The position numbers were made by a program, and so were the translations under genes. Under the pieces are notes generated by a model. It made no database searches. It worked only from the letters and a program-made list of their open reading frames with translations, and was not told the origin of the DNA. A stretch of DNA of 64,000 nt, taken from Paludibacteraceae bacterium. Its GTDB lineage: Bacteria > Bacteroidota > Bacteroidia > Bacteroidales > Paludibacteraceae. Location of the stretch: NCBI GenBank assembly GCA_045590995.1, contig JAZNRY010000101.1, positions 5,823 through 69,822 on the forward strand, in the 5' to 3' direction. Below, in pieces: positions 1 through 64,000 of this stretch (position 1 is the first letter of the stretch; each line of letters starts with the position of its first letter).

Positions 1-1174
1 ATTTCTTATCGGGTTTAGGATGGCGTGTTCGAACTAATTCGATATGCGACATTAATGCATCGTGACGCTGTTGGCGTTGTTCTTCTATTGTTTGTTGGTA
101 TTCTTCTTCAGCCGATTGCAAGGCTTCTATTTGTTTATCTACATGCTTTTTCTTCTTGCGCCAATACCAAAGTATGCCTAATACTACCAACACAAGGGTA
201 ATAATGAGTACGCTATATCCAATCACTCGCCATATAAAGGTTTTGCAATAGTATAAATAATCTTGAAATACTTGTATTGCATTTAGAGAATCTATTTTTT
301 CAGTTTCCGCTTTGCGTTTTACATCCATTCGCAGACTTGCAAGACTATCTGCAGCCAATATATCATTATTTAAAATAGCATATTTGTGTAAAATATAGTA
401 AGCACTCACTTTATTAGCTGGCACATCAAAATCATTCACAACTTTCTCTGCATAATATGCAGCGGAATCCATTTGACCTAAATCATAAAAAGCATTTGCA
501 ATTTTGATAGCGCGATAGGATGTCGTTATAGGAGTTTGTTGTATGTAATAAATAATCGAATCAGGTGTATACTCAGTCTCTTGGTAGTAGAAATAAATAA
601 CACGAACATCATTGAGAAACCAACGATAACTATCATCAAATGAATAACTTGCAGCCATCTTCCATAAACTATCCGCTTCTGCAAATTGTTTTGACGCACA
701 CTTAATCATGCAAATAGTCAATAATCCATTTGCATAGTACCACTCATTTTCACTTCTCTCAAAATTATCCAATGCGCGTTCATAAAACAATAGTGACAAA
801 CTATCTTGATTGTAGTCCGCACATATTCCAGCCATACACGAGTTTACTCGTCCCTGATAAATTGGATTCTCTATTTTTAACCAGTCGGCTTCAATATAAC
901 ATTCCGCAGCGCGTTCCACTTGGTTGTAGTCATCCTCCAAGTTTCTTCCCATATAGTAGTAAGCTTTAGCCAAAGTGTTTCGTTTGAGCGTTCTACCTAA
1001 TGGATTATTCAGTGCATGAATAGTTTGGCGCAATGCCACTGTATCATCATAAATCACATGTTGTGTGACATCTAAACTATCAGCCATGGCAATAACTGCT
1101 TCTGCTCTTTGCCATTGAGTACAAGAGGTACAAAACCATATTAATGGAATGAGTAGTAAGTATATTTGCTTCAT
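1..1174 (-). CDS. helical-repeat (TPR-like) lipoprotein or membrane protein, 3' end cut by window edge
   Basis: Not in the ORF track because it runs off the edge. I checked the reverse frame codon by codon and it is open from ATG 1174-1172 to nt 2. It starts MKQIYLLLIPLIWFCTSC (signal plus Cys). Y/A-rich helical repeats follow, then a TM helix VIGYSVLIITLVLVVLGILWYW and a charged tail RKKKKHVDKQIEALQSAEEEYQQ. Confidence 0.6.
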   Translation of the reverse strand, partial: MKQIYLLLIPLIWFCTSCTQWQRAEAVIAMADSLDVTQHVIYDDTVALRQTIHALNNPLGRTLKRNTLAKAYYYMGRNLEDDYNQVERAAECYIEADWLKIENPIYQGRVNSCMAGICADYNQDSLSLLFYERALDNFERSENEWYYANGLLTICMIKCASKQFAEADSLWKMAASYSFDDSYRWFLNDVRVIYFYYQETEYTPDSIIYYIQQTPITTSYRAIKIANAFYDLGQMDSAAYYAEKVVNDFDVPANKVSAYYILHKYAILNNDILAADSLASLRMDVKRKAETEKIDSLNAIQVFQDYLYYCKTFIWRVIGYSVLIITLVLVVLGILWYWRKKKKHVDKQIEALQSAEEEYQQTIEEQRQQRHDALMSHIELVRTRHPKPDKK

Positions 1175-1203
1175 CTGTTTCATTCAAACTAACTATTTGG
1201 CTG

Positions 1204-1235
1204 CAAAGGTACTATTTTTTTATGACATAAACAAG
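1204..1235 (-). promoter_or_regulatory. Bacteroidota sigma-A type promoter (-33/-7) for gene 1..1174
   Basis: Reverse strand: CTTG, about 20 nt, then TACCTTTG (plus-strand CAAAGGTA at 1204-1211). Confidence 0.55.
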
Positions 1236-1244
1236 CATACAATC

Positions 1245-1275
1245 AAAAAACCGAGCGGAATCCCGCTCGGCTTTT
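1245..1275. terminator. intrinsic terminator hairpin (bidirectional shape)
   Basis: AAAAAA-CCGAGCGG-aatc-CCGCTCGG-CTTTT. It lies downstream of 1331..1831. Confidence 0.6.
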
Positions 1276-1330
1276 AATCTACTATTGGTATTAAGTGATT
1301 TGAATTATGTAAATAAGCAGCGAGAATTGT

Positions 1331-1831
1331 TTAATTCTTCTCTTGTATTTTGGCAATGGCGTTGAAAACGCTGTTGTCTTTTATACTTACCGCGATGGGC
1401 ATTTTGCTCTTGCGGGTGATGATGCAGACATCCATTGGGTCGGTAATCAAAGACAAGTGCTTGCCACATTCTTTGCAAGTAAATAGTCCCAGATTGCCAA
1501 AGAAACCACCTGCTCCTGCAATACGAATAGTCTGTTGGATACCATGTGGATAATGCTCAATTTTCTCGATTTCATCGGCAGGGATATTGATTTTCCATGC
1601 AAGAAGGTGGATGTTGATTGCTTCCTGTGTTACAGTTAGTTTGCGGGGGATGAGCACCATACAACTGAGTAGGGCAATGGCAACAATTACGAAGGTGACC
1701 AATAGCATCACTTGCTTGGTTGTGTACCATTGATAAGCCATATAGCCCATCGTGGCGAGGATAATGATACTGGCAATAATGGTCACAGACTTGATGGCTG
1801 GACTCAATGGAAGGAAGGCGGTGGTTTGCAT
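1331..1831 (-). CDS. membrane protein with bacterial PH-like domain
   Basis: ORF 1331..1912 trimmed to MQTTAF (ATG 1831), because a consensus -7 box at 1863-1870 lies inside the longer ORF. Two N-terminal TM helices, then IAGAGGFFGNLGLF and a PH-like C-terminal part. Confidence 0.55.
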   Translation of the reverse strand: MQTTAFLPLSPAIKSVTIIASIIILATMGYMAYQWYTTKQVMLLVTFVIVAIALLSCMVLIPRKLTVTQEAINIHLLAWKINIPADEIEKIEHYPHGIQQTIRIAGAGGFFGNLGLFTCKECGKHLSLITDPMDVCIITRKSKMPIAVSIKDNSVFNAIAKIQEKN

Positions 1832-1862
1832 AGTAGTATAATTTTGTGTTAGAAAGATGCTG

Positions 1863-1894
1863 CAAAGGTAGTGCTTTTTTTGCGAATATGCAAG
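1863..1894 (-). promoter_or_regulatory. promoter for 1331..1831
   Basis: Reverse-strand TACCTTTG at 1863-1870 and CTTG at 1891-1894. Confidence 0.55.
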
Positions 1895-1990
1895 CTTTAT
1901 GTGCATTTGCACACGCGTTAGAGGTGAGTGTGCATGAAAATCAGCGGATTAGAAAGAGGATTGTACACGGAGATGATATGCATTTAGCGA

Positions 1991-3412
1991 CTATAACTCC
2001 TGCCCCATTGCGTTATAGATCTTGCCATCGCGGAGGATGAGGAGTTGATTGTCGCGGATAATCTTTTGGCAATTGGTCATTGGCAATTGGATGTCGGATA
2101 CACTTGTTGGAGTGCCTAATGTTGTAAATTCGCCCGAATAGGTAGTAATAGGTTGGTTTTCTGCATCTTTGGTTGTGATGCTGTAAGTGTATTGTGTGGC
2201 TTCGGTCAAACCAGTAACGGTGAAGCGATAGCCATTGCCTGCTTGTTCTGCGTATTGCGCTGGGTGATTGCCATTACGACCTGGAGCAAAAGCAATATTG
2301 AGCAACTGACCTTCTGCATTGAAAGTCAAGGTACAGAATACCTCGTCGCCTTTCCTAATGACAATAATATATGTGTCAGCTTCCGTGTGCGTAGGCCATG
2401 TGATAGAAACCGAATTGGTGGAAGGCACAATAATGACACTATCCGTGACTACATTCCCATTTTCTGCACCAATACACTCAATCTGCTTGAAATTACCCCA
2501 AACTATATCCGAATAATATGCCCGATAATTTTCACAGGACACATGTACAATGGCATTGTAGTTTGTGAATGTGGATTCAAATGCTTTGGGTGGATTGGTT
2601 GCGTAACAATATATATCGTAGAGTTTTGTGGTATATTCACCACCAAACGCTTGTTCTCCAATTTCTTTGACTCCTGTGCCTAATGTTACCTTTGTAAGTG
2701 ACTGGCAATCAGCAAAAACTGCACCTGAAATATGGGTAACGCTATTGGGAATAGTCACCGATTCAAGAGCAAGGCACATATGGAATGCTGCTTTTTCAAT
2801 AGTCGTTACGCTATTAGGAATCGTGAGCGAGGTCATAGAAGCACACGCAAGGAAAGCTTGCTCGCCAATGCTTGTTACATTCTCAGGAATCGTAATGGAA
2901 GGGATTGCAATACAAAGGGCAAAAGTATGTGGTTCTATTCGCGTTATACCATTGGGAATGTTGATTGAGGTAAGGTAGATACAACTATGAAAAGCACCTT
3001 CACCAATACTTGTAACACTATTAGGAATGACAACAGAAATGAGAGATTCACAGTTACAACTTGCCAAAGCATACTTTCCTATATATGTTACGCTTTCGGG
3101 AATCGTGAGTGAGGCAAGGGTTTCGCACTCCCAAAAAGCATAGTCCCCAATACCTGTGACAACATAAGTAGTGTCATTATGTACTACAGAAGAGGGGATG
3201 TTGGCGGTGGTAAGATTGGGATAGTTGTTAGATGCGACTTTGCCAATCTCATTGGCTACTTCAACGGTATAAGGAGCCGTTTGGCTTGTGATATTGTAAC
3301 ACAAATCACCCACTCGGAAATCATACGCCCAAAGGGTAGTATTGGCGAATAGTAACAAGAAAAGAGGGAATAATTTTCGCATTGTTGTTTGATTTAAGTT
3401 TCCTGTTTTCAA
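1991..3412 (-). CDS. BspA-type leucine-rich-repeat surface protein with Fn3-like module and possible T9SS-type C-terminal tail
   Basis: Signal peptide MRKLFPLFLLLFANTTLWA. About 8 repeats of IPxSVTxIGxxAFxxCxxLxS. Fn3-like VSITWPT...YRFTVTGL. Tail DNQLLILRDGKIYNAMGQEL. Confidence 0.7.
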   Translation of the reverse strand: MKTGNLNQTTMRKLFPLFLLLFANTTLWAYDFRVGDLCYNITSQTAPYTVEVANEIGKVASNNYPNLTTANIPSSVVHNDTTYVVTGIGDYAFWECETLASLTIPESVTYIGKYALASCNCESLISVVIPNSVTSIGEGAFHSCIYLTSINIPNGITRIEPHTFALCIAIPSITIPENVTSIGEQAFLACASMTSLTIPNSVTTIEKAAFHMCLALESVTIPNSVTHISGAVFADCQSLTKVTLGTGVKEIGEQAFGGEYTTKLYDIYCYATNPPKAFESTFTNYNAIVHVSCENYRAYYSDIVWGNFKQIECIGAENGNVVTDSVIIVPSTNSVSITWPTHTEADTYIIVIRKGDEVFCTLTFNAEGQLLNIAFAPGRNGNHPAQYAEQAGNGYRFTVTGLTEATQYTYSITTKDAENQPITTYSGEFTTLGTPTSVSDIQLPMTNCQKIIRDNQLLILRDGKIYNAMGQEL

Positions 3413-3469
3413 TGAATCAAGTTTGGAATGATAACGCTATATTAAATATGTCGGGCAACGGTATGCATG

Positions 3470-4822
3470 TTAGTCATTTTGTACAATTTCCCAGTGACCT
3501 TCTTTGCGACCTCCGATGCGTGAGAGGATGCCTTGCGTTTGGAGTTTTTTTAACTGCCATTCGATACCTTTGGTTGTTATTCCAGTCAAGATGGCGAGTT
3601 CGTTAATAGTTATTGTCGGATTTTCTTTGATTGCATTGAGAATGTTTTCCCTAGTCTTTTCCCTAGTCTTTCCCCTAGTTTTTTCCACAGTCTTTTCCGA
3701 ACTCTTTTCCACAGTGTTCGTATTAGGTTTGTTGTAGAAGATAGTCCATATGCCCGCACCATCAAATCTCCATTCAGGCACAGGACATCCGTAGTTGGCA
3801 CAATAAGTCTGAATGCGTTCTATACCTTGTCCCCATGCTTCCACCTCACCTGCTCGGAAGAATGTGGCTGCTATATCGGGATTGTGTGGACGACTACCAT
3901 GCTTCTGTGTAAGGGTTTCCACCGTCCACTCAGCAGGTAATATCGCTGTGTTCCAAATCATTACCTTATCATCATATACACTAATTTGAATAGGCGTGAA
4001 GCTGCTATAGTCCTTGTGGATTAGCGCATTTAGAATTGCCTCGCGCAACGCATCTCGTGGTATAGGTAGTTCGTCAATGCGTTGTAGCCCTTCGTATCGG
4101 ATGTATGCCTTAGTATATTTGGTGGTAAGGAAGTCCATCGTTTTTTCGACTTGTTGGAAAAGACTTCCGTGCACTTCGTCCTGATAAAGAATTTGGTTTT
4201 TATCGTTGAAGAAACCGATTTTGACCCAAGCACCTGTAATAAACTTTTCGGGGTCTGCATGGAATAGTAAGGCAGCAGCTCGTTTGAGATAATTGCCTTC
4301 TATTAAATGCAATTTATCCATCAGTTCAGCGTTGCTTAATTGCAATTCATTTTCCGTCATTCGCTGGCTACGCACCACATCCGTTTTGAACATCTGGATA
4401 GAAGCCTCATCTAAGTCTTCAATATTCAGATATGGTTGGGGTACGCTATCCCAAGTTCGCCCACGCTTGCGCAATAGAAACTCCTCCAAAGCGTTGCCTG
4501 TAAGTTCCTGTTTGGTAGAACCCGAACGAATATAGTATGCACCATTATAAGCAATAGCTGCCATATTTGGCTCCACAACAATCTCAAGATAGGTTTTATC
4601 ATCTTTAGTATGCTGGTTGACACTGCAAACAATACCCAATTTCTGTACAATCTTGTTAGGAATATCTTCTTGCAGTTTGTGCGGATTATCTACACCCACC
4701 ACTTCGCCATTATCAGCAATACCTACATAGAGTGTGCCGCCTTTTGCATTAGCAAAGCCGCAGATTTCTTTTAGGAAATCGTCTCTCCAAATCTGTTTGT
4801 ATTCTACCGTTTGCGTTTCCAT
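3470..4822 (-). CDS. AlbA_2/Schlafen-type DNA-binding domain plus HATPase_c_4-like domain plus C-terminal wHTH protein (often annotated RecG-like or transcriptional regulator)
   Basis: N-terminus ETQTVEYKQIW..ICGFANAKGGTLYVGIADNGEVVGV. Centre REAILNALIHKDYS. A repeat linker EKSSEKTVEKTRGKTREKTRE, then ITINELAILTGITTKGIEWQLKKL. Confidence 0.65.
   Translation of the reverse strand: METQTVEYKQIWRDDFLKEICGFANAKGGTLYVGIADNGEVVGVDNPHKLQEDIPNKIVQKLGIVCSVNQHTKDDKTYLEIVVEPNMAAIAYNGAYYIRSGSTKQELTGNALEEFLLRKRGRTWDSVPQPYLNIEDLDEASIQMFKTDVVRSQRMTENELQLSNAELMDKLHLIEGNYLKRAAALLFHADPEKFITGAWVKIGFFNDKNQILYQDEVHGSLFQQVEKTMDFLTTKYTKAYIRYEGLQRIDELPIPRDALREAILNALIHKDYSSFTPIQISVYDDKVMIWNTAILPAEWTVETLTQKHGSRPHNPDIAATFFRAGEVEAWGQGIERIQTYCANYGCPVPEWRFDGAGIWTIFYNKPNTNTVEKSSEKTVEKTRGKTREKTRENILNAIKENPTITINELAILTGITTKGIEWQLKKLQTQGILSRIGGRKEGHWEIVQND
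3645..3716 (-). repeat. six tandem 12-nt units in frame in the AlbA_2-family gene
   Basis: TTTTCCCTAGTC x2, TTTCCCCTAGTT, TTTTCCACAGTC, TTTTCCGAACTC, TTTTCCACAGTG. Encodes the (E/G)KT(R/V)-type linker. Confidence 0.7.
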
Positions 4823-4872
4823 AAGGATTTCTGTTTTGTTGTGTGCCTATGTGGCATAGATGAAAAACGCTG

Positions 4873-4904
4873 CAAAGATACACTTTTTTGTGCAGATATG
4901 CAAG
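4873..4904 (-). promoter_or_regulatory. promoter for 3470..4822
   Basis: Reverse-strand TATCTTTG at 4873-4880 and CTTG at 4901-4904. Confidence 0.55.
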
Positions 4905-4965
4905 GAAATAGCAAGTTTTTGGGTGATTTTTCTTTAAACAGATAAATCAACGGTTTCAGGAAATG

Positions 4966-5024
4966 AGTCAACCTTTTTAGGAAGGGAGACAACTTTTTCG
5001 GGAATAAAGTCAACCTTTTTAGGA
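4966..5024. repeat. three 17-bp direct repeats spaced exactly 21 bp apart
   Basis: AGTCAACCTTTTTAGGA (4966), AGACAACTTTTTCGGGA (4987), AGTCAACCTTTTTAGGA (5008). Confidence 0.75.
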
Positions 5025-5068
5025 CTCAATCTTAAGAAAAGTGCTTTTTTAGTCATATGGTCTTCTTT

Positions 5069-5112
5069 CGGAGTTCTCTCGGAGTTCTCTCGGTTGTCGG
5101 TCGGTGGAATAA
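5069..5112. repeat. 11-bp-period array
   Basis: CGGAGTTCTCT x2, CGGTTGTCGGT, CGGTGGAATAA. Confidence 0.7.
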
Positions 5113-5227
5113 GGCAAAGTATAAGAGAAGGAAAAGAGACGGCAATCTTAACAAAAGTGATAGTGTAGGGCGTAGCGTGTAAGGTGTAAAGGCGGAGATT
5201 GTATCTTCATCCTCCGAGGAAGTATAA

Positions 5228-5304
5228 GGAATAGTGCGCTTATTGTGCGCTTATTGTGCGTCTATTGTCCGTGTATTGTGCGTGAATAGTGCGTAATTGA
5301 CAAA
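5228..5304. repeat. 11-bp-period array (TATTGTGCG type)
   Basis: CTTATTGTGCG x2, TCTATTGTCCG, TGTATTGTGCG, TGAATAGTGCG, TAATTGACAAA. Confidence 0.85.
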
Positions 5305-5345
5305 TATCTTGATGTGTGTGTGCGTTTGCCGCCCCGCTGATGGAA

Positions 5346-6185
5346 TTATAGATCTTTGACTAAGCGGACATTATAACCTTCAAACATATAGCTGATATCA
5401 ATATATAAATATCCACTATCGAACGCTAAATGATATGCTTTACCGAGCTCATAATACGCTGTAGCAGGGGTAGAAGACCAATATCGGCCAAACTCCTGGA
5501 GCTGTGATACTTTTGTTTCTGTTCCGTAAACTCCATCTTGCCACCTCCATCCACTTGCTGGTAAGAAGACGGCTCCGTTTTTCTCCAGTTTTTTCCACTC
5601 TGCAGCAGTAAAGGTTTGGTATGCGGCGTAATCGTAATTGTAGTTTTCACCAGGAACATAGGTGTTCATGCCAGAGGCGATAACGATGTCTTTGGGTACA
5701 GCCCAATTGTCGGGAAGAAGAATAAGTCCATTGGTACCATTGACTTGTGCTACTGTATAATAAGCACAGGCGTTTGGGCGTTTGTTGATGAGGTAATCCC
5801 ACTCGTCGTTGGTCAAAGTGCGCCAGGTATTTTGTGGATAGCCACTAATACTGTTTATACCCCAGTCTGTAAAAGTAGTGTAATCTCGTGTATCAATCGT
5901 GTTTAATGTAGGATTGTTGCCCGTTCCCCAACCAAAAAGGTCAATCCAACCTTCATAGTCTTGACTAATATAAATATTCTCTTCGCCAATATAGTCGTAT
6001 TGTTTTTCGGCAAAACGCCAAATGTCCTTTTTAGGACAATATTGTAAGTTCCCAGGAGAGAATACTACTTGTCGTGTTTCCGAGATTGAGAATCCGTATT
6101 GTAGTTCTGGTTGGTTCTGTGACTCGCAACTAATACAAATTGTCGCAATAACTACAAGAATCAGATATGTAATATTGGTTTTCAT
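5346..6185 (-). CDS. lipoprotein with FISUMP/DUF1566-like domain (paralogue 1)
   Basis: Lipobox VVIATICISC. FSPGNLQY..WRFAEKQYDYIG..IDLFGWGTGNNPT..NTWRTLTNDEW..AVFLPASGWR..GRYWSST..NVRLVKDL. Confidence 0.6.
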   Translation of the reverse strand: MKTNITYLILVVIATICISCESQNQPELQYGFSISETRQVVFSPGNLQYCPKKDIWRFAEKQYDYIGEENIYISQDYEGWIDLFGWGTGNNPTLNTIDTRDYTTFTDWGINSISGYPQNTWRTLTNDEWDYLINKRPNACAYYTVAQVNGTNGLILLPDNWAVPKDIVIASGMNTYVPGENYNYDYAAYQTFTAAEWKKLEKNGAVFLPASGWRWQDGVYGTETKVSQLQEFGRYWSSTPATAYYELGKAYHLAFDSGYLYIDISYMFEGYNVRLVKDL

Positions 6186-6195
6186 ATGTAAGATA

Positions 6196-6993
6196 TTAGA
6201 GGTTTTTAACTAAGCGTACGCTCTTTCCTGTTGATCGATTAATGAGCACGCTGTATGTATAAATCTGCCCATCGCAAAAATATAGGAAACAAGGGTCTGG
6301 TCCATCTATGGTTGCTGTCCAATAATAGCCTGCTTTTTGAGTTTCTGCAACTGCCGTTTTCGCTATTCTCATGCCTGCTGCAGGTAGAAAGACAGCTCCG
6401 TTTTGCTCTAACCGCCTCCATTGCTCTGCTGAGAAAGTCTGATGACTATATCCACTACCCATGTATCCTTCATGCATGCCAGAGATAAAGGAAATACTAT
6501 CAGGAGCTACCCAATTGTCGGGTAATAGAATAAGACCATTTACATTATTCACTTGCGCAACACCGATAAGAGTTCTAGCTTTAGGACGATTGAGAATCAG
6601 GTAGTTCCATTCGTCAATGGAAAGAGTGCGCCAAGTATTGGGATTGTCATCGCCAATGCAGTTTACACCCCAATCTACAAAGGTGTCGAAGTCGTTGTAA
6701 TTATTATTAATAAATGTTGGATTGTCTCCTGTTCCCCATCCAAATAGATCGACCCAATCAGCATATTTTTCGCTGATGTTTATGTTCTTTTTGCCTATAT
6801 AGTCATATTGATTAGGCGCAAAACGCCATGCGTATTTAGAAGGTTTGTATTGGAGATTGCCAGGAGAGAAGGCTACCTTCTGTTTAGGAGATACAGAGAA
6901 ATAAGGTGTATTTTTAGGACCGTTGATAGGTTCGCAGCTTGTTGCGATGAATGCTACTATGGCAAGTAGCAATAAACTGATTTTTGTTTTCAT
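6196..6993 (-). CDS. lipoprotein with FISUMP/DUF1566-like domain (paralogue 2, tandem)
   Basis: Lipobox IATSC. Same motif series as 5346..6185: FSPGNLQY, WRFAPNQYDYIG, VDLFGWGTGDNPT, NTWRTLSIDEW, AVFLPAAG, GYYWTAT, SVRLVKNL. Confidence 0.6.
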   Translation of the reverse strand: MKTKISLLLLAIVAFIATSCEPINGPKNTPYFSVSPKQKVAFSPGNLQYKPSKYAWRFAPNQYDYIGKKNINISEKYADWVDLFGWGTGDNPTFINNNYNDFDTFVDWGVNCIGDDNPNTWRTLSIDEWNYLILNRPKARTLIGVAQVNNVNGLILLPDNWVAPDSISFISGMHEGYMGSGYSHQTFSAEQWRRLEQNGAVFLPAAGMRIAKTAVAETQKAGYYWTATIDGPDPCFLYFCDGQIYTYSVLINRSTGKSVRLVKNL

Positions 6994-7027
6994 ATGAGTA
7001 GGTATTTAATTTCGCCTGCAAAGTTAC

Positions 7028-7059
7028 TACTTTTTTTTGATATATGCAAATAAATTTAC
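7028..7059 (-). promoter_or_regulatory. promoter for the lipoprotein pair 6993..5346
   Basis: Reverse-strand TAACTTTG at 7028-7035 and TTTG at 7056-7059. Confidence 0.6.
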
Positions 7060-7128
7060 CCCCCCTATTTTTCTTTGTAACGAACTGATAATAAATATGT
7101 TATATTTTAATGTACGAGAACTATATTA

Positions 7129-7194
7129 GGAATTGTCCGTGTATTGTGCGTCTATTGTCCGTCTATTGTGCGTGAATAGTGCGTAATTGACAAG
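7129..7194. repeat. 11-bp-period array (TATTGTGCG type, second copy)
   Basis: TGTATTGTGCG, TCTATTGTCCG, TCTATTGTGCG, TGAATAGTGCG, TAATTGACAAG. The last ~44 bp nearly match 5261-5304. Confidence 0.85.
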
Positions 7195-7251
7195 AAAAAA
7201 GAAGGTGCGTCTAGTAGACACACCCTCTTGGAATATTTATTCTCTAAAGGA

Positions 7252-8856
7252 TTAGAGTTGTGGACCAGCTGCAACAAGTGCTTTACCTGCCTCGTTGGTG
7301 GTGTACTTAGCGAAGTTCTTGATGAAGCGGCTTGCCAAATCCTTAGCTTTCTCTTCCCATTGAGCAGCGTCAGCATAAGTGTCGCGTGGGTCGAGGATGG
7401 CAGGATCAACACCTGGCAATGCAGTTGGAACCTCGAAATCGAAGAATGGGATCTTCTTGGTAGGAGCATTCAAGATGTCACCACCGAGGATAGCATCGAT
7501 GATACCGCGTGTATCCTTGATAGAGATACGCTTGCCAGTACCGTTCCAGCCAGTGTTAACGAGGTATGCCTTAGCACCAGATTTCTCCATGCGTTTTACG
7601 AGCTCCTCAGCATATTTAGTTGGGTGCAACTCCAAGAACGCTTGACCGAAGCAAGCAGAGAAAGTAGGAGTTGGCTCAGTGATACCACGCTCAGTACCAG
7701 CGAGTTTAGCAGTAAAGCCGCTGAGGAAGTAGTATTTGGTTTGCTCTGGAGTCAAGATGCTAACTGGAGGCAATACGCCGAATGCGTCAGCAGAGAGGAA
7801 GATAACATTCTTAGCTGCAGGACCAGCAGAGATTGGGCGAACGATCTTCTCGATGTGGTTGATTGGGTAGCTTACGCGGGTGTTCTCAGTAACGCTCTTG
7901 TCGGTGAAGTCAATCTTGCCGTTCTCGTCAACTGTAACGTTCTCGAGGAGAGCGTTGCGCTTGATAGCAGCGTAGATGTCTGGCTCAGACTCTTTGTCGA
8001 GGTTGATAACCTTAGCGTAGCAACCGCCTTCGAAGTTGAACACACCATTGTCATCCCATCCGTGCTCATCGTCACCAATGAGGAGACGCTTAGGATCGGT
8101 AGAAAGGGTGGTCTTACCTGTACCAGAAAGGCCGAAGAATACTGCGGTGTTCTCACCGTTCATGTCGGTGTTAGCAGAGCAGTGCATAGAAGCGATACCT
8201 TGGAGAGGCAAGAAGTAGTTCATCAAAGAGAACATACCCTTCTTCATCTCACCACCGTACCAGGTGTTGAGGATCACTTGCTCGCGGCTGGTAGTATTGA
8301 ATGCTACGCAAGTCTCAGAGTTCAAACCGAGCTCTTTGTAGTTCTCTACTTTAGCCTTAGAAGCGTTGTAAATCACGAAGTTAGGCTCGAAGTTCTCCAA
8401 CTCCTCAGCAGATGGTTGGATAAACATATTCGTTACGAAGTGTGCTTGCCATGCCACCTCAACGATGAAGCGAACAGCAATACGAGTATCAGGGTTGGTA
8501 CCGCAGAAAGCGTCCACCACGAAGAGGCGCTTGTTAGAAAGCTCCTTGATAGCGATGTCTTTTACCACAGCCCAAGTAGCCTCAGACATAGGTTTGTTGT
8601 CGTTCTTGTAGTCCTCGCTTGTCCACCATACATTGTCATGACTTTGAGCGTCATCAACGATGAATTTGTCTTTTGGAGAACGACCAGTATAAACACCAGT
8701 CATCACATTAACTGCGCCAAGCTCAGTCTCTTGGCCCTTGTCAAAGCCAGTTAAATCTGCTTTTGTCTCCTCTGCGAAGAGTACTTCGTAAGAAGGATTG
8801 TGTACGATCTCGGTTGTACCTACGATGCCGTACTGGGTCAAATCTAATTGTTTCAT
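7252..8856 (-). CDS. pckA: phosphoenolpyruvate carboxykinase (ATP)
   Basis: 534 aa with [29 protein letters not shown] and [10 protein letters not shown]. Consensus promoter upstream. Confidence 0.95.
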
Positions 8857-8947
8857 TTTTTAATATTAAAGGTTATTTAGTTATTATTTTATTCAATTTT
8901 GTAGCAAATTTTATGCCATTGCCTATTGACGCAAATTTTATCGGGTA

Positions 8948-8979
8948 CAAAATTACTGCTATTTTTTGAAATAGGCAAA
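8948..8979 (-). promoter_or_regulatory. pckA promoter
   Basis: Reverse-strand TAATTTTG at 8948-8955 and TTTG at 8976-8979. Confidence 0.6.
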
Positions 8980-9066
8980 TTTTTTCACATTTTAGTGCTA
9001 TTTTGCAACTTGCATATTACAAAATCACGAAAAACATGTTGTAAAACATATTTTTTTATCAAAATA

Positions 9067-9098
9067 TTTGGTAGGTATGAAAAAAAGCAGTACTTTTG
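9067..9098 (+). promoter_or_regulatory. orphan consensus promoter (drives candidate small RNA or peptide)
   Basis: TTTG at 9067-9070 and TACTTTTG at 9091-9098. No credible CDS follows before tsaC's own promoter. Confidence 0.5.
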
Positions 9099-9173
9099 CA
9101 CCGTGTTTTTCATGGTATTAGATTTAAGGTTAAGTAAAGATTGGGTTGTCGGGATGACAATCCTTCTTTTTTT
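9099..9173 (+). ncRNA. candidate short RNA (promoter to first terminator)
   Basis: A consensus promoter is followed about 50 nt later by a strong hairpin plus T-run. The alternative reading is a 32-aa hydrophobic peptide at 9112-9210. Confidence 0.3.
9143..9173 (+). terminator. intrinsic terminator after the orphan promoter
   Basis: GGGTTGTC-gggat-GACAATCC followed by TTCTTTTTTT. Confidence 0.5.
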
Positions 9174-9285
9174 ATGTATATCCATCCTTTCGGACTTTGG
9201 CCTCGCATAAAATGATCAGGTGTACCTTCGAGGACACCTTACCCTCGAAACTACGGTCGCATTATGAAGCCCATGTGCTACAAAA

Positions 9286-9320
9286 CGGCATAGAAAGCTT
9301 AACTTTCTGCCGTTTTTTTT
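9286..9320 (+). terminator. second intrinsic terminator before the tsaC promoter
   Basis: CGGCA(t)AGAAAG-cttaa-CTTTCTGCCG followed by T8. Confidence 0.55.
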
Positions 9321-9349
9321 GCACATGTGCATTTTTTGTTGTACCTTTG
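9318..9349 (+). promoter_or_regulatory. tsaC promoter
   Basis: TTTG at 9318-9321 and TACCTTTG at 9342-9349. Confidence 0.6.
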
Positions 9350-9357
9350 CAGTCGGT

Positions 9358-9942
9358 ATGGAAATGCGATACGATAAACAGGATTTGCAGAATGCCCTTC
9401 GGGTGTTACGAGCGGGTGGAGTAATACTCTATCCAACGGATACGGTGTGGGGTATAGGATGCGATGCTACCAATGCTTCAGCGGTCGCGCGCGTGTACGA
9501 AATAAAAAGGCGTGTGGATAGCAAGGCTATGTTGGTATTATTGGATGGGGCAGGTAAGTTGCAAGGTTATATGGACAAAGTGCCCGATACCGCGTGGATG
9601 TTGCTGGAGGCAAGCGAAGGGCAGAAACCTATGACGATCATTTATCCTCGTGCGAAGAACTTGGCAGCAAACTTGTTGGCGGATGATGGTAGTGTGGGTA
9701 TTCGTATCACGCAAGAGCCCTTTACGAAGGCACTTTGTGAGCAATTGAGGCGTCCGATAGTTTCGACCTCAGCCAACTACAGTGGAGAGCCAACGGCAAA
9801 GACTTTTGGCGATATTATGCCTGCTTTGTTGGAGGCAGTGGATTATGTATGTGCGTATCGTCGTGACGATAACACAAACCATCAGCCCTCTTCTATCATA
9901 AAGATTGATGAGGCCGAACGAATAACGATTATTAGAAAATAG
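9358..9942 (+). CDS. tsaC: L-threonylcarbamoyladenylate synthase (YrdC/Sua5 family)
   Basis: The ORF-track start at 9319 is TTG and lies inside the promoter. ATG 9358 follows the -7 box at 9342-9349. Motifs GGVILYPTDTVWGIGCDATN and VSTSANYSGEP. Confidence 0.85.
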   Translation: MEMRYDKQDLQNALRVLRAGGVILYPTDTVWGIGCDATNASAVARVYEIKRRVDSKAMLVLLDGAGKLQGYMDKVPDTAWMLLEASEGQKPMTIIYPRAKNLAANLLADDGSVGIRITQEPFTKALCEQLRRPIVSTSANYSGEPTAKTFGDIMPALLEAVDYVCAYRRDDNTNHQPSSIIKIDEAERITIIRK

Positions 9943-9943
9943 A

Positions 9944-11242
9944 ATGAAGCTTCTTTCCAAATACCGTAAACAACAGCTGGCGTATATCTGTGTGGATATA
10001 CTATCTTCGCTATTGGTTTGGTTGGCATTCTTGGGCTTTCGTTGGATGGTGTATGAGGGAAAAGTGATGGGGGTGGATACGCTTTGGATTCCAATGTTTG
10101 ATTTTTATCGCCCATTATTGTTATATCCATTGGGTTGTTTGATGGTATATTACTTAATGGGATATTATTTGCGACCTTTTAACAAAGATTATGCGCAAGA
10201 GTTTCGTGTTACCTTTCTTTCTGCATTGCTGATTGCTTTTGGGGCATTCTTTGTGATAATTATAGATGACCCCGTTAGTAGTTATCATCGGTATCTGACA
10301 TCCTTGTTGGTGTTAATAGGGGTGCATTTTGTGTTGAGTTATTTGCCGCGCTTATGTGTGACTATATTGTCGCGCAATCGTGGTGCTCATTTGCCAACCT
10401 ATTACACTATTCGTTCGTTGAAGCAAATAGATGATTTTAAGCAACATTTTTCGAAAGAGAATGATGTTGATGAAGTGGTGATAGATCTTCCTCAAACAGC
10501 CTCGGAGAAAGATATTTATACGATTATTAATCAATTATATCCCTATGGCGTTGAGATAGCGATTAAGCCTCGCTTGTATGATATGCTTACTGGTGCTGCG
10601 AGTATTAAGGATGTGGAAGATATGCCATTGGTACGCATAACAGAACACAAGATGAGCGATTCGCAGTTGTGTATGAAGCGGGCATTTGATGTGTTGCTTT
10701 CTTCACTGTCTTTGTTGGTGTTGTCACCAGTATATATATTATTGTACATACTGGTTTGGTGCACTTCTAAAGGTCCTGCTATATACAAACAAGAGCGTAT
10801 CGGATTACATGGCATACCTTTTCAGATATTAAAATTCCGCACCATGTATAATGATGCCGAGTCTGATATTCCTATGTTGAGTGCAGATCACGATTCGCGG
10901 ATTACCAAGGTGGGTGCATTCTTGCGTAAGTATCGTTTGGATGAGTTGCCACAAATGTGGAATGTGCTGAAAGGAGATATGTCTATTGTCGGTCCGCGCC
11001 CAGAGCGAAAGTACTTTATAGAACAGATAGAACAACAAGCCCCTTACTATTGTTTATTGTACAAAATACGCCCTGGTTTAACCAGTTGGGGACCTGTAAA
11101 AGTGGGATATACTGATACGATAGAAAAAATGATTCGCCGCCTTAATTACGATGTGGTGTATGTGGAGAATATGTCACTGCAATTGGACTTTAAGATTCTC
11201 TTCCACACGATTGGTGTAATTCTGGATGGCAAAGGGAAATAG
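9944..11242 (+). CDS. polyprenyl-phosphate sugar phosphotransferase (WbaP/EpsB-like bacterial sugar transferase)
   Basis: Four N-terminal TM helices. C-terminal KRAFDVLLSS..ILKFRTM..DELPQMWNVLKGDMSIVGPRPE. Confidence 0.85.
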   Translation: MKLLSKYRKQQLAYICVDILSSLLVWLAFLGFRWMVYEGKVMGVDTLWIPMFDFYRPLLLYPLGCLMVYYLMGYYLRPFNKDYAQEFRVTFLSALLIAFGAFFVIIIDDPVSSYHRYLTSLLVLIGVHFVLSYLPRLCVTILSRNRGAHLPTYYTIRSLKQIDDFKQHFSKENDVDEVVIDLPQTASEKDIYTIINQLYPYGVEIAIKPRLYDMLTGAASIKDVEDMPLVRITEHKMSDSQLCMKRAFDVLLSSLSLLVLSPVYILLYILVWCTSKGPAIYKQERIGLHGIPFQILKFRTMYNDAESDIPMLSADHDSRITKVGAFLRKYRLDELPQMWNVLKGDMSIVGPRPERKYFIEQIEQQAPYYCLLYKIRPGLTSWGPVKVGYTDTIEKMIRRLNYDVVYVENMSLQLDFKILFHTIGVILDGKGK

Positions 11243-11265
11243 TGTAAAGTGTAAAGGAGGGTGTT

Positions 11266-11442
11266 ATGAGTTACGATGAAGCAATAAAGCGAATAGAGCA
11301 GATTGTTAATGAGTTAGAACAATCGGAAGCGTTGAGCATGGAGGCGTATCAAGCCAAAGCCAAAGAGGCAAAAGATTTGCTATGCTTTTGCCAAAAACAG
11401 TTGACGGATTGGGAGGAGAAAATGGAAGAGGTAATACGGTAA
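11266..11442 (+). CDS. xseB: exodeoxyribonuclease VII small subunit
   Basis: 58 aa, below the ORF-track cutoff. My own translation: MSYDEAIKRIEQIVNELEQSEALSMEAYQAKAKEAKDLLCFCQKQLTDWEEKMEEVIR. This is the typical XseB helical hairpin pattern. Confidence 0.75.
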   Translation: MSYDEAIKRIEQIVNELEQSEALSMEAYQAKAKEAKDLLCFCQKQLTDWEEKMEEVIR

Positions 11443-11443
11443 A

Positions 11444-13252
11444 TTACTCTTCGGAGAAGTGCACGAGCACATGACGATAGGAATTGAATATCTTGGACTT
11501 CGATACGAATCCAAGGTATTTTTTTTGTTCGTCCACTACAGGTAGGTTCCACGCTCCTGTATCCTCAAATACTTCCATGACTTTGCCCATAGGCATGGTG
11601 TTGGTGATGATGGCTTGAGGTGAGTTCATCAGTTGCTTCACGGTGAAGCGATTGTAGAGGCGTGGTTGGAACATGATGTTGCGTACCTCATCCAAGAGCA
11701 GGATACCCAAGAGTTTGCCATTCGTGTCCACTACAGGGAAAATGTTTCGGCGACTTTGAGCAATGACTTTGACTAACTCTCCGAGTGTCATCTCAGGATT
11801 GAGTGTCATGAGGTCTGTTTCGAGTACATTGTCCATCTTAAGCAGTGTAAGCACAGAGCGATCTTTGTTGTGCGTGAGGAGTTCGCCTTTTTGCGCCAAA
11901 CGCATAGCATAGAGGCTATGTGGCTCGAATATCTTGATAGTCAGAAATGAGATAACAGCTACGGCCATTAGTGGCATGAATAAGTGGTAGCCACCCGTGA
12001 GTTCTGCAATGAGGAAGATACCTGTAAGCGGTGCGTGCATGACACCAGCCATCAATCCAGACATACCAGCCAAAGCAAAGTTGGCTTCTGGAACTTCAAT
12101 GCCAATCATATTCATTAGTCTGGCGCAAATGAAGCCCGTGATAGCACCCATGAATAGTGAAGGAGCGAAGATTCCTCCTACACCGCCACCGCCATTGGTA
12201 GCTACTGAAGCAAAAATCTTGAGTAACACAATTGCGGAGAAATAGCCAACCAGAATCCAAGAACCAGTGCCAAAGCGTTCGAAAGGACTATTGGCAATAG
12301 CAGAGATGGAGTCGCCGTTGATGAGCTGCTTGATGACATCATATCCCTCGCCATAGAGTGGGGGAAAGAGGAATAACAGCAAACCCAATGCCGAACCGCC
12401 AACGAGGAACTTTAACCAAATATTCTGTACATATCGTTTGAATAACTGCTCCAAGCGATTCATTCCGCGTGTAAAATAGAGTGATACCAATCCACATACA
12501 ATACCCAATATAACATACCAAGGCAGTCGCTCTACAAAGAAAGGTTCGCTATTTGTGAGCGGGAACATTGCCTCTTGCCCATTGACAAAGAACGATATAG
12601 CTGTTGCTGTCACAGAGGAGATGAGCAGTGGAGCCATACGCGTCATGGTTAGGTCCATCATCAGCACTTCAAGGGTAAAAACAAGACCAGCGATAGGGGC
12701 TTGGAAGATACCTCCGATTGCACCTGCCGCACCGCAACCAATCATGAGCATCATTGTCTTTTGGTCAAGGCGGAATAGTTTTGCCAAATTGCTGCCGATA
12801 GCGGCACCTGTCATAACGATAGGTGCCTCAGCTCCGACTGAACCTCCAAAACCAATGGTAATAGCCGATCCTACCACCGAAGTCCATGTATTATGGAGCT
12901 TGATAATCGATTTGCGCTGAGAGATAGCGTAAAGAATTTTAGTAATACCATGTGATATGTCGTCTTTCACGACATATTTCACGAATAGTCCTGCCAGTGT
13001 GATACCAATCATCGGGGTGATGAGATACCACCAGTGGTCCTGCTCAATGAGGTAGTGCTCCACCAAGTGATGGATGCCGTGTATCATTAGTTTGAGAAGT
13101 TGAGCAGCGCACGAAGCCAATGCTCCCACAAAGAAACTCAGGGTCAAGACGAGGTTTTTTTGCGGGATATGCTGCTCACGCCAAGCGATGAATCGATCGT
13201 ATGTTATTCCTGCGTGTCCCAACCTATGCCACGGTATTTGTCCAGATCCCAC
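11444..13252 (-). CDS. ClC-family chloride channel/antiporter with C-terminal CBS pair
   Basis: [17 protein letters not shown] and [11 protein letters not shown] selectivity motifs, with a CBS pair at the C-terminus. The start is uncertain: GTG 13252 or TTG 13222, and both overlap the obg 3' end. Confidence 0.85.
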
Positions 13253-14376
13253 TCCTCTTCCACTTCGTTGAGGTAGATGGTGTGTGGCTCGTCGTCGTCT
13301 TCTTCGGGTTCCTCGTCACGCTCAATGATTTTGACTTCAATGGGTGAGTGAGAAATTTCAATAACTTGATTCTGCTCTTTGTTGAGTTCTTCCCACAGCA
13401 TGTCCTTTAACTCGGTGAGTCCCATTCCGCTGGCGGAAGAAAAGCAGATAACAGATATACCTAATTCCTTACTAAGTTGTTTTGTAAGTTTATCAAGGTT
13501 AATATCTGGGTCTGCGATGTCGCATTTGGAGATAGCCAAGATACGTGCTTTGGTCAGCAGTTGTGGATTGTATTTTTCCAACTCTGAGAGCAATATCTCG
13601 TATTCCTTTTTGATATCTTCGGTGATGACGGGTACCATAAAGAGCAGTACCGCGTTACGCTCAATGTGTCGTAAGAAACGCAGTCCCAGTCCACGACCTT
13701 CGGCGGCACCCTCGATGATTCCTGGAATGTCTGCCATACAGAATGACTGATTATCGCGGTAGGAAACGATGCCGAGTTGGGGTGTCAGCGTGGTAAATGG
13801 ATAGTCCGCAATCTCGGGTTTTGCTGCGCTGACCACAGATAGCAGGGTTGATTTGCCAGCATTAGGGAAACCTACAAGTCCGACATCAGCGAGCACTTTG
13901 AGTTGTAGAATCACATTGGCTTCCATGCATGGTTCGCCGGGTTGTGCGTAGCGGGGAGCTTGGTTGGTAGCGGTGCGGAAATGCCAGTTGCCGAGTCCGC
14001 CTTTGCCTCCACGGAAGAGAATAATCTCTTCTTGATGCTCTTTTATTTCGCACATAAACTCGCCCGTGTCGCCATTGTAAACCACTGTACCACAAGGAAC
14101 CTCGATGATTTTATCCTCGCCGTCCTTGCCAAACGAACGCGATGGACCACCTTTGCTACCATCGGTGGCAAGGATATGCTTTTGATATTTCAAATGGAGT
14201 AGCGTCCACAGGTTGCGATTGCCTCGGAGGATAATATGTCCCCCTCGTCCTCCATCACCTCCATCGGGACCACCCTTGGGAACATATTTCGCACGGTGGA
14301 AGTGCATGCTACCAGGGCCGCCTTTACCAGAACGACAGTAGATTTTTACATAATCAATAAATGAAGATGATGCCAT
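13204..14376 (-). CDS. obg: GTPase Obg
   Basis: [34 protein letters not shown]1 motif GFPNAGKST, then DIPG. Acidic C-terminal tail. Confidence 0.95.
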
Positions 14377-14420
14377 GGTTTATTTGTGATTGGACAATTT
14401 GCAATTGATATTCAAAAATA

Positions 14421-14993
14421 TTATTGAATTAATTTCAGTATAGTGTCAATCTGACTGAAAGTATCCTCCATGGAGTAGTTGCCATTGATAGCAAAATAGT
14501 TATGGCGATGGAGGTAATATGTACATACAGGTTTTGTTTCGGATTGATATACTTGCAAGCGTTTTTTGATTGTTTCGTAGTTGTCATCTGCACGACCGCT
14601 TGTCTTTCCTCGATTGAGAAGACGCTTGATGACTTCATCTTCCTCCACAAACAAATCAAGGAGAACGGCCTTCATATGGCGACGCTCCATCAATAGTTCG
14701 AAAGCTTCGGCTTGTGCTACTGTTCGTGGAAAACCATCAAAAATAACCCCCTTGCAATCAGCAGGCAAATTGTCTATATAGCGCTCAATGAGGTGAATCA
14801 TTTTATGGTCAGGAACAAGGTTTCCGCCAGCAATCAATTCGTCAATCTCTTTTCCCAGTTCGCTACCAGATTTAATCTCTTGACGGAGAGCATCGCCTGT
14901 TGAAAGGTGTTGCAAACCATATTTTTCTACAATGATATCCGATTGTGTTCCCTTTCCGCTACCAGGGGCTCCGCAGAGGATAATGTTTAGCAT
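14421..14993 (-). CDS. adk: adenylate kinase
   Basis: MLNIILCGAPGSGKGTQ P-loop, 190 aa. Confidence 0.95.
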   Translation of the reverse strand: MLNIILCGAPGSGKGTQSDIIVEKYGLQHLSTGDALRQEIKSGSELGKEIDELIAGGNLVPDHKMIHLIERYIDNLPADCKGVIFDGFPRTVAQAEAFELLMERRHMKAVLLDLFVEEDEVIKRLLNRGKTSGRADDNYETIKKRLQVYQSETKPVCTYYLHRHNYFAINGNYSMEDTFSQIDTILKLIQ

Positions 14994-15039
14994 AGTTGAA
15001 ATGTTCTAAAATTTTTAAGAGTTTTAGGGTCAAAGTTGG

Positions 15040-15071
15040 ACACAAAACGAGTTGCCCCAAAAGAGCAACTC
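15040..15071 (-). terminator. hup terminator
   Basis: GAGTTGC-N9-GCAACTC, followed on the minus strand by GTTTTGTG. Confidence 0.45.
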
Positions 15072-15091
15072 GCTGTATCTACAAGATAGGA

Positions 15092-15355
15092 TTAGAGAGC
15101 CAAACCTTTACCAGCTTTGAACTTAGCCACTTTCTTAGCAGCAATCTCAATCTTAGCACCAGTAGCAGGGTTAACGCCTTGGCGAGCAGCTTTCTCAACT
15201 ACAGAGAAAGTACCGAAACCTACCAATTGTACGCTCTCGCCCTTTTGGAGTGCGCCAGCGATTGCATTTACAGTTGCCTCAAGAGCACCTTGTGCTTGTA
15301 CTTTTGTCAAACCAGCCTCAGCTGCAATAGCAGCTACTAAATCTGCTTTATTCAT
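15092..15355 (-). CDS. hup: HU family DNA-binding protein
   Basis: MNKADLVAAIA..GFGTFSVVEKAARQGVNPATG, 87 aa. Confidence 0.95.
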   Translation of the reverse strand: MNKADLVAAIAAEAGLTKVQAQGALEATVNAIAGALQKGESVQLVGFGTFSVVEKAARQGVNPATGAKIEIAAKKVAKFKAGKGLAL

Positions 15356-15421
15356 ACGAAAATTAGATTAAATAATTAAACATTAAGTATATTACATTGG
15401 AATTTCCAACGATTTGCTTGC

Positions 15422-15452
15422 AAAGTTACAATATTTTTCTTATACTGCAAAC
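15422..15452 (-). promoter_or_regulatory. hup promoter
   Basis: Reverse-strand TAACTTTG at 15422-15429 and TTTG at 15449-15452. Confidence 0.6.
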
Positions 15453-15520
15453 ATTTTGACTGAAAAAATGTCATTTTTCTGCCATTTTTTGTATTTTTCT
15501 GTTGTATAGCACGATTTTTG

Positions 15521-15551
15521 TTTGTATTTTCGTGTTTTTTTATTACTTTTG
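15521..15551 (+). promoter_or_regulatory. rhomboid gene promoter
   Basis: TTTG at 15521-15524 and TACTTTTG at 15544-15551. Confidence 0.6.
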
Positions 15552-15576
15552 CATAGAAATTATCAATCAATAGACA

Positions 15577-16389
15577 ATGTTTAGAAATTTACCACCGATT
15601 ACAAAAAATCTATTGTTCATCAATGTTATCTGCTATTTGGCAGATGTAGTTTTTCAGCGTTATGGCATTAATTTTAGCCATATTTTTGGCTTGCATTATT
15701 TGACGGCTTCTGACTTCCGTTTGTGGCAACCGCTGACCTATATGTTTATGCATGCAAATTTTTCGCATATCTTCTTCAATATGTTTGCGGTGCTGATGTT
15801 TGCTCCTGCGTTGGAAGATCGTTGGGGAGGGAAACGCTTTTTGATTTATTACTTCATTACGGGTTTGGGCGCTGCGATCGTGCAAGAGACTGTATGGGCA
15901 TTGCAGTTGCAACCAGTGTTGAACAGCCTTGATTCGTTGATGGCAAGTCAATTAGCGAACCGAGTAGTGACTATTGGTGCCAGCGGTGCAGTGTTTGGAA
16001 TCTTGTTAGCGTTTGGCTGGTTGTTCCCCGATGTGCGTATGTATATTATGTTTATTCCGATCCCTATACGCGCGCGTACCTTGGTTATTATCTATGCGTT
16101 GATAGAGTTATTTACAGGTTTGGCTCCTTCGGCGGGAGATAATGTGGCGCACTTCGCGCACTTGGGCGGTATGATTTTTGGCTGGTTGCTTATTCTTTGG
16201 TGGCGTTATCGCGGGTATGATGGTTTTGATTCTACGCCATGGAATGATGGCACGCTCCGCCGTTGGTGGGAGAATGTGAAGCGTTGGATTCGCGATAAAT
16301 GGGAGGACCGCTTCCCGCCTCGTCATCCGCGTATCAATCGCGATAAAGACAGCAACTACCGCGACTATCACTACCACGAGCCGTTGTGA
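15577..16389 (+). CDS. rhomboid family intramembrane serine protease
   Basis: HANFSHIFFN, GASGAVFGIL (GxSG) and AHLGG motifs across 6 TM helices. Confidence 0.85.
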   Translation: MFRNLPPITKNLLFINVICYLADVVFQRYGINFSHIFGLHYLTASDFRLWQPLTYMFMHANFSHIFFNMFAVLMFAPALEDRWGGKRFLIYYFITGLGAAIVQETVWALQLQPVLNSLDSLMASQLANRVVTIGASGAVFGILLAFGWLFPDVRMYIMFIPIPIRARTLVIIYALIELFTGLAPSAGDNVAHFAHLGGMIFGWLLILWWRYRGYDGFDSTPWNDGTLRRWWENVKRWIRDKWEDRFPPRHPRINRDKDSNYRDYHYHEPL

Positions 16390-16408
16390 TGCTTGTCTGT
16401 AGGAAACA

Positions 16409-18694
16409 TTAAGTATCTACATCAACGGAAACGACAGTACCCTTGCAATCCGTCTGCTGCAAGACGAGGTGGATACATTCGTGCAACAGTTGCTTGGCAT
16501 GTCGGATATTCGCCCCTTGCTCAACACGCAGGCGCAGTTGGCGGATATATTGGTTGTTGCGACGAGAAACTTGCGGAGTAATCACGCTGGAGATACGAGT
16601 CCCAAAAATATCTTGTAATGCCTGCATTAATACACGACTGCAATGCTCCAAACGGCGTTCATCACGATGACGCAAAGTGATCATCATTAACCGATGAAAT
16701 GGGGGGAAATAGAACATTTTGCGTTCGCTAACTTGCTGTTGGTAGATTCCTTTGAAATCGTGTGCGCATAACATTGTATATAAAGGATTCTTGGGGTCGA
16801 AAGTCTGAATCATCACCTCTCCTTGCTTACCACTGCGCCCTGCACGACCAGACACTTGTTCCAGCATTTGAAATGCGTACTCTGTACTGCGAAAATCAGG
16901 TTGATTGACCAGCATATCCGCTTGCAAAACCACCACCAAGGAGACATCATCGAAATGTAGTCCTTTCGTAACCATTTGTGTGCCGATAAGAATATCCACT
17001 TCGTGGCGCGCGAAACGGTCAATGATATGCTGATAAGCGTCCTTGCGGCGCGTAGTATCCAAATCCATACGCGCCAAGCGCGCATTCGGAAAAAGTCCTT
17101 GTATCTCCTCCTCCAAACGCTCCGTGCCAAATCCTTGTAATCGCCAAGGCGTACTACATTTGGGGCAATGGGAGGTTAGGGGATTAGGCGATGAGGCAAC
17201 GAGGCGATGAGGCGAAGGGGTGTAGCCGCAAGAGTGACAGATGAGGGTGTTGTGGCTCTTGTGGAAAGTCATGCTGACATCGCAGTTGGGACACTTGGGA
17301 ACCTCACCACAATTTGGACACTGCAAGAAGGGGGCATACCCTCTGCGATTTTGGAATAAGATTACTTGCTTGCCTTTAGCAATCTCCTCACGAATACGAA
17401 ATACCACAGGGTCGGCAAAATGACCATACATCTCTTTGCGATGATATTGGCGCTGCAAGTCCACCAATGTAATCTTTGGCAACTGCAAACCGCGAAAACG
17501 CTCTGTCATTTCGACAAGACTGTATTTACCCGACAATGCATTGTGGTAAGATTCGATAGAAGGAGTGGCTGTGCCTAATAGTACTTTAGCACCATACCAC
17601 TGTGCCATCATTATTGCCGCTGAACGCGCATGGTAACGCGGAGCAGGGTCCTGTTGCTTGTAACTGGGTTCGTGTTCTTCGTCCACAATGACCAAACCTA
17701 AATTGGAGAAAGGCAAGAATATCGCCGAGCGGGCGCCAAGGATGAGATTTGGATATTGGATATTGGACGCTTCGCTATTGGATATTGGTAATAGGCTGGA
17801 ATATATCTCGGTGCGTTCGTCGCTACTGAAGCGCGAATGATAGACCAATACTTGATTGCCAAAAACGGCTTGTAAGCGTTCGGTGAGTTGGGTAGTCAGG
17901 GCAATCTCGGGTACGAGATAAAGAACTTGTTTGCCTTGCTTTAGCACCTCGTCTATGAGATGAATATACACCTCCGTCTTGCCACTGGAGGTTACGCCAT
18001 GCAAGAGGGTTACATTCTTTGTTTTCCAACTTGTGCGTATCTCTTCAATCGCTCTTGTTTGTTGAATATCAAGGGTGTGCAACGCTTGTATTTGCCCTGT
18101 ATATTGACGCAAACGCGAGACTGGTCGTTCTTCTTCTAAAAATATTCCCTTGTCAATGAGCGTGCGCAATATTGTGCTACTCACTTTGCTCTCTTCTAAT
18201 AGTACGCGGCGTTCCACACCATTGTTATTCATGCGCAGGAAACAACGCAAAAGTTGCTCCTGCGACTTGGCACGGCGCAGACTATTCAATGCTAATTCTT
18301 GCTGGCGAGGATCTGCAAGCGAAGGATGTAAGTGAATGTACTGAGTGGTGCGAGCAGTATAGTTGTCGTCGATGATTCCAGCGGGTAATGCCGCTGCCAT
18401 TACTTCGCCTAATGTGCACATGTAATACTCCGCCATCCATTGCCAAAGACGCAATTGATGGGGCGTAACAACGGGTTGAGTGTCAATAATATCCACAATA
18501 TCTCGCACCTTGACCGAAGCAGGCAACTCGCCTTCGTGAAGGCGATAAACAACACCCGTAATAGTCTTCTTGCCCAATGGTACTAATACGCGCATGCCTG
18601 CCAATGGTGTTGGCATATTAGATGGGACACGATAGGTGTAGGCATCGGCAATTGCCAAGGGTAAAATTATATCAATCAATATGGTGTTGGACAT
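16409..18694 (-). CDS. priA: primosomal protein N' (replication restart helicase)
   Basis: GVTSSGKTEVY Walker A, VDEEH, and Cys pairs CPNCGEVPKCPNCD...CHSCG...CPKC. It contains two repeat-derived in-frame segments (see findings). Confidence 0.95.
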   Translation of the reverse strand: MSNTILIDIILPLAIADAYTYRVPSNMPTPLAGMRVLVPLGKKTITGVVYRLHEGELPASVKVRDIVDIIDTQPVVTPHQLRLWQWMAEYYMCTLGEVMAAALPAGIIDDNYTARTTQYIHLHPSLADPRQQELALNSLRRAKSQEQLLRCFLRMNNNGVERRVLLEESKVSSTILRTLIDKGIFLEEERPVSRLRQYTGQIQALHTLDIQQTRAIEEIRTSWKTKNVTLLHGVTSSGKTEVYIHLIDEVLKQGKQVLYLVPEIALTTQLTERLQAVFGNQVLVYHSRFSSDERTEIYSSLLPISNSEASNIQYPNLILGARSAIFLPFSNLGLVIVDEEHEPSYKQQDPAPRYHARSAAIMMAQWYGAKVLLGTATPSIESYHNALSGKYSLVEMTERFRGLQLPKITLVDLQRQYHRKEMYGHFADPVVFRIREEIAKGKQVILFQNRRGYAPFLQCPNCGEVPKCPNCDVSMTFHKSHNTLICHSCGYTPSPHRLVASSPNPLTSHCPKCSTPWRLQGFGTERLEEEIQGLFPNARLARMDLDTTRRKDAYQHIIDRFARHEVDILIGTQMVTKGLHFDDVSLVVVLQADMLVNQPDFRSTEYAFQMLEQVSGRAGRSGKQGEVMIQTFDPKNPLYTMLCAHDFKGIYQQQVSERKMFYFPPFHRLMMITLRHRDERRLEHCSRVLMQALQDIFGTRISSVITPQVSRRNNQYIRQLRLRVEQGANIRHAKQLLHECIHLVLQQTDCKGTVVSVDVDT
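17171..17220 (-). repeat. 16-nt direct repeat translated inside the priA zinc-binding region
   Basis: AGGCGATGAGGCAACG and AGGCGATGAGGCGAAG. Encodes SPHRLVASSPNP between CHSCG and CPKC. Confidence 0.6.
17747..17795 (-). repeat. related ATTGGAT/ACGCTTCGCTATTGG repeat translated inside priA
   Basis: ATTTGGATATTGGATATTGGACGCTTCGCTATTGGATATTGGTAATAGG. Translated as LLPISNSEASNIQYPNL. Confidence 0.65.
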
Positions 18695-18720
18695 GAATAC
18701 TTTTGACGATCATTTGCCTG

Positions 18721-18752
18721 CAAAATTACTGCTTTTTTTTGATATAGACAAG
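18721..18752 (-). promoter_or_regulatory. priA promoter
   Basis: Reverse-strand TAATTTTG at 18721-18728 and CTTG at 18749-18752. Confidence 0.55.
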
Positions 18753-18837
18753 TATTCAACACATTTTTTTGTGTGATAGTGTGGAAGTGTGGAAGTAGAA
18801 TGGTTGATTGGTGTTGTATTTCTGCCTTGTCAAAATA

Positions 18838-18870
18838 GCCGAGGATAAGCCGAAGATAAGCCGAAGATAG
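18838..18870. repeat. 11-bp-period array
   Basis: GCCGAGGATAA, GCCGAAGATAA, GCCGAAGATAG. Confidence 0.8.
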
Positions 18871-19032
18871 AAAAAAAGAGAGCGCGATATCACATCGAAC
18901 TCTCCTCCCATTATGAAAAACACTATTTATTAAATAACACAATTACTTGCGTTGTATCTGTACTTGATAAATTGTCTACAAAATCCGTGCCAAAGTGAAA
19001 TATAAAATGTAAAATTAATGCTTTTTTTGCAA

Positions 19033-19716
19033 TTATTCATTCATGTTTACTAATTTGTATCCCTTACCATGCACGCTGAGTATCTTGATTGCATTTTCTT
19101 TGCCGATATAGTTGCGCAAATGGTTGATATACACGCTCAGTGAACGCGAATTGAAATAGGTGTCGCTGCCCCATAGTGTCATTAAAATACGACTGCGCTC
19201 AACCATCTTTCCCATGTTCTGGCAAAGGATAAGCAGTAGTTCATTTTCGCGAGAGCTGAGTTTTTGTTCACCTAATAACTGACGCACAGCATCGAAAGGT
19301 ATGCCATTGAGATCAAATTTCATTTCGTCTTCATGTACTGCTGCTTTGTAGCGACGGAGAACGGCCTCAATCTTACAAACAAGAATATCTATCGAAAAAG
19401 GTTTGGTTACATAGTCGTCGCACCCAAGATTGTACCCTCGGATGATGTCTTCGCGATCGGTTTTTCCTGAGGTGATAATCACAGGCAAAGGATTACTGCT
19501 GTCACGCAACGATTTGAGAACCTGCCAACCATTCATTCGAGGCATCATAATGTCTAAAAGCAAAAGATCGTAATGCTTTTTATTCACCAATTCCCAGCCT
19601 TCTTGACCATCGGTGGCTGTATCTATTACATACCCTTTGTCTTGAAGATAGTCTGCAAGAACTGTGGAGAGATTGATGTCATCTTCAATTATCAAAATAT
19701 GTGTTGTCATAGACAT
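19033..19716 (-). CDS. OmpR/PhoB-type response regulator (no adjacent histidine kinase)
   Basis: Receiver ILIIEDD..LLLLDIMMP..T/K. Winged-helix C-terminus LSSRENELLLIL..HGKGYKL. Confidence 0.85.
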   Translation of the reverse strand: MSMTTHILIIEDDINLSTVLADYLQDKGYVIDTATDGQEGWELVNKKHYDLLLLDIMMPRMNGWQVLKSLRDSSNPLPVIITSGKTDREDIIRGYNLGCDDYVTKPFSIDILVCKIEAVLRRYKAAVHEDEMKFDLNGIPFDAVRQLLGEQKLSSRENELLLILCQNMGKMVERSRILMTLWGSDTYFNSRSLSVYINHLRNYIGKENAIKILSVHGKGYKLVNMNE

Positions 19717-19802
19717 TTTGTATTATATTTGCGATAATATTTTAACAAATACCATGCCAAAAATAAAAATAAGGTATAAAAAAACGAAATAATGGTGTGA
19801 TA

Positions 19803-19834
19803 TTTGCACTAATGCAAAAAAAGTTGTACCTTTG
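19803..19834 (+). promoter_or_regulatory. ansA promoter
   Basis: TTTG at 19803-19806 and TACCTTTG at 19827-19834. Confidence 0.6.
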
Positions 19835-19851
19835 TCTCAAAATTCTGTGTG

Positions 19852-20880
19852 ATGAAAGTATTGGTGATATTAACAGGCGGAACTATATCAATGGTTCGTG
19901 ATGCGCATTCAGGTTCGTTGTGCCCAGCTGATTTGCATACTTTCAAGGCGTATGTGCCTGAAATGTTTGCGGGTGATAATCATGTGGATATGATGCCTTT
20001 TGACCCATTGTTGGACTCCTCTGACCTCAATCCCGATAGTTGGCGGCAAATGGCGCAAATGGTACAAGAGCATTATGATGAATACGACGGTTTTGTTATT
20101 TTGCACGGTACAGACACCATGTCTTATTCTGCTTCAGCGCTTAGTTTTATGCTCGAACACTTGCGCAAACCAGTGGTGTTTACGGGTAGTCAGTTGCCTG
20201 TGGGTGTGCTGCGTTCGGATGCTAAAGAGAACTTGCTGACCGCTATAGAGATTGCAGGTGCGTATGACAATGATGGCAATGCAATTGTGCCAGAGGTGAC
20301 TGTATATATGGATGGCGAGTTGTATCGTGGCAATCGTACTACTAAACGCAATGCGGAACATTTTTCGGCATTCACCTCCTACAACTACCCAGCATTGGCT
20401 CGTGCAGGAGTGCATATCACTTATAATCGCCAGTTGATACATTACGGAGAGTCGCTACAACCATTGCATGTGTATGACCAGTTTGATACGCGCGTGGCGA
20501 TACTGAAACTCTTTCCCGGTATTTCAGAAGTTGTTGTGGAGGCTGTGTTGAATATTCCTAATCTGCGAGGTGTTGTGTTGGAAACTTTTGGCGCGGGTAA
20601 TGCACCTACTCACGAGTGGCTTTACCGTGCGCTGCGTAATGCAGTGGATAGAGGGGTGGTAGTTGTGAACAAAACACAATGTAATACGGGGTCAGTGAGT
20701 ATGGGACACTATGCTGTGAGTCTTAATCTGCTAAAAGCGGGCGTGATTTCGGGCTATGACATTACGACGGAGGCTTTGCTGACCAAAATGATGCACCTGC
20801 TCGGCGAAAATCCGAATGATATAGAAACTGTGAAACAAATGCTCTCTTCGTCGCTTCGTGGAGAATTAACAATAGGGTAG
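19852..20880 (+). CDS. ansA: L-asparaginase, type I
   Basis: TGGTISM and HGTDTM motifs. ATG 19852 follows the consensus promoter at 19803-19834. Confidence 0.9.
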   Translation: MKVLVILTGGTISMVRDAHSGSLCPADLHTFKAYVPEMFAGDNHVDMMPFDPLLDSSDLNPDSWRQMAQMVQEHYDEYDGFVILHGTDTMSYSASALSFMLEHLRKPVVFTGSQLPVGVLRSDAKENLLTAIEIAGAYDNDGNAIVPEVTVYMDGELYRGNRTTKRNAEHFSAFTSYNYPALARAGVHITYNRQLIHYGESLQPLHVYDQFDTRVAILKLFPGISEVVVEAVLNIPNLRGVVLETFGAGNAPTHEWLYRALRNAVDRGVVVVNKTQCNTGSVSMGHYAVSLNLLKAGVISGYDITTEALLTKMMHLLGENPNDIETVKQMLSSSLRGELTIG

Positions 20881-20953
20881 GGGCGGATATTGAGTATCGA
20901 TTGTTGATTATTGGATAGTGAATAATTTGGATAATAATAAAATACATAATGAT

Positions 20954-22393
20954 ATGAAAAATTTAGAACCAAAGGCAGTATGGAGCAATTTCCATCGCTT
21001 GACACAAATTCCCCGTCCATCGGGAAAGAAAGAAGAAGTAACTGCATTTTTGGCAGATTATGGTCGTTCATTGGGTTTGGAAACCGTTGTTGATAGCATA
21101 GGTAATGTGATTATTCGCAAACCTGCGAGTCCTGGCTATGAAAATCATCCGGGTGTGATTCTGCAAGGACATAGCGATATGGTGCCACAAAAGAACAACG
21201 ACACCGTTTTTGATTTTGAGAAAGACCCTATTGAAGCATATGTGGACGGCGAATGGGTGACAGCCAAAGGTACTACACTTGGTGCCGATAATGGTATTGG
21301 TGTGGCTGCTGCAATGGCTATTTTGGCGGATAAGAACGCGGTACACCCACCGTTGGAGATGTTGGTGACAGTAGATGAGGAGACTGGTATGTATGGTGCC
21401 TTTGCATTGGAAGGTGGTATGTTGCAAGGTAAGACATTGCTTAATTTGGATTCTGAAGCGGAGGGCGAATTATATGTTGGCTGTGCAGGCGGTGTGGACA
21501 CCACTGCTAAGTTTGCATACACGCCAGTAGAGGTAGAGGAAGGCGATGTAGCCGTAAAAGTGAGCATCACAGGTTGCAAGGGTGGTCACTCGGGTTGCGA
21601 TATTCATCTGCAACGCGCGAATGCCAACAAACTGTTGTTCCGCTTCTTGAAAGAGGCTGTGGCTAACTACGAAGCACGCTTGGCAAGTGTAGAGGGTGGT
21701 AGTTTGCGTAATGCTATCCCACGCGAGGCATCAGCCGTTATCACCGTTCCTGCTGAAGGTGTGGACGATATTATGGATTTGGTGGCAGAATGTGAAGATT
21801 TGTTCGTGACAGAATATGATGGTGTAGAAGACAATATCCGTTTGACCGCAGAGGAGGTGGCATGTCCTGCAACCGAGTTGCCAGAAGATGTGCAAGACTT
21901 CTTGATTCACGCCATTATAGCATGTCCTCATGGCGTATATCGTGTGATACCAGAGATGCCAGATGTGGTAGAAACCAGCAACAACCTTGCTATGCTGACC
22001 ACTACAGAGGATTGTGTGACAGTGATGTGCTTGACCCGCTCGTCAGTAGAATCACGCAAAGAGGAATTGCAAGAGATTATCCACTCGGTATTTGCTATGG
22101 CAGGTGCAGAAGTGGAGTTCTCGGGATCGTATCCGGGGTGGAAGCCTAATTTGAAGAGTCATATTCTGGAAGTGATGAAAAATACATACCAAACCAACTA
22201 TGGCGTAGAGCCCCGCGTGATAATTATCCACGCAGGATTGGAGTGCGGTATCATTGGTAGAAATTACCCCGGTATGGATATGATTTCGTTTGGTCCTACT
22301 ATTAAATATCCTCATTCACCCGATGAGCGCGTGAATATTGCGTCGGTGGAGAAGTTCTACGAATTTTTGTTAGCAACACTCAAGGCATTATAA
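20954..22393 (+). CDS. pepD: aminoacyl-histidine dipeptidase (M20C)
   Basis: LEPKAVWSNFHRLTQIPRPSG, HSDMV, GADNGIG, DEETGM. I prefer the start at MKNLEPK (20954) over 20918. Confidence 0.85.
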   Translation: MKNLEPKAVWSNFHRLTQIPRPSGKKEEVTAFLADYGRSLGLETVVDSIGNVIIRKPASPGYENHPGVILQGHSDMVPQKNNDTVFDFEKDPIEAYVDGEWVTAKGTTLGADNGIGVAAAMAILADKNAVHPPLEMLVTVDEETGMYGAFALEGGMLQGKTLLNLDSEAEGELYVGCAGGVDTTAKFAYTPVEVEEGDVAVKVSITGCKGGHSGCDIHLQRANANKLLFRFLKEAVANYEARLASVEGGSLRNAIPREASAVITVPAEGVDDIMDLVAECEDLFVTEYDGVEDNIRLTAEEVACPATELPEDVQDFLIHAIIACPHGVYRVIPEMPDVVETSNNLAMLTTTEDCVTVMCLTRSSVESRKEELQEIIHSVFAMAGAEVEFSGSYPGWKPNLKSHILEVMKNTYQTNYGVEPRVIIIHAGLECGIIGRNYPGMDMISFGPTIKYPHSPDERVNIASVEKFYEFLLATLKAL

Positions 22394-22394
22394 C

Positions 22395-23336
22395 ATGACA
22401 CAAACCAAAAGAACAATGAATAAAATAGGAATAGTTCTTCTGCTATGGATGTGCTGTGCCATGACGGTTGTATCGCAGAATGTGGTTGTGCTATTCGATG
22501 AAGAGGAATATGTGGAACAGAGTGCTTCGGACACGCTTGTTATTGATACGCTTGTTTCGGACACAATGACTATGGATACTTTGCCTTCTGTTGATGTGGA
22601 GTCTGCACACATGTCGCCTGCTTTTTCTGTCCAATATAAGTCGGATGTGCGCCATATACGCGATTCGCTGAAGCAAACAATGCGTTTGGCACGAGGAGTC
22701 ATGCATAAGAATGTGCGTACTATGCGCGATTCTGTTCGCCAAAACTTGCATGTTTTGGCTGGCAAAAACCCGCATCAATTGCGTGTTGGATGGGGTGATC
22801 AATTGTTCGAGTCGTTGATGTGGTATAACCAACTGCACTCGACGATTTATCCCGAGTCGTTTGTAGAGGAATATAGCGAAGAATACCGCTATTTGCAACA
22901 TTGGTTTGTGGAATATCAGTATCGTGTTCGTTATTGGTTTAATGTTGGTGCTATGGTGGATTATAGTGGTGTGCTGTGGGATAAGGTGATGCGCAATGGC
23001 AAAGGCGATGAGGTGAACCGTGAGAAGAATTGCGACTTCCACAACATTGCCATCATGGTCACAACGCGTTTCACATACATGCACTCCAAATATGTGTCGC
23101 TGTATTCGGGATTAGGTGCTGGCTTGAATATAAATACTGGCTCCGAAATAGATTACCGCGGTCGCAAGACAGCATTGGCTCCAGCGTTGAGTTTGACCGT
23201 TCTTGGCATGAATGTAGGTAACGAACGGTGGTTTGGTGCGGTAGAGTTTGGTGGACTATACTCGCTGATGAATATTCACGAAGTATATATGGCAGGTTCG
23301 CGTATGTTCACTGTATCTGTAGGTTGTAGATTTTAG
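22395..23336 (+). CDS. putative outer-membrane beta-barrel protein with DTLxx repeat linker
   Basis: Signal peptide. A DTLVIDTLVSDTMTMDTLPS repeat. Alternating-hydrophobic strands and a C-terminal ...FTVSVGCRF ending in Phe. Confidence 0.45.
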   Translation: MTQTKRTMNKIGIVLLLWMCCAMTVVSQNVVVLFDEEEYVEQSASDTLVIDTLVSDTMTMDTLPSVDVESAHMSPAFSVQYKSDVRHIRDSLKQTMRLARGVMHKNVRTMRDSVRQNLHVLAGKNPHQLRVGWGDQLFESLMWYNQLHSTIYPESFVEEYSEEYRYLQHWFVEYQYRVRYWFNVGAMVDYSGVLWDKVMRNGKGDEVNREKNCDFHNIAIMVTTRFTYMHSKYVSLYSGLGAGLNINTGSEIDYRGRKTALAPALSLTVLGMNVGNERWFGAVEFGGLYSLMNIHEVYMAGSRMFTVSVGCRF

Positions 23337-23353
23337 AGAAGAGATAAGAGAAT

Positions 23354-24670
23354 ATGAAGCGTAATATTATTATTTTACAATTGTCGTGTCTGCTATTGTC
23401 GGGCTGTTATAAGGGCGAAGTGCAATATGTAGATTTTACGGATTTGAGTATGGCAGAAAATAGTACTTTTCGTGTGACTGCACAAAAGACGACCAACTTG
23501 CAAGACTTGAGCAATGACCCTGAAATGTTGGAGCTGTGGGGAATGACAGATACCACTACGACAGCAAGAACGAATGTGGCAGGCATAACGAATCAACAAC
23601 GAGCAACTTCTACCTCGGTAGCGGGTATTATGCAAGAGTTGTTGGATTTTAGCAAAGTGCCTGTGGCGATTGAGTTGAGTGGTTTGTATAAGTCTGTGGA
23701 TGTGGATGATAATCCAATTTGGTTGTCTGGAAAAGTAATTCTGCCAGCCAAAGGACCTATCAAACGATATATCTTAGTGTCGCACTACACCATTGCCAGC
23801 AATAGAGAAGCACCAAGCAATATATTTTCGTTGGAAGGCTTGTTGGTGAAGTTGGGTTATGCGTTGATTATTCCCGATTACATAGGGTATGGTGTCACAT
23901 GGGATAAAGTACACCCCTATCTGGTCATGGAACTCACGGTACGCAATGTACTGGATATGTACTATGCGGTGGTGCCATTTTTGGAAAAAGCAGGTTGTGC
24001 GCCCGAACATGATGATATTTACTTGATGGGCTATTCACAGGGAGGTGCTACCACTATGGCGGTACAACACGAGATAGAGCACCACGATCACCCCATCAAG
24101 ATTCGCCGTGTGTTCGCGGGTGGTGGTCCGTATGATATAAAATATACTTATGACCAGTTTGTGGAAACCAATTGGGCATCCTATCCATGTGCAGTGCCTA
24201 TCATGATGCAAGGTATGGTAGTGGGCAACAAACTCAATCTGGATATGCGTACAATGATGGCAGACTATATATATGAGAACTTGGACGAATGGGTGAATAG
24301 CAAACGCTATACCACCAATCAAATCAATGCGCTGATTGGTACAAAAGTAACAAGCGAACTGCTGACATCTGTAGGTATGGATCGCCAGAGTAAAGAGGTT
24401 TCGGAATTATACAAAGCCATGACCGAGAACTCCATTCTGACTTATTCTTGGACCCCAAAAGCACCTGTGTATATGTTCCACTCGATGGATGATGATGTGG
24501 TGCCATTTGAGAATGCTATGCGTGCTAAAAGTAAATGGAAAAATGCGAATATCCAATATAGTTTTGGTCACTATGGCAATCACCAAATTGGTTGTGTTCG
24601 ATTTATTTATACAGTACAAACTTTATTGAAAAACGATGAGAAAGAAGAAAATGGAAACTTTGATTTCTAA
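23354..24670 (+). CDS. lipoprotein, alpha/beta-hydrolase (secretory lipase-like)
   Basis: Lipobox LLLSGC. GYSQGG nucleophile elbow. Late MFHSMDDDVVP and GHYGNH, consistent with Asp and His of a catalytic triad. Confidence 0.6.
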   Translation: MKRNIIILQLSCLLLSGCYKGEVQYVDFTDLSMAENSTFRVTAQKTTNLQDLSNDPEMLELWGMTDTTTTARTNVAGITNQQRATSTSVAGIMQELLDFSKVPVAIELSGLYKSVDVDDNPIWLSGKVILPAKGPIKRYILVSHYTIASNREAPSNIFSLEGLLVKLGYALIIPDYIGYGVTWDKVHPYLVMELTVRNVLDMYYAVVPFLEKAGCAPEHDDIYLMGYSQGGATTMAVQHEIEHHDHPIKIRRVFAGGGPYDIKYTYDQFVETNWASYPCAVPIMMQGMVVGNKLNLDMRTMMADYIYENLDEWVNSKRYTTNQINALIGTKVTSELLTSVGMDRQSKEVSELYKAMTENSILTYSWTPKAPVYMFHSMDDDVVPFENAMRAKSKWKNANIQYSFGHYGNHQIGCVRFIYTVQTLLKNDEKEENGNFDF

Positions 24671-25619
24671 TATATGGTGTCGTCCCATGAGATGGTTGCA
24701 CAATCATGGTGGTCATTGCGTGTGTGCATTGTTTGTGGGCATGTGGCTCATGAGTTTTGCTGCATGTAATCCTGAAGTGGCAGCACATACCGAAGGTGTA
24801 GAGATAACGATTGATATTGAGCAGGTGTCGGCAGGTTTTGCACAGGTTAGTTTTTCGACCAATAAAGAAGCGTTTTATCTCATCAGTATTCAACCTACAC
24901 AAGAGGGGGTTGATCCACAAAAGATTGCTAAAACCTTTATGCTATTATCGTTGGATAGCGCATATGTCGATTATCTATATTGGCGTAATAAGCAGTTGCA
25001 GCAACATATCCCTTTCGTGGCGGATTTCTCTTCTCACTCGTTGCAGTATGGCGATATAACCCATTTTTTCACGCTGTTGCAACCAAGCACGGAGTATTGG
25101 GTGTATGCTTTTGTGGTTGACCCTAATACCAATAAGCCTGCGGGTAAACTGTTCTTGGAGACTATCACCACCGACAGCATCAGCCGAATACCTGTGCAAT
25201 TTGAGTATCGTATTGATGGCTACTGGGATTATATCTACCCCATAGATTCAACGGGCGAGATCGTATCAACCATACCTTGGATAGGCGAGACGATAGATAG
25301 TCTGACTATTCGTGAGGACGGTTGGCGTGTGCCGGGTGAATACTTCTTCAACCGCTTTAAGACGGTGTATTATGAAGACTACGAGCGTATATTATATGGT
25401 ATATACGCGCATGAGAACAATGGTGTAGGCGATGGTACTTCTGCGACTCACTTTGAGGTAGGTAAGACATATTATACAGCTATGGCAGCGTTGGACGCTC
25501 CGCTGGTATTTCCTTTGCCAAAGAATATTTATAATATCTACCGCTTCACATGGACAGGCGAACAGATGGATACCGTTCTGATTCCTGAAAATAGTATGGT
25601 GGGAGACTGGGACTGGTAA
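24636..25619 (+). CDS. hypothetical lipoprotein
   Basis: The longest ORF overlaps the upstream gene by 35 nt. The likely start is MRWL at 24687, which gives the signal ...LFVGMWLMSFAAC. I recognise no family. Confidence 0.4.
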   Translation: MRKKKMETLISNIWCRPMRWLHNHGGHCVCALFVGMWLMSFAACNPEVAAHTEGVEITIDIEQVSAGFAQVSFSTNKEAFYLISIQPTQEGVDPQKIAKTFMLLSLDSAYVDYLYWRNKQLQQHIPFVADFSSHSLQYGDITHFFTLLQPSTEYWVYAFVVDPNTNKPAGKLFLETITTDSISRIPVQFEYRIDGYWDYIYPIDSTGEIVSTIPWIGETIDSLTIREDGWRVPGEYFFNRFKTVYYEDYERILYGIYAHENNGVGDGTSATHFEVGKTYYTAMAALDAPLVFPLPKNIYNIYRFTWTGEQMDTVLIPENSMVGDWDW

Positions 25620-25635
25620 ACAAAATTACAAGCAC

Positions 25636-25676
25636 AAAAAATCACACTGCTGTGTAAACTGTAGTGTGATTTTTTT
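25636..25676. terminator. bidirectional terminator between convergent genes
   Basis: AAAAA-ATCACACT-N14-AGTGTGAT-TTTTTT. Confidence 0.6.
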
Positions 25677-25704
25677 ATGCTTATGTACTTTGATTGTCTG
25701 GGGA

Positions 25705-26295
25705 CTATGCTTGTTCTTGGGCGAGTGCTTTCTCGTAGCAAGCACGGCAGAGTGGCTCATAGCTCTCGGTCTCGCCGAGCAAGACGCGCTTATCGCTGCT
25801 AACGGTACGGTGGCTGACATATGCCAAGTCGCCACAATGCACGCAGATGGCGTGGGTCTTATACACATCATCAGCAATGGCCATCAACGCTGGCATGGGT
25901 CCGAAAGGCACACCCTTGAAGTCCATATCCAAGCCCGCACAAATGACACGGATACCGCGGCGCGCCAACTCGTTGGCTACTTCCACGATGCCCATATCAA
26001 AGAATTGTGCTTCGTCGATGCCGACAACATCTACATCATTTGCCATGAGGAGAATGTTTTGACTGCTATCCACGGGAGTGGATTGGATGGCATTGCGGTC
26101 GTGACTGACTACTTCGGCTTCGCTATAGCGCACATCGATAGCGGGTTTGAAGATTTCTACTTTCAGTTTGGCAAACTGTGCGCGTTTCATACGGCGGATA
26201 AGTTCTTCGGTCTTGCCTGAGAACATACTTCCGCAAACTACTTCAATACTTCCTTTGCGGAACTTCGGACCTCGTGTTTCTAATTCATTATACAT
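25705..26295 (-). CDS. tdk: thymidine kinase
   Basis: Trimmed to MYNELE (ATG 26295). [16 protein letters not shown]-loop. C-terminal Zn ribbon CVHCG..CRACY. Confidence 0.9.
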
Positions 26296-26373
26296 AGCTA
26301 CTGGTATTGAAAAACAACTTTGGATTTTTTGTATTAACAACAACTTAATTAAAAAAAACAACTCAAACAACTT

Positions 26374-26399
26374 GCGCGGCAATCAACTTCCTGCCGCGC
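26374..26399. repeat. GC-hairpin repeat (REP-like), copy a
   Basis: GCGCGGCA-atcaacttcc-TGCCGCGC, preceded by AACAACTCAAACAAC. Confidence 0.75.
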
Positions 26400-26425
26400 T
26401 AAGGAATTATTTTTAGGTATGTTAG

Positions 26426-26848
26426 TTACTCGAATATATTTCCATTGTAAGTTAGTATCTCATTGATAGTTGGGTCGTAGAAATACCTTTCGATTTCAAT
26501 ATTTTTTGGTGCAAAGTTAACCAATACGCCAGATTTCACTTTGGTTAATCGCATATAATTAAATAATTGAGCACGATGCTCGGTATGTAGTTTCTCTACT
26601 GCTTTACACTCTATAATGTCTAAATCATGGTATATAAAATCCAATCGGTATGTCGCATTTAATTGTTTACCTCGATAGATTGGATGAAAAGTTTTTTCTC
26701 TCTCAAAAGAAAGCCCCTCTTCTGCTAACTCCAAACCCAATGCCTCTTGATATACATATTCATTCAATCCAGGTCCAAGTTCTTCATGTACCTTATAAAT
26801 AGCCCCTACAATCAAGTAGAGTAAATCTTTGAGTATATCTAATTTCAT
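26426..26848 (-). CDS. GxxExxY family protein (PD-(D/E)XK-like small protein)
   Basis: Trimmed to MKLDIL (ATG 26848). Literal signature G-L-N-E-Y-V-Y in ELGPGLNEYVYQEAL. The later DFIYHDLDIIECK is nuclease-core-like. Confidence 0.75.
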   Translation of the reverse strand: MKLDILKDLLYLIVGAIYKVHEELGPGLNEYVYQEALGLELAEEGLSFEREKTFHPIYRGKQLNATYRLDFIYHDLDIIECKAVEKLHTEHRAQLFNYMRLTKVKSGVLVNFAPKNIEIERYFYDPTINEILTYNGNIFE

Positions 26849-26859
26849 CTTATTCTTGA

Positions 26860-26885
26860 GCGCGCAAGGAAGTTGATTTGCGCGC
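26860..26885. repeat. GC-hairpin repeat, copy b (inverted relative to a)
   Basis: Reverse complement reads AACAACATAAACAAA-TTGCGCGCAA-atcaacttcc-TTGCGCGC. Confidence 0.75.
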
Positions 26886-26905
26886 AATTTGTTTATGTTG
26901 TTTTC

Positions 26906-28714
26906 TTAATCCGAAGCAACAATGTCTTGTACCATCATTTGGATGGTGGTATAATGGTTGAAGGTGTTTTCGTTGAGTTCGTAGCAGATGTCCACGGCAT
27001 TGCCGTTTTGAATATACTCTGCCATATCGGCACGCCCGAAGGCGATGCCTGTGATAGCGCTCATGCGGTCGGTGACATCCAATCGCAAATGCTCACGCTC
27101 TTTGCCCACAGCGCGCGTGTCGCGGTGATTGATCAGTCGGCGCGATACAAACAGCGGGCGCGGATTACCTGGACCAAAAGGTTCTAAGTGACGCAGCACA
27201 TTGTAGAAGGACTTGGTAATATCGCCCAACTGCAACTCTGCCTCAATATCCAATGTGGGTTGCAACTGATTCGGTTGTATATGCGCTGCCACATACGCTT
27301 CAAAGCGTTGCTTAAACTCTTGTAAATCATCAATATGCATGCTCAGTCCAGCCGCATATTTATGTCCGCCAAAGTTAGTGAGCAAGTCATGGCACGAATC
27401 AATAGCAGCATAGATATCAAATCCTCCTACCGAACGAGCCGAGCCTGAGATGATACCATCCTCGCCTGCGGTGAGAACGATAGTAGGACGGTAGTAGGTT
27501 TCTGTGAGGCGTGATGCGACAATACCCACAACGCCTTTGTGCCAATGAGGGGCATAGACTACGGTCGAATGGCGGTTAGCGAAGGCGGGGTCGTCTTGCA
27601 ATTGCAGCAATGCCTCTTTGGTGGTTTCTGTGTCGCAGTCGCGGCGGTCATCGTTGTGCTGATTGACTTCTTCTGCTTGTTGGCGTGCAAAAACAGGGTC
27701 GTCGGTCAGGAGCAGTTCTACGGCTGCGCGACCAGATTTCATGCGTCCACAAGCGTTGATGCGCGGCCCAATCTTATATACTAATTCATTGATTGTTATC
27801 TTCTTTGCCTCAATACCTGCCACTTGCATGATTGCCGATAAACCCGTGAAAGGTTGGGTGTTGAGTTGCTGAATACCGAAGTGCGCCAAGATTCGGTTTT
27901 CGCCTGTGATAGGCACGATATCCGAGGCAATGGACATAGCGAGCAACTGCAATAGTGGCAGAAGCCTCTCGCCTGATAGCCTAATAGCCTCATTGCCTTT
28001 CGCTTCAATTAAGTATCTTTGGGTATATGCTTGCGCCAGTTTGAAACCGACTCCGCAGCCTGAAAGGTCTTTGTATGGGTATGGGCAATCGCTGCGCTTC
28101 ATATTCAGCACTGCTACAGCATTGGGTAATTCGTCGCCAGGGGTATGGTGGTCGCAGACAATGACATCAATGCCTTTACTATTGGCGTAGGCGATTTTCT
28201 CAACGGCTTTGATACCGCAGTCAAGCGTGATAATCAGACTACATCCTTGCGCTACTGCGTAGTCTATACCTTGCGTGGATACGCCATAACCCTCGGTATA
28301 TCTATCGGGAATATAGTAGTCGATGTTGGACGGCGTTCCGCCTATTGGGTATTGGACGCCCTGCGGGCTATTGGCTATTTGACCATTATCCATTATCCCC
28401 TCCAAAAACCGATACATCAGTGCCACAGCAGTGGTGCCGTCCACATCATAGTCGCCGTAGATGAGGATTTTCTCGCCTCGTGTGATGGCTTGGTGCAGAC
28501 GCTCTACGGCTTTGTCCATGTCCTTCATGAGGAACGGATCATGCAGATTGTCCAGCGATGGGCGCACAAAAGCGCGTGCCTCATCAGCGGTCTGTATGCC
28601 ACGCACGACCAACATACGCGCGGCAGCGGAACTGATGTTCAGTTCGCGCTCCAACTGCTGTTGCACCTCCTGTTCCACCGCAGTCAAATGCCGTATGTTC
28701 CATTGGTAGGTCAT
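26906..28714 (-). CDS. recJ: single-stranded-DNA-specific exonuclease RecJ
   Basis: IYGDYDVDGTT, ITLDCG, VCDHH, and DHHA1 motif GGHKYAAG. It carries an in-frame repeat insert at 28325-28382. Confidence 0.95.
   Translation of the reverse strand: MTYQWNIRHLTAVEQEVQQQLERELNISSAAARMLVVRGIQTADEARAFVRPSLDNLHDPFLMKDMDKAVERLHQAITRGEKILIYGDYDVDGTTAVALMYRFLEGIMDNGQIANSPQGVQYPIGGTPSNIDYYIPDRYTEGYGVSTQGIDYAVAQGCSLIITLDCGIKAVEKIAYANSKGIDVIVCDHHTPGDELPNAVAVLNMKRSDCPYPYKDLSGCGVGFKLAQAYTQRYLIEAKGNEAIRLSGERLLPLLQLLAMSIASDIVPITGENRILAHFGIQQLNTQPFTGLSAIMQVAGIEAKKITINELVYKIGPRINACGRMKSGRAAVELLLTDDPVFARQQAEEVNQHNDDRRDCDTETTKEALLQLQDDPAFANRHSTVVYAPHWHKGVVGIVASRLTETYYRPTIVLTAGEDGIISGSARSVGGFDIYAAIDSCHDLLTNFGGHKYAAGLSMHIDDLQEFKQRFEAYVAAHIQPNQLQPTLDIEAELQLGDITKSFYNVLRHLEPFGPGNPRPLFVSRRLINHRDTRAVGKEREHLRLDVTDRMSAITGIAFGRADMAEYIQNGNAVDICYELNENTFNHYTTIQMMVQDIVASD
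28325..28382 (-). repeat. in-frame palindromic-unit repeat element (copy in recJ)
   Basis: TTGGACGGCGTTCCGCCTATTGGGTATTGGACGCCCTGCGGGCTATTGG. Translated as ANSPQGVQYPIGGTPSN. Confidence 0.8.
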
Positions 28715-28724
28715 GATTCGGCTG

Positions 28725-28756
28725 CAAAGGTACGAAAAAAAATGTAGAAAAGCAAG
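28725..28756 (-). promoter_or_regulatory. recJ promoter
   Basis: Reverse-strand TACCTTTG at 28725-28732 and CTTG at 28753-28756. Confidence 0.55.
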
Positions 28757-28787
28757 AAAACGAATAAAAAAGTGTTAGGATTATTTT

Positions 28788-29096
28788 CTATTTACGCAAG
28801 TTGTCGTTCTTTTGGAGTATCATTTTGTCTGCTTTGCGTTTGCGCAGGAAGTAGGTGATAGTGAAGGTAGGAATGATGTCGGTGAAGGGCAGTGCTTCTT
28901 CTAAGAAGGCGATGATGGTACCTTTTGTACCGCCAAAGAGTAAGCCGAATAGGCAGGCGGATATGGGTGCCCATACGGCGTCCATCCATTCGCCCATGCT
29001 GGGTATGATATAGGATAGCATACCTATTGTGTCTATCAGTATGCATAGCCATAGAGGCGGTATTGGTTGGCTCTGTGCCAGTGGCTGTTTGTCCAT
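28788..29096 (-). CDS. small integral membrane protein (family not recognised)
   Basis: Trimmed to MDKQPL (ATG 29096), because the consensus promoter at 29117-29147 lies inside the 185-aa ORF. 102 aa with 3 hydrophobic helices and a basic tail. Confidence 0.5.
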   Translation of the reverse strand: MDKQPLAQSQPIPPLWLCILIDTIGMLSYIIPSMGEWMDAVWAPISACLFGLLFGGTKGTIIAFLEEALPFTDIIPTFTITYFLRKRKADKMILQKNDNLRK

Positions 29097-29116
29097 GATA
29101 GTTAGTTTTTTGCCTG

Positions 29117-29147
29117 CAAAGGTACATAAAATAAACGAAAAATCAAA
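29117..29147 (-). promoter_or_regulatory. promoter for 28788..29096
   Basis: Reverse-strand TACCTTTG at 29117-29124 and TTTG at 29144-29147. Confidence 0.6.
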
Positions 29148-29193
29148 ATCTTTTTGATAAACAGTGTACATAATTTCGTAACTTCGCACTCGA

Positions 29194-29256
29194 AAACCCA
29201 CAGAAAGCACTTTATTCGGGCTGAAACCCACAGAAAGTGGATAAAACCCACAACGG
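29194..29256 (+). promoter_or_regulatory. three AAACCCACA(GAAAG) direct repeats upstream of the -7 box at 29272
   Basis: AAACCCACAGAAAG at 29194 and 29224, and AAACCCACAACGG at 29244. Confidence 0.45.
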
Positions 29257-29279
29257 TAATTGAAAAGGTAGTACCTTTG
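29250..29279 (+). promoter_or_regulatory. -7 box upstream of the DUF3987 module (weak or no -33)
   Basis: TACCTTTG at 29272-29279. There is no TTTG at the expected -33 position. Three AAACCCACA repeats lie just upstream. Confidence 0.4.
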
Positions 29280-29470
29280 CAGCGTGATTGAAAATGGGGG
29301 GTACGCTGTATATACATGGTGCAGGGACAAGGATACATAAAACAATAGCCTCCTTGCGCAGAGCGCAGAAATCTAAACTATCTAAACTAAAACGGGGATA
29401 TGATTAACAACAACACAAACAACAAGAATTATTTAAATCAACAACTTAAACAACATAAATCAACAACATT

Positions 29471-29496
29471 GCGCGGCAATCAACTCCCTGCCGCGC
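29471..29496. repeat. GC-hairpin repeat, copy c
   Basis: AACAACTTAAACAACATAAATCAACAACATT-GCGCGGCA-atcaactccc-TGCCGCGC. Confidence 0.75.
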
Positions 29497-29612
29497 TCAA
29501 GGAACAACACGAAGTTTCAACTGGTATATAAATCCATAAAAAAATAGTAATGTGCGTACCTATTGAGAGGTACACCTTAATATAATAAATAATCTAAACT
29601 AAAACAGTTTTC

Positions 29613-30899
29613 ATGATGAACCAATCTAATTTGATTGCAGAGAAGCAAGACCTTCTCATCACCCCTCACTTGACTGAGGGGCAGTTACCAACCCTACTTG
29701 AGCAGGCCCTCTCCGTCGCACCCGTTGGTGAGACACGCGACATGCTGTTGCTCTCCTTATTGACCAACTGTGGCTACGCCGTGCCTGCCATGCGTATGCT
29801 CCACGGTCGCCCTCACCACACCTACAGCCCCGAGCTACTGACCATGATTGTCGCCCCTGCCGCATCGGGCAAAGGTATCATGAACTATGGACGCCTGCTC
29901 CTGCAAGCAATCGAGGGTTGCAACGGCAAACAAGTGTATATCCCTGCCAACTCGTCCGCCTCAGCCCTCATTAAGGTCATGGACGAGTACGACGGACGCG
30001 GTATTGTCTTTGCCACAGAGATGGACACCCTCACCCAGACACTCCGTGCCGCCTACGGTAAGTTTGGTGACCTTGTTCGCTGTATCTTTGAACACGAGAC
30101 CGTTAGCCAACTCCGCCGCCAAAACAACGAGTTCATCGAGATTCGCAATCCGCGTATTGCTATGCTCCTGTCGGGTACGCCCAACCAAGTAGCACCATTG
30201 CTCCGCAACCGTGAGAATGGACTGATGTCCCGCTTTGGCTGCTATGTGGTCAATAGCCGCATGGACTTTGATGACCATGTGTGGGACATAGAGGAAGAGG
30301 GCAATATGCCGAGCGAAGCCGTACTCTATGACCGCCTTGCGACGGAACTCGGCGACCGTTACCTGTGGATGGAGACGGCAGGGCATGCGTGTTACTTCTA
30401 CCTCACGGATGCACAGCTCAAGACCATCAAGCGTATGTTCCGCAGTGAATACGACACCTATAGCGCAGAGTTTGGCGACTTGTTCGATGCCTCGCTCAAG
30501 CGTATGCCTGTGATTATGAAGCGCATTGGTATGATTCTGACGGGCTTGCGTTTGGATATGACCAAGCCATTGCCTGAGCGCGTGGTTTGCTCGGAGGAAG
30601 ATTTTCAGACCATGCTCTTGATTGGTCACAAACTGCTGATGCACGCCGCGATGGTCTTCCAAATGATGCCTGAGTTGAAAGCTACGCCTGTAGGTGAGAT
30701 AGGGGGCAATATGTTGCAAAAGCAGTTCTTCCAAATGCTTCCCACGGACTTTACGAAACAGGAGGCGGTGAAGCAAGCCGAAGTCCTTGGAGTGGCATTG
30801 AGCACAATGGAAAGATGGATAACAAAATCCGTACAAACTGCTCACATAGAAAGACTTGCAACAGGTTTGTACAGAAAGAAACCCTCATGTATTGCGTAG
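29613..30899 (+). CDS. DUF3987/VirE-like P-loop protein (mobile-element or phage-satellite type)
   Basis: LLTMIVAPAASGKG Walker-A-like motif, then IVFATEMDTL (Walker-B-like). The overall layout matches what I recall of Bacteroidota DUF3987 proteins. Sampled 60-nt stretches are 52-60% GC, against 37-45% in sampled neighbours. Confidence 0.55.
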   Translation: MMNQSNLIAEKQDLLITPHLTEGQLPTLLEQALSVAPVGETRDMLLLSLLTNCGYAVPAMRMLHGRPHHTYSPELLTMIVAPAASGKGIMNYGRLLLQAIEGCNGKQVYIPANSSASALIKVMDEYDGRGIVFATEMDTLTQTLRAAYGKFGDLVRCIFEHETVSQLRRQNNEFIEIRNPRIAMLLSGTPNQVAPLLRNRENGLMSRFGCYVVNSRMDFDDHVWDIEEEGNMPSEAVLYDRLATELGDRYLWMETAGHACYFYLTDAQLKTIKRMFRSEYDTYSAEFGDLFDASLKRMPVIMKRIGMILTGLRLDMTKPLPERVVCSEEDFQTMLLIGHKLLMHAAMVFQMMPELKATPVGEIGGNMLQKQFFQMLPTDFTKQEAVKQAEVLGVALSTMERWITKSVQTAHIERLATGLYRKKPSCIA

Positions 30900-30965
30900 T
30901 GAGGGGAATGAGGGAGTGAGGGAAATACACCCCTCACTTCCCTCACTCCCTCACTTCCCTCATTC
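30899..30965 (+). terminator. long imperfect hairpin made of inverted 8-mer arrays, after the DUF3987-like gene
   Basis: GTGAGGGGAATGAGGGAGTGAGGGAA-atacac-CCCTCACTTCCCTCACTCCCTCACTTCCCTCATTC. Confidence 0.45.
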
Positions 30966-31042
30966 TATATTTTAATAGAATAGATGCGATAGATATGATA
31001 GGATATAGATGTGCTACGGAAGGGATAGTGATGTCTTCTTAT

Positions 31043-31075
31043 GAACCCGTCAAGAACCCGTCATGAACCCGTAAT
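31043..31075. repeat. 11-bp-period array
   Basis: GAACCCGTCAA, GAACCCGTCAT, GAACCCGTAAT. Confidence 0.8.
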
Positions 31076-31097
31076 TGATCGCTGATTGGTGGTGGTT

Positions 31098-31389
31098 CTA
31101 CCAAAATTATAAACAATTATAGTATATTAACCAAAATTATTTGGGAACTATATACATGTTGACACTTTATATCTCCTTGCCCTGCGGGCAGAAATCTAAA
31201 TAAATCTTTTTGCCACGCTATAGCCACGCTTTTACGAGGTACTCCGTAATATATTACCACCGTCTCCTCACATCGCCTTGAGCGATGCTCGTGCGACTAA
31301 ATCTTAAGTAAATGTGGCATGAATAACACGAAGTGTCAACTGATATATAAGTCCCAATTATTTTATTAACAACTTAAACAACATAAACG
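31098..31389 (+). ncRNA. conserved noncoding leader block, copy A (candidate structured RNA or cis element)
   Basis: 31160-31268 matches the reverse complement of 60217-60325 with about 6 mismatches in 109 nt. 31276-31356 matches 60036-60116 at roughly 85%. No ORF of 60 aa or more on either strand. Confidence 0.4.
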
Positions 31390-31731
31390 ATGGCACGATT
31401 AGAATTAATAGCAATGCTTGTAAAAGTAACAGGAAAAGTTTTTGGTCGCAAATGCGACATGTGGCTCATGGAGCGATATGGTACCAAATATACCGCTCAC
31501 AGCAATCACCCGCGTGATTACAAGAAGAATCCGCAATCCAAAGCGGAGAAAGAATGTACTTTGCGTTTGGCTGCCGCCTCGAAGGCATACAACCAATTGG
31601 TAAAAGGTTCGCCCGAGTGGCTTGCGCTGGAGAAGGCATGGCGCGAGCAGAAGGATAAGCCAGGAGGTAAACCTTCTATTCGCGGGTACTTTATCTCACA
31701 ACACATGAAGCAGCTTAACACCACCCTATAA
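31390..31731 (+). CDS. small basic protein, paralogue family member P1
   Basis: 113 aa. MARLELIAMLVKVTGKVFG aligns with the N-termini of P2 and P3. Shares the central Q...(F/L) helix, the xxP(E/T/A)xx segment and the C-terminal SIRGYFISQHM (compare SLRTFVFRLLY and VIRTLYGYIFHTL). Confidence 0.6.
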   Translation: MARLELIAMLVKVTGKVFGRKCDMWLMERYGTKYTAHSNHPRDYKKNPQSKAEKECTLRLAAASKAYNQLVKGSPEWLALEKAWREQKDKPGGKPSIRGYFISQHMKQLNTTL

Positions 31732-31771
31732 GACCACTGCTACGCTAAGCAGGATTTGTAATCAAACCGAT

Positions 31772-31812
31772 AAAAAAGAGGATGTGTCTAACCCGACACA
31801 TCCTCTTTTTAT
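31772..31812. terminator. bidirectional terminator (P1 and C-N hydrolase converge)
   Basis: AAAAAA-GAGGATGTGTC-taaccc-GACACATCCTC-TTTTT. Confidence 0.7.
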
Positions 31813-31859
31813 TGCTAAAATCTATGCAAATGACTTTAATATGTCCTTTATGTCCATTA

Positions 31860-32705
31860 TCAAATCTTCTTGATTTCGAAGTGGTCCACATCTTTCCACA
31901 GCGGGAGCACCTCGCGGAAGTGGTGGAGTTTGGCAATATCAAAATCGGCAATCTTAGTGCCCTCTTCATCGTCTGCAAAAGACACAATCGGTTGCAAACG
32001 CGTATCATACGCCACCGAATGACCATTATAATGCAAGCCCATGCCGTCATCGCCCACGCAGTTCACCGCAGCAATATAGCACTGGTTCTCCGTAGCACGC
32101 GCTGCAATGAGCGCATCCCAATACTGAATACGAATATCGGGCCAGTTAGCTACCACCAAAATAATATCATAGTCACTTCCCGACTGATTGCGCGCCCAGA
32201 CAGGAAAACGCAAGTCGTAGCAGACAAGCAAGAGAATCTTCACACCCTGATACTCGAAGATACAGCGTTCCTCAGCAGGTCGGAAGAACTTATCCTCGCC
32301 TCCGTGGGCATACTGGTGGCGTTTGTCTTGTATCTGCACCTCGCCATGCGGCACTACCATAAAACCGCGGTTGACGAGCTTCGCTTGGCTATTGGACGGC
32401 GTTCCGCCTATTGGACGCCTTAAAGGGCTATTGGACGCTGCGCTATTGGAAATTGGGAAGCAGATGAATGAGCTCGTGATGGCTATCTCGTATTGGTCCG
32501 CTATGCGTTGGAGGGTGGTCATAATTTCCCCGTCCATTGTTTCTGCCAACTCAGGATGATTTGTGCAGAATCCTGTCGCAAACATCTCTGGCAGTACCGC
32601 CACATCGGCTTTCCCTGCCAATGCAGCGATACGCTGTTCTGCAAGGCGAAGGTTGGTCTCCTTATCCGCCCATGCGATGGGGTATTGTAGTAATGCTATT
32701 CGCAT
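31860..32705 (-). CDS. carbon-nitrogen hydrolase family amidohydrolase (YafV/omega-amidase-like)
   Basis: MRIALLQYPIAW..VAVLPEMFATGF (Glu) and LLVCYDLRFP (Cys). It carries an in-frame repeat insert at 32388-32457. Confidence 0.8.
   Translation of the reverse strand: MRIALLQYPIAWADKETNLRLAEQRIAALAGKADVAVLPEMFATGFCTNHPELAETMDGEIMTTLQRIADQYEIAITSSFICFPISNSAASNSPLRRPIGGTPSNSQAKLVNRGFMVVPHGEVQIQDKRHQYAHGGEDKFFRPAEERCIFEYQGVKILLLVCYDLRFPVWARNQSGSDYDIILVVANWPDIRIQYWDALIAARATENQCYIAAVNCVGDDGMGLHYNGHSVAYDTRLQPIVSFADDEEGTKIADFDIAKLHHFREVLPLWKDVDHFEIKKI
32388..32457 (-). repeat. in-frame palindromic-unit repeat element (copy in C-N hydrolase)
   Basis: ATTGGACGGCGTTCCGCCTATTGGACGCCTTAAAGGGCTATTGGACGCTGCGCTATTGG. 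Translated as SNSAASNSPLRRPIGGTPSN. Confidence 0.8.
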
Positions 32706-32902
32706 ATTTTTTTAAAGACAACTTAGACAACCTCTGCGCGGCGCCAACATTGCGCCTTGCTGAGAAGAATAATTATTCCTTAGCCGCTGAGCAGTATCGG
32801 GTTCCCTACGAGCTTCGTGAGCGAGTGGGGTGATAGTGTTGGCGAAGCGGAATAGTTGTTTGTGTTGTCTTTTTGAAGAAATGAAAGCTGGATTATTGTT
32901 TC

Positions 32903-33889
32903 TTACTTTTTCTTTTCTGGCGCTGAAGCAGGTTTGCCGATGGCTTCGCGCATGGTGGTGTCCGCTTGGATATTCTGCATGCGGTAGTATTCCATGATGC
33001 CGAGATTGCCATTGCGGAAAGCCTCTGCCATCGCTTGTGGCACCAATGCCTCTGCCTCAATTACTTTAGCACGAGCCTCTTGCGCTTTGGCCTTCATCTC
33101 TTGCTCATTAGCAATAGCCATCGCACGGCGTTCCTCTGCTTTGGCTTGAGCGATGTTTTTATCCGCTTGCGCTTGGTCCATCTGCAATTGCGCACCGATG
33201 TTCTTACCAACATCAATGTCGGCAATATCAATACTGAGAATCTCAAACGCTGTACCTGCGTCGAGCCCTTTGGAAAGTACGAGTTTGGAAATGCTATCTG
33301 GGTTCTCCAGCACGAGTTTGTGGCTCTCTGCCGAACCAATAGAAGATACGATACCTTCGCCTACACGAGCAAGCACAGTGTCTTCGCCAGCACCACCGAC
33401 CAATTGCTTGATATTGGCGCGCACGGTCACACGAGCTTTCGCAATCAGCTGAATACCATCTTTTGCCACAGCAGTTACAGGAGGAGTGTCAATCACGCGA
33501 GGGTTAACCGACATCTGTACTGCCTCAAACACATCACGACCTGCGAGGTCGATAGCAGTAGCCATCTGGAAAGTGAGTGCCATATTCGCTTTGCTGGCAC
33601 TCACGAGTGCATGTACTACGCGCTCGATATGTCCACCCGCGAGGAAGTGCGCCTCCAATCCGTCGCGCTTCACATCGGTAAGACCTGCCTTGTGCGCCTC
33701 GATGAGGCAATTGACAATGCGTGTAGGTGGTACCTTACGGATACGCATCAAAAAGAGCTGAATTAATGACACATGTACACCGCTCACTACTGCGTTGATC
33801 CACAGCATGAAAGGTACATAATAGAAGAAAATAATCACGAGGATGGCGATAATCGCCACAATTACGATTTCAAAAGGTCCTAATCCCAT
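32903..33889 (-). CDS. floA: flotillin-like protein FloA (UPF0365)
   Basis: N-terminal TM, then [16 protein letters not shown], an SPFH core, and an Ala/Glu-rich coiled coil [12 protein letters not shown]. Confidence 0.85.
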
Positions 33890-33958
33890 AATATTATTTG
33901 TTTAATGTTTAGTGTTTAACGATTTAACGAGTTAATGTTTAAAGTGTAAAGGCGAGGG

Positions 33959-34288
33959 CTATTTTTGCAACTCTTCCATGCGTTTGCCCGCAGATGGCAT
34001 ATCCACGCCGCCTTCAATTTTGGTGTCAAGTGCCATCTTGTCCATGGCTTTGCTCTTGATAAACACCCAAATAGCAATGCCACAAAGCAGAACGCATGCC
34101 GCCAAAGTGACATGACCCGCCCATGCCCAAAAAACAGCGAGCTTTACATAAGCAATCACTACGGCTGCAATCAAACTGGCAAGTCCAAACACACCTGCAA
34201 TACCAAAACCTGGCAAGAGAAACATCTCCGCCAATAGCAATCCGACTCCAAAGAGAACGAGAATAATGGTTAGAATTAAGTAAGTCAT
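33959..34288 (-). CDS. NfeD-like membrane protein (partner of FloA)
   Basis: 109 aa with three TM helices LLLAEMFLLPGFGIAGVFGL. It sits directly upstream of floA, as in nfeD-floA pairs. Confidence 0.55.
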   Translation of the reverse strand: MTYLILTIILVLFGVGLLLAEMFLLPGFGIAGVFGLASLIAAVVIAYVKLAVFWAWAGHVTLAACVLLCGIAIWVFIKSKAMDKMALDTKIEGGVDMPSAGKRMEELQK

Positions 34289-34333
34289 ATTTCTTTTAGG
34301 TTAAAGGTTATAGCCCCAATTATTAAACACGCT

Positions 34334-34365
34334 GCAAAGGTATAAAAAAAAATACATATATGCAA
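34334..34365 (-). promoter_or_regulatory. nfeD-like/floA promoter
   Basis: Reverse-strand TACCTTTG at 34334-34341 and TTTG at 34362-34365. Confidence 0.6.
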
Positions 34366-34430
34366 ACAAAAAAACAAAAAAACGAAAAACTTTACTTTAT
34401 ATAAGTAATGAGGAAAAGGTGAAAAATAAA

Positions 34431-34462
34431 TTTGGCACATTCAAAAAAATGTTGTACCTTTG
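34431..34462 (+). promoter_or_regulatory. topA operon promoter
   Basis: TTTG at 34431-34434 and TACCTTTG at 34455-34462. Confidence 0.6.
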
Positions 34463-34534
34463 TCGGCGCGTTCGGCACAGACCGCAGAAAAAAACATAAA
34501 AAAAGAATTATCAAACTACACCTTATATATAGTA

Positions 34535-36868
34535 ATGAGCAAAAATTTAGTAATCGTAGAGTCTCCTACCAAGGCTAAGACCATCGGTAAGTTTTTGGGT
34601 TCAGATTATCAAATCATGTCTTCGCAAGGTCATATTCGCGACATAGAAGGCATCGGAAAAAATAGCATTGGTATTGATTTTGAGAAAGGGTATCTGCCCA
34701 ATTATGTGGTTGATAGCCAAAAGGAACAATTGGTGGAATCGCTCAAAAAAGCCGCCAGGAAAGCAGAAACGATATGGCTTGCAAGTGATGAGGACCGCGA
34801 GGGAGAAGCTATAGCATGGCATCTGCAAGAGGTACTTGACTTACCAGCAGACCGTACGCATCGTATTGTTTTTCACGAGATTACTAAAAGTGCTATTAAC
34901 GAAGCATTGCGGCATCCTCGTAGCATTGATTACAATTTGGTGAATGCTCAGCAAGCTCGTCGCGTGCTGGATCGAATTGTGGGTTTTGAACTCTCGCCCG
35001 TGCTATGGAAGAAAGTGACAACGGGACTGAGTGCGGGACGCGTGCAATCGGTGGCAGTGCGATTGATTGTAGAACGCGAGCAGGAAATAGAGAACTTCAA
35101 GAGTACCGCACAATATAGATTGAATGCGGTATTTGCAGGACAAACCGTAACAGGACAACCTGTGCAATTCTCTACGGAACTCAATCACCGTTTTTCTACG
35201 AAAGAGGAGGCATTGGCGTTTTTAGAGAATTGTCAACATCAAGTCTTCACATTAACATCGGTTTCTCACAAGCAAGGTCATCGTAGTCCAGCGCCACCTT
35301 TCACAACCTCTTCACTCCAACAAGAGGCTGCGCGCAAACTGCACTTTACGGTATCAAAGACAATGCGTTTGGCGCAAGCATTATACGAAGCAGGACACAT
35401 TACATATATGCGTACTGACTCTGTGAACCTGAGTAGTTTAGCCCTGAATACAGCCAAAGAGGAGATATTGAAAGAGTATGGTGCTACATACCATCGGACA
35501 CGCAAATACCAGACTACCTCTAAAGGCGCGCAAGAGGCTCACGAAGCCATTCGTCCGACTTACATGAGCGTGGCGAGTGCTGGCAATAACCACGATGAGC
35601 GTAGGCTCTATGATTTGATTCGCAAGCGCGCGTTGGCTACGCAAATGGCAGATGCCGAAACAGATACGACACGCGTAGAGGTGTCAATGAGCAATGCTCC
35701 TTACTTATGGGTAGCAACACATGAGGTGGTGACTTTTGACGGATTCATGCGCGTATATACCCAAAGTACGGATGAAGAGTCGGGAGCAGAGACGCTGGGT
35801 ATGCAATCCTTGGCGCAACTGCAAGCTCCGATGGAATGTACGCTGCATACAGCGCAGGCACAAGAGTCGTTTACCAAAGCACCTCTTCGCTACAACGATG
35901 CTACACTGGTGAAACGCATGGAAGAGTTGGGCATTGGTCGCCCTTCTACCTATGCGACGGTGATAGAGACAATACAAAGCAGACAATATGTGGCGAAAGG
36001 CAATGTGGAGGGATACAAACGCTCATACAACATATTGACTTTGCAAGGGAATAAGATTAGCGATAAAACGAAATCAGAGATAGTAGGCGCAGATACGGGT
36101 AAATTCTTGCCTACCGACTTGGGGCGTATAACCAACAATTTCTTGGTAGAGCATTTCCCGACTATTCTCAGTTATGACTTCACCGCCCAATCGGAAGAGA
36201 GCTTTGATACGATTGCTGCGGGAGAAACCAATTGGGTACAGACTGTAGATTCATTCTACCAAGCTTTTCACCCTCTCATTCAACAAGTGCCTTCTGGAAA
36301 AATGGCAGCACGAGTGATAGGTAATCACCCAGACACAGGCGAGGTGGTTGTAGCCCGTATTACAAAGAATGGTCCATGTGTACAGATTGGTGATAGCGAT
36401 GATCAGAAACCGCGTTTTGCTTCTTTGCAGAAAGGGCAAAGCATTTTTACAATCACATTGGCCGAGGCTTTAGCATTGTTTGAAACGGCTTTCCCTTATA
36501 CGCTTACCCAATGGAATGGCAAAGATGTGGTGGTAGGCGAAGGTAAATACGGTCCATATGTGCGCTATGAGAAATCGTTTGTGAGTATTCCAAAGAATAT
36601 GGATCCTCGTGCCATTACACCAGAAGAAGCGATTGAACTATTAGAAAAACAACAGCAACAACAGTTGCCGATACATGTCTTTGGCGATATACAAGTGCTT
36701 AATGGTAAGTATGGAGCATATATCAAGACTGCTGAAGGTAATTATAAGATTCCTCGTTCGACCGATGTACAAACGCTTACCCAAGAGCAGTGTATGGAAA
36801 TTATTGCATCCGCTAATACAACCACAAAACCTAAAAAGACATTCACAAAACGATATACAAAAAAATAA
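34535..36868 (+). CDS. topA: DNA topoisomerase I
   Basis: Trimmed to MSKNLVIVESPTKAKTI (ATG 34535, downstream of promoter 34431-34462). SDEDREGE Toprim motif. Active-site YMRTDS. Confidence 0.95.
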   Translation: MSKNLVIVESPTKAKTIGKFLGSDYQIMSSQGHIRDIEGIGKNSIGIDFEKGYLPNYVVDSQKEQLVESLKKAARKAETIWLASDEDREGEAIAWHLQEVLDLPADRTHRIVFHEITKSAINEALRHPRSIDYNLVNAQQARRVLDRIVGFELSPVLWKKVTTGLSAGRVQSVAVRLIVEREQEIENFKSTAQYRLNAVFAGQTVTGQPVQFSTELNHRFSTKEEALAFLENCQHQVFTLTSVSHKQGHRSPAPPFTTSSLQQEAARKLHFTVSKTMRLAQALYEAGHITYMRTDSVNLSSLALNTAKEEILKEYGATYHRTRKYQTTSKGAQEAHEAIRPTYMSVASAGNNHDERRLYDLIRKRALATQMADAETDTTRVEVSMSNAPYLWVATHEVVTFDGFMRVYTQSTDEESGAETLGMQSLAQLQAPMECTLHTAQAQESFTKAPLRYNDATLVKRMEELGIGRPSTYATVIETIQSRQYVAKGNVEGYKRSYNILTLQGNKISDKTKSEIVGADTGKFLPTDLGRITNNFLVEHFPTILSYDFTAQSEESFDTIAAGETNWVQTVDSFYQAFHPLIQQVPSGKMAARVIGNHPDTGEVVVARITKNGPCVQIGDSDDQKPRFASLQKGQSIFTITLAEALALFETAFPYTLTQWNGKDVVVGEGKYGPYVRYEKSFVSIPKNMDPRAITPEEAIELLEKQQQQQLPIHVFGDIQVLNGKYGAYIKTAEGNYKIPRSTDVQTLTQEQCMEIIASANTTTKPKKTFTKRYTKK

Positions 36869-36874
36869 TCCATT

Positions 36875-37519
36875 ATGCGACACATTTCTCCATCTCTTCT
36901 TGCAGCCGACTTTGGCAACCTACAACGCGAATGCGAAATGATTAATCGTAGCAGTGCAGAGTATCTGCATATTGATGTGATGGACGGTGTATTTGTACCC
37001 AATATATCGTTTGGTTTTCCTGTGATGAAAGCAGTGGCTAAACATTGCACAAAACCCTTGGATGTACACCTGATGATTACAGACCCCGAGAAGTATGTGG
37101 CGCGTTTCTGCAAGGCAGGAGCATGGAGTGTGGGTTTTCATATAGAGGCGACAAATCAGCCCATGGAGGCTATTCGTATTATTCGTGAAGAAGGTGTGCG
37201 TACCTGCTTGACAATAAATCCTAAAACAGATATTCACGCGCTTGACCCCTATTTGGGTGAAGTGGATATGGTACTACTCATGTCGGTGGAAGCAGGCTAT
37301 GGTGGTCAGTCTTTCATTCCCGAATCTGTAGATCGCTTGCGCTACCTCCGTCGGGCAATAGATGAACGCGGACTCAGCACATTGATTGAAGTGGATGGGG
37401 GCATCAATACGAAAAATGCTTCCTTGCTGTGGGAAGCGGGTGCTGACATTCTGGTTGCAGGCAGTGCCGTCTTCCAAGCTAAAGACCCGATAGCCACTAT
37501 CGAGCAACTCAAACAATGA
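36875..37519 (+). CDS. rpe: ribulose-phosphate 3-epimerase
   Basis: LHIDVMDG, MSVEAGYGGQSF, EVDGGI. Confidence 0.92.
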   Translation: MRHISPSLLAADFGNLQRECEMINRSSAEYLHIDVMDGVFVPNISFGFPVMKAVAKHCTKPLDVHLMITDPEKYVARFCKAGAWSVGFHIEATNQPMEAIRIIREEGVRTCLTINPKTDIHALDPYLGEVDMVLLMSVEAGYGGQSFIPESVDRLRYLRRAIDERGLSTLIEVDGGINTKNASLLWEAGADILVAGSAVFQAKDPIATIEQLKQ

Positions 37520-38961
37520 AATGGATAGCAGCACATACATGGTTGCTGCTACTGGTGCCGTTGGTTTCGGGCATATTGTTGTGCTACTACACGAACTTTC
37601 CCAAAGACCTTTTTTGTAAGACCGCAGTCGATTACTTGGATTGCGATACCGTGCTTGCGCTTCATCTCGTGAGCGAGGGACAAGAGCGAGCAAAAACCAT
37701 TCGCTATACAGCTGAAGCACCTGACCGCAGTAGGTTGCTACTTTATTTGCAAAAAGATAGTCTGCCTTACCCCTGTATAGGTGATGTACTGTTGGTGCAA
37801 ACGCGCGTAGAACGAGGCGACTCGCTTGGCGCATTTGACTACGGTCGTTATCTTCGTCTGCATGGTATTGTGGGTAGTGCTTGGGCACATCGTGGCAATT
37901 GGATGGTGGTAGGTCATTCTCCTGTGAAAGGGATACGCGCTACGGCAGAGCGTTGGCAACGCTGGCTATACCAACGCTACAAGCAGATGGGTATTCGTGA
38001 ACCCGAATTGGGTATTCTATCAGCCCTTACTTTGGGCTATCGTGAGGAACTGGACAAACAGGTGCAACAATCCTTTTCCGCCGCTGGTGCAATGCATATA
38101 TTGGCAGTGAGTGGATTGCATACGGGCATCGTATGGGGAATTATCGTGTGGCTCCTTACATTGGGCGGCTATGCCCGTCCGTTGTATCATCAGCGTTGGA
38201 AACGCACGCTATTGGTTAGTCTTACGCTCATTGCACTATGGGGGTATGCGTTTCTCACGGGACTGAGTCCTTCGGTTATGCGCAGTGCATTAATGGTCAG
38301 TTTGCTGGAAATAGCGTGGCTTTTAGACCGTGATGCACGAGGAATCAACTACTTGGCAGCGGCGGCTGTAATCATATTGCTCATCAATCCGTTGGCGTTA
38401 TGGAGTGTGAGTTTTCAACTGAGTTTTGCTGCTATGGCAGCTATTATGTTGGTTGCAGAACGCATGCAACAACGAATCGTGCTACGCGGGAATGTGTGGC
38501 ATTACATCGTGGGGCTGTTGATAATGTCTGTTGCCGCACAAATAGGGACAATTCCCCTTACTTTACATTATTTTGGACAAACGAGCAACTACTTTGCCCT
38601 TACCAATATCGTGGTTATTCCCGCAGCTTTTGTGTTGCTGCTTTTAGGTATGAGTTCGTTGGCTTTCTCATGGTGTATGTTGGGGCACTGGTTGGCTGCG
38701 GCTGCGCAGATGGGTACCCGCTGGTTGCGCCTGTTTGTTGAATGGGTAGAACAGTTGCCTTTTGCCACGACGCATATCACTCTCTCTGTTCCGTCGGTGG
38801 TGTTGTGTTATATCGCAATCGCCTGTGGACTAATGCTATTGCGCGGTGACAAAGTGCATTGGTGGTGGCTTGTGGGGGTAGTTGTTTGTGCCGTTATGAT
38901 TGTTGTGACAGAAACAATGCAAATCAATATTTATTGCTATGAAAACCTCTTCTCCTCATAG
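37516..38961 (+). CDS. comEC: ComEC/Rec2 family competence membrane protein
   Basis: Polytopic, with GAMHILAVSGLHTG. ATGA overlap with rpe. Confidence 0.8.
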   Translation: MKWIAAHTWLLLLVPLVSGILLCYYTNFPKDLFCKTAVDYLDCDTVLALHLVSEGQERAKTIRYTAEAPDRSRLLLYLQKDSLPYPCIGDVLLVQTRVERGDSLGAFDYGRYLRLHGIVGSAWAHRGNWMVVGHSPVKGIRATAERWQRWLYQRYKQMGIREPELGILSALTLGYREELDKQVQQSFSAAGAMHILAVSGLHTGIVWGIIVWLLTLGGYARPLYHQRWKRTLLVSLTLIALWGYAFLTGLSPSVMRSALMVSLLEIAWLLDRDARGINYLAAAAVIILLINPLALWSVSFQLSFAAMAAIMLVAERMQQRIVLRGNVWHYIVGLLIMSVAAQIGTIPLTLHYFGQTSNYFALTNIVVIPAAFVLLLLGMSSLAFSWCMLGHWLAAAAQMGTRWLRLFVEWVEQLPFATTHITLSVPSVVLCYIAIACGLMLLRGDKVHWWWLVGVVVCAVMIVVTETMQINIYCYENLFSS

Positions 38962-40105
38962 TCTATCTGACCTTTGCCTACTTATCGGTGAGGCATTGGA
39001 AGAACATTTAGCGCCTACTTATTGGGTGCGTGCTGAGATTGCTTCGATCAGTTTGCGTGGGCATTGCTATATGGAATTGGTTGAAAAATCAGCTAACCAT
39101 AGCATCGCTGCCAAAGTGCGTGCTACTTGTTGGCAACATGCCTATCATATACTTGCGCCTTATTTTGCAGCCGAAACGGGACAAACGCTGTCCGTTGGTT
39201 TGCAAGTGCTACTGGAAGTGGAGGTTAGTTTTCATGCGGTATATGGCATGAGCTTGAATGTGGTAGGCATAGACCCTTCCTATACGCTCGGTGATTTAGC
39301 ACGCCAACGCCAAGAGACTATTCAACGCTTAAAGGAGGAGGGCGTGTGGGATATGCAACAATCGCTTCGTACACCCACTTTGCCACGGCGGATTGCTGTC
39401 ATATCTTCTGCTGATGCTGCGGGCTATGGCGATTTTCAACACCAACTCATGCATAATAGGGGAGCATATCGTTTCCATACCCAACTGTTTCCTGCTCTGA
39501 TGCAAGGTGAACAGTCTCCTCGCTCCATTATGCAAGCGTTGCACACGATAGCCGAGGAGAGTGAGGCTTACGATATTGTGGCGATTGTGCGTGGTGGCGG
39601 TGCTACTACCGACTTGCGCAATTTCGACGACTACGATCTTGCTTGCCATTGTGCGCAGTTTCCATTGCCTATTATTGCGGGTATAGGACACACACGCGAT
39701 ATAAGTGTTGTAGATATGGTGGTACATACCAGCGTGAAGACTCCTACAGCAGTGGCGGAATGGCTGATACAACGCATGGATGCACAAGCAGAGCGATTAG
39801 CTCAGTTATCCCTGCGCTTGCAAGAAGCTGTCAAACATTCCGTACAATGCCACCAGAATAAACTTTATAACCTGCATCAATCCATTCGATTTGCTACGCA
39901 ACAACGCCTCTATAAACAGCGTTCGAAGCTTGAACTATGGGAGAAAACAATAGCCCTTCATTCGCCCGAACGCATTTATCGTATGGGTTATACCTTAACC
40001 ACAATGGATGGCAAGGTAGTTCGGAGTATTCACGATGTGAAAGCGGGGCAACAATTACAAACCCACACAGCCGATGGCGTGATACTTAGTGAGGTTGTGG
40101 AGTAA
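38939..40105 (+). CDS. xseA: exodeoxyribonuclease VII large subunit
   Basis: OB-fold N-terminus YWVRAEIASISLRGHCYMELVE, IVRGGGATTDL, and a C-terminal coiled coil. Confidence 0.9.
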   Translation: MKTSSPHSLSDLCLLIGEALEEHLAPTYWVRAEIASISLRGHCYMELVEKSANHSIAAKVRATCWQHAYHILAPYFAAETGQTLSVGLQVLLEVEVSFHAVYGMSLNVVGIDPSYTLGDLARQRQETIQRLKEEGVWDMQQSLRTPTLPRRIAVISSADAAGYGDFQHQLMHNRGAYRFHTQLFPALMQGEQSPRSIMQALHTIAEESEAYDIVAIVRGGGATTDLRNFDDYDLACHCAQFPLPIIAGIGHTRDISVVDMVVHTSVKTPTAVAEWLIQRMDAQAERLAQLSLRLQEAVKHSVQCHQNKLYNLHQSIRFATQQRLYKQRSKLELWEKTIALHSPERIYRMGYTLTTMDGKVVRSIHDVKAGQQLQTHTADGVILSEVVE

Positions 40106-40132
40106 TAAGTTTTGCAGCATGCAAGCAGCGCT

Positions 40133-41080
40133 ATGAAGAAAAAGAAAGAGACAATTGTATTTCTGTTGAGTGCGGAGCAATGGTTGGGCGTATTGCTGCT
40201 CATTCTTATTGCAGGCAGTGTCTTCCTGCTGCTTCATCGTTTCCAACCGAAGGCGGTAGAACCTGTTGTCGTAACGACAGATTCCATGCGTACAACCTTT
40301 GCCGTGTATCAGGCGCAACAAGACAGTGTTCGCAAAGCAAAATGGAAAAAGCAATATGCGCGCGACACAATTGCTATTTGCATGCAGCAGTTTGATCCGA
40401 ATACGGCAGATAGCAGTACGCTTGTGCATTTGGGACTCAAACCATGGCAAGCCAGCAATATGCTCAAATACCGCGCTAAAGGCGGACGCTACCGCAAAAC
40501 CGAAGACTTCAAACGCCTCGATGGTATGACCGACAGCATGTACCTCGCGTTGCTACCGTATGTAGTGATTGATACGCTGGCTATCGACCGATGGCGCGAT
40601 AGTGTTCGGATGGCAGCCGATAGCGTTCCTCGTTATGTGAGTCACAAACGCGATACTATTCTTAATCTGCGTACAGCAGATACTACCGAATTGAAGATGA
40701 TAAAGGGAATCGGCAGTTACCGTGCCAAACAGATTATTCGCTATCGCGAGCAGTTAGGTGGTTTTGCTTCGGTGGAGCAATTGCGTGAAGTAAAAGCATT
40801 GCAACCGCTACTAAAAGATTCGCTTTCGACAGATTCTTTACTCTCGCACTTTTTTCTTGATAGTGTGCATATTGTGCCTTTGCGGGTGAATAGTATGCAT
40901 GTAGAGCGACTTCAACGCCACCCTTATTTGTCGTTTGAACAGGCAAGAGCCATTTATGAGTTGCGCCGAAGGAAGATTCAGTTGAAGCATCTGGACCAAC
41001 TGCGCACGCTTGATTGCTTGACAGAACAAGACATTCAACGCCTGCGCCCATATTTGAGTTTCGAACAGCGAGAGAAGTGA
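40133..41080 (+). CDS. helix-hairpin-helix repeat DNA-binding protein (ComEA-like)
   Basis: N-terminal TM, then three HhH units (for example LKMIKGIGSYRAKQIIRYREQLGGF). Start chosen at MKKKKET. Confidence 0.7.
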   Translation: MKKKKETIVFLLSAEQWLGVLLLILIAGSVFLLLHRFQPKAVEPVVVTTDSMRTTFAVYQAQQDSVRKAKWKKQYARDTIAICMQQFDPNTADSSTLVHLGLKPWQASNMLKYRAKGGRYRKTEDFKRLDGMTDSMYLALLPYVVIDTLAIDRWRDSVRMAADSVPRYVSHKRDTILNLRTADTTELKMIKGIGSYRAKQIIRYREQLGGFASVEQLREVKALQPLLKDSLSTDSLLSHFFLDSVHIVPLRVNSMHVERLQRHPYLSFEQARAIYELRRRKIQLKHLDQLRTLDCLTEQDIQRLRPYLSFEQREK

Positions 41081-41191
41081 TTTTTTGCTCTCTCATCTGT
41101 TCGCATACCACTCGGTTACCACTCTGATGCTCCCGCCACGCGGCGAAAATAATTTTCTTCTCGTTGAAATTGATAGTTTTTATGTGGAGTA

Positions 41192-41223
41192 CTTGCTCAA
41201 TTCAGAAATAATTTGTACCTTTG
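41192..41223 (+). promoter_or_regulatory. promoter with ~330-nt leader before 41554
   Basis: CTTG at 41192-41195 and TACCTTTG at 41216-41223. Confidence 0.5.
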
Positions 41224-41553
41224 CAGCGCAAAGTTGAGCAATTGACTTTGCAGACATATTATAAAAGCGTTTATTAGCGCTTGTTTTGGTGATTAGAAAT
41301 CTGGTAAATTTCACTCTCGCCCAAAACAAGAAGGCAGTAAACGCCCTTTGGGATATGTATATCCCGCCGCAGAGCATCCTTTGGGATTGCTCTGTTTGGT
41401 GGCATTTCATATTCGGCGTGGGCGTTATGTGCTTGTTCTTGCGAAAGGGTATACCAGAACCTCTAATCAAAGAATAAGCAATGGTAAGGTTCCACGCTTT
41501 CTTTATATATTCACGGGTCGTTTGGAGCCGATGTCCCACAAAAACAAACCAGT

Positions 41554-42012
41554 ATGAAGAATACATTTATTCTCATTTGTGCGTTGCTTTGTTCTTTGCA
41601 AACGATGGCAGTAAGCCTTGTAATAGAACATCGTTCGGGGGCAGATTTGTGGCAAGATGTTGCTATTATTGGAAAATGGGCATTTATTGAAGGCAAGCTG
41701 CAATTGTTTGACAAGTCTGGCGCTGTACTTGCAACAGAATTACTTGCAGAGATTAAGAACATCACTTTCGTTGCTTCCAATCCAACTACGGACACGGAGA
41801 GCGTACAGAGCAATGCCATTCTTGTTTATCCCAATCCCACGCAAGATGTATTGATGATTCAGGGCATTGAAGCCCAAACATTGCGTGTATATGACCTGCA
41901 GGGTCATTTACTCAGCACAACCAATGGCACACAGGTAGATGTTGCACATTTGGCGGACGGCACCTATCTTCTACAAATAGGTACGCAAGTTGTTCGCTTT
42001 ATTAAAAAATAG
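41554..42012 (+). CDS. small secreted protein with T9SS type-A C-terminal sorting domain
   Basis: Signal peptide MKNTFILICALLCSLQTMA. C-terminus ILVYPNPTQDVLMIQGIEAQTLRVYDLQGHLL...LADGTYLLQIGTQVVRFIKK. Confidence 0.75.
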   Translation: MKNTFILICALLCSLQTMAVSLVIEHRSGADLWQDVAIIGKWAFIEGKLQLFDKSGAVLATELLAEIKNITFVASNPTTDTESVQSNAILVYPNPTQDVLMIQGIEAQTLRVYDLQGHLLSTTNGTQVDVAHLADGTYLLQIGTQVVRFIKK

Positions 42013-42051
42013 TTGAAAGTTTATAGATTAAAGTTGAAAGGCTAGAATAAT

Positions 42052-43902
42052 ATGAAAAAGTTTACATTTTTAGCGATCTTTCTCATCGCAATGGTATCAA
42101 TGGCATTGGCTCAGACCAATATGTTTGTATGGATGGACGGTATAAAGACCACTTATCCAATTGCGCTGGTTGATAGTGTGACCTTTGGTGATGATGATGC
42201 ACCGATTGGTGGCATCGGAACCTTCTCTGTTAGTGCAACCAAACAAGTCACTTTCTCATCTGGTAACTTGCAGTATCATCCTGCTAATAATGTATGGCAG
42301 TTTGCTGCAAACCAAACCGATTATATTGGTGACGCAAATGCAAATATATCTAGCACCTATAATGGCTGGTTGGATTTGTTCGGTTGGAGTACAAGTGCTA
42401 CTAATTTTGGTGTAAGTACATCTACTGATTATGATGATTATAGTGGTTCTTTTGTTGATTGGGGTACGAATACAATCGGCAATGATGAACCTAATACATG
42501 GCGTACTTTGACTTATGATGAGTGGTATTATCTTCTCAATACTCGTACTAACGCAAATTCTCTTAAAGGTGTTGCTCAGGTCAATGGTGTGAATGGATTA
42601 ATCTTCTTGCCCGATACTTGGGTTTGCCCAGAGGGCATTACCTTCAAGTCAGGTTTCCATAGTAGTTATGGTACCGAGTATTACGCAGCTTACCAAACTT
42701 TTACTGCTGAGCAATGGTCAAAACTCGAAGCCGCAGGTGCCATCTTCCTCCCCGCTGCGGGCTTCCGCTACGGCTCAGATGTCAGCAATGTGCAGAGCTA
42801 CGGCTACTATTGGTCTGCCACTGAGTACGATAGCTACTACGCGCGCGGCCTCCGCTTCTACTCTGGCGGAGCGGACATGAGCAGCAGCCATCGCTGCAAC
42901 GGTCGATCCGTGCGTTTAGTTAAGGATATTAGCAACACCACTCCTGAACCTCCTATTGAGCCAGAGACAGAATGGATTACTATTTATATTGATACTGTGA
43001 TATGTGAGTATAATTTGCCATTTAATTGGCATGTCGGAGACCATACAATGATATTATGCGAAACAGCAGGTACTTATACGCATGAAGAAATAGTAGAAGT
43101 AGAGAACTACATCTACCATTATATATTTACTTTAGAATTGACAGTTCTAGATGATGTATCCATAAGCGTAGCACCCGAAACGGTAACAATTTGTGCGAGT
43201 GAGTTGCCATACTTTTGGGTTGTAGATGGAGAATACGGGCAATATTGGGTAGAATGCGATGCAGCAGGTTCTTATCAATATATAGAATCTTTGGAATGCG
43301 GTGTGGCTACTTATATATTAGAATTAGAGGTATTGGAGGAGGGAATATTTGATACAATTTGGGTAGAGGCGTACGATTCCTATGAGTGGCATGGCAAGGT
43401 TTATACCGAAAGTGGTCAATATCACTACTACAATCATTGTAGTAGTGTAGAAGTATTAAATTTGACCATTATAAAAACACCTACGAAACCCGAAGGTGAT
43501 AACTGCGAGAACGCGATACAGGTCAATTGGAACGATGAGATAAGTATCTGCGGTAGCACCGACACATGGTATGCTATAGATATTTCGGGGATTTGGGAAA
43601 GAGGTGAAGATATTACTACAACCTTTCGTAACAATTCTGCAGAAACTGCTACAATCACCAACGCATCTTATCTGGTTTGCTATGAAGATATTGTTGATAA
43701 TGAAATACCTTTGACTGAAGCGAAATCGGAAGTAAAATCAGGCGAAGAGCGCACAATTGTATATGATTTCTACAAGCTTCTTGATTTCCGTGTGTATATT
43801 CCAGATGATATAATCTATCTTCACATAAAGAACGACGGTGGTTGCGTGACCGCTCCAGCGCTATGGTTCTGGTTGCCCGCAACAGAGGATTTTGTTGAAT
43901 AA
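42052..43902 (+). CDS. secreted multidomain protein: FISUMP/DUF1566-like domain (paralogue 3) plus three Cys-containing ~55-aa repeats
   Basis: Signal peptide. FSSGNLQY..WQFAANQTDYIG..LDLFGWSTS..NTWRTLTYDEW..AIFLPAAGFR..GYYWSAT..SVRLVKDI. Then repeats ending TLELTVL, ILELEVL and VLNLTII. Confidence 0.6.
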   Translation: MKKFTFLAIFLIAMVSMALAQTNMFVWMDGIKTTYPIALVDSVTFGDDDAPIGGIGTFSVSATKQVTFSSGNLQYHPANNVWQFAANQTDYIGDANANISSTYNGWLDLFGWSTSATNFGVSTSTDYDDYSGSFVDWGTNTIGNDEPNTWRTLTYDEWYYLLNTRTNANSLKGVAQVNGVNGLIFLPDTWVCPEGITFKSGFHSSYGTEYYAAYQTFTAEQWSKLEAAGAIFLPAAGFRYGSDVSNVQSYGYYWSATEYDSYYARGLRFYSGGADMSSSHRCNGRSVRLVKDISNTTPEPPIEPETEWITIYIDTVICEYNLPFNWHVGDHTMILCETAGTYTHEEIVEVENYIYHYIFTLELTVLDDVSISVAPETVTICASELPYFWVVDGEYGQYWVECDAAGSYQYIESLECGVATYILELEVLEEGIFDTIWVEAYDSYEWHGKVYTESGQYHYYNHCSSVEVLNLTIIKTPTKPEGDNCENAIQVNWNDEISICGSTDTWYAIDISGIWERGEDITTTFRNNSAETATITNASYLVCYEDIVDNEIPLTEAKSEVKSGEERTIVYDFYKLLDFRVYIPDDIIYLHIKNDGGCVTAPALWFWLPATEDFVE

Positions 43903-43915
43903 TCCCATGCCAACC

Positions 43916-43955
43916 TCACCCTGCAAGTCAATTGATTTGTAGGGTGATTTTTTTT
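43916..43955 (+). terminator. intrinsic terminator after 42052..43902
   Basis: TCACCCTGCAA-N10-TTGTAGGGTGA followed by T8. Confidence 0.7.
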
Positions 43956-44029
43956 GTGATAAAATGTAGAACAACATCAGATCAAGAACATATATAAATA
44001 CATTGTGTGGCTTGTTTTTTGTCAATATA

Positions 44030-44061
44030 TTTGGTCATGTCAAAAAAATGTAGTACCTTTG
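44030..44061 (+). promoter_or_regulatory. promoter of the sigma-54 activator gene
   Basis: TTTG at 44030-44033 and TACCTTTG at 44054-44061. Confidence 0.6.
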
Positions 44062-44094
44062 TCTGCCAATTTGGCAGATTGACTGAAAATAACT

Positions 44095-45324
44095 ATGGAA
44101 CAACAAGAACTACAAGCCATAAAACAACGATTCAGTATCATTGGTAATAGTCCACTGATAAATCGTGATATTGAGGTGGCAGTGCAAGTGGCACGCACCG
44201 ATTTGAGCGTGCTTATTACTGGCGAAAGCGGTGTGGGAAAAGAACATTTTCCGCAAATCATTCACCACTATTCTACCCGCAAACATGGTCCATACTTCGC
44301 AGTGAACTGCGGTGCTATACCAGAAGGAACCATTGATAGCGAACTCTTTGGACATGAGAAAGGTGCCTTTACGGATGCCAAAGCCGAACGCAAAGGCTAT
44401 TTTGAAATAGCCAACGGAGGCACACTTTTCTTGGATGAAGTGGGCGAACTCCCATTGCAAACACAGGTGCGACTACTGCGCGTGTTGGAAACAGGCGAGT
44501 TTATTCGTATGGGTGCCAGTCAAGTGCAGAAAACCAATGTTCGCGTGGTAGCAGCTACCAACTTAGATATGAAACGCGCTATTTCTGAAGGTCGTTTCCG
44601 CGAGGATTTATACTATCGACTCAATACCGTAGAAATTAAAGTGCCTGCCTTACGCGATCGCAAGGGGGATATACCCTTGTTGTTCCGCAAGTTCGTTGTT
44701 GATTTCAGCGAACGCTACCGCATGCCTGCTATTCGATTAACAGAAGAAGCTACTGAATTGCTGAAAAACTATTATTGGAATGGCAATGTACGCCAACTCA
44801 AAAATGTGGCAGAGCAGATTAGTATCATTGAGAATACACGCGAGATTACTGCTGATACATTGCGCAAGTACCTACCTGCAAACGAAATGCACAGCGGATT
44901 AGCACTCTTGGGTGCGAATACGCAAAACACCCGCGATACTTTCATGAACGAACGCGAATTACTTTACAAAGTGTTGTTTGACATGAAACGCGACATGACC
45001 GAAATGCGTCAGCAACTCAACGGATTACTCGCTACAACGACTGCGCCTGCTCACCGAAATACCGAAATGGTTGTCAGCAACCCCACCGCTTATGAGCCCG
45101 TAGAGGAAGTGGAAGATGCGATTGCTCATGCTCCTATTCGTGCTGAGGTAGTGGAAGATGCGGTGTTGGCTGACGAACTCGCTTTGACTACAATGGAAGA
45201 GATAGAACGCGAGAGTATTCGCCGAGCGTTGGAACGCAATAATGGTAGCCGAAAAATGGCAGCCAACGAATTGCATATTTCTGAACGCACCCTTTATCGC
45301 AAAATCAAAGAGTACCAACTCTAA
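44095..45324 (+). CDS. sigma-54-dependent transcriptional activator (AAA+ plus Fis HTH, no N-terminal sensor domain)
   Basis: GESGVGKE, EKGAFTDA (a GAFTGA variant), LFLDEVGE. C-terminus AANELHISERTLYRKIKEY. Confidence 0.85.
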   Translation: MEQQELQAIKQRFSIIGNSPLINRDIEVAVQVARTDLSVLITGESGVGKEHFPQIIHHYSTRKHGPYFAVNCGAIPEGTIDSELFGHEKGAFTDAKAERKGYFEIANGGTLFLDEVGELPLQTQVRLLRVLETGEFIRMGASQVQKTNVRVVAATNLDMKRAISEGRFREDLYYRLNTVEIKVPALRDRKGDIPLLFRKFVVDFSERYRMPAIRLTEEATELLKNYYWNGNVRQLKNVAEQISIIENTREITADTLRKYLPANEMHSGLALLGANTQNTRDTFMNERELLYKVLFDMKRDMTEMRQQLNGLLATTTAPAHRNTEMVVSNPTAYEPVEEVEDAIAHAPIRAEVVEDAVLADELALTTMEEIERESIRRALERNNGSRKMAANELHISERTLYRKIKEYQL

Positions 45325-45346
45325 ACAATACTACACAACTCTCACT

Positions 45347-45856
45347 ATGATACAACAACGCTACATCCTATTTCTTCTCTCACTATTCCTTTTGAATAGT
45401 TGCTCCATCTCGTATAAGTTCAATGGAGCGAGTATTGATTACTCCAAAGTAAAGACTATTTCTGTAGCCGATTTTACGAATAACGCAGCATTGGTTTATG
45501 CTCCATTGGCAGTTAATCTAACCGATGGTATCAAAGACCTCTACCAACGCCAAACGCGCCTTGAGCAAGTAAGACGCGGAGGTAACCTTGAACTCGAAGG
45601 AGAGATTACGGGCTACAACCTCACACCGATGGCGGTATCAGCCGATAGTTATGCCGCAGAAACCAAGCTCACAATCACGGTGAAAGTGCGATTTACCAAT
45701 AATGTTGCACCAGAGGATAGTTTTGAGAAAACATACTCAGCTTACCAGACTTTCGATGCTTCACAAATGCTTACGGATGTGCAAGAGGAACTTTGCAACA
45801 CCATGATTGCGGAGATTGCTGACCAAATTTATAACGATACAGTAGCAAAATGGTAA
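45347..45856 (+). CDS. LptE-like lipoprotein
   Basis: Trimmed to MIQQRY (ATG 45347). Lipobox LLNSCS. As far as I recall, the position between the sigma-54 activator and secG is a common Bacteroidota arrangement. Confidence 0.5.
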   Translation: MIQQRYILFLLSLFLLNSCSISYKFNGASIDYSKVKTISVADFTNNAALVYAPLAVNLTDGIKDLYQRQTRLEQVRRGGNLELEGEITGYNLTPMAVSADSYAAETKLTITVKVRFTNNVAPEDSFEKTYSAYQTFDASQMLTDVQEELCNTMIAEIADQIYNDTVAKW

Positions 45857-45861
45857 AAAAA

Positions 45862-45893
45862 TTTGCGTAATTCAAAAAAAAGCAGTACCTTTG
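45862..45893 (+). promoter_or_regulatory. secG promoter
   Basis: TTTG at 45862-45865 and TACCTTTG at 45886-45893. Confidence 0.6.
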
Positions 45894-45956
45894 CCTGCTG
45901 AATGTTTTTGCCACATTATACCTTTGAAACTTTTAAAACTTTAAAACAATAATATT

Positions 45957-46307
45957 ATGTACATTTTATTAACTATTTTGATTGTTATCGCAGCTGTATT
46001 GCTCGTTCTTTTGGTGTTGGTTCAAAACAGCAAGGGTGGTGGTTTAGCAGCTGGTTTCTCAAGCGGTAACCAAGTGATGGGCGCTCCTAAGACTGCTGAC
46101 TTCTTGGAGAAAGCAAGTTGGACTTTGGCTGGTATCATTATTGCACTCAGCATCATCGCTGTGGGCTTTAATAAAAATGCCAATGTTGATACCGAAGCTG
46201 ACAGTGCAATCACAGAGCAAGTGCAAGAGGCTTATGAAGCTGAGCAAGCTGCGCAAGCAGTGCCAGAATTTGAAGCTACTGAGGTAGTGGAAGAAGTGGC
46301 AGAATAA
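45957..46307 (+). CDS. secG: preprotein translocase subunit SecG
   Basis: MYILLTILIVIAAVLLVLLVLVQNSKGGGLAAGF. Consensus promoter at 45862-45893. Confidence 0.85.
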   Translation: MYILLTILIVIAAVLLVLLVLVQNSKGGGLAAGFSSGNQVMGAPKTADFLEKASWTLAGIIIALSIIAVGFNKNANVDTEADSAITEQVQEAYEAEQAAQAVPEFEATEVVEEVAE

Positions 46308-46334
46308 TTTACCTACTGCACACACAAAAAAGAT

Positions 46335-46362
46335 AAAAGAGAGGCCAATCGTCTCTCTTTTA
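46335..46362. terminator. bidirectional terminator (secG and merR-family gene converge)
   Basis: AAAAGAGAG-gccaatcgt-CTCTCTTTT. Confidence 0.55.
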
Positions 46363-46683
46363 TATATATCTTCGTATTTCCACCAATTCGGTACGCACGC
46401 GTTGCAGAATCTCTGCTGCTCGTTGGCGGAAGTCGGTTTCGCGTTTGCCATTCTTCAACTCTTGGCGGATGGCTTGAATACGCGTGATATGCATTTCGTC
46501 GCGAAGATACCTAATTTGCTTAATCAAATCAATGTCCGAAGAGGTATAATAGCGGTTGCCATGTCCGTCTTTGCGAGGCGATAACTGTTCGAAATGCCTT
46601 TCCCAATAACGCAATGTGCTGGCTGGAAGCCCTGTCATCTCTTGGGCTTCAGTCATAGAATAATATATCTTCTCACTTTCCAT
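46360..46683 (-). CDS. MerR family transcriptional regulator
   Basis: YSMTEAQEMTGLPASTLRYWERHF HTH, 107 aa. Confidence 0.8.
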   Translation of the reverse strand: MESEKIYYSMTEAQEMTGLPASTLRYWERHFEQLSPRKDGHGNRYYTSSDIDLIKQIRYLRDEMHITRIQAIRQELKNGKRETDFRQRAAEILQRVRTELVEIRRYI

Positions 46684-46764
46684 AAACTCTATTTTTTCTC
46701 TCGCATTGCTCCCTACCTTGTGTATCCGTAGTAGATAGTACGCGGGGTCGTGTGCTGAGGGAAT

Positions 46765-48024
46765 TTACACATTGGGAATCTTGAGCGTTTTGCCTGCACG
46801 AATAAAGTCGGATGTTAGTCCGTTGAACGATTTCAATCGTTTGACACTCACATGGAATTTAGCCGCAATACCGCCCAAGGTATCGCCCTCTTTAATCTTA
46901 TAGTATGTAATGCCATTTACGGAATACCCACCATTCAATCCCGTTTTTTGCATCAGGTCAATCTCCGCGCGGCGGTTATGAATGAGTTCTTTGGCTTGAT
47001 AGGCAAGAATACTATCTTGCTGATCAATGTAGGTTCCTGAAATTTGAATTGGCAGACAAAGTGCATACTCTTTTCCACCAGGAATAATGTCGCGAGCGTA
47101 TTGAGGATTGAGTTTGCGCAATTCTTCGATGGTGATATCTAAATTCGCTGCTATCTGCTTGAGGTGTTGGCGTTCAGAGGTAACAACCGTGTCTGTAATA
47201 GGGTAACGAATCTCGGTCGTTGGGCAAATGCCATGTACATCGGCATAGTTCATAGCATAAGAAGCCGCAATGAAAATAGGCAGATAACCGCGTGTCTCCT
47301 TTGGAAGAAAAGGATAAATGCTCCAAAAATCGCGTTTCCCACCTGCACGATGAATCGCTTTATTGACATTGCCTGGACCACAATTGTAGGCGGCAATCAC
47401 CAGATTCCAATCCTCAAAGATATTATACAATGCTTTTAGGAAACGGCATGCGGCTTCAGTCGAACGAATAGGGTCCATGCGCTCATCGATGAGCGAATTG
47501 ATTTCTAAACCATATTTTTTGCCTGTCGCAGGCATAAATTGCCATAAACCTACAGCTCCCATATGCGAGCGCGCTTGTGGGTTGAGTGCCGACTCAATCA
47601 CAGGTAGGTAGCACAATTCAAAGGGGAGCTCATATTTGCCCAATATGTCCTCGAAGATAGGAAAATAGTATTCAGCCTTGCGTTGAAGACTTGCCAATTG
47701 GCGTGGACTATGCTTCACATAGCGCAAGATATAGCGTCGCACAACATCATTATAGGGTACTTCAATGATGAAAGGCAATGCTTGTAGGCGTGCTTTATAA
47801 ATGGAGTCGGGTAACTCGGTGATAAGGGTATCGGAAGTACATTCGGTAGTGTCAAGCCATGCCAATGCTTCGTCAAAGAAAACGGGCATGTCTGCTATTG
47901 TATCTCCCATTTGCCCTGTAAGCAAGGAAATAGTATCCGTTGTGGTATCTACCGATATGGTGTCTTGGGCTTGTAGCGACAAGATACTTAAAAAGGATAT
48001 GAATAGAATAATTGTTGTTTTCAT
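46765..48024 (-). CDS. mltD: lytic transglycosylase (SLT domain) with C-terminal LysM
   Basis: VIESALNPQARSHMGAVGLWQFMPATG, AYNCGPGN, and LysM YKIKEGDTLGGIAAKF. Confidence 0.8.
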   Translation of the reverse strand: MKTTIILFISFLSILSLQAQDTISVDTTTDTISLLTGQMGDTIADMPVFFDEALAWLDTTECTSDTLITELPDSIYKARLQALPFIIEVPYNDVVRRYILRYVKHSPRQLASLQRKAEYYFPIFEDILGKYELPFELCYLPVIESALNPQARSHMGAVGLWQFMPATGKKYGLEINSLIDERMDPIRSTEAACRFLKALYNIFEDWNLVIAAYNCGPGNVNKAIHRAGGKRDFWSIYPFLPKETRGYLPIFIAASYAMNYADVHGICPTTEIRYPITDTVVTSERQHLKQIAANLDITIEELRKLNPQYARDIIPGGKEYALCLPIQISGTYIDQQDSILAYQAKELIHNRRAEIDLMQKTGLNGGYSVNGITYYKIKEGDTLGGIAAKFHVSVKRLKSFNGLTSDFIRAGKTLKIPNV

Positions 48025-48713
48025 TAGAATGTTATTGCAAGTTTTACTTCGGCTGTTCGTTGGTTTTGCAAATCGTAGTAGAGTTGAGGGGATACATTCA
48101 ACGAAAGGTCGTTGGAAATGTCAAAATCAAATAATTGTGCATCAACATATGCGTCCACCAACGATAGTGTATATACCAAGACCGTTACAAGGATAGACAA
48201 GTCACGCTGTCGTAGCGAAGCATTTTGCCAGTCTTTGAGGCGATTTTGGTAGGCTTGTGTTCCGCCCATAGTTTGTATGCTATACCCCTCAGGTAGGATA
48301 GCGTTGTAGGATTTGTTGGGGTCGTTGCTCACTGTGCCATTTTGAATGTCGTAGTAGATGTCACGGTAAGCGGATTTGTATCCTTCATACTGTCCGTTGG
48401 TCCATGTGATAGCATAGATACAGCCCATGAAACCACCATAGACAATAGGCAGTTTCCAGTAACTTCGGTTGTATATTTGTCCTAATCCTGGTACCACAGC
48501 ACCCAACCATACGGCACGCATCGGATTGGGTTTCCAGAACAGACGATCATACTCTTTTTGGGTAAGAGGCAAGGAGTCGGACAACGCTTCCGTTGTATGC
48601 CATCCCTTTGGTGGAATAGAATCGTTATCAGACAATCGCTGTCTGTCAGAAGCAGATGTCCATAAAGGGAATAGGACGAAGAAGCATAATATGTAAATGC
48701 GAATGCGCATCAA
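48024..48713 (-). CDS. DUF5683 domain protein
   Basis: KPNPMRAVWLGAVVPGLGQIYNRSYWKLPIVYGGF. Conserved position after parB. Confidence 0.7.
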   Translation of the reverse strand: MMRIRIYILCFFVLFPLWTSASDRQRLSDNDSIPPKGWHTTEALSDSLPLTQKEYDRLFWKPNPMRAVWLGAVVPGLGQIYNRSYWKLPIVYGGFMGCIYAITWTNGQYEGYKSAYRDIYYDIQNGTVSNDPNKSYNAILPEGYSIQTMGGTQAYQNRLKDWQNASLRQRDLSILVTVLVYTLSLVDAYVDAQLFDFDISNDLSLNVSPQLYYDLQNQRTAEVKLAITF

Positions 48714-49534
48714 TGTATTCGGCTAATAATCGTATTGAGTTCCTCCTCGCTGTGGAATGTGATGACTATTTTTTGCCCTATGATTTTTGCTGTATCACCC
48801 AGTTTTTCAGTCAAGGTGCGTTGTTGTGCATTGTATATAACTTTGTTTTTGCGCTCTTTCTTTTCTGGTTTGATGGCACTCACCAACTCTTCTACTTTGC
48901 GCACGGACAACCCATTTTGCAGGATACGCTTGTAAATGCTGAGTTGTTGCTCAGGTGAAGTAGAGCCGAGTATGGCGCGTGCATGTCCCATATCAATTTT
49001 TTTCTCTTTGATACCGAGTTGAATCTCAGCTGGGAGTTTCAGCAGTCGCAGATAGTTAGCCACCGTAGCGCGTTTCTTGCCTACACGCTCCGACATGCGC
49101 TCTTGGGTCAGGTTGTACTCATCCATCAGTCGTTGGTAGGCAAGTGCAATCTCTATGGCATCAAGGTCTTCGCGTTGAATATTCTCAATGAGCGCCCATT
49201 CCATCACCTGCTCATCTTTGGCAGTACGAATATACGCAGGTATGGAGTTAAGTCCTGCTATTTTGGCAGCACGAAAACGGCGTTCACCCGCAATGATCAT
49301 ATAGCGTTTGTCGGCGTCCTTTCGCAAGGTAATGGGAGAGATGACACCATGTTCGCTGATGGATTGTGCCAATTCTTGAAGTGCTTCTTCGTCAAATGTG
49401 CGGCGTGGTTGGTCTGGGTTAGGGTAAATCCTATCCAGTGCAATCTCGTTGATAGAGGATGATCCCGCTGTAGAGATATGTGTCGTGTCAATGAGCGCGT
49501 CTAATCCGCGTCCTAATCCTAATGATTTTTTCAT
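48710..49534 (-). CDS. parB: chromosome partitioning protein ParB
   Basis: GLGRGLDALI, IAGERRFRAAK, then an HTH. ATGA overlaps on both sides. Confidence 0.92.
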   Translation of the reverse strand: MKKSLGLGRGLDALIDTTHISTAGSSSINEIALDRIYPNPDQPRRTFDEEALQELAQSISEHGVISPITLRKDADKRYMIIAGERRFRAAKIAGLNSIPAYIRTAKDEQVMEWALIENIQREDLDAIEIALAYQRLMDEYNLTQERMSERVGKKRATVANYLRLLKLPAEIQLGIKEKKIDMGHARAILGSTSPEQQLSIYKRILQNGLSVRKVEELVSAIKPEKKERKNKVIYNAQQRTLTEKLGDTAKIIGQKIVITFHSEEELNTIISRIH

Positions 49535-50298
49535 GCGTTGCTCCTTCTGATAAGTTCTTTTGCTAAATTGATATAGTTTTTCGCACCTTTACTGCTTCGA
49601 TCGTACTCCAATACCGACATGCCATGACTTGGTGCTTCGCTAAGGCGTACATTGCGCGCAATGACCGTGTCAAACACCAAGTCGCCAAAGTGGCGGCGTA
49701 CCTCATCATGCACTTGCATAGATAGGCGAAGACGACCATCGTACATGGTAAGCAGGAATCCTTCAATACGCAAAGTGGGGTTGAGGTTAGATTTGATAAT
49801 CTTAATGGTGTTCAGCAGTTTGGCAATACCTTCGAGCGCAAAGAACTCGCATTGCACAGGAATAATCACGCTGTCGCTTGCTGTGAGTGCGTTGATGGTT
49901 ATCAAGCCCAATGATGGTGAGCAGTCAATGAGAATATAGTCGTAGAGTGGGCGCAACGGAGTGAGTACTCGTTTGAGCAAGTTCTCTCTGTCCTCCATGT
50001 TCAGCATTTCTATTTCTGCACCTACGAGGTCAATGTGCGATGGAATAAGGTCGAGGTTAGGGCGCGAAGTGTGTACAATGGCATCATTGGAGTCAATGCC
50101 TACAACCAAACACTCATAAATGGTGTTGTTGAGTTGTTGAATATCTACGCCCAATCCAGATGAAGTGTTAGCTTGTGGATCGGCATCAATAAGTAGTACT
50201 TTTTTGCCCTCTGCTGCCAACGAGGCTGCAAGATTAATGGAGGTTGTTGTTTTTCCTACACCTCCTTTTTGATTGGCTAATGAAATGATTTTTCCCAT
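49531..50298 (-). CDS. parA: chromosome partitioning ATPase ParA
   Basis: IISLANQKGGVGKTTT deviant Walker A. Confidence 0.92.
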   Translation of the reverse strand: MGKIISLANQKGGVGKTTTSINLAASLAAEGKKVLLIDADPQANTSSGLGVDIQQLNNTIYECLVVGIDSNDAIVHTSRPNLDLIPSHIDLVGAEIEMLNMEDRENLLKRVLTPLRPLYDYILIDCSPSLGLITINALTASDSVIIPVQCEFFALEGIAKLLNTIKIIKSNLNPTLRIEGFLLTMYDGRLRLSMQVHDEVRRHFGDLVFDTVIARNVRLSEAPSHGMSVLEYDRSSKGAKNYINLAKELIRRSNA

Positions 50299-50338
50299 AT
50301 GTTCGATTTACAATTTACAAGGTGTTATAATGTTGTAC

Positions 50339-51007
50339 CTATAGCTTAATTTCCCATAAATAAGCAAAGTTTAGACTCAGACTCATTAAATTGGATTGAC
50401 TAAAATAGTCCACTTTTCGGTTGTTGTATATTGTGCCCATGCTGAAGTTGAATCGTGCTTCCAGTTGGAATAATCCAATCTTTCGTGTTCGGTAGTAACA
50501 CCCCAATCCGCCTGCCAGTCCCCAGTCAAAATGTTTGTCAATGGGTTGGTATTGTGGTTGAGTAATGAATGATGGCAGTTCCGTGGCTATGTCGCGGAAG
50601 CAGTATCCTATTTGTGGTCCCAAGTTGAGGAACGCACGAAATCGCTCTTTGCCGAAGTAAAGGTGCATCAGCAGTGGCACTTCTATGTAATCCAGTGTGC
50701 GATAGTATTCTATGGGTTGTGCTGTGTTGGTAATCGTCTCGTGCCATCCGCGTTGCATATAGTTGATTTCGGCTTGTATGGCACATACTTTGTGTCCTGC
50801 GTAGCGGAACACTATTCCTCCATTTGGAGAGAGTGGCGATTGCATGATGTTGATATTTGCCACACTCGGTTTCAACATAATCGTAGAAGCCATCACGCCG
50901 CCATGTACTCCGACATATAGTTCAGGTCGCCTAAGGCGAGGCTGCGCCATACTCATGACACTCAGGAGTAGCAATAGGATTAGAGTAATATGTCGTTGAC
51001 GAATCAT
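50339..51007 (-). CDS. outer-membrane beta-barrel (porin/PorT-like) protein
   Basis: Trimmed to MIRQRHITLILLLLLSVMSMAQ (ATG 51007, ATGA overlap with the upstream stop). Alternating beta-strand pattern. Confidence 0.5.
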   Translation of the reverse strand: MIRQRHITLILLLLLSVMSMAQPRLRRPELYVGVHGGVMASTIMLKPSVANINIMQSPLSPNGGIVFRYAGHKVCAIQAEINYMQRGWHETITNTAQPIEYYRTLDYIEVPLLMHLYFGKERFRAFLNLGPQIGYCFRDIATELPSFITQPQYQPIDKHFDWGLAGGLGCYYRTRKIGLFQLEARFNFSMGTIYNNRKVDYFSQSNLMSLSLNFAYLWEIKL

Positions 51008-52461
51008 TGATGAATGATATGTATATTGTGGTTTTCGTAGCCACTTTGTGGGGTGGTTTGTATGTAGTGTATATTGGCTTGTATGCCATTCCAACTCTCG
51101 TTGGTCAGTAGTGTTGTGTCGTTTGTCTGTTGGAGCATTGCCAGCAAATGTGCTGTCAGGTCATAACCCAAGAGGTCATATCTGGGTTGCGTAGAACTGA
51201 GTTCGTGGTTGAAGTATTGCTCAAACAGTTGCTCGTAGGAGTCGGGTACCATAAGCGCAGGAGAAAATACTGAGGTGTAGAGCTGCGGAAGAATAATCTT
51301 CTCGTTTTGCCACGAGTAGTGTGAGAATAGGGTTATGCGGTAGTTGCCACATGCTTTCAGCAGGTGTGGCATAACGGTTTGCAAGTTGGCGTAACGTTCG
51401 GTATTGAAGATAACAATGTTCTCTATGTCGCTGCGAAAGGCACTATCTATGGAGTCATTGAGTATCGCTTTGAGGGCGATGGTGGTAGTTGGCACCTCGT
51501 GTTGCTGCAGTGCTTTGTGCAGTGCCATAATGCCAGAAGGTATCACTTCGCCTTCTTTCTGCTCTATGAGTATGCAGTTCACGCTATCTTTGCGCTGTGC
51601 CAAGTAGCGTGCAAGGGTGTCTGCCTCTATTTGCTCCGAAGGGTTGAATTTCAGTGTGTGTGTGTATGGATTCTTTTTATCCAAGTGCGATAAGAAGGGT
51701 ATCAAGCACCAAATACTATCTTCTTGAATGGAGTCCAGCACAGTAGTTGTTTGTTGTGCATAAGCAGGACCTATGATAGCATGCATGGTGTGTATTTCAG
51801 GGTGCTGTGAGAGTACTTCTTTGGTGCGGCTGGTAGTCTTGCCTATGTCGTAGGTGAAGATTTCCATGTGTTGTCCACGATGTTGTGCTTCGTAGATAGC
51901 AATCAATGCACCTGCATAGAAATCGTAGAAACGCTCCATGTTCTTCTCTCGCTTGATTGCATTGGCATGCAGTGGCAAGAGCAGTGCCAAACGAATGGCT
52001 GTGCTGTCCAATGCTGCGAGTGTATCAACAGATAGGGTGTCCAACGCAAGCGTATCCAATGCAAGCGTGTCCACTGGCGTGTTGCTTATGATGGGTTTCT
52101 TGCGCTTTGTTTCTTTGTTTTCTTCGAAGAGTACCAACCGCTGGCGCTTCTTCTCTTTGACCTCCTTTGGTTTTGTTACTTGTTTGTCTTCTGTTGCTTT
52201 CAGTTTTGCAGGCACCAATATCACTTCGTCCATGCGCAGCCCTCTGTGTTGTAGTTGGGGGTTGGCCTTCAGTATCTCTTCTTGTGTCACACCGAAGTTC
52301 ACGCTAATGCGGTATAGCCCGATGCTTCGTTCAACGGTGTAGCGATAATACACTTGTCCGTTGATGGTGTCCAATGGATAATTCAGTCCTTCGCCTTGTG
52401 CAGGCATAGCCCATGCCAGTAGTGCAAGGCAAATGGCGATATATGTACCTATCTGTTTCAT
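51004..52461 (-). CDS. LysM-like domain plus periplasmic-binding-protein-like domain protein
   Basis: Signal peptide. YYRYTVERSIGLYRISVNFGVTQEEILKANP (LysM-like). A DTLALDTLALDTLSVDTL linker, then a type-1 PBP-like C-terminus. Confidence 0.5.
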   Translation of the reverse strand: MKQIGTYIAICLALLAWAMPAQGEGLNYPLDTINGQVYYRYTVERSIGLYRISVNFGVTQEEILKANPQLQHRGLRMDEVILVPAKLKATEDKQVTKPKEVKEKKRQRLVLFEENKETKRKKPIISNTPVDTLALDTLALDTLSVDTLAALDSTAIRLALLLPLHANAIKREKNMERFYDFYAGALIAIYEAQHRGQHMEIFTYDIGKTTSRTKEVLSQHPEIHTMHAIIGPAYAQQTTTVLDSIQEDSIWCLIPFLSHLDKKNPYTHTLKFNPSEQIEADTLARYLAQRKDSVNCILIEQKEGEVIPSGIMALHKALQQHEVPTTTIALKAILNDSIDSAFRSDIENIVIFNTERYANLQTVMPHLLKACGNYRITLFSHYSWQNEKIILPQLYTSVFSPALMVPDSYEQLFEQYFNHELSSTQPRYDLLGYDLTAHLLAMLQQTNDTTLLTNESWNGIQANIHYIQTTPQSGYENHNIHIIHQ

Positions 52462-54098
52462 ATTGCTTTTGTATAACGCTTTCTGCGTACTATGATTACT
52501 GTTGCACCCACTATAGCCAACAATAATAGCGGCACTATGATGCTGATTACTTGTGCGCTTATGCGCCCTTCTCTCGCGCGCTGGTCATTGATAAGGCGGA
52601 GTGTGAATTGCTTTTGTCGGAGTGACATCCAGCCTGAATCATCCGTCAGGTATAGGACTGCGTTTACCATAAAATCGCGGTTGCCAAACTGTGTTTGGGT
52701 ATATCGGTCATATCCCAATGGCAATGGTTGCCCTTGTTGCCATTCATTGCGAATGGTGCTTCCTGCTGCCACTACGATTTGTTTGGTAGGACTACTCTGT
52801 TTGCGTAGCGGTGCATGCAGTTCTATCCCCTCGGGTGGAAGCAAGTGGGCAAATAGCGATGGGAAAACGCCCTCTATGTTTGCCGCTACAGGAATGAAGG
52901 CGTATTGAAATTCGCTTTCTGTGCCCTCAAACAAGCTCAAATCCACTTCGGCGGGTGTGCCTGTTAGTTTGCTGTTGGATGAGGTGGCAAGCAGGGTGGT
53001 CTTGTGTAGCCCATCTTCTCCTCCTACGAAATCCAGCATAGAAGCCATGGTAGCACTCACTTGCATGATGTTGCGTGTGATAGGTGATGCTTGCGAGGTG
53101 AGCAATAGCGGTGCGTATGTCCAAGGCATGGGTTGCCAATTGGGTTGCTGCGGGTCGTTCGATACATCCACGGGTACGGGCAAGCATTGCAGGTCTTGCA
53201 CCAATACGGGGTTCACACGAACGCCGTAGCGAAACAGCATGTCCGATAGGTTCAGCTCCAAGGGGATGATGGGTGTCATACCGCTCTGCGAAAGCGTGGT
53301 GTTGGAGAAGCGTACACCATTCAGTACCCATAAGATACGCCCGCCTTGCATGAGGTATTGGTCCAAAATATACTTGTCCTCTTCCGAGAATGGCTCTTGT
53401 GGGTCGGCTATGATTACTGCGCGGTATTCATCCAGCACGCCAGTCTCTTTGCCCAAGGTGCCACGGTCTATTTGGTAGTAGTGTGATAGAGCTTGACTTA
53501 GGTCAAACACCTCCCTCTCGGTCAGTTCGCCGTGTCCTTCTAAAAAGGCTATCTTCTCCACTTTTTCGCGTGTGAGCGTATGCAGGGCTTCCACAAAGGC
53601 GAACTCCAAGTTCTCAATGCTATGGTTGAGGTTTTCCTCGCCACTGCGTCCACGATTGTTGCGCAGTAATTCCACGACAGCAGTTTTATCCTTATATGTC
53701 AGGAGTGCATAGGGGTAAATGGTGGTTTGTGCTGTTTGTCCTTTGTGTGTGCGTTCGTGGATGACGGTGGGAGACAGCCCTTGCGGAATAGCCTCCGCCG
53801 ACACCCGATAGTCAATCTCTGCGCCTTTAGCTTCTCGCATCTCGCCTCTCGCCGTCTCTAACTCCTCCACTATTTCCACGGTAGCGCGTTGCAATCGTTG
53901 AAATCCTGCGTTGAGTTCGCCGTCAAGAAGAATGGTCACTTGTAGTGGAGCGTTGAGCTCTTGCAGCAGGGCTTTGGTCGTGGGGGCAATGCTATAACGG
54001 CGGTCGTTGGTCATGTCCCAACGCACCACAAAATGGTGCACCAGCAGGTTGGTCACTACCAGTGCTACCACGATCGCTATACCTTTCCAGATTTTCAT
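52458..54098 (-). CDS. gldG: GldG-like ABC-transporter-associated protein
   Basis: N-terminal TM plus RWDMTNDRRYSIAPTTKALLQEL. C-terminal TM IIVPLLLLAIVGATVIIV. This is the GldG architecture. Confidence 0.6.
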   Translation of the reverse strand: MKIWKGIAIVVALVVTNLLVHHFVVRWDMTNDRRYSIAPTTKALLQELNAPLQVTILLDGELNAGFQRLQRATVEIVEELETARGEMREAKGAEIDYRVSAEAIPQGLSPTVIHERTHKGQTAQTTIYPYALLTYKDKTAVVELLRNNRGRSGEENLNHSIENLEFAFVEALHTLTREKVEKIAFLEGHGELTEREVFDLSQALSHYYQIDRGTLGKETGVLDEYRAVIIADPQEPFSEEDKYILDQYLMQGGRILWVLNGVRFSNTTLSQSGMTPIIPLELNLSDMLFRYGVRVNPVLVQDLQCLPVPVDVSNDPQQPNWQPMPWTYAPLLLTSQASPITRNIMQVSATMASMLDFVGGEDGLHKTTLLATSSNSKLTGTPAEVDLSLFEGTESEFQYAFIPVAANIEGVFPSLFAHLLPPEGIELHAPLRKQSSPTKQIVVAAGSTIRNEWQQGQPLPLGYDRYTQTQFGNRDFMVNAVLYLTDDSGWMSLRQKQFTLRLINDQRAREGRISAQVISIIVPLLLLAIVGATVIIVRRKRYTKAI

Positions 54099-54110
54099 TT
54101 CTCGTTTTAT

Positions 54111-54166
54111 GGCTCCCAGCTGCCGGTCGCCTAATGTTGGTTTCCGGCTGCTGGCTCCCGGCTGCC
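54111..54166. repeat. GC-rich GGCTCCC(A/G)GCTGCC direct repeat pair
   Basis: GGCTCCCAGCTGCC at 54111 and GGCTCCCGGCTGCC at 54153. Related strings occur at 60836-60907 and 63979-64000. Confidence 0.55.
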
Positions 54167-54168
54167 AA

Positions 54169-55929
54169 TTACAACGCCTCTTTATTCACCACCACAGGAT
54201 ATTTCTCTCTCAGTGCTTCCACCCACAGCTTCTCCAAATAGTCTTGGTAGTCGGTGGTCACCTGTCCGCGTACATCGGTGTATTCTTGTGGTGCTTTGAT
54301 TACTTTGCCAACAGGGATAACGAATGGGAACTCTTCCGTTGGGGTGTATTCAGCGGCTTTGTCTTTGAATGCATATCTGTCCACAGCAGCATTTTTGCCT
54401 TTTGTCCAAAGACCATGTTCTACGCGAACATAGGTCACGCTGTCCACATTTATGCGTTGATTGATATAGCTTACTACGGAGTCTGGGTTTGCGCTCTTGG
54501 CTATTTGTTTTGCTGCTTTGGCTGACACTTCGTCCTTGGCGTAAATCATATAGCCTTTGAAGCGTGGCTCATCCCATGTGTAGTTTTTCTTGTTTGCTTT
54601 GAAGTATGCTGCCAAGCCTTTCGTGTCTTTGTTGGCTTTGTCCCACACCTCGCGTAGCGATACATCAAAGAGCAGGATACCATCGTGGTATTCGCGCACA
54701 AGGTTACGCAAGTCTTCGTATTTCTCCTCCAAGTGTGCATCTGCGTATGCTTTCACCTCGGCGTCCGTCATTTCTGCTGGCAAATTGTATTCTGCGCGTG
54801 TCTTTTGGATAAAACTCTTTTCTGCTTCCGCAAAGCGCACATCGCGTTTCACTTGATTGAGCATTTGTTGACGAATGCTATCCAGTGGTTGAATGCCGCG
54901 TTTCTCATACAGTTTCACAAAGTGCCAACCGAATCGGGTAGGGAATGGCTCGCTCATTGCGCCCTCTTCCAAGCCGAAGGTGATGTTCTCAAATGGCTGT
55001 ACCATCATGCCTCTGCCAAACCAACCGAGATCGCCGCCTCTCACTGCCGAACCCTTGTCGTCTGAGTTCTCTATAGCCACTTGTGCGAAGTCTGCGCCTG
55101 CCAATACTGCTTGGTATAGACTGTCAATTTTCTTTTTGGCGTCCATAGCGGTAGCTTCGTTTCCGCGTGGCATCATCTTCATGATGTGTGCCGCATGCAC
55201 CTCTTCGTAAGCACGCTCTTCTTCCACCAATGCAATATGAAAACCGTAAGGGCTGCGGAAGATAGGGGTCACTTCGCCCACTGGGGTGGTATATACTGCA
55301 TCCTCAAATGGATAGACAAAGCGGAACACCTCAATCCAACCGAGTTCACCGCCGTTCTCTTTGCCTGCTGGGTCCTCAGTCATCTCGCGTGCTACATCGG
55401 CGAACGCCTCTGGCTCGCGTACAGTGATCCACTTGCGACCTTTCTTCACTTTCTTCTCCACGCCAGTAGTAACGCGCTCGCGTGCCAATTCTATCTTGGC
55501 TGTGGCAGCTGCTACGGTAGCAGAGTCGGCGTCGGCTGGACATTGCATAGCAATGTGTGCTGCGCGGCGCACATTTGCTTTGCGGTTGTAACTCATGACT
55601 ACCAAACTGTCAATTGCTTCTTGGTCTTGCAAGTATTTTGGTGTAGCTTGCGCACGATAACCTGCTAATTCCTTTTTGAATGCCTCGGTTGTATCCACAC
55701 CTTGAGCAATGGCTTCAGTCACTTTCAACTTGAAGTTGATAAAGAGGTCCAGGTATTCTTCCATAGACTTCTTTTCCAAACTGTTCTCTTGGTTGTTTTT
55801 CTCGTAGATATACAAGAACTCCGACAGCATCACGGGCTCACCGTTGATGGTTAATAACACTTTGTCTTCTTGTGCAAAGCCCATCAATGAGCCTGCCAAT
55901 AACACGATGGATAAAAGTACTTTTTTCAT
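54169..55929 (-). CDS. peptidyl-prolyl cis-trans isomerase (SurA/PpiC parvulin type, two rotamase domains)
   Basis: Signal peptide. YGFHIALV and FGWHFVKL parvulin motifs. Confidence 0.8.
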   Translation of the reverse strand: MKKVLLSIVLLAGSLMGFAQEDKVLLTINGEPVMLSEFLYIYEKNNQENSLEKKSMEEYLDLFINFKLKVTEAIAQGVDTTEAFKKELAGYRAQATPKYLQDQEAIDSLVVMSYNRKANVRRAAHIAMQCPADADSATVAAATAKIELARERVTTGVEKKVKKGRKWITVREPEAFADVAREMTEDPAGKENGGELGWIEVFRFVYPFEDAVYTTPVGEVTPIFRSPYGFHIALVEEERAYEEVHAAHIMKMMPRGNEATAMDAKKKIDSLYQAVLAGADFAQVAIENSDDKGSAVRGGDLGWFGRGMMVQPFENITFGLEEGAMSEPFPTRFGWHFVKLYEKRGIQPLDSIRQQMLNQVKRDVRFAEAEKSFIQKTRAEYNLPAEMTDAEVKAYADAHLEEKYEDLRNLVREYHDGILLFDVSLREVWDKANKDTKGLAAYFKANKKNYTWDEPRFKGYMIYAKDEVSAKAAKQIAKSANPDSVVSYINQRINVDSVTYVRVEHGLWTKGKNAAVDRYAFKDKAAEYTPTEEFPFVIPVGKVIKAPQEYTDVRGQVTTDYQDYLEKLWVEALREKYPVVVNKEAL

Positions 55930-55984
55930 TGTTTTTTATTCTTTTTAATTCAAAATTCGTAATTCAAAATTCACATAAAGCGTG

Positions 55985-56016
55985 CAAAATTACAAAAAAA
56001 ATTTGATATATGCAAA
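55985..56016 (-). promoter_or_regulatory. PPIase gene promoter (overlaps the divergent nrnA-like promoter)
   Basis: Reverse-strand TAATTTTG at 55985-55992 and TTTG at 56013-56016. Confidence 0.55.
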
Positions 56017-56032
56017 AAAAGTTGTACTTTTG
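56002..56032 (+). promoter_or_regulatory. nrnA-like gene promoter
   Basis: TTTG at 56002-56005 and TACTTTTG at 56025-56032. Confidence 0.6.
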
Positions 56033-56056
56033 CGGAGAATTTCACATAAAATAACA

Positions 56057-57166
56057 ATGGCAACGCTCACTCCTATTTTTTCGCAGGCGGAGATTTGTAC
56101 CGCGCAAGAGTTTATCAATCAGTCGAATAACATAGTTATTCTCACGCATATGTCGCCTGACGGCGATGCGATGGGGTCATCGTTGGCAATGCGCCATTTC
56201 TTAGAGGCGCAGGGCAAGCATGTGTCAGTGATTGTGCCGAATGCTTTTCCTGATTTTTTGGCTTGGTTGCCCAAGGCCAATGAGGATATTATTTACGAGA
56301 CGCATCGTGCAGAGGCAGACGCGTTGCTGGAGCAGGCAGATTTGGTCATTTGCACCGATTTCAACGAGCCAAAGCGCATTGGCTCGTTGGGCGATAAGCT
56401 CCTCTCGCTCACCTGTAAGAAGATGATGATTGACCACCATCTCCACCCAGCCGATTTCCCCGATTTGACCCTGTCTTATCCCTCTTCCCCCTCCACCTGC
56501 GAACTCGTATATCGATTAATAACATCCCTATCGCCAATAACCAATAGCCCGCAGGGCGTCCCATATCCAATAGGCGGAACGCCGTCCATTAACCAGAATA
56601 TAGCCACTTGCATCTATACGGGCATGATGACCGATACGGGCAATTTCTCTTTCAATTCCAATTACCCTGAAATGTATCAAATTGTCGGTGAATTAGTGTC
56701 TTTTGGCGTGAATAAGGACGAGATTTACAACCGTGTCTTCAATGCTTATTCGGCGGATCGTATGCGCCTTATGGGTTATTGTTTGTATCAGAAGATGCGT
56801 ATTTTCCCAGAGTGTCATACGGCGCTCATTTATTTGAGCCGCAAAGAGTTGTATCGTTTCAATTTCCAGTCGGGTGATGCAGAGGGTATTGTGAACTTGC
56901 CTTTGCAGATTAAGGATATTCACTATTCTTGTTTCATGCGCGAGGACAAGGTCAATCCTACCGAAGTGGCGTTAGCGGGAGGCAGCAAGACCAAGATTAA
57001 GATCTCGCTCCGCAGTCAGGGTGACCGTCCTGTGAATGTCTTTGCAAAGGATATTTTCGGCGGTGGTGGTCACGCCAATGCTTCGGGTGGCGAGTATTAT
57101 GGTCCTCTTATCGAAGCGGTGCAATTGTTTATTGATAATTATCCGCAATATTTCGCCAAAGAATAG
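56057..57166 (+). CDS. nrnA: DHH/DHHA1 phosphoesterase (NrnA-like oligoribonuclease/pAp phosphatase)
   Basis: Trimmed to MATLTPIF (ATG 56057, after promoter 56002-56032). HMSPDGDAMGS, MMIDHH, GGGGHANASGG. It carries an in-frame repeat insert at 56534-56593. Confidence 0.75.
   Translation: MATLTPIFSQAEICTAQEFINQSNNIVILTHMSPDGDAMGSSLAMRHFLEAQGKHVSVIVPNAFPDFLAWLPKANEDIIYETHRAEADALLEQADLVICTDFNEPKRIGSLGDKLLSLTCKKMMIDHHLHPADFPDLTLSYPSSPSTCELVYRLITSLSPITNSPQGVPYPIGGTPSINQNIATCIYTGMMTDTGNFSFNSNYPEMYQIVGELVSFGVNKDEIYNRVFNAYSADRMRLMGYCLYQKMRIFPECHTALIYLSRKELYRFNFQSGDAEGIVNLPLQIKDIHYSCFMREDKVNPTEVALAGGSKTKIKISLRSQGDRPVNVFAKDIFGGGGHANASGGEYYGPLIEAVQLFIDNYPQYFAKE
56534..56593 (+). repeat. in-frame palindromic-unit repeat element (copy in nrnA-like gene)
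   Basis: Reverse complement of the recJ copy, about 45 of 49 nt identical. Translated as ITNSPQGVPYPIGGTPSI. Confidence 0.8.
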
Positions 57167-57194
57167 CGATTTTTCCCCAATTCATCGGTGTTTT

Positions 57195-57809
57195 TTATAG
57201 AATAGGGTATGCGGCATCTTCATCTCCGTCCACTGCGGGAGGATTGAAGTTGCGTTGTTTGGGCATACCTGATAGGCTGTTTGTCCACCATACCCACATG
57301 CCGAAGAGCATCAAGTAAAATAGGTACTTGAATATATAGCTGTGCATCAACTCAAACAATTCGGGGTGGTACTCTATAATCAATGTAATCAGTGCGATAC
57401 GCAGGACATTGAATAGGTATATAGCCACAAATCCCAATGGTATAAACCACAATTTGCGTAGCCATTTTCCGCGTGCTACGAGCATGATTATCAGCCAGAT
57501 GAACGCTTGTTTCAAGGCGGTGCAACTCCATACAATGCGCACGCTGGAACCGCTGTCGAAACGCAGGATATTGTTGGGCAACTGGTGAAGGGTGTCGCGC
57601 ACGAGGTGTACCGCCCAATAAACAGCATTAGCGATATGCGCAGCCAAAAAGTCAAACGGTGCGGTGATGTCTATTCCGAACCATGTCACTTGTTCGCCAC
57701 CTTCATCACCCATTACGGTAAACTTCCAGAAGAAGTTCGCCACTAACAACGCCACTACGAACAATAGTATGTTCACATACGGAGTAATATGTTTTTTCCA
57801 ATTTTTCAT
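57195..57809 (-). CDS. exosortase/archaeosortase family protein (XrtF-like size)
   Basis: 204 aa, polytopic. Candidate catalytic Cys in IVWSCTALKQ, Arg in FNVLRIAL, and His in ELMHSYIF. Confidence 0.55.
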   Translation of the reverse strand: MKNWKKHITPYVNILLFVVALLVANFFWKFTVMGDEGGEQVTWFGIDITAPFDFLAAHIANAVYWAVHLVRDTLHQLPNNILRFDSGSSVRIVWSCTALKQAFIWLIIMLVARGKWLRKLWFIPLGFVAIYLFNVLRIALITLIIEYHPELFELMHSYIFKYLFYLMLFGMWVWWTNSLSGMPKQRNFNPPAVDGDEDAAYPIL

Positions 57810-57973
57810 TCGCCAATTTATATATTTCGTTGTTTTTGTTTATTATTTCTTTCCGTGGCACAATGTTGGTGCCACGGATTAGTTGTCTCTGTTGTCGTCA
57901 ATCCAATTCCCTTGTCGCTCGCAGGATTATTGTTTGCGAGCGGACATTGTCGCCATTGTCGTCCTTCCGTCCC

Positions 57974-59002
57974 TTAAATCCTTGTCTTCGCATACGGTGC
58001 CGCATCCACGGGACAGAACTCTCTCTTCAGGTACTTATAGTACCCTGCTTGCGCCACCATCGCGGCATTGTCCGTCGTGTAGGCAAACGGTGGGATATGC
58101 ACTTTCCAGTGATGGCGTTTGCCCAAGTCAAGGAGTGCATCGCGCAGTCCGCTGTTGGCGCTCACGCCGCCTGCCACGGCAATCTCTTTTATCCCCATAT
58201 CCTTGGCTGCTTGCTTCAGCTTATTGATAAGAATATCAATGATGGTCTTCTGCAACGAAGCGCACAAATCCGCTTTGTGTTCCTCGATGAAATCGGGATT
58301 TTCTTTCAGTTGGTCGCGCAGGAAATAGAGGAACGAGGTCTTCAGTCCCGAGAACGAGTAGTTGTATTCGGGTATATGGGGTTTGCTGAATTGGAACGCC
58401 TCGGCATTGCCTTCTTTGGCAAGTCGGTCTATCCATGGTCCGCCGGGGTAGGGCAGTCCCATGATCTTCGCGCACTTGTCGAACGCTTCGCCTGCGGCGT
58501 CATCAATCGTCTGTCCGATGATCTCCATGGTGTAGTGGTCTTTTACCAGCACAATCTGACTATTTCCCCCACTCACCAACAAACACAGAAAAGGGAAGCC
58601 TGGCTCCCGGTTCCCGGTATCCGTGCCTTTCGCCTCGATGAAATGGGCTAAAATATGCGCTTGCAGGTGGTTCACTTCCACCAGTGGTATGTCTTGTGCG
58701 AGTGCCAATCCTTTGGCGAAACTGGTGCCTACCAGCAGGCTACCCAACAACCCAGGTCCTCGTGTGAAGGCAATCGCGCTCAGTTGGTCTGCCGTCACGC
58801 CTGCGCGTTTGAGGGCGGCATCTACTACGGGTACGATGTTCAGTTGGTGCGCACGGCTGGCGAGTTCGGGTACTACGCCGCCGAACTCCTCGTGTACGCC
58901 TTGCGAAGCGGTCACATTGCTCAATAGCAGCCCATCACGAATGACTGCTGCCGAGGTGTCGTCGCAACTCGATTCTATCGCTAAAATAATGGTCTCTTTC
59001 AT
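57974..59002 (-). CDS. tsaD: tRNA N6-adenosine threonylcarbamoyltransferase
   Basis: ILAIESSCDDTSAAV, GVVPELASRAH, LLVSGG, GGVSAN. Confidence 0.95.
   Translation of the reverse strand: MKETIILAIESSCDDTSAAVIRDGLLLSNVTASQGVHEEFGGVVPELASRAHQLNIVPVVDAALKRAGVTADQLSAIAFTRGPGLLGSLLVGTSFAKGLALAQDIPLVEVNHLQAHILAHFIEAKGTDTGNREPGFPFLCLLVSGGNSQIVLVKDHYTMEIIGQTIDDAAGEAFDKCAKIMGLPYPGGPWIDRLAKEGNAEAFQFSKPHIPEYNYSFSGLKTSFLYFLRDQLKENPDFIEEHKADLCASLQKTIIDILINKLKQAAKDMGIKEIAVAGGVSANSGLRDALLDLGKRHHWKVHIPPFAYTTDNAAMVAQAGYYKYLKREFCPVDAAPYAKTRI
58604..58624 (-). repeat. three tandem 7-mers (21 nt, in frame) inside tsaD
   Basis: CTCCCGG TTCCCGG TATCCGT. Encodes part of GTDTGNREPG, just before the conserved FPFL..VSGG. 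Confidence 0.45.
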
Positions 59003-59089
59003 ATCAATCCCATTTATGTATTGGCTATATTGTTATTGTTGGTTCTAATATTGTTGTTGATTGTTAATAGTCTTATTTTTCTCCCATGA

Positions 59090-59114
59090 GCGCGCAATGT
59101 GTTGTTTTGCGCGC
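59090..59114. repeat. GC-hairpin repeat, copy f (upstream of tsaD)
   Basis: GCGCGCAA-tgtgttgtt-TTGCGCGC, flanked by GTTGTT-rich tracts. Confidence 0.7.
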
Positions 59115-59154
59115 AATGTATTGTTGACTTATGTTGTTGTCTTAAATATCCCCT

Positions 59155-59496
59155 TTATTTCTTCGGATACAGCAATCGGAACACGAAGGTGCGCAACGAA
59201 GCGCATGGTTGTTTCTTTCGTTTGCGTGATTCGGTTATGTGTTTGCGGAAAAGCTGTTCGTATTCAGCGCGTTGTGTAGGGTCAGCCAACTGCGAGTCCA
59301 CCTCTTTCCATGTGTCACGAAAGCGTGCTTGCGCTTGTTGTTGTGCCTCGGTGGGGGTGTCCACGCGATTGGGGTACTCCATGCCTATGCCGTATAATTG
59401 TCCTGTGTGTTTGTTTGCACGGATATAAATGCGCTCATTACGGATGAACTTGCCCGTTATTGAGGCAAATGGGGAAGATGGTGTAATTTTTGACAT
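59155..59496 (-). CDS. small basic protein, paralogue family member P3
   Basis: Start moved to MSKITPSSPFASITGKF (ATG 59496). This aligns with P2 MAKILLDAPIAAVAGSI, and the ATG at 59523 abuts a GC hairpin. 113 aa. Confidence 0.55.
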   Translation of the reverse strand: MSKITPSSPFASITGKFIRNERIYIRANKHTGQLYGIGMEYPNRVDTPTEAQQQAQARFRDTWKEVDSQLADPTQRAEYEQLFRKHITESRKRKKQPCASLRTFVFRLLYPKK

Positions 59497-59525
59497 AAGA
59501 TGATTATTACTAATATTTCCCATGA

Positions 59526-59550
59526 GCGCGCAATGTGTTGTTTTGCGCGC
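59526..59550. repeat. GC-hairpin repeat, copy g (between P2 and P3)
   Basis: GCGCGCAA-tgtgttgtt-TTGCGCGC, then AAGTTGTTTAAGTTGTT. Confidence 0.7.
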
Positions 59551-59604
59551 AAATGTTGTTGGATTAAGTTGTTTAAGTTGTTGATTAAAATAATTCTTTT
59601 TGTT

Positions 59605-59997
59605 TTATTCCTGCTCTTTCGCTTGGGTGTGTAGGGTGTGGAATATATACCCGTATAGTGTCCTAATGACGGACTTTCGGCGCGATGAATAGGGCAAATA
59701 GTCGTTTGATGAAGCGGAGCGTTTGTACGATGGATTATGTTTCTTCGTGTATGCAGCAAACTCTTTTTCCCATTTTGTGCGTTTTGCTGGGTCTGCCATT
59801 TCGGCGTGTACTTGTTTAGAAATCTCGCCGAACAGTGATGAGTTGCGTTTTTGTGTTTCCGATGGGGGTTGCTCATTGGGGTGCATGACTATATAGGCAT
59901 GGGTACGACCATTGCGCATACGATAAACCACTTGTTGGTGTTTGGATATCGAACCAGCCACCGCTGCTATAGGAGCATCAAGAAGAATTTTTGCCAT
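59605..59997 (-). CDS. small basic protein, paralogue family member P2
   Basis: 130 aa. MAKILLDAPIAAVAGSISKHQQVVYRMRNG...PSETQKRNSSLFGEISKQVHAEMADPAKRTKWEKEF...VIRTLYGYIF. Preceded by a ~420-nt conserved leader. Confidence 0.6.
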   Translation of the reverse strand: MAKILLDAPIAAVAGSISKHQQVVYRMRNGRTHAYIVMHPNEQPPSETQKRNSSLFGEISKQVHAEMADPAKRTKWEKEFAAYTKKHNPSYKRSASSNDYLPYSSRRKSVIRTLYGYIFHTLHTQAKEQE

Positions 59998-59999
59998 AA

Positions 60000-60416
60000 T
60001 TGTTTATATTGTTGTTTATAGTTTGCTTTTAGTTTTGGGATTTATATACTTGTTGACCCTTTGTGTTATTCCCGCCACATTTACTGAAGATTTAGTCGTA
60101 CGATCATCGCTCAAGGTCTATCGGGGTCCCCGAAAATTTTTAATTTTTGGGGAGAGGAGAAATGGCGGCAAGCCAAACTCGCACGCGAGTTTCATCTTGC
60201 AAGCCCATTTCGACGAAGGAGACGGTGGTAATATATTACGGAGTACCTCGTAAAAGCGCGGCTTAAGTGTGGCAAAAAGATTTATTTAGATTTCTGCCCG
60301 CAGGGCAAGGAGATATTCAGTGTCACCATGCCTAATAATTCGCTTCATTCGCCGTTCCAAATAAATAATTTTGGTTAATCTTCTATAATTTTGGTAGCGC
60401 AAATCACTTTCGCCTG
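60000..60416 (-). ncRNA. conserved noncoding leader block, copy B, with a 100-nt structured insert
   Basis: Begins right after the consensus promoter at 60417-60448. Homologous to copy A, except that 60117-60216 replaces 7 nt of copy A. Confidence 0.4.
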
Positions 60417-60448
60417 CAAAGGTACTAAAATTCACGGACATCACCAAA
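60417..60448 (-). promoter_or_regulatory. promoter of conserved leader B and the P2-P3 genes
   Basis: Reverse-strand TACCTTTG at 60417-60424 and TTTG at 60445-60448. Confidence 0.55.
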
Positions 60449-60499
60449 TTTTTTGCCGAAAAAATACAATTTTTGTTACTTTTTTGCATCGTGTCTGTT

Positions 60500-60609
60500 C
60501 CGATAGATAACCGATACATAACCGATACATTACCGACACATAACCGATACATATGAATACCCCGTGAATACTCCCCGAATACTCTGCGAATATCCCATGA
60601 ATACCCCTA
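60500..60609. repeat. 11-bp-period array, ten units of two sequence types
   Basis: CCGATAGATAA, CCGATACATAA, CCGATACATTA, CCGACACATAA, CCGATACATAT, then GAATACCCCGT, GAATACTCCCC, GAATACTCTGC, GAATATCCCAT, GAATACCCCTA. Confidence 0.85.
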
Positions 60610-60909
60610 TCTTTAGATCCCTATGGGAGCAGCCTACCCTGCAAATACCCTCAAGCCACCTACATCCCCTTTCACCTTTCAGTTTTCAGTTTATATGTAC
60701 ATCGTCTCCAACCAAGTGCCTATGATGATTGATGTGCGTCAAAACATAGACACAGTGCCTATGTCCATGCTGATACATCCAGACTACCGAACCGAGAAAG
60801 CAGAGTTATTTCTACTTCTATCCAGAGTTGGTTCTCTGCCGCCAGCCACTGGATGCCAGCCACCAGCCGCCAAATGCTGGTTCCCAGCCGCCGGATGCCA
60901 GCTGCCCCT

Positions 60910-60943
60910 AAAAAAAGCCACCTTGTCTTTTCAACAAAGTGGC
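60910..60943 (-). terminator. intrinsic terminator downstream of tnaA and the tandem repeats
   Basis: Minus strand: AGCCACTTTG-N8-CAAGGTGGCT followed by T7. Confidence 0.55.
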
Positions 60944-60957
60944 TTCTTTATCCCTTG

Positions 60958-60983
60958 CCGCGGCAGGGAGTTGATTGCCGCGG
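60958..60983. repeat. GC-hairpin repeat, copy d
   Basis: CCGCGGCA-gggagttgat-TGCCGCGG. The reverse complement has the same loop as copy c. Confidence 0.7.
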
Positions 60984-61237
60984 AATGTTGTCTATGTTGT
61001 CTTCTTAACCAACGGCACTCCTTGTCTCCGTGTCCATCCGTGCCATCCGTGGGATGTTATATCTCCTTGCCGCAGATCATTGTTGGCGAATCGGAAGAGT
61101 TGTCTATGTTGTCTTCTTAACCACCCGATTCCTTGTCTCCGTGTCCATCCGTGTCATCCGTGGGCGGTTATATCTCCTTGCCGCAGATCATTGTTGGCGA
61201 ATCGGGAATGTTGTCTATGTCGTCTTCCAAAAACTTA
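60983..61237. repeat. tandem repeat, ~111-112 bp unit, about 2.2 copies
   Basis: TTGTCTATG starts at 60988, 61100 and 61211. Each unit contains CCATCCGTG subrepeats and ATATCTCCTTGCCGCAGATC. Confidence 0.85.
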
Positions 61238-61241
61238 CACC

Positions 61242-62621
61242 TTACTTTCCCAAACGCTTCAATTCAACGGTGAAATGGCGCATTAGCGGTGCTTCTTTCG
61301 TAATCGCCAAACCGCGAGTGATACTCTCACGGCGGTCATAGACATTCTTCAGAGCAGCAGCAATCACCTTCATATGGTTGTCGGTATAAACGCGGCGAGG
61401 GATACACAATCGCACCAAGTCCAGTCCGCCAAAGCGGTTCTCTCTTGTTACAGGATCTCTATCCGCCAAGATATAACCTATCTCACACGCACGAATACCT
61501 GCCTCCAAGTACAATTCGCAGGTCAATGTCTGCGCAGGGAACTCCTCAATAGGCACATGGGTCAGCACCTTATCCGCATCCACGAAGATAGCGTGACCAC
61601 CTGCAGGGCGTTGGTAAGGAATGCCGTATTCATCGAGCAACTCAGCCAAATACTCCACCTGATGAATACGCGTTTGCAACATGTCAAACTGCGTGTTTTC
61701 CTCCAATCCAACGGCCAAAGCAGCCATATCGCGACCGTTCATACCGCCATAGGTGATAAAGCCCTCGTATGGGATACAATAGCGTTTGCAACCTTCGTAC
61801 CAATCCTCGCGATTAGTAGCGATGAATCCGCCCATATTCACGATTCCGTCCTTCTTAGCGGACATGGTCATGCTATCGGCATAGGAGAACATCTCTTTGG
61901 CAATCTCCTGAATACTCTTGTCTGCATAACCTTCCTCGCGGGTCTTGATGAAATACGCATTCTCCGCAAAGCGCGCAGAGTCCATATTCACAGGTACGCC
62001 ATACTTATGGCACAGCTCGCATGTCTCGCGGATATTCTTCATCGAAACGGGCTGTCCGCCTACAGTATTATTCGTTACGGTCAGCACCATAAATGGCACA
62101 TTGCCTGGGTTGTCTTTCAGCAATTGCTCCAGATGCTCTAAGTCCACATTACCCTTGAAAGGAATCTCCAATTGGGTGTTCTTCGCCTCTTTGATAGTTA
62201 CATCAAAAGCGTGTGCCTTGCGTGCCTCAATATGCCCTTTTGTCGTATCGAAATGCGCATTACCAGGGATGACATGTCCCTCTTTCACAAGGTGAGAGAA
62301 GAGTACATTCTCCGCCGCACGACCTTGGTGCGTTGGGATAACATACTGAAAACCGGTGATACGAGTGATTGTGTCCTTCAGTTCGAAGAACGACTTACTA
62401 CCCGAATAACTCTCATCGCCGAGCATCAATGCAGCCCATTGGCGGTCGGACATAGCGCCTGTACCCGAGTCGGTCAAAAGGTCAATGTAAACTTGCTCGC
62501 TGCGGAGCATAAAGATGTTGTTCTTAGCTTCTTTCAGCCATTGTTCGCGCTCTGCGCGGGTGGATTTGCGGATGGGTTCTACCATCTTAATCTTCCACGA
62601 TTCAGCAAAAGGTAATTCCAT
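61242..62621 (-). CDS. tnaA: tryptophanase (beta-eliminating lyase)
   Basis: 459 aa. IDLLTDSGTGAMS, DSARFAENAYFIK, the MSAKKDG PLP-Lys motif, GGHAIFVDA. Closer to TnaA than to tyrosine phenol-lyase as I remember the two sequences. Confidence 0.85.
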   Translation of the reverse strand: MELPFAESWKIKMVEPIRKSTRAEREQWLKEAKNNIFMLRSEQVYIDLLTDSGTGAMSDRQWAALMLGDESYSGSKSFFELKDTITRITGFQYVIPTHQGRAAENVLFSHLVKEGHVIPGNAHFDTTKGHIEARKAHAFDVTIKEAKNTQLEIPFKGNVDLEHLEQLLKDNPGNVPFMVLTVTNNTVGGQPVSMKNIRETCELCHKYGVPVNMDSARFAENAYFIKTREEGYADKSIQEIAKEMFSYADSMTMSAKKDGIVNMGGFIATNREDWYEGCKRYCIPYEGFITYGGMNGRDMAALAVGLEENTQFDMLQTRIHQVEYLAELLDEYGIPYQRPAGGHAIFVDADKVLTHVPIEEFPAQTLTCELYLEAGIRACEIGYILADRDPVTRENRFGGLDLVRLCIPRRVYTDNHMKVIAAALKNVYDRRESITRGLAITKEAPLMRHFTVELKRLGK

Positions 62622-62656
62622 GGTATTTGTATTGATTAAAAAGTTTTAAGGGTGTG

Positions 62657-62688
62657 CAAAAGTACTACTTTTTTTTGAAATATGCAAA
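62657..62688 (-). promoter_or_regulatory. tnaA promoter
   Basis: Reverse-strand TACTTTTG at 62657-62664 and TTTG at 62685-62688. Confidence 0.6.
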
Positions 62689-62702
62689 AAAATAAATGAA
62701 TA

Positions 62703-62734
62703 TTTGTGTATATCCTTTTTTTTTTGTACTTTTG
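62703..62734 (+). promoter_or_regulatory. waaA promoter
   Basis: TTTG at 62703-62706 and TACTTTTG at 62727-62734. Confidence 0.6.
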
Positions 62735-62778
62735 CGCGGTATTTTGTATATTCCCCTTGTTATGGGGGTAAAGAAACT

Positions 62779-63978
62779 ATGTTTATATATTTTTGGATAC
62801 TACGATTGGCTGCCCTTTTCGGGCATAGCAAAGCGAAGAAAATAGTCAGAGGGCAACGCGAGGCAATCACTGCGCTGCAAGAATGGCGTGCGGCTGTTAC
62901 TGCACCCGTATTGTGGATTCATGTGGCGTCCGTTGGAGAGTTTGAGCAGGTGCGTCCTATCATTGAGCGCTTGCGCGAGAACCGTACCGCGCGCAAAATC
63001 GTGCTGACTTTCTTCTCCTCCTCGGGCTATGAGATGCGCAAGGATTACGACAAGGTGGACAAAGTCCTCTACCTGCCTTTCGCTACAAAGCGCAATGCCA
63101 AAAAATGGCTACACGCATTGCAACCAGAGATGGCGGTATTCGTCAAATATGAATTTTGGCCTGCTTACCTGCTGCGCCTGAAAAAACAGAATATCCCCAC
63201 TTATCTCATTTCCGCCATCTTCCGTCCTAAGCAATTGTTCTTCCGACCTTGGGGTACTCTCTATCGTCGATTGCTGCATTGTTTCACGCATATCTATGTG
63301 CAAGACCAGGCTTCTGCACAATTGTTATTGCGCTATGGCATAGAACCTGTGACGGTGGCTGGTGATACGCGCTTTGACCGCGTGACCGAAGTGCGTTCGG
63401 CAGCCAAAGAACTGCCTGTCGTGCAAATGTTCGCAGGAGAAAAGACGCGCGTATTGGTGGCAGGTAGCACATGGCCAGAGGAAGAGCAGATGCTCGCACG
63501 CTTTGTAGCGGAACGCGAAGATATACGCTTGATATTGGTGCCGCACGAATTGCATGAGAACCATTTGCGACAAATCTTCCAGTATTTCGAGGGACGCTAT
63601 GTGCGCTACAGCGAGGCTTCTCCCATGAGTGTGTCTATGGCGCGCGTACTGCTGGTGGATACGATGGGATTGTTGTCCTCTATCTACCGCTATGGTGCGG
63701 TAGCATACATAGGCGGTGGCTTTGGCGTGGGGATTCACAACACGCTGGAGGCGGCGGTATATGGCATGCCCGTCGTGTTTGGACCAAACTGGAAGAAGTT
63801 CCGCGAAGCGCAAGGACTGCAAGAGGCAGGAGCGGCAATCAGCGTGAAGAACTACCGCGAATTCGCGGAGGCATTAGACAGAGCGTTTGCCGAACAAGAG
63901 CAGATGGGACAAGCCGCAGCCGACTATGTCCAAAGCGAGTGCGGCGCCACCGAGAAGATTTATCGGGAAATCTTCTAA
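62779..63978 (+). CDS. waaA: 3-deoxy-D-manno-octulosonic acid (Kdo) transferase
   Basis: Trimmed to MFIYFWIL (ATG 62779, after promoter 62703-62734). VLWIHVASVGEFEQVRPII. Confidence 0.85.
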   Translation: MFIYFWILRLAALFGHSKAKKIVRGQREAITALQEWRAAVTAPVLWIHVASVGEFEQVRPIIERLRENRTARKIVLTFFSSSGYEMRKDYDKVDKVLYLPFATKRNAKKWLHALQPEMAVFVKYEFWPAYLLRLKKQNIPTYLISAIFRPKQLFFRPWGTLYRRLLHCFTHIYVQDQASAQLLLRYGIEPVTVAGDTRFDRVTEVRSAAKELPVVQMFAGEKTRVLVAGSTWPEEEQMLARFVAEREDIRLILVPHELHENHLRQIFQYFEGRYVRYSEASPMSVSMARVLLVDTMGLLSSIYRYGAVAYIGGGFGVGIHNTLEAAVYGMPVVFGPNWKKFREAQGLQEAGAAISVKNYREFAEALDRAFAEQEQMGQAAADYVQSECGATEKIYREIF

Positions 63979-64000
63979 GGACCCAGCCCCCGGCTCCCGG

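Follow-up and report, generated by a model that had tools for sequence, protein, structure and literature searches.

The window analyzed here, a 64,000-nt stretch of a Paludibacteraceae bacterium contig, carries genes for three small basic proteins. P2 (59605–59997, minus strand; 130 aa, pI 9.9) and P3 (59155–59496, minus strand; 113 aa, pI 10.2), a paralogue of P2, are the first and second genes of a tandem pair, while P1 (31390–31731, plus strand; 113 aa, pI 9.9) lies apart and belongs, by profile matches, to the same superfamily as a distant member. The N-terminal, central and C-terminal strings quoted in an earlier sequence-only reading of this DNA were all recovered in ORFs of these positions and lengths, and its description of the proteins as lysine/arginine rich also holds, with 21–22 K+R against 10–11 D+E in each (pI 9.9–10.2). 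An ATG further upstream, at 59523, would lengthen the P3 ORF to 122 aa but is probably unused; the 113-aa start at 59496 is supported because the P3 orthologue begins 3 nt beyond the P2 stop codon in three other loci (L020, L022 and L028) and because this start yields the family N-terminus. The P2–P3 spacer is thus 3 nt in those loci and reaches 218 nt in L025. Upstream of P1 is a gene for a DUF3987 P-loop protein (29613–30899, plus strand; 428 aa) matching PF13148 (E = 7.3e-37; 127.8 bits, cut-off 27), as anticipated in the claim that one of the small proteins follows a DUF3987-like gene.

A Bacteroidetes-type promoter for P2 can be read from the sequence at 60417–60448 (minus strand), with TTTG at –33 (60445–60448) and TACCTTTG at –7 (60417–60424); the consensus of such promoters is TTTG/TAnnTTTG, and orthologues of P2 in other species retain the predicted promoter. 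Between this promoter and P2, the native 5' UTR contains two ACCAAAATTAT motifs (60365–60395, minus strand), and a matching pair lies upstream of P1 (31100–31140, plus strand). The exact motif occurs at these four places only in the window, and with up to one mismatch it gave nine matches where 2.2 were expected. A few related genomes also carry such pairs, 30–33 nt apart, 5' of their P2 and P1 orthologues, with an inverted arrangement in L014. A 35-nt hairpin repeat, GCGCGCAA...TTGCGCGC, separates P2 from P3 (59518–59552, minus strand) and has an exact duplicate 3' of P3 (59082–59116). It belongs to an inserted A/C-rich-plus-hairpin repeat, and its predicted RNA folds have energies of –15.5 and –14.5 kcal/mol (z of –4.1 and –3.7).

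Homologues of each protein were found in the databases: 44 for P2 (down to 54% identity), 32 for P3 and 48 for P1, with invariant columns in the alignments. dN/dS against orthologues was 0.04–0.17 for P2 and 0.04–0.09 for P3, and the P2–P3 pair is syntenic on the chromosome, upstream of tsaD, across many species whose synonymous divergence is saturated. Judged by these comparisons, all three are genuine protein-coding genes, under purifying selection or strongly conserved; the absence of conservation in relatives that would have marked them as spurious ORFs was not what we saw.

P2 and P3 are recognizably related by BLASTP (E = 1e-12, 29% identity), and their family profiles aligned with an hhalign probability of 98.1% (E = 6.5e-14). 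P1 was undetectable in pairwise comparison with either (E = 2.4 or no alignment). Its family matched the P2 family profile at 88% (E = 2.9e-6), and a profile of 80 remote members (alignment A7) at 97.7% (E = 2.3e-12) over 107 columns, its full length, with the match taking in the C-terminal (T/S)(L/I)RG(F/Y) patch. Full-length significant profile matches were thus obtained for all three proteins, and the HMM built from the remote members picked exactly P2 (1e-40), P3 (1e-31) and P1 (7e-9) in the window. On alignment grounds P1, P2 and P3 are distantly related paralogues of one superfamily, which P1 joins solely via profiles. The proposal that they form one diverged family is thus supported by BLASTP for P2 and P3 and by profile matches for P1, and the prospect that profile searches would find them unrelated is at odds with hhalign values of 97.7–98.1%. 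We define the superfamily through alignments A5 and A7; its hallmarks are an N-terminal M-[AS]-K...P...G-K, a helix start P-x-[ST]-x-x-[QE] and a C-terminal [TS]-[LI]-R-[GT]-[FY].

The superfamily comprises at least 364 clusters (50% identity, E ≤ 1e-3) of proteins of roughly 100–135 aa from uncultured gut and rumen Bacteroidales, namely Paludibacteraceae and relatives. A scan of GTDB species representatives with alignment A1 found 129 family loci, nearly all in Paludibacteraceae or Bacteroidales MAGs and several per MAG, with tandem pairs or arrays of family genes in about 30 loci. The homologues bear the database name "hypothetical protein" only. P1, P2 and P3 had no match above noise in Pfam, NCBIfam, PHROGs or PADLOC, the 80 remote members had no Pfam match in common, and a PDB sequence search with the A5 and A7 profiles returned chance matches only. 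Foldseek, which had been suggested earlier, was run on AF2 models and found no match at E ≤ 0.001 for P1 and P2 in the PDB or for P2 in BFVD. The description of the family as uncharacterized is therefore borne out: the superfamily is large and undescribed in the libraries searched, without a model or a structural neighbor. It constitutes an annotation gap in abundant uncultured Bacteroidales of the ruminant and human gut, with hundreds of clusters and several copies per genome.

The sequence upstream of P1 resembles that upstream of P2 (94% identity over 114 nt and 87% over 82 nt), and P3 has no such sequence. In the earlier reading this was a conserved leader that tied the proteins into one system. 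It is instead a MITE of about 213 bp, not a dedicated leader. The copy in the 5' region of P1 (31143–31355, plus strand; 213 bp) is bounded by the TIRs GGGAACTATATACATGTTGACACTT and AAGTGTCAACTGATATATAAGTCCC, the 25-bp TIR at 31143–31167 pairing with the reverse complement of 31331–31355, and is flanked by an 8-bp target duplication, AATTATTT, at 31135–31142 and 31356–31363. The TIR is kept in five full copies, and in L098 a second target duplication, AAAGAAAA, flanks the element on both sides. The copy in the P2 5' UTR (60037–60330, minus strand) has a truncated left TIR, a nested insertion of ~100 nt (about 60117–60216) and no clean target duplication. A third, chimeric copy in the 5' region of the DUF3987 gene (29307–29540, plus strand) retains a partial left TIR and a hairpin module (29350–29377), followed by an inserted A/C-rich-plus-hairpin repeat (29403–29497) and the right TIR (29501–29540).

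Both filled and empty sites were found for these short, dispersed, non-coding copies. The MITE segment at the P2 site is wholly absent from a contig of a conspecific MAG (L017) whose P2 is 99% identical, and it is missing from other orthologous loci as well. At the P1 site, L111 and L112 carry the same copy at 99.5% identity, and the site is empty in L113 and L014. Seven further contigs carry the 207–213-bp element, in some cases upstream of alkaline-phosphatase-like and lipoprotein-like genes unrelated to the family, in others in antisense orientation at gene 3' ends (L097 and L100). No autonomous element with the same TIRs encoding a transposase was present within the window. In this lineage, AT-rich 5' UTRs have received insertions of the MITE and of other small hairpin repeats. 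Near-identical "leaders" before unrelated-looking genes in this genome are MITE insertions, and should not be taken as shared regulation before related strains have been checked for empty sites.

The element resembles the Correia elements of Neisseria, RUP/BOX and ERIC in its size of about 210 bp, its lack of coding sequence, its 25-bp TIRs and target duplication, its folding as a long hairpin, its dispersal in intergenic AT-rich DNA near gene starts, and its presence/absence polymorphism and nested insertions. It differs from them in that its sequence is unrelated, its target duplication is 8 bp (AATTATTT, AAAGAAAA) rather than TA, and it is locally enriched beside this protein family and DUF3987. 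Each of the window's three MITE-family copies occupies the 5' region of one of the genes DUF3987, P1 and P2, all with the same orientation; purely random insertion does not predict this enrichment, which favors the sequence-only reading.

The MITE may nevertheless have acquired a function after insertion, acting in the 5' UTR as a promoter or in RNA stability or processing and altering expression of the downstream gene, P1, P2 and DUF3987 included; Correia elements in Neisseria offer a parallel. All five gene-proximal copies (P1, P2, DUF3987, L102 and L103) point the same way with respect to the gene that follows, and in L102 and upstream of DUF3987 the MITE lies 10–25 nt downstream of a TAnnTTTG box. 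Compensatory changes preserve its hairpins in two cases (GCCC/GGGC versus GCGC/GCGC, and GTTTCGC/GCGAAAC versus CATCGC/GCGATG). However, the copies examined were few, those at the 3' ends of genes in L097 and L100 run antisense, and the covariation is weak, and we regard such co-option as unlikely. A single leader common to the whole family can be set aside: for more distant homologues the sequences 5' of the genes could not be aligned, and just 8 of 114 dereplicated upstream regions contain the ACCAAAAT motif.

The AF2 models of P2 (pLDDT 78; strands within residues 3–38, helices 47–68, 70–87 and 114–129) and P1 (pLDDT 79; hairpin 24–37, helices 51–69, 75–88 and 97–112) place a three-helix bundle after a region of beta-hairpins. 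The bundle is modeled confidently and its predicted last helix bears the (T/S)(L/I)RG(F/Y) patch. The N-terminal hairpins, with conserved Gly, Arg and Lys, are modeled at lower confidence (pLDDT 57–72), as if a partner were needed. HTH, RHH, HU and AbrB signatures were not recognizable in the family proteins. Like HU, IHF and the other small, basic proteins of the nucleoid, family members are about 100–160 aa long, strongly basic and present as several paralogues per genome, and the paralogue pairs suggest heterodimers. HU/IHF proteins nevertheless differ in sequence (no Pfam match to PF00216, and an hhalign probability of 0.03–0.1% with the HU-family proteins encoded in L109 and L110) and in fold, a helix-helix-beta-arm in HU compared with the predicted beta-hairpins followed by a three-helix bundle here. 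AbrB/MazE/SpoVT swapped-hairpin regulators provide another analogy: they too would have two N-terminal beta-hairpins with conserved Arg/Gly followed by a helical oligomerization part, and a poorly modeled monomeric N-terminus is what might be expected of an AbrB-like interdigitated-dimer domain. PF04014 matched none of P1, P2, P3 and the 80 remote members, and the Foldseek searches above returned no such relative.

DUF3987 and P1 make up a two-gene module that is conserved in differing chromosomal contexts: it occurs in four loci with different flanks (L014, L111 and L113 among them), and in P1 orthologous loci P1 always follows a DUF3987 gene. This does not extend to every P1-like member, as the upstream gene in L101 had no DUF3987 match and in L098 a VapE-like gene precedes the family member. 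Like the DUF3987/VapE-like genes of Bacteroidales islands (D5-type primase-helicase C-terminal P-loop), the partner of P1 is a bona fide DUF3987 protein. It is short (428 aa versus about 600 aa), and its gene lacks the BT4734, DUF4248, HU and amidase companions, its partner here being a member of the new family. In Bacteroides/Parabacteroides the slot after DUF3987 is occupied by DUF4248 and then an HU-family DNA-binding protein; the position of P1 parallels this slot, and either arrangement may adjoin polysaccharide genes. Homology of the new family to those HU-family and DUF4248 proteins of the canonical Bacteroides cluster was ruled out by hhalign. Distant DUF3987 homologues were found in the Bacteroides/Parabacteroides cluster and in unannotated 4–12 kb "Bacteriophage sp." faecal contigs. 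A literature search on DUF3987 and Bacteroides found nothing relevant.

The reading as a whole, which couples a proposed role in nucleic acid binding to the paralogy of P1, P2 and P3 within one undescribed superfamily and to the MITE nature of the shared leader, is somewhat probable. Its MITE part is shown by the sequence comparisons above. The functional part is more tentative: that they act as cytoplasmic nucleic-acid-binding homo- or heterodimers is possible but doubtful, with DNA more likely than RNA as the ligand. P2 and P3 would be expressed as a heteropair from one strong Bacteroidetes-type promoter, and the partner of the P1 subfamily would be the DUF3987 P-loop (primase/helicase-like) protein, whose gene always precedes P1. 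The neighbors hint at DNA transactions: besides DUF3987 and the VapE-like gene, SNF2 helicases adjoin P2-type genes in 11 loci, and a UvrD-type helicase plus RhuM lie near family genes in L007–L010. The remaining neighbors are heterogeneous (tsaD, grpE/dnaJ, SusC-like, Fic, glycosyltransferases) and many members stand alone; the adjacency to helicases may reflect merely variable genomic islands. The argument for DNA binding from DUF3987 is positional only, because hhalign against Bacteroidales HU-family and DUF4248 proteins was negative. A bolder version, which we rate as unlikely, is that the superfamily, specific to uncultured Bacteroidales of the gut and rumen, represents a new class of fold whose dimers bind DNA, serving as nucleoid-associated or regulatory partners of DUF3987/VapE, SNF2 and UvrD ATPases. 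Such proteins might recognize the hairpin/MITE repeats near their own genes, which would explain the local enrichment of repeats. If the family proteins do bind DNA as partners of ATPases of the DUF3987/VapE type, they would go some way to accounting for the DUF3987 islands that are widespread in Bacteroidales.

An RNA-binding or ribosome-associated role, as post-transcriptional regulators or chaperones, would also suit small proteins of pI about 10 encoded by genes that stand alone behind strong promoters and A/C-rich leaders, and by genes syntenic with tsaD (a tRNA modification gene) and grpE/dnaJ. Bacteroidetes are not known to have Hfq or ProQ, so that as yet unknown RNA chaperones are expected. 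However, no RNA-binding domain signature was found in the proteins, their recurrent neighbors are DNA helicase- or primase-like, and multi-copy, fast-diverging paralogues would be unusual among ribosome-associated factors; we rate this role as distinctly unlikely.

A reading along the lines of the sequence-only one, with DUF3987, P1, P2 and P3 and a functional leader RNA in common as parts of a single co-regulated system of mobile-element origin, is improbable. The three same-orientation MITE-family copies 5' of DUF3987, P1 and P2 speak for it, as do the native ACCAAAATTAT pair common to P1 and P2, the shifting chromosomal context of the DUF3987–P1 module and MITE-like fragments within 50 nt of family genes in L025, L029 and L093. 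These are outweighed by the TIRs and target duplication, the empty P2 site in the conspecific MAG and empty P1 site in L113 and L014, the MITE copies before unrelated genes, the leaderless P3, and the P2–P3 synteny beside tsaD in many species. No Rfam family matched the leaders at gathering score (chance-level matches at a permissive E-value), whether cis-regulatory RNA, riboswitch or ribosomal-protein leader, and compensatory change was confined to 3 of 61 predicted pairs. Nothing was found that linked the genes to an integrase, phage or plasmid. P1, P2 and P3 had no viral relatives in IMG/VR and no PHROG match, P2 had none among INPHARED phages or PLSDB plasmids, and a central family member had none among plasmids. 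The suggested mobile-element origin fits the DUF3987–P1 module in its different contexts, and the stably placed P2–P3 pair, with no relatives in the viral, phage or plasmid collections searched, goes against it.

It is still less probable that the tandem pairs are toxin–antitoxin-like or defense/anti-defense accessory genes of variable islands. The two-gene arrangement and the location of some members beside SNF2/PLD helicases, type I methylase, Fic, RhuM and DUF1016 genes fit such a role, but the paired genes are mutually homologous and both basic, no PADLOC match was found for P1, P2, P3 or the DUF3987 protein and no toxin–antitoxin Pfam match, P2–P3 is stably syntenic beside tsaD with dN/dS of about 0.1, and many members sit among housekeeping genes. 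Spurious ORFs resembling one another by chance in A-rich repeat DNA, an idea encouraged by their placement among repeats and the lack of any assigned function, can be dismissed with near certainty, since the dN/dS of 0.04–0.17 and the 364 related clusters already refute it and the dozens of homologues with invariant columns and confident helical-bundle models add to this. Fusions of family proteins to GNAT, methyltransferase and Flg_new_2 domains, considered as Rosetta-stone links, each occurred once and resembled read-through gene calls.

The three small basic proteins P1, P2 and P3 (pI 9.9-10.2) are real, conserved genes. P2 (59605-59997, minus strand, 130 aa), P3 (59155-59496, minus strand, 113 aa, with a possible extension to the ATG at 59523) and P1 (31390-31731, plus strand, 113 aa) were present as ORFs where the sequence-only reading had placed them, with the translations it had quoted. 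Compared with orthologues at dS of 0.6-0.8 (Nei-Gojobori), dN/dS was 0.04-0.17 for P2 and 0.04-0.09 for P3, and the P1 family alignment contained 26 invariant columns.

P2 and P3 aligned end to end by BLASTP (29% identity, E=1e-12), and pairwise comparison of P1 with either revealed no detectable similarity. Each protein had database homologues of its own (44 for P2, 32 for P3 and 48 for P1, at identities down to ~54%), and profiles were built from these separate sets. The P2 family profile matched those of the P3 family (98.1%, E=6.5e-14) and, over its first 82 columns, the P1 family (88%, E=2.9e-6); the match between the P3 and P1 families was confined to the first 19 residues. An exhaustive search with the combined P2 and P3 profile returned 364 clusters (50% identity) at E<=1e-3, 63 of them at E<=1e-10. 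A profile made from 80 of these remote members matched the P1 family over 107 columns (97.7%, E=2.3e-12), including the C-terminal TLRGF/SIRGYF patch, and when used as an HMM against all ORFs of the window it selected P1, P2, P3 and no others. The family-profile matches, the match of the remote-member profile to the P1 family and this HMM selection show that the three proteins belong to one superfamily, as had been claimed from the sequence. The motifs then pointed out are its true conserved columns: an N-terminal M-A/S-K...P...G-K, P-x-S/T-x-x-Q at a helix start, and the C-terminal patch. Directly 3' of family members in two loci (L067 941-1327 and L078 11579-11959) lie 126-128 aa ORFs starting MA(K/H)V.W.AGID.VSGAL, which look like even more diverged members missed by the HMMs used.

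Searches of Pfam, NCBIfam, PHROGs and PADLOC, and a profile search of PDB sequences, gave no match for the family, whose members are named "hypothetical protein" in the source databases; the earlier description of the family as uncharacterised was thus correct. AF2 models of P2 (pLDDT 78) and P1 (pLDDT 79) had the same architecture, with N-terminal beta-hairpins (pLDDT 57-72) followed by a three-helix bundle (pLDDT ~90), and Foldseek found no structural neighbour for either model in PDB, nor for the P2 model in BFVD. We tentatively suggest that the family proteins may be cytoplasmic nucleic-acid-binding, probably DNA-binding, proteins acting as dimers. The three-helix bundle would serve as a scaffold, the hairpins would become ordered when the protein dimerises or binds, and P1 would act with the P-loop protein encoded by the upstream DUF3987 gene (29613..30899, plus strand, 428 aa). 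Binding of RNA is a rival reading of the same basic proteins.

Relatives occurred at 129 loci among GTDB species representatives, with several loci per MAG. Nearly all of these loci belong to MAGs of Paludibacteraceae or Bacteroidales recovered from the gut of ruminants and humans; implausible labels (for example "Azospirillum sp. CAG:239", "Dialister" and "Mycobacteriaceae") are attached to a few bins of one project. The nearest genomic match, at 99% identity, was L017, from a yak-colon Paludibacteraceae MAG. Tandem pairs were common, with a P2-type followed by a P3-type gene at ~30 loci, and four loci (L034, L067, L075, L078) held other arrays. IMG/VR yielded no relative of P1, P2 or P3, and neither INPHARED phages nor PLSDB plasmids yielded one of P2; a search of plasmids with a central family member was likewise negative. 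For uncultured gut Bacteroidales, the superfamily marks a considerable gap in annotation.

The P2-P3 pair lies upstream of and co-oriented with tsaD, and some loci also contain an inserted AraC-type gene. Many Paludibacteraceae keep this synteny, so P2-P3 is a stable locus of the chromosome. At 11 loci, more distant P2-type genes adjoin SWIM-SNF2 or PLD-SNF2 helicases; elsewhere their neighbours are a UvrD-type helicase with RhuM, or Fic, type I methylase or DUF1016 genes, and further ones are surrounded by housekeeping genes. A toxin-antitoxin-like or defence accessory role is a further, less probable reading. The link of P1 to DUF3987, already noticed from the sequence, is stable: the gene 5' of P1 orthologues is always DUF3987, encoding 427-428 aa (window, L014, L111, L113). 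Because the genes around the pair differ from locus to locus, DUF3987-P1 is a relocating two-gene module. In L098 a VapE-like gene precedes a family member. The canonical Bacteroides/Parabacteroides cluster (BT4734-family, DUF3987, DUF4248, HU-family DNA-binding protein, smalltalk, amidase), which adjoins polysaccharide loci, encodes DUF4248 followed by the HU-family protein in the position downstream of DUF3987 where P1 lies; P1 is unrelated to either. Another conserved small protein (L034 7706-8104, L075 1922-2323; 132-133 aa, no Pfam match) recurs with DUF4417 and other small ORFs some 2 kb 5' of P1-like tandem pairs, and this neighbourhood may be a larger island. Many P1-family metagenome contigs (L105-L108, L112, L114) end 70-530 nt upstream of the gene, which fits fragmentation of assemblies by repeats (MITEs) or multi-copy DUF3987 genes.

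The "leader" proposed to tie the proteins into one system consists of two stretches common to the upstream regions of P1 and P2, 114 nt with 94% identity and 82 nt with 87%. An exact 22-mer from it retrieved seven metagenome contigs, and the aligned copies define a 207-213 bp element with 25-bp terminal inverted repeats (GGGAACTATATACATGTTGACACTT and AAGTGTCAACTGATATATAAGTCCC). An 8-bp target duplication flanks the P1 copy (AATTATTT, 31135-31142 and 31356-31363) and another the L098 copy (AAAGAAAA). The element is a MITE. Its P1 copy (31143-31355) is present as the same insertion in L111 (99.5% identity), and the site is empty in L113 and L014; its P2 copy (60037-60330, minus strand) has a truncated left inverted repeat and a nested insertion of ~100 nt, and the conspecific L017 lacks ~330 nt of the window's P2 5' UTR. 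The nested insertion (60117-60216, minus strand) contains palindromes of its own, and L067 shares a 34-nt stretch of it. Other copies of the MITE immediately precede a gene resembling alkaline phosphatase (L102) and a lipoprotein-like one (L103), or adjoin further genes at their 3' ends. The MITE folds as a rod-like hairpin with compensatory change in only 3 of 61 pairs, and no Rfam family matched it. With empty sites and copies before unrelated genes, the single leader-tied system is not supported, while the uncharacterised single family and the DUF3987 link stand.

Each of the three MITE-family copies in the unbiased 64-kb window sits in the 5' region of one of these genes, the two above at P1 and P2 and a chimeric third (29307-29540) at DUF3987, and all three share one orientation; protein-anchored loci carried MITE-like pieces within 50 nt of family genes. 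Target preference for AATTATTT-type sequence in these UTRs, recombination between leaders and co-option as a UTR module are each possible explanations. Beneath the MITE, both P1 and P2 have two copies of one short native motif (ACCAAAATTAT, 20-30 nt apart), and P2 orthologues have a canonical Bacteroidetes promoter in common (TTTG, ~20 nt, then TACCTTTG). One 35-nt hairpin, belonging to another small repeat, occurs in identical form in the P2-P3 spacer and after P3. In relatives this spacer is between 3 nt and 218 nt long, with varying repeat variants, so family gene boundaries are insertion hotspots.

Other repeats lie nearby. Directly 3' of the DUF3987 stop codon, a very stable hairpin of GAGGGA repeats (30900-30962, plus strand; 25-nt arms, -46 kcal/mol, z -7.9), kept in L113, is followed by short GAACCCGTCA tandem repeats (~31040-31075). 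Between the P2 promoter region and a tryptophanase-like gene, the DNA (61019-61227, plus strand, and 60950-60991) is filled by a 98-nt unit twice in tandem (period 111 nt, 93% identity) and by GC-hairpin repeats akin to the ones at 26372-26407 and 29463-29495. A PD-(D/E)XK gene (26426-26887, minus strand; PDDEXK_3, E=4e-34) between tdk-like and recJ-like genes is flanked by inverted 56-nt copies (26352-26407 and 26852-26907) of the A/C-rich-plus-GC-hairpin repeat found downstream of P2 and upstream of DUF3987, and looks like an inserted cassette. At 9103-9176 (plus strand) the window matched the Bacteroidetes FopS sRNA family (RF04319), scoring 77 bits where the gathering score is 56.

Follow-up and report, generated by a model that had tools for sequence, protein, structure and literature searches.

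Tandem arrays of 11-bp units in intergenic DNA of a Bacteroidales lineage, including two abutting arrays upstream of a leader promoter

The window is the whole stretch of DNA that was analysed, 64 kb in length. Its focus tract, at positions 60500-60609, is situated in a 1-kb non-coding spacer flanked by chromosomal housekeeping genes; around it lie tnaA, kdtA, tsaD, a gene of the exosortase family and genes for small proteins without a known family. A promoter of the Bacteroidetes type reads from the spacer toward leader A, a conserved element that is 94% complementary to leader B and precedes two small paralogous proteins (ORFs). This promoter-like element belongs to repeat families D1 and D11 and contains the strict motif TTTG-N17-23-TAnnTTTG, at distances of 51 and 105 bp from the two blocks that make up the focus tract; the blocks span 51-160 bp upstream of the -33 box. 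The two small proteins 3' of leader A matched no Pfam or NCBIfam family. Rfam gave no family over the arrays or the leader, the sole match being a sub-threshold one to Ref55. A role of leaders A and B as capsule-locus elements was rejected, since the genes downstream encode the familyless small proteins, followed by tsaD. Exact-protein lookups with tnaA, pckA, tsaD, the exosortase-family gene and both small proteins returned no match. TnaA homologues were fetched at 91-96% identity, their synteny differs, and none of the relatives fetched contains an orthologue of the focus spacer.

The initial annotation had described the tract as ten consecutive 11-mers, which both direct reading of the sequence and TRF confirmed. 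The ten units stand head to tail in two blocks of five. Block 1 reads ccgatagataa, ccgatacataa, ccgatacatta, ccgacacataa and ccgatacatat; TRF placed it at 60500-60553 (period 11, 4.9 copies, 88% matches, score 87), and its two-unit pattern has four in-register matches, compared with 0.00 expected from shuffles. Block 2 reads gaataccccgt, gaatactcccc, gaatactctgc, gaatatcccat and gaataccccta, with an invariant GAATA core and variable positions 6-11; here TRF gave 60554-60607 (period 11, 4.9 copies, 74% matches, score 52), and four matches were found against 0.07 expected. The focus tract thus consists of two abutting VNTR arrays in a non-coding spacer upstream of the leader A promoter. The block 1 sequence has no further copy and no inverted partner elsewhere in the 64-kb window, and the fold of block 2 is not significant (z = 0.84); a hairpin or RNA structure was rejected for the focus array. 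The features of the window are listed in Table 1.

Table 1. Coordinates of the arrays and associated elements in the window.
Feature	Position	Strand	Basis
Promoter-like element of AlbA_2 gene	4865-4906		Repeat-family search
21-bp x 3.7 array (two helical turns)	4947-5024	none	TRF, repeat family D8
11-mer array CGGAGTTCTCT, ~2.8 good copies plus degenerate units	5063-5112	none	TRF 5063-5093 (95% matches) and sequence
11-mer array TATTGTGCG-NN, ~6 units, plus tail GAATAGTGCGTAATTGACAA	5228-5304	none	TRF, repeat family D2
Bacteroidetes-type promoter-like element of lipoprotein pair	7011-7052	-	D1 reference copy, strict promoter motif
Second TATTGTGCG-NN array	7129-7194	none	TRF, repeat family D2
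pckA intrinsic-terminator-like hairpin	7199-7229	-	14-pair stem, then TTTTCTTGTC
Bacteroidetes-type promoter-like element upstream of priA	18713-18754	-	Family D1, sequence
Array GCCGARGATAA x 3	18837-18870	none	TRF, alignment of seven strains
Array GAACCCGTCAW x 3	31043-31075	none	TRF 31043-31072 (94% matches) and sequence
Leader A, conserved element	60217-60330	-	Inverted repeat I1, alignment, complementarity to leader B
Bacteroidetes-type promoter (-33 TTTG ... -7 TAccTTTG) toward leader A	60409-60450	-	Motif and repeat families
Focus block 1, 5 x CCGATACATAA, 11-bp unit	60500-60554	none	Sequence and TRF
Focus block 2, 5 x GAATAC(Y)CCNN, 11-bp unit	60555-60609	none	Sequence and TRF

The window was also thought to contain six unrelated 11-bp arrays. 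All six are present, but two of them, the TATTGTGCG-NN arrays, are copies of one another: they have 52 bp in common at 98% identity (7142-7193), including the tail GAATAGTGCGTAATTGACAA. The first lies directly beyond the 3' end of the lipoprotein pair; the second starts right after the tail of the pckA terminator, with 81 bp between its end and the -33 box of the promoter that serves the lipoprotein pair. The CGGAGTTCTCT array lies in the spacer upstream of the AlbA_2-family gene, and the 21-bp array shares this spacer with two 11-mer arrays and is the array closest to the AlbA_2 promoter, about 45 bp upstream of its -33 region. The GCCGARGATAA array is located between a response-regulator gene and the priA promoter, about 85 bp from a promoter-like element that is 86% identical to the D1 reference copy. 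The GAACCCGTCAW array is found about 80 bp upstream of leader B (31155-31268). A consensus promoter had been proposed for this leader too; however, no TAnnTTTG consensus promoter lies between the array and leader B, and of the two leaders only leader A has one. A TTGTCAA motif adjoins three arrays of the window and was dropped as a candidate signal after it was seen in 0 of 44 arrays of the independent sample.

The distribution of repeat periods was determined in the window and in related DNA. At a threshold of at least 3 copies and at least 85% identity, the window contains six arrays at period 11 and 0, 1, 1 and 0 at periods 9, 10, 12 and 13. TRF analysis of 644 kb of related metagenome contigs revealed 44 arrays at period 11 and 3, 4 and 0 at periods 10, 12 and 13; the same spike was given by our own scan of this lineage sample, and its Markov-shuffled version contained no period-11 array. 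The density in the lineage is roughly 50-100 11-mer arrays per Mb. Multiples of the period occur as well, as 22-mers and as the 21-mer beside 11-mers in one spacer. About 38 different unit sequences were counted in the sample, with no shared motif. The enrichment of period 11 over shuffles and other periods is real. The proposal that the arrays have the same period without the same sequence holds far above chance, common descent does not explain it, and it describes a trait of the lineage. Near relatives that were not anchored on the leader each have their own 11-mer arrays. In the case of Firmicutes-labelled control loci, no 11-mer array was found per 975 kb, and other Bacteroidales-labelled loci (400 kb) yielded one 11-mer array and six 22-mer arrays. 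This data indicates that the period-11 bias is lineage-wide in these Paludibacteraceae and restricted to the taxon, and that in other Bacteroidales intergenic arrays are rarer and mostly of 22 bp. Isolated exact two-copy duplications in the lineage sample also peak at 11 (17 at period 11, and 4, 3 and 0 at 10, 12 and 13); the controls (3, 3, 1 and 1) show no such peak.

The variation in unit number that had been anticipated between strains exists. Between the response-regulator gene and priA, the array counts 4 units in strain L002 and 3 in six other strains (seven-strain alignment, with TRF on L001-L006). At another locus L102 reaches at least 14.7 units, compared with about 5 in L094, L111 and L125. 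Whole-unit differences were observed in 2 of 7 orthologous groups; the other five showed no change in length, with flanks 94.8-100% identical (96-100% except for one pair). Whole spacers are replaced between genomes that are 95-97% identical. Within arrays, variant units are clustered in blocks, which fits unit duplication or slippage. The arrays thus show the marks of VNTRs: head-to-tail copies above chance, strain differences of whole units and a non-coding location of units whose length is not a multiple of 3. Phase-variable SSR switches have their repeat inside an ORF or between the core promoter elements, so that a change in units turns a gene on or off; in position our arrays differ from them, as they lie 31-105 bp upstream of a -33 box or after stop codons.

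Arrays of the same unit occur in pairs that bracket operons (5231/7132 in the window, L147 and L162). If they had a mobile-element origin, the arrays might be transposon target-site footprints, parts of miniature inverted-repeat elements (MITEs) or cassette boundaries. Arrays with short tails are dispersed as copies a few kb apart, some form inverted pairs, and a close relative (L009) lacks both the lipoprotein pair and the arrays on its flanks. However, the similarity between dispersed copies ends at the array plus 10-20 bp, an array of up to 14.7 units is impossible as a single footprint, and no transposase or integrase gene lies beside the arrays. Among the segments enclosed by array pairs are a redox operon and, in L162, the core genes rplM-rpsB-tsf-sod; since core ribosomal-protein genes are thus enclosed, the idea that arrays delimit mobile cassettes was rejected. 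We regard a mobile origin as highly improbable.

Another explanation of the regular spacing is phased binding, in which an array would serve as a cooperative platform for a sequence-specific protein that contacts direct repeats once per turn, such as a ParR-like ribbon-helix-helix (RHH) protein or a winged-helix response regulator. Its architecture would resemble that of R1 parC (ten 11-bp repeats, ParR) and of the omega heptads (7-10 contiguous 7-bp repeats). The invariant GAATA core of block 2 beside its variable remainder, the same-unit pairs around operons and the dyad-symmetric cores read in the sequences of some 22-mer units are what such a platform might look like. Against this stand the roughly 38 unit sequences without a common motif and the orthologous spacers in near relatives, where the arrays are not conserved. 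Per-column conservation, taken as a sign of binding sites, was significant in only 2 of 13 arrays, mismatches clustering by column in these alone and variants otherwise falling in blocks. The focus tract is made of two adjoining blocks of different sequence, which do not flank a promoter, and no par, RHH or rep genes lie near it, the flanking small proteins being familyless. As far as the sequences can tell, sequence-specific binders are disfavoured by the diversity of the units, by their turnover among close relatives and by the absence of cognate genes nearby, and we consider this explanation unlikely. Three specific candidates were also rejected at the focus array: a partition site of the ParR/parC or omega type (no par genes), plasmid iterons of an oriV (no rep gene, chromosomal housekeeping flanks) and a CRISPR array (contiguous units without spacers).

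The position of the arrays relative to genes was assessed after masking them before ORF calling. All 50 of the 50 11-mer arrays are intergenic. A promoter motif reading away within 150 bp was found at 7 of 26 independent 11-mer loci and at 0 of 18-82 7-mer loci, a contrast with p = 0.03 at the most conservative count; these de-duplicated numbers replace a raw count of 11/50 vs. 0/106, inflated by orthologous contigs and by adjacent arms counted separately. Where the promoter motif is present, 31-105 bp separate its -33 box from the nearest edge of the upstream array. When arrays were placed at random inside their own spacers, 6.9 near promoters were expected and 11 were observed, which is a modest excess, and there is no fixed register between the arrays and the -33 box. 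About one quarter of the 11-mer arrays begin less than 60 nt from a stop codon, and for about one quarter the unit recurs in inverted orientation within 120 bp, in some cases forming a hairpin. Part of the 11-mer arrays is therefore unrelated to promoters. The initial annotation had placed most arrays upstream of promoters, and what stands of this is their intergenic location and a tendency toward promoter-bearing spacers; the bias is weaker after de-duplication.

The lineage sample contains a second class of arrays with 7-bp units, again a sharp peak in TRF and in our own scan, which is even larger than the 11-bp class and had escaped the initial annotation. The 7-mers have many unit sequences and up to 35 copies, and they lie close behind stop codons in convergent spacers, away from promoters. 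Convergent spacers hold 30 of 88 7-mer arrays and only 4 of 39 11-mer arrays (Fisher p = 0.005). A role of 7-mers or 11-mers as stop codons in all frames was rejected, as stop triplets are not enriched (21 vs. 18.7; 7 vs. 6.0). The coexistence of the 7-bp class limits any purely helical-turn explanation. The Bacteroidales may have two length-defined and functionally distinct classes, 11/22-bp arrays in promoter-bearing spacers and 7-bp arrays behind stop codons, with unit length rather than sequence being selected or generated; we think this somewhat unlikely. If true, it would imply either a dedicated readout independent of sequence (the geometry of upstream DNA or a nucleoid protein with one contact per turn) or dedicated generating machinery that measures out 11 bp, and a fast-evolving, strain-specific tuning of many promoters.

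Non-repeat intergenic DNA of the lineage contigs shows AA/TT phasing with peaks at 11, 21, 33 and 42 bp, a best period of 10.5-10.75 bp and an amplitude of about 8%, which makes 11 a better-phased whole number than 10. Eleven-bp repeats upstream of promoters might have been selected as intrinsically bent DNA. The curvature was calculated with an approximate wedge model based on a published table of parameters. In this model any 11-periodic sequence has a predicted bend of about 37 degrees over 56 bp, and 4 of the 6 arrays of the window, including both focus blocks scored separately, fall at the 85th-94th percentile of window curvature. On the other hand, the observed units are predicted to be less bent than their own shuffles (median 32.7 vs. 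43.4 degrees), and period 10 curves like period 11 (35.4 vs. 37.5 degrees), yet is almost absent. For two arrays, at 5063 and 18837, the model gives almost no bend, and the units contain none of the A-tracts that, phased with the helix, mark intrinsically curved upstream DNA. We rejected optimisation for curvature on these grounds; intrinsic curvature, which had been suggested for the arrays at the outset, does not appear to be the selected feature, and curvature elements are in terms of the model a very unlikely explanation.

The reading that we prefer, tentatively and at somewhat less than an even chance, is that the arrays are slippage-type VNTRs whose unit length has been filtered to whole helical turns in promoter-bearing spacers. 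Arrays would arise locally from resident sequence, and we propose that the units are unrelated for this reason. Replication slippage would then add or remove whole units, and arrays would be replaced wholesale over short evolutionary distances. The unit length would be set by helical phase: only whole-turn insertions would preserve the rotational setting between promoter and upstream DNA, with a coherent face that repeats, so whole-turn duplications may persist and expand while other lengths are lost. Any effect on expression would probably be architectural or modulatory, without a sequence-specific factor that reads the units. In favour of this reading are the sharp period-11 spike and its taxon restriction, the intergenic location of all 11-mer arrays, their avoidance of convergent spacers and the promoter motifs near them, the whole-unit changes with block-wise variants, the 10.5-10.75-bp AA/TT phasing and the occurrence of 21- and 22-mers. 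Several observations speak against such a filter. Two-copy duplications already peak at 11, which selection on expansion alone does not predict. The excess near promoters is only modest and has no fixed -33 register. Period 10 is nearly absent although a helical repeat of 10.5 bp would tolerate it, so the filter requires the effective repeat to be at least about 10.7, and the 7-bp class is inexplicable by helical phase.

A process of replication or repair in the Bacteroidales that preferentially makes or expands 11-bp (and 7-bp) duplications would account for much of this, the arrays then being neutral by-products tolerated only in non-coding DNA. Such a mutational bias is favoured by the period-11 peak of two-copy duplications, which the lineage shows and the controls do not, and by units with neither a common motif nor any optimisation for bending. 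Arrays are also replaced between 95-97% identical genomes, near relatives carry different ones, a sharp 7-bp class coexists with them, and the block-wise variants fit slippage. The ruler could come from the footprint of a polymerase or primer-template, or from the processing of Okazaki primers. That a primer length may act as a ruler is a general, conjectural idea. In addition, the heptamer excess of bacteria has been tentatively ascribed to the footprint of the polymerase active site (Mrazek 2007, as cited in PMC4692102). However, a position-blind process does not predict that 7-mers and 11-mers occupy different types of spacer, other Bacteroidales are dominated by 22-mers and not by 11-mers, and the two-copy 'seeds' may be contracted arrays instead of new events. 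We also know of no bacterial process with an exact 11-bp ruler. We hold this bias to be the main rival, possible but rather doubtful, and retain slippage filtered by helical phase as the working explanation.

The arrays of this gut bacterium and its relatives may reflect a geometry of upstream DNA that constrains or tunes expression. If unit length matters and sequence does not, they represent a natural experiment on this geometry at Bacteroidales promoters, which have a distinctive -33/-7 architecture and poorly known upstream determinants, and the exact 11/22-bp preference, with 10 and 12 nearly absent, would give an in-vivo estimate of the effective helical repeat. If the cause is mutational, the arrays point to an unrecognised replication or repair ruler in a major gut phylum. 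In practical terms, arrays at roughly 50-100 per Mb would serve strain typing and are likely break points of metagenome assembly.

Operators of winged-helix regulators such as PhoB, OmpR and ArcA consist of two to five direct repeats, 10-11 bp centre-to-centre, upstream of a promoter; the same half-site is used across the regulon, is bound by the regulator and is conserved at orthologous promoters. The focus array fits this type in its direct-repeat spacing and promoter-upstream position. The half-site of the operators recurs, whereas here each locus has a unit unrelated to the others, and near relatives have different units in its place. At the parC centromere of plasmid R1, the ribbon-helix-helix protein ParR binds ten direct repeats of 11 bp (Dam and Gerdes 1994, as described in PMC9426499), and the focus tract likewise has ten, five plus five, beside a promoter. 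In parC a single sequence is repeated, in two sets on either side of the promoter, ahead of parM and parR; the focus tract has two block sequences that are contiguous on one side of the promoter, and it is chromosomal and has no par genes. The heptads recognised by the omega protein (ParB) of pSM19035 are 7-bp units, of which 7-10 stand contiguously, each direct or inverted (PMC9499535), and the 7-mer class and the array-plus-inverted-array forms observed here similarly have unspaced units, direct or inverted. The omega heptads, however, follow the single consensus WATCACW, overlap promoters and are carried by a plasmid with the cognate protein, whereas our 7-mers have many sequences and lie behind stop codons, off promoters.

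The 7-bp repeats upstream of the H. influenzae hmw genes are an expression-tuning VNTR upstream of a promoter. Another example is the 8-bp ACAGATAC VNTR upstream of clbR in the pks island of E. coli, for which an effect on expression was shown (PMC10924459). Our arrays resemble clbR-type VNTRs in being chromosomal, intergenic, upstream of a promoter and strain-variable in unit number. The latter are single loci with a demonstrated effect on expression, whereas the arrays described here are genome-wide and have a fixed unit length; their unit number, unlike that of clbR-type VNTRs, is mostly stable among strains with flanks 96-100% identical.

Bacterial DNA has a genome-wide AA/TT periodicity of 10-11 bp (PMC3372288, PMC4060949). 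It is of the same length scale as the arrays, but it is a weak statistical phasing of A/T runs and does not consist of exact 11-mer copies. Among surveys of simple repeats (Mrazek 2007; Huang and Mrazek 2014, PMC4060949), those consulted find 4-11-mers in general normally or weakly over-represented, and a spike at 11 bp in Bacteroidetes is not among their results. A literature search of incomplete coverage found no description of an 11-bp repeat class in Bacteroides, Bacteroidales or Prevotella, and the preference for 11-base units in intergenic repeats appears to be undescribed so far. The closest known relatives are long-unit intergenic SSRs or VNTRs, such as those with heptamer units in Xanthomonas and Nostoc or with TAACTGA units in Beggiatoaceae (PMC4692102, PMC4679880). 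They have in common with the lineage arrays the short head-to-tail units, the non-coding bias, the lineage-specific abundance and the variation in length and sequence between close relatives, and the 7-bp class found here fits the known excess of heptamers. The known SSRs, in contrast, use one dominant motif per genome (GGGAATC, TAACTGA) or heptamers, whereas the arrays described here have many unrelated units of exactly 11 (or 22) bp.

By direct reading, the focus array (window 60500-60609) consists of ten 11-mers arranged head-to-tail, five CCGATACATAA-like units followed by five GAATAC(Y)CCNN-like units. TRF reported both blocks with a period of 11, 4.9 copies and no indels, with matches of 88% and 74%. 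The in-register matches of two-unit patterns amounted to four in each block; dinucleotide shuffles gave expectations of 0.00 and 0.07. The array is of the plain direct type; no inverted partner was found, its folding was no better than that of shuffles, and its units have no other occurrence within the window. The remaining arrays listed in the initial annotation were also present in the window sequence. A scan requiring three or more copies with a minimum identity of 85% gave six arrays of period 11 in the window, with 0, 1, 1 and 0 at periods 9, 10, 12 and 13, respectively, and none above 12. The six had been taken as unrelated, which is not the case for those at 5228-5304 and 7129-7194. These two are copies of each other over 52 bp at 98% identity, including a common tail. 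The rest of the focus spacer (60610-61241) is likewise a repeat mosaic, and a 165-aa ORF at 60623-61120 is probably spurious. In the spacer upstream of the AlbA_2-family gene, TRF revealed an additional 21-bp array of 3.7 copies adjoining the promoter. The motif TTGACAA/TTGTCAA, which occurs 13 times in 64 kb, abuts three window 11-mer arrays (at 5297, 7187 and 18827; two independent cases); this pattern was not replicated in the lineage sample, where it stood beside none of 44 arrays.

The lineage sample comprised 93 metagenome stretches (644 kb) without taxonomic labels, each carrying a 20-mer from the leader; they are contigs anchored on one repeated element. With TRF cut-offs of score at least 44 and at least 2.8 copies, there were 107, 13, 16, 3, 44, 4 and 0 arrays of 7, 8, 9, 10, 11, 12 and 13 bp, and five of 22 bp. 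Markov-shuffled lineage sequence gave none. A second, separate scan of this sample found 32 arrays at period 11 and 1, 0 and 0 at periods 10, 12 and 13. Once adjacent arrays and orthologous contigs were merged, 26 independent 11-mer loci remained. Near-relative loci found without leader anchoring, via the response regulator, PckA and TnaA (~86 kb non-redundant), each carried a different, unrelated 11-mer array, such as AGTTAGTGATT x 7.1 (L184) and AATCCTACGTC x 4.9 (L185). The control sample of 79 pckA loci of other species (1.37 Mb) was split by record title and contained one 11-mer array in total. It lay in the Bacteroidales-labelled loci (400 kb), together with six 22-mer arrays; the remaining, mostly Firmicutes loci (975 kb) had neither 11-mer nor 22-mer arrays. 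The outcome that the initial annotation named as refuting, all periods being equally frequent, was not seen; 11 strongly exceeds 10, 12 and 13 in both the window and the lineage sample. The 11-bp spike is real, sharp and restricted to Bacteroidales. A second spike, at 7 bp, was unexpected and larger. The whole-turn arrays of other Bacteroidales have 22-bp units, with two per 21-kb locus in three Bacteroidaceae metagenome-assembled genomes (L033, L048, L063); L107, L121, L129 and L157 are further examples. Some of these units have dyad-symmetric cores, such as TTTTAC-N3-GTAAAA, and resemble operator arrays.

Non-coding DNA, 18.5% of the sequence, houses 50 of 50 11-mer arrays and 106 of 107 7-mer arrays; arrays were masked before ORF calling, and the gene calls and promoter motif are crude. 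TAnnTTTG-type promoter elements are numerous in the window, and its arrays occupy the stretch from a gene's end to the following promoter. That at 7129-7194 starts where the T tail of the pckA terminator stops, and its far end is 81 bp short of the -33 box of the lipoprotein promoter. The 18837-18870 array lies 3' of a hairpin and T-run behind the response-regulator gene, ~85 bp from the priA promoter element. The focus array stops upstream of the promoter reading into leader A, 51 bp short of that promoter's -33 box. A consensus promoter had been ascribed to leader B as well; among the two leaders, only leader A has one. Convergent spacers are favoured by 7-mers (30/88) and avoided by 11-mers (4/39; Fisher p = 0.005). 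A promoter-like motif reading away within 150 bp was present at 7 of 26 independent 11-mer loci and at none of the 7-mer loci (p = 0.03, with the 7-mer set deliberately over-merged). The raw count of 11/50 versus 0/106 was discarded because orthologous and adjacent arrays were each counted separately. The proposed position upstream of promoters stands as a tendency and not as a rule, 11 cases being observed against 6.9 expected from random placement within the same spacers. There is no fixed register to the -33 box, with gaps ranging from 31 to 105 bp.

Of 49 11-mer arrays, 12 begin no more than 60 nt from a stop codon. An inverted copy of the array's own unit lies within 120 bp in 14 of 50, and some of these form long hairpins of 11-mer units ~40 nt past the stop codon. 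The 7-bp arrays (107 in 644 kb) reach 35 copies, are strictly intergenic and often start within ~25 nt of a stop codon. Different heptamer arrays frequently follow one another in a string; their units show no enrichment of stop triplets, and a promoter motif adjoining the arrays was never found. Arrays followed by their own reverse complement, giving long repeat-unit hairpins shortly past the stop codon, are included in the table.

Coordinates of repeat arrays and associated features
Feature	Location	Remark
Leader A/B, conserved element	window 31155-31268 (+), 60217-60330 (-)	
Lipoprotein pair	window 5346-6185, 6196-6993	paralogues without family; region 4931-7251
Replacement of lipoprotein pair and arrays	L009:11606-11861	255 bp with CTTTACA heptamers and other pckA terminator
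Same-unit pair bracketing lipoprotein pair	window 5231-5304, 7132-7194	
Same-unit pair bracketing redox-enzyme operon	L147:5677-5755, 12807-12881	
Same-unit pair bracketing rplM-rpsB-tsf-sod	L162:393-433, 4993-5030	
In-frame 12-bp (24-bp) repeat, AlbA_2-family gene	window 3645-3715; L009:13082-13123	5.5 copies; 3.5 copies
TTTCAGT x 2.3	window 60677-60692	focus spacer
GCCAGCCACCAGCC-type 14/21-bp repeats	window 60838-60902	focus spacer
111-bp unit x 2.2	window 60987-61227	contains 9-mers and leader-like TATATCTCCTTGCC motif
7-bp arrays	L177:5181-5424, L155:6071-6316, L162:537-643	lineage loci L089-L181
Weaker 7-bp arrays	window 33899-33942, 60677-60692	
Hairpin-forming arrays	L094:4384-4484, L125:6065-6165, L102:9131-9337, L170:5761-5860	
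Nested palindromes	L147:5677-5755, 12778-12881	from two different 11-mer arrays
Palindrome of 8/9-mer units	window 30898-30962	3' of DUF3987 gene; (AGTGAGGG)n then (CCCTCACTT)n
FopS-family sRNA, Bacteroidetes	window 9103-9176 (+)	Rfam RF04319, 77 bits; upstream of genes at 9319-11242

The intrinsic curvature suggested for these arrays was assessed with an approximate form of the Bolshoy-Trifonov wedge model, its parameters following the published table. A random unit of any sequence at a 10- or 11-bp period is predicted to bend by ~35-37 degrees over 56 bp, and the moderate curvature of the arrays follows simply from their periodicity. Bending is lower for the observed units than for their own shuffles (32.7 versus 43.4 degrees), and two of the window's arrays come out almost straight. 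No sign of selection for bending was seen in this model, and such selection is a very improbable explanation of the class; nor does predicted curvature explain the avoidance of period 10. In the non-repeat intergenic DNA of these contigs, AA/TT autocorrelation peaks at ~11, 21, 33 and 42 bp, with a best period of 10.5-10.75 bp. With that helical repeat, each added copy shifts the phase by ~10 degrees for an 11-bp unit and by ~24 degrees for a 10-bp unit, and the smaller shift would be a reason to prefer 11 (and 22) over 10.

We tentatively favour a phase filter, acting in promoter-bearing spacers, as what may set the unit length, because the 7-bp and 11-bp classes differ in niche and multiples (22 and 21) occur. 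These observations speak against a pure mutational ruler generating 11-bp duplications, which we hold somewhat less probable. This rival stays close, since the phase filter is read from sequence and two-copy duplications also peak at 11: the lineage sample has 17 isolated exact ones at 11 bp, versus 4, 3 and 0 at 10, 12 and 13, a peak absent in the controls. No other finding argues as strongly for a generating bias, but the pairs may instead be remnants of longer arrays that contracted.

Strain comparison revealed differences of whole units. The spacer between the response-regulator gene and priA, common to seven strains, has four units in one strain and three in the others, the sole other differences being in a nearby T-run. 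At a second locus, one of four strains has an arm expanded from ~5 to 14.7 or more units. Array length was constant in five of seven orthologous groups (flanks 94.8-100% identical; 96-100% bar one pair). This picture fits VNTRs whose length changes at a moderate rate better than hypermutable switches. Variants of the unit are grouped in blocks (A A B B), the pattern that unit duplication would leave. The focus tract would most likely be a pair of adjoining VNTR arrays of the slippage type, set in a spacer that is rich in repeats and lies upstream of a promoter, and may belong to a Bacteroidales-specific class with unit length held to whole helical turns. The in-frame repeat of the AlbA_2-family gene looks like a coding VNTR.

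Over slightly larger distances, spacers are rebuilt, both between the window and L009 (a Paludibacteraceae assembly from a roe deer colon metagenome) and in TnaA relatives. PckA of L009 is 100% identical to that of the window, and the common genes share 95-97% DNA identity. In L009, neither the lipoprotein pair nor its two arrays are present, pckA ends in another terminator, and 7-mer repeats stand in place of the window's 11-mers. Relatives with 95-96% identical TnaA lack an equivalent of the focus spacer because their gene order around tnaA differs from that of window 57195-63978. In L182 and L184, the order is tsaD-exosortase-tnaA and kdtA is divergent from tsaD; the window has tnaA, together with a cassette of leader A and small proteins, in the interval from tsaD to kdtA. 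Same-unit array pairs 2-7 kb apart bracket operons, their likeness being limited to the array and a short tail. We regard an origin of the arrays from mobile elements as extremely unlikely.

The leader 20-mer TTGCCCTGCGGGCAGAAATC occurs 103 times in the fetched contigs (further loci include L096, L099, L115, L120 and L127), at times in tandem, as in L127 with four copies ~85 bp apart. In most contigs, the leader is part of a ~170-nt palindromic intergenic element, and it has no Rfam family. Each window copy precedes small basic paralogous proteins (113-130 aa) with no Pfam or NCBIfam match.

Long-unit SSRs and an excess of heptamers are already known in bacteria (PMC4692102, PMC4060949), as are single promoter-upstream VNTRs tuning expression, e.g., the 8-bp clbR repeat (PMC10924459). 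In a literature search of incomplete coverage, we found neither an account of a sharp 11/22-bp class independent of sequence nor one of its niche separation from a 7-bp class. Contiguous 7-bp heptads are bound by the omega protein (PMC9499535). Binding of the arrays by sequence-specific proteins is unlikely, as ~38 different units share no common motif and column-wise conservation was seen in just 2 of 13 arrays. The nearest known architecture is R1 parC, in which ten 11-bp repeats are bound by ParR (PMC9426499). The focus array resembles parC in unit length and number of repeats, but differs in that no par, RHH or rep gene lies nearby and the units are diverse.
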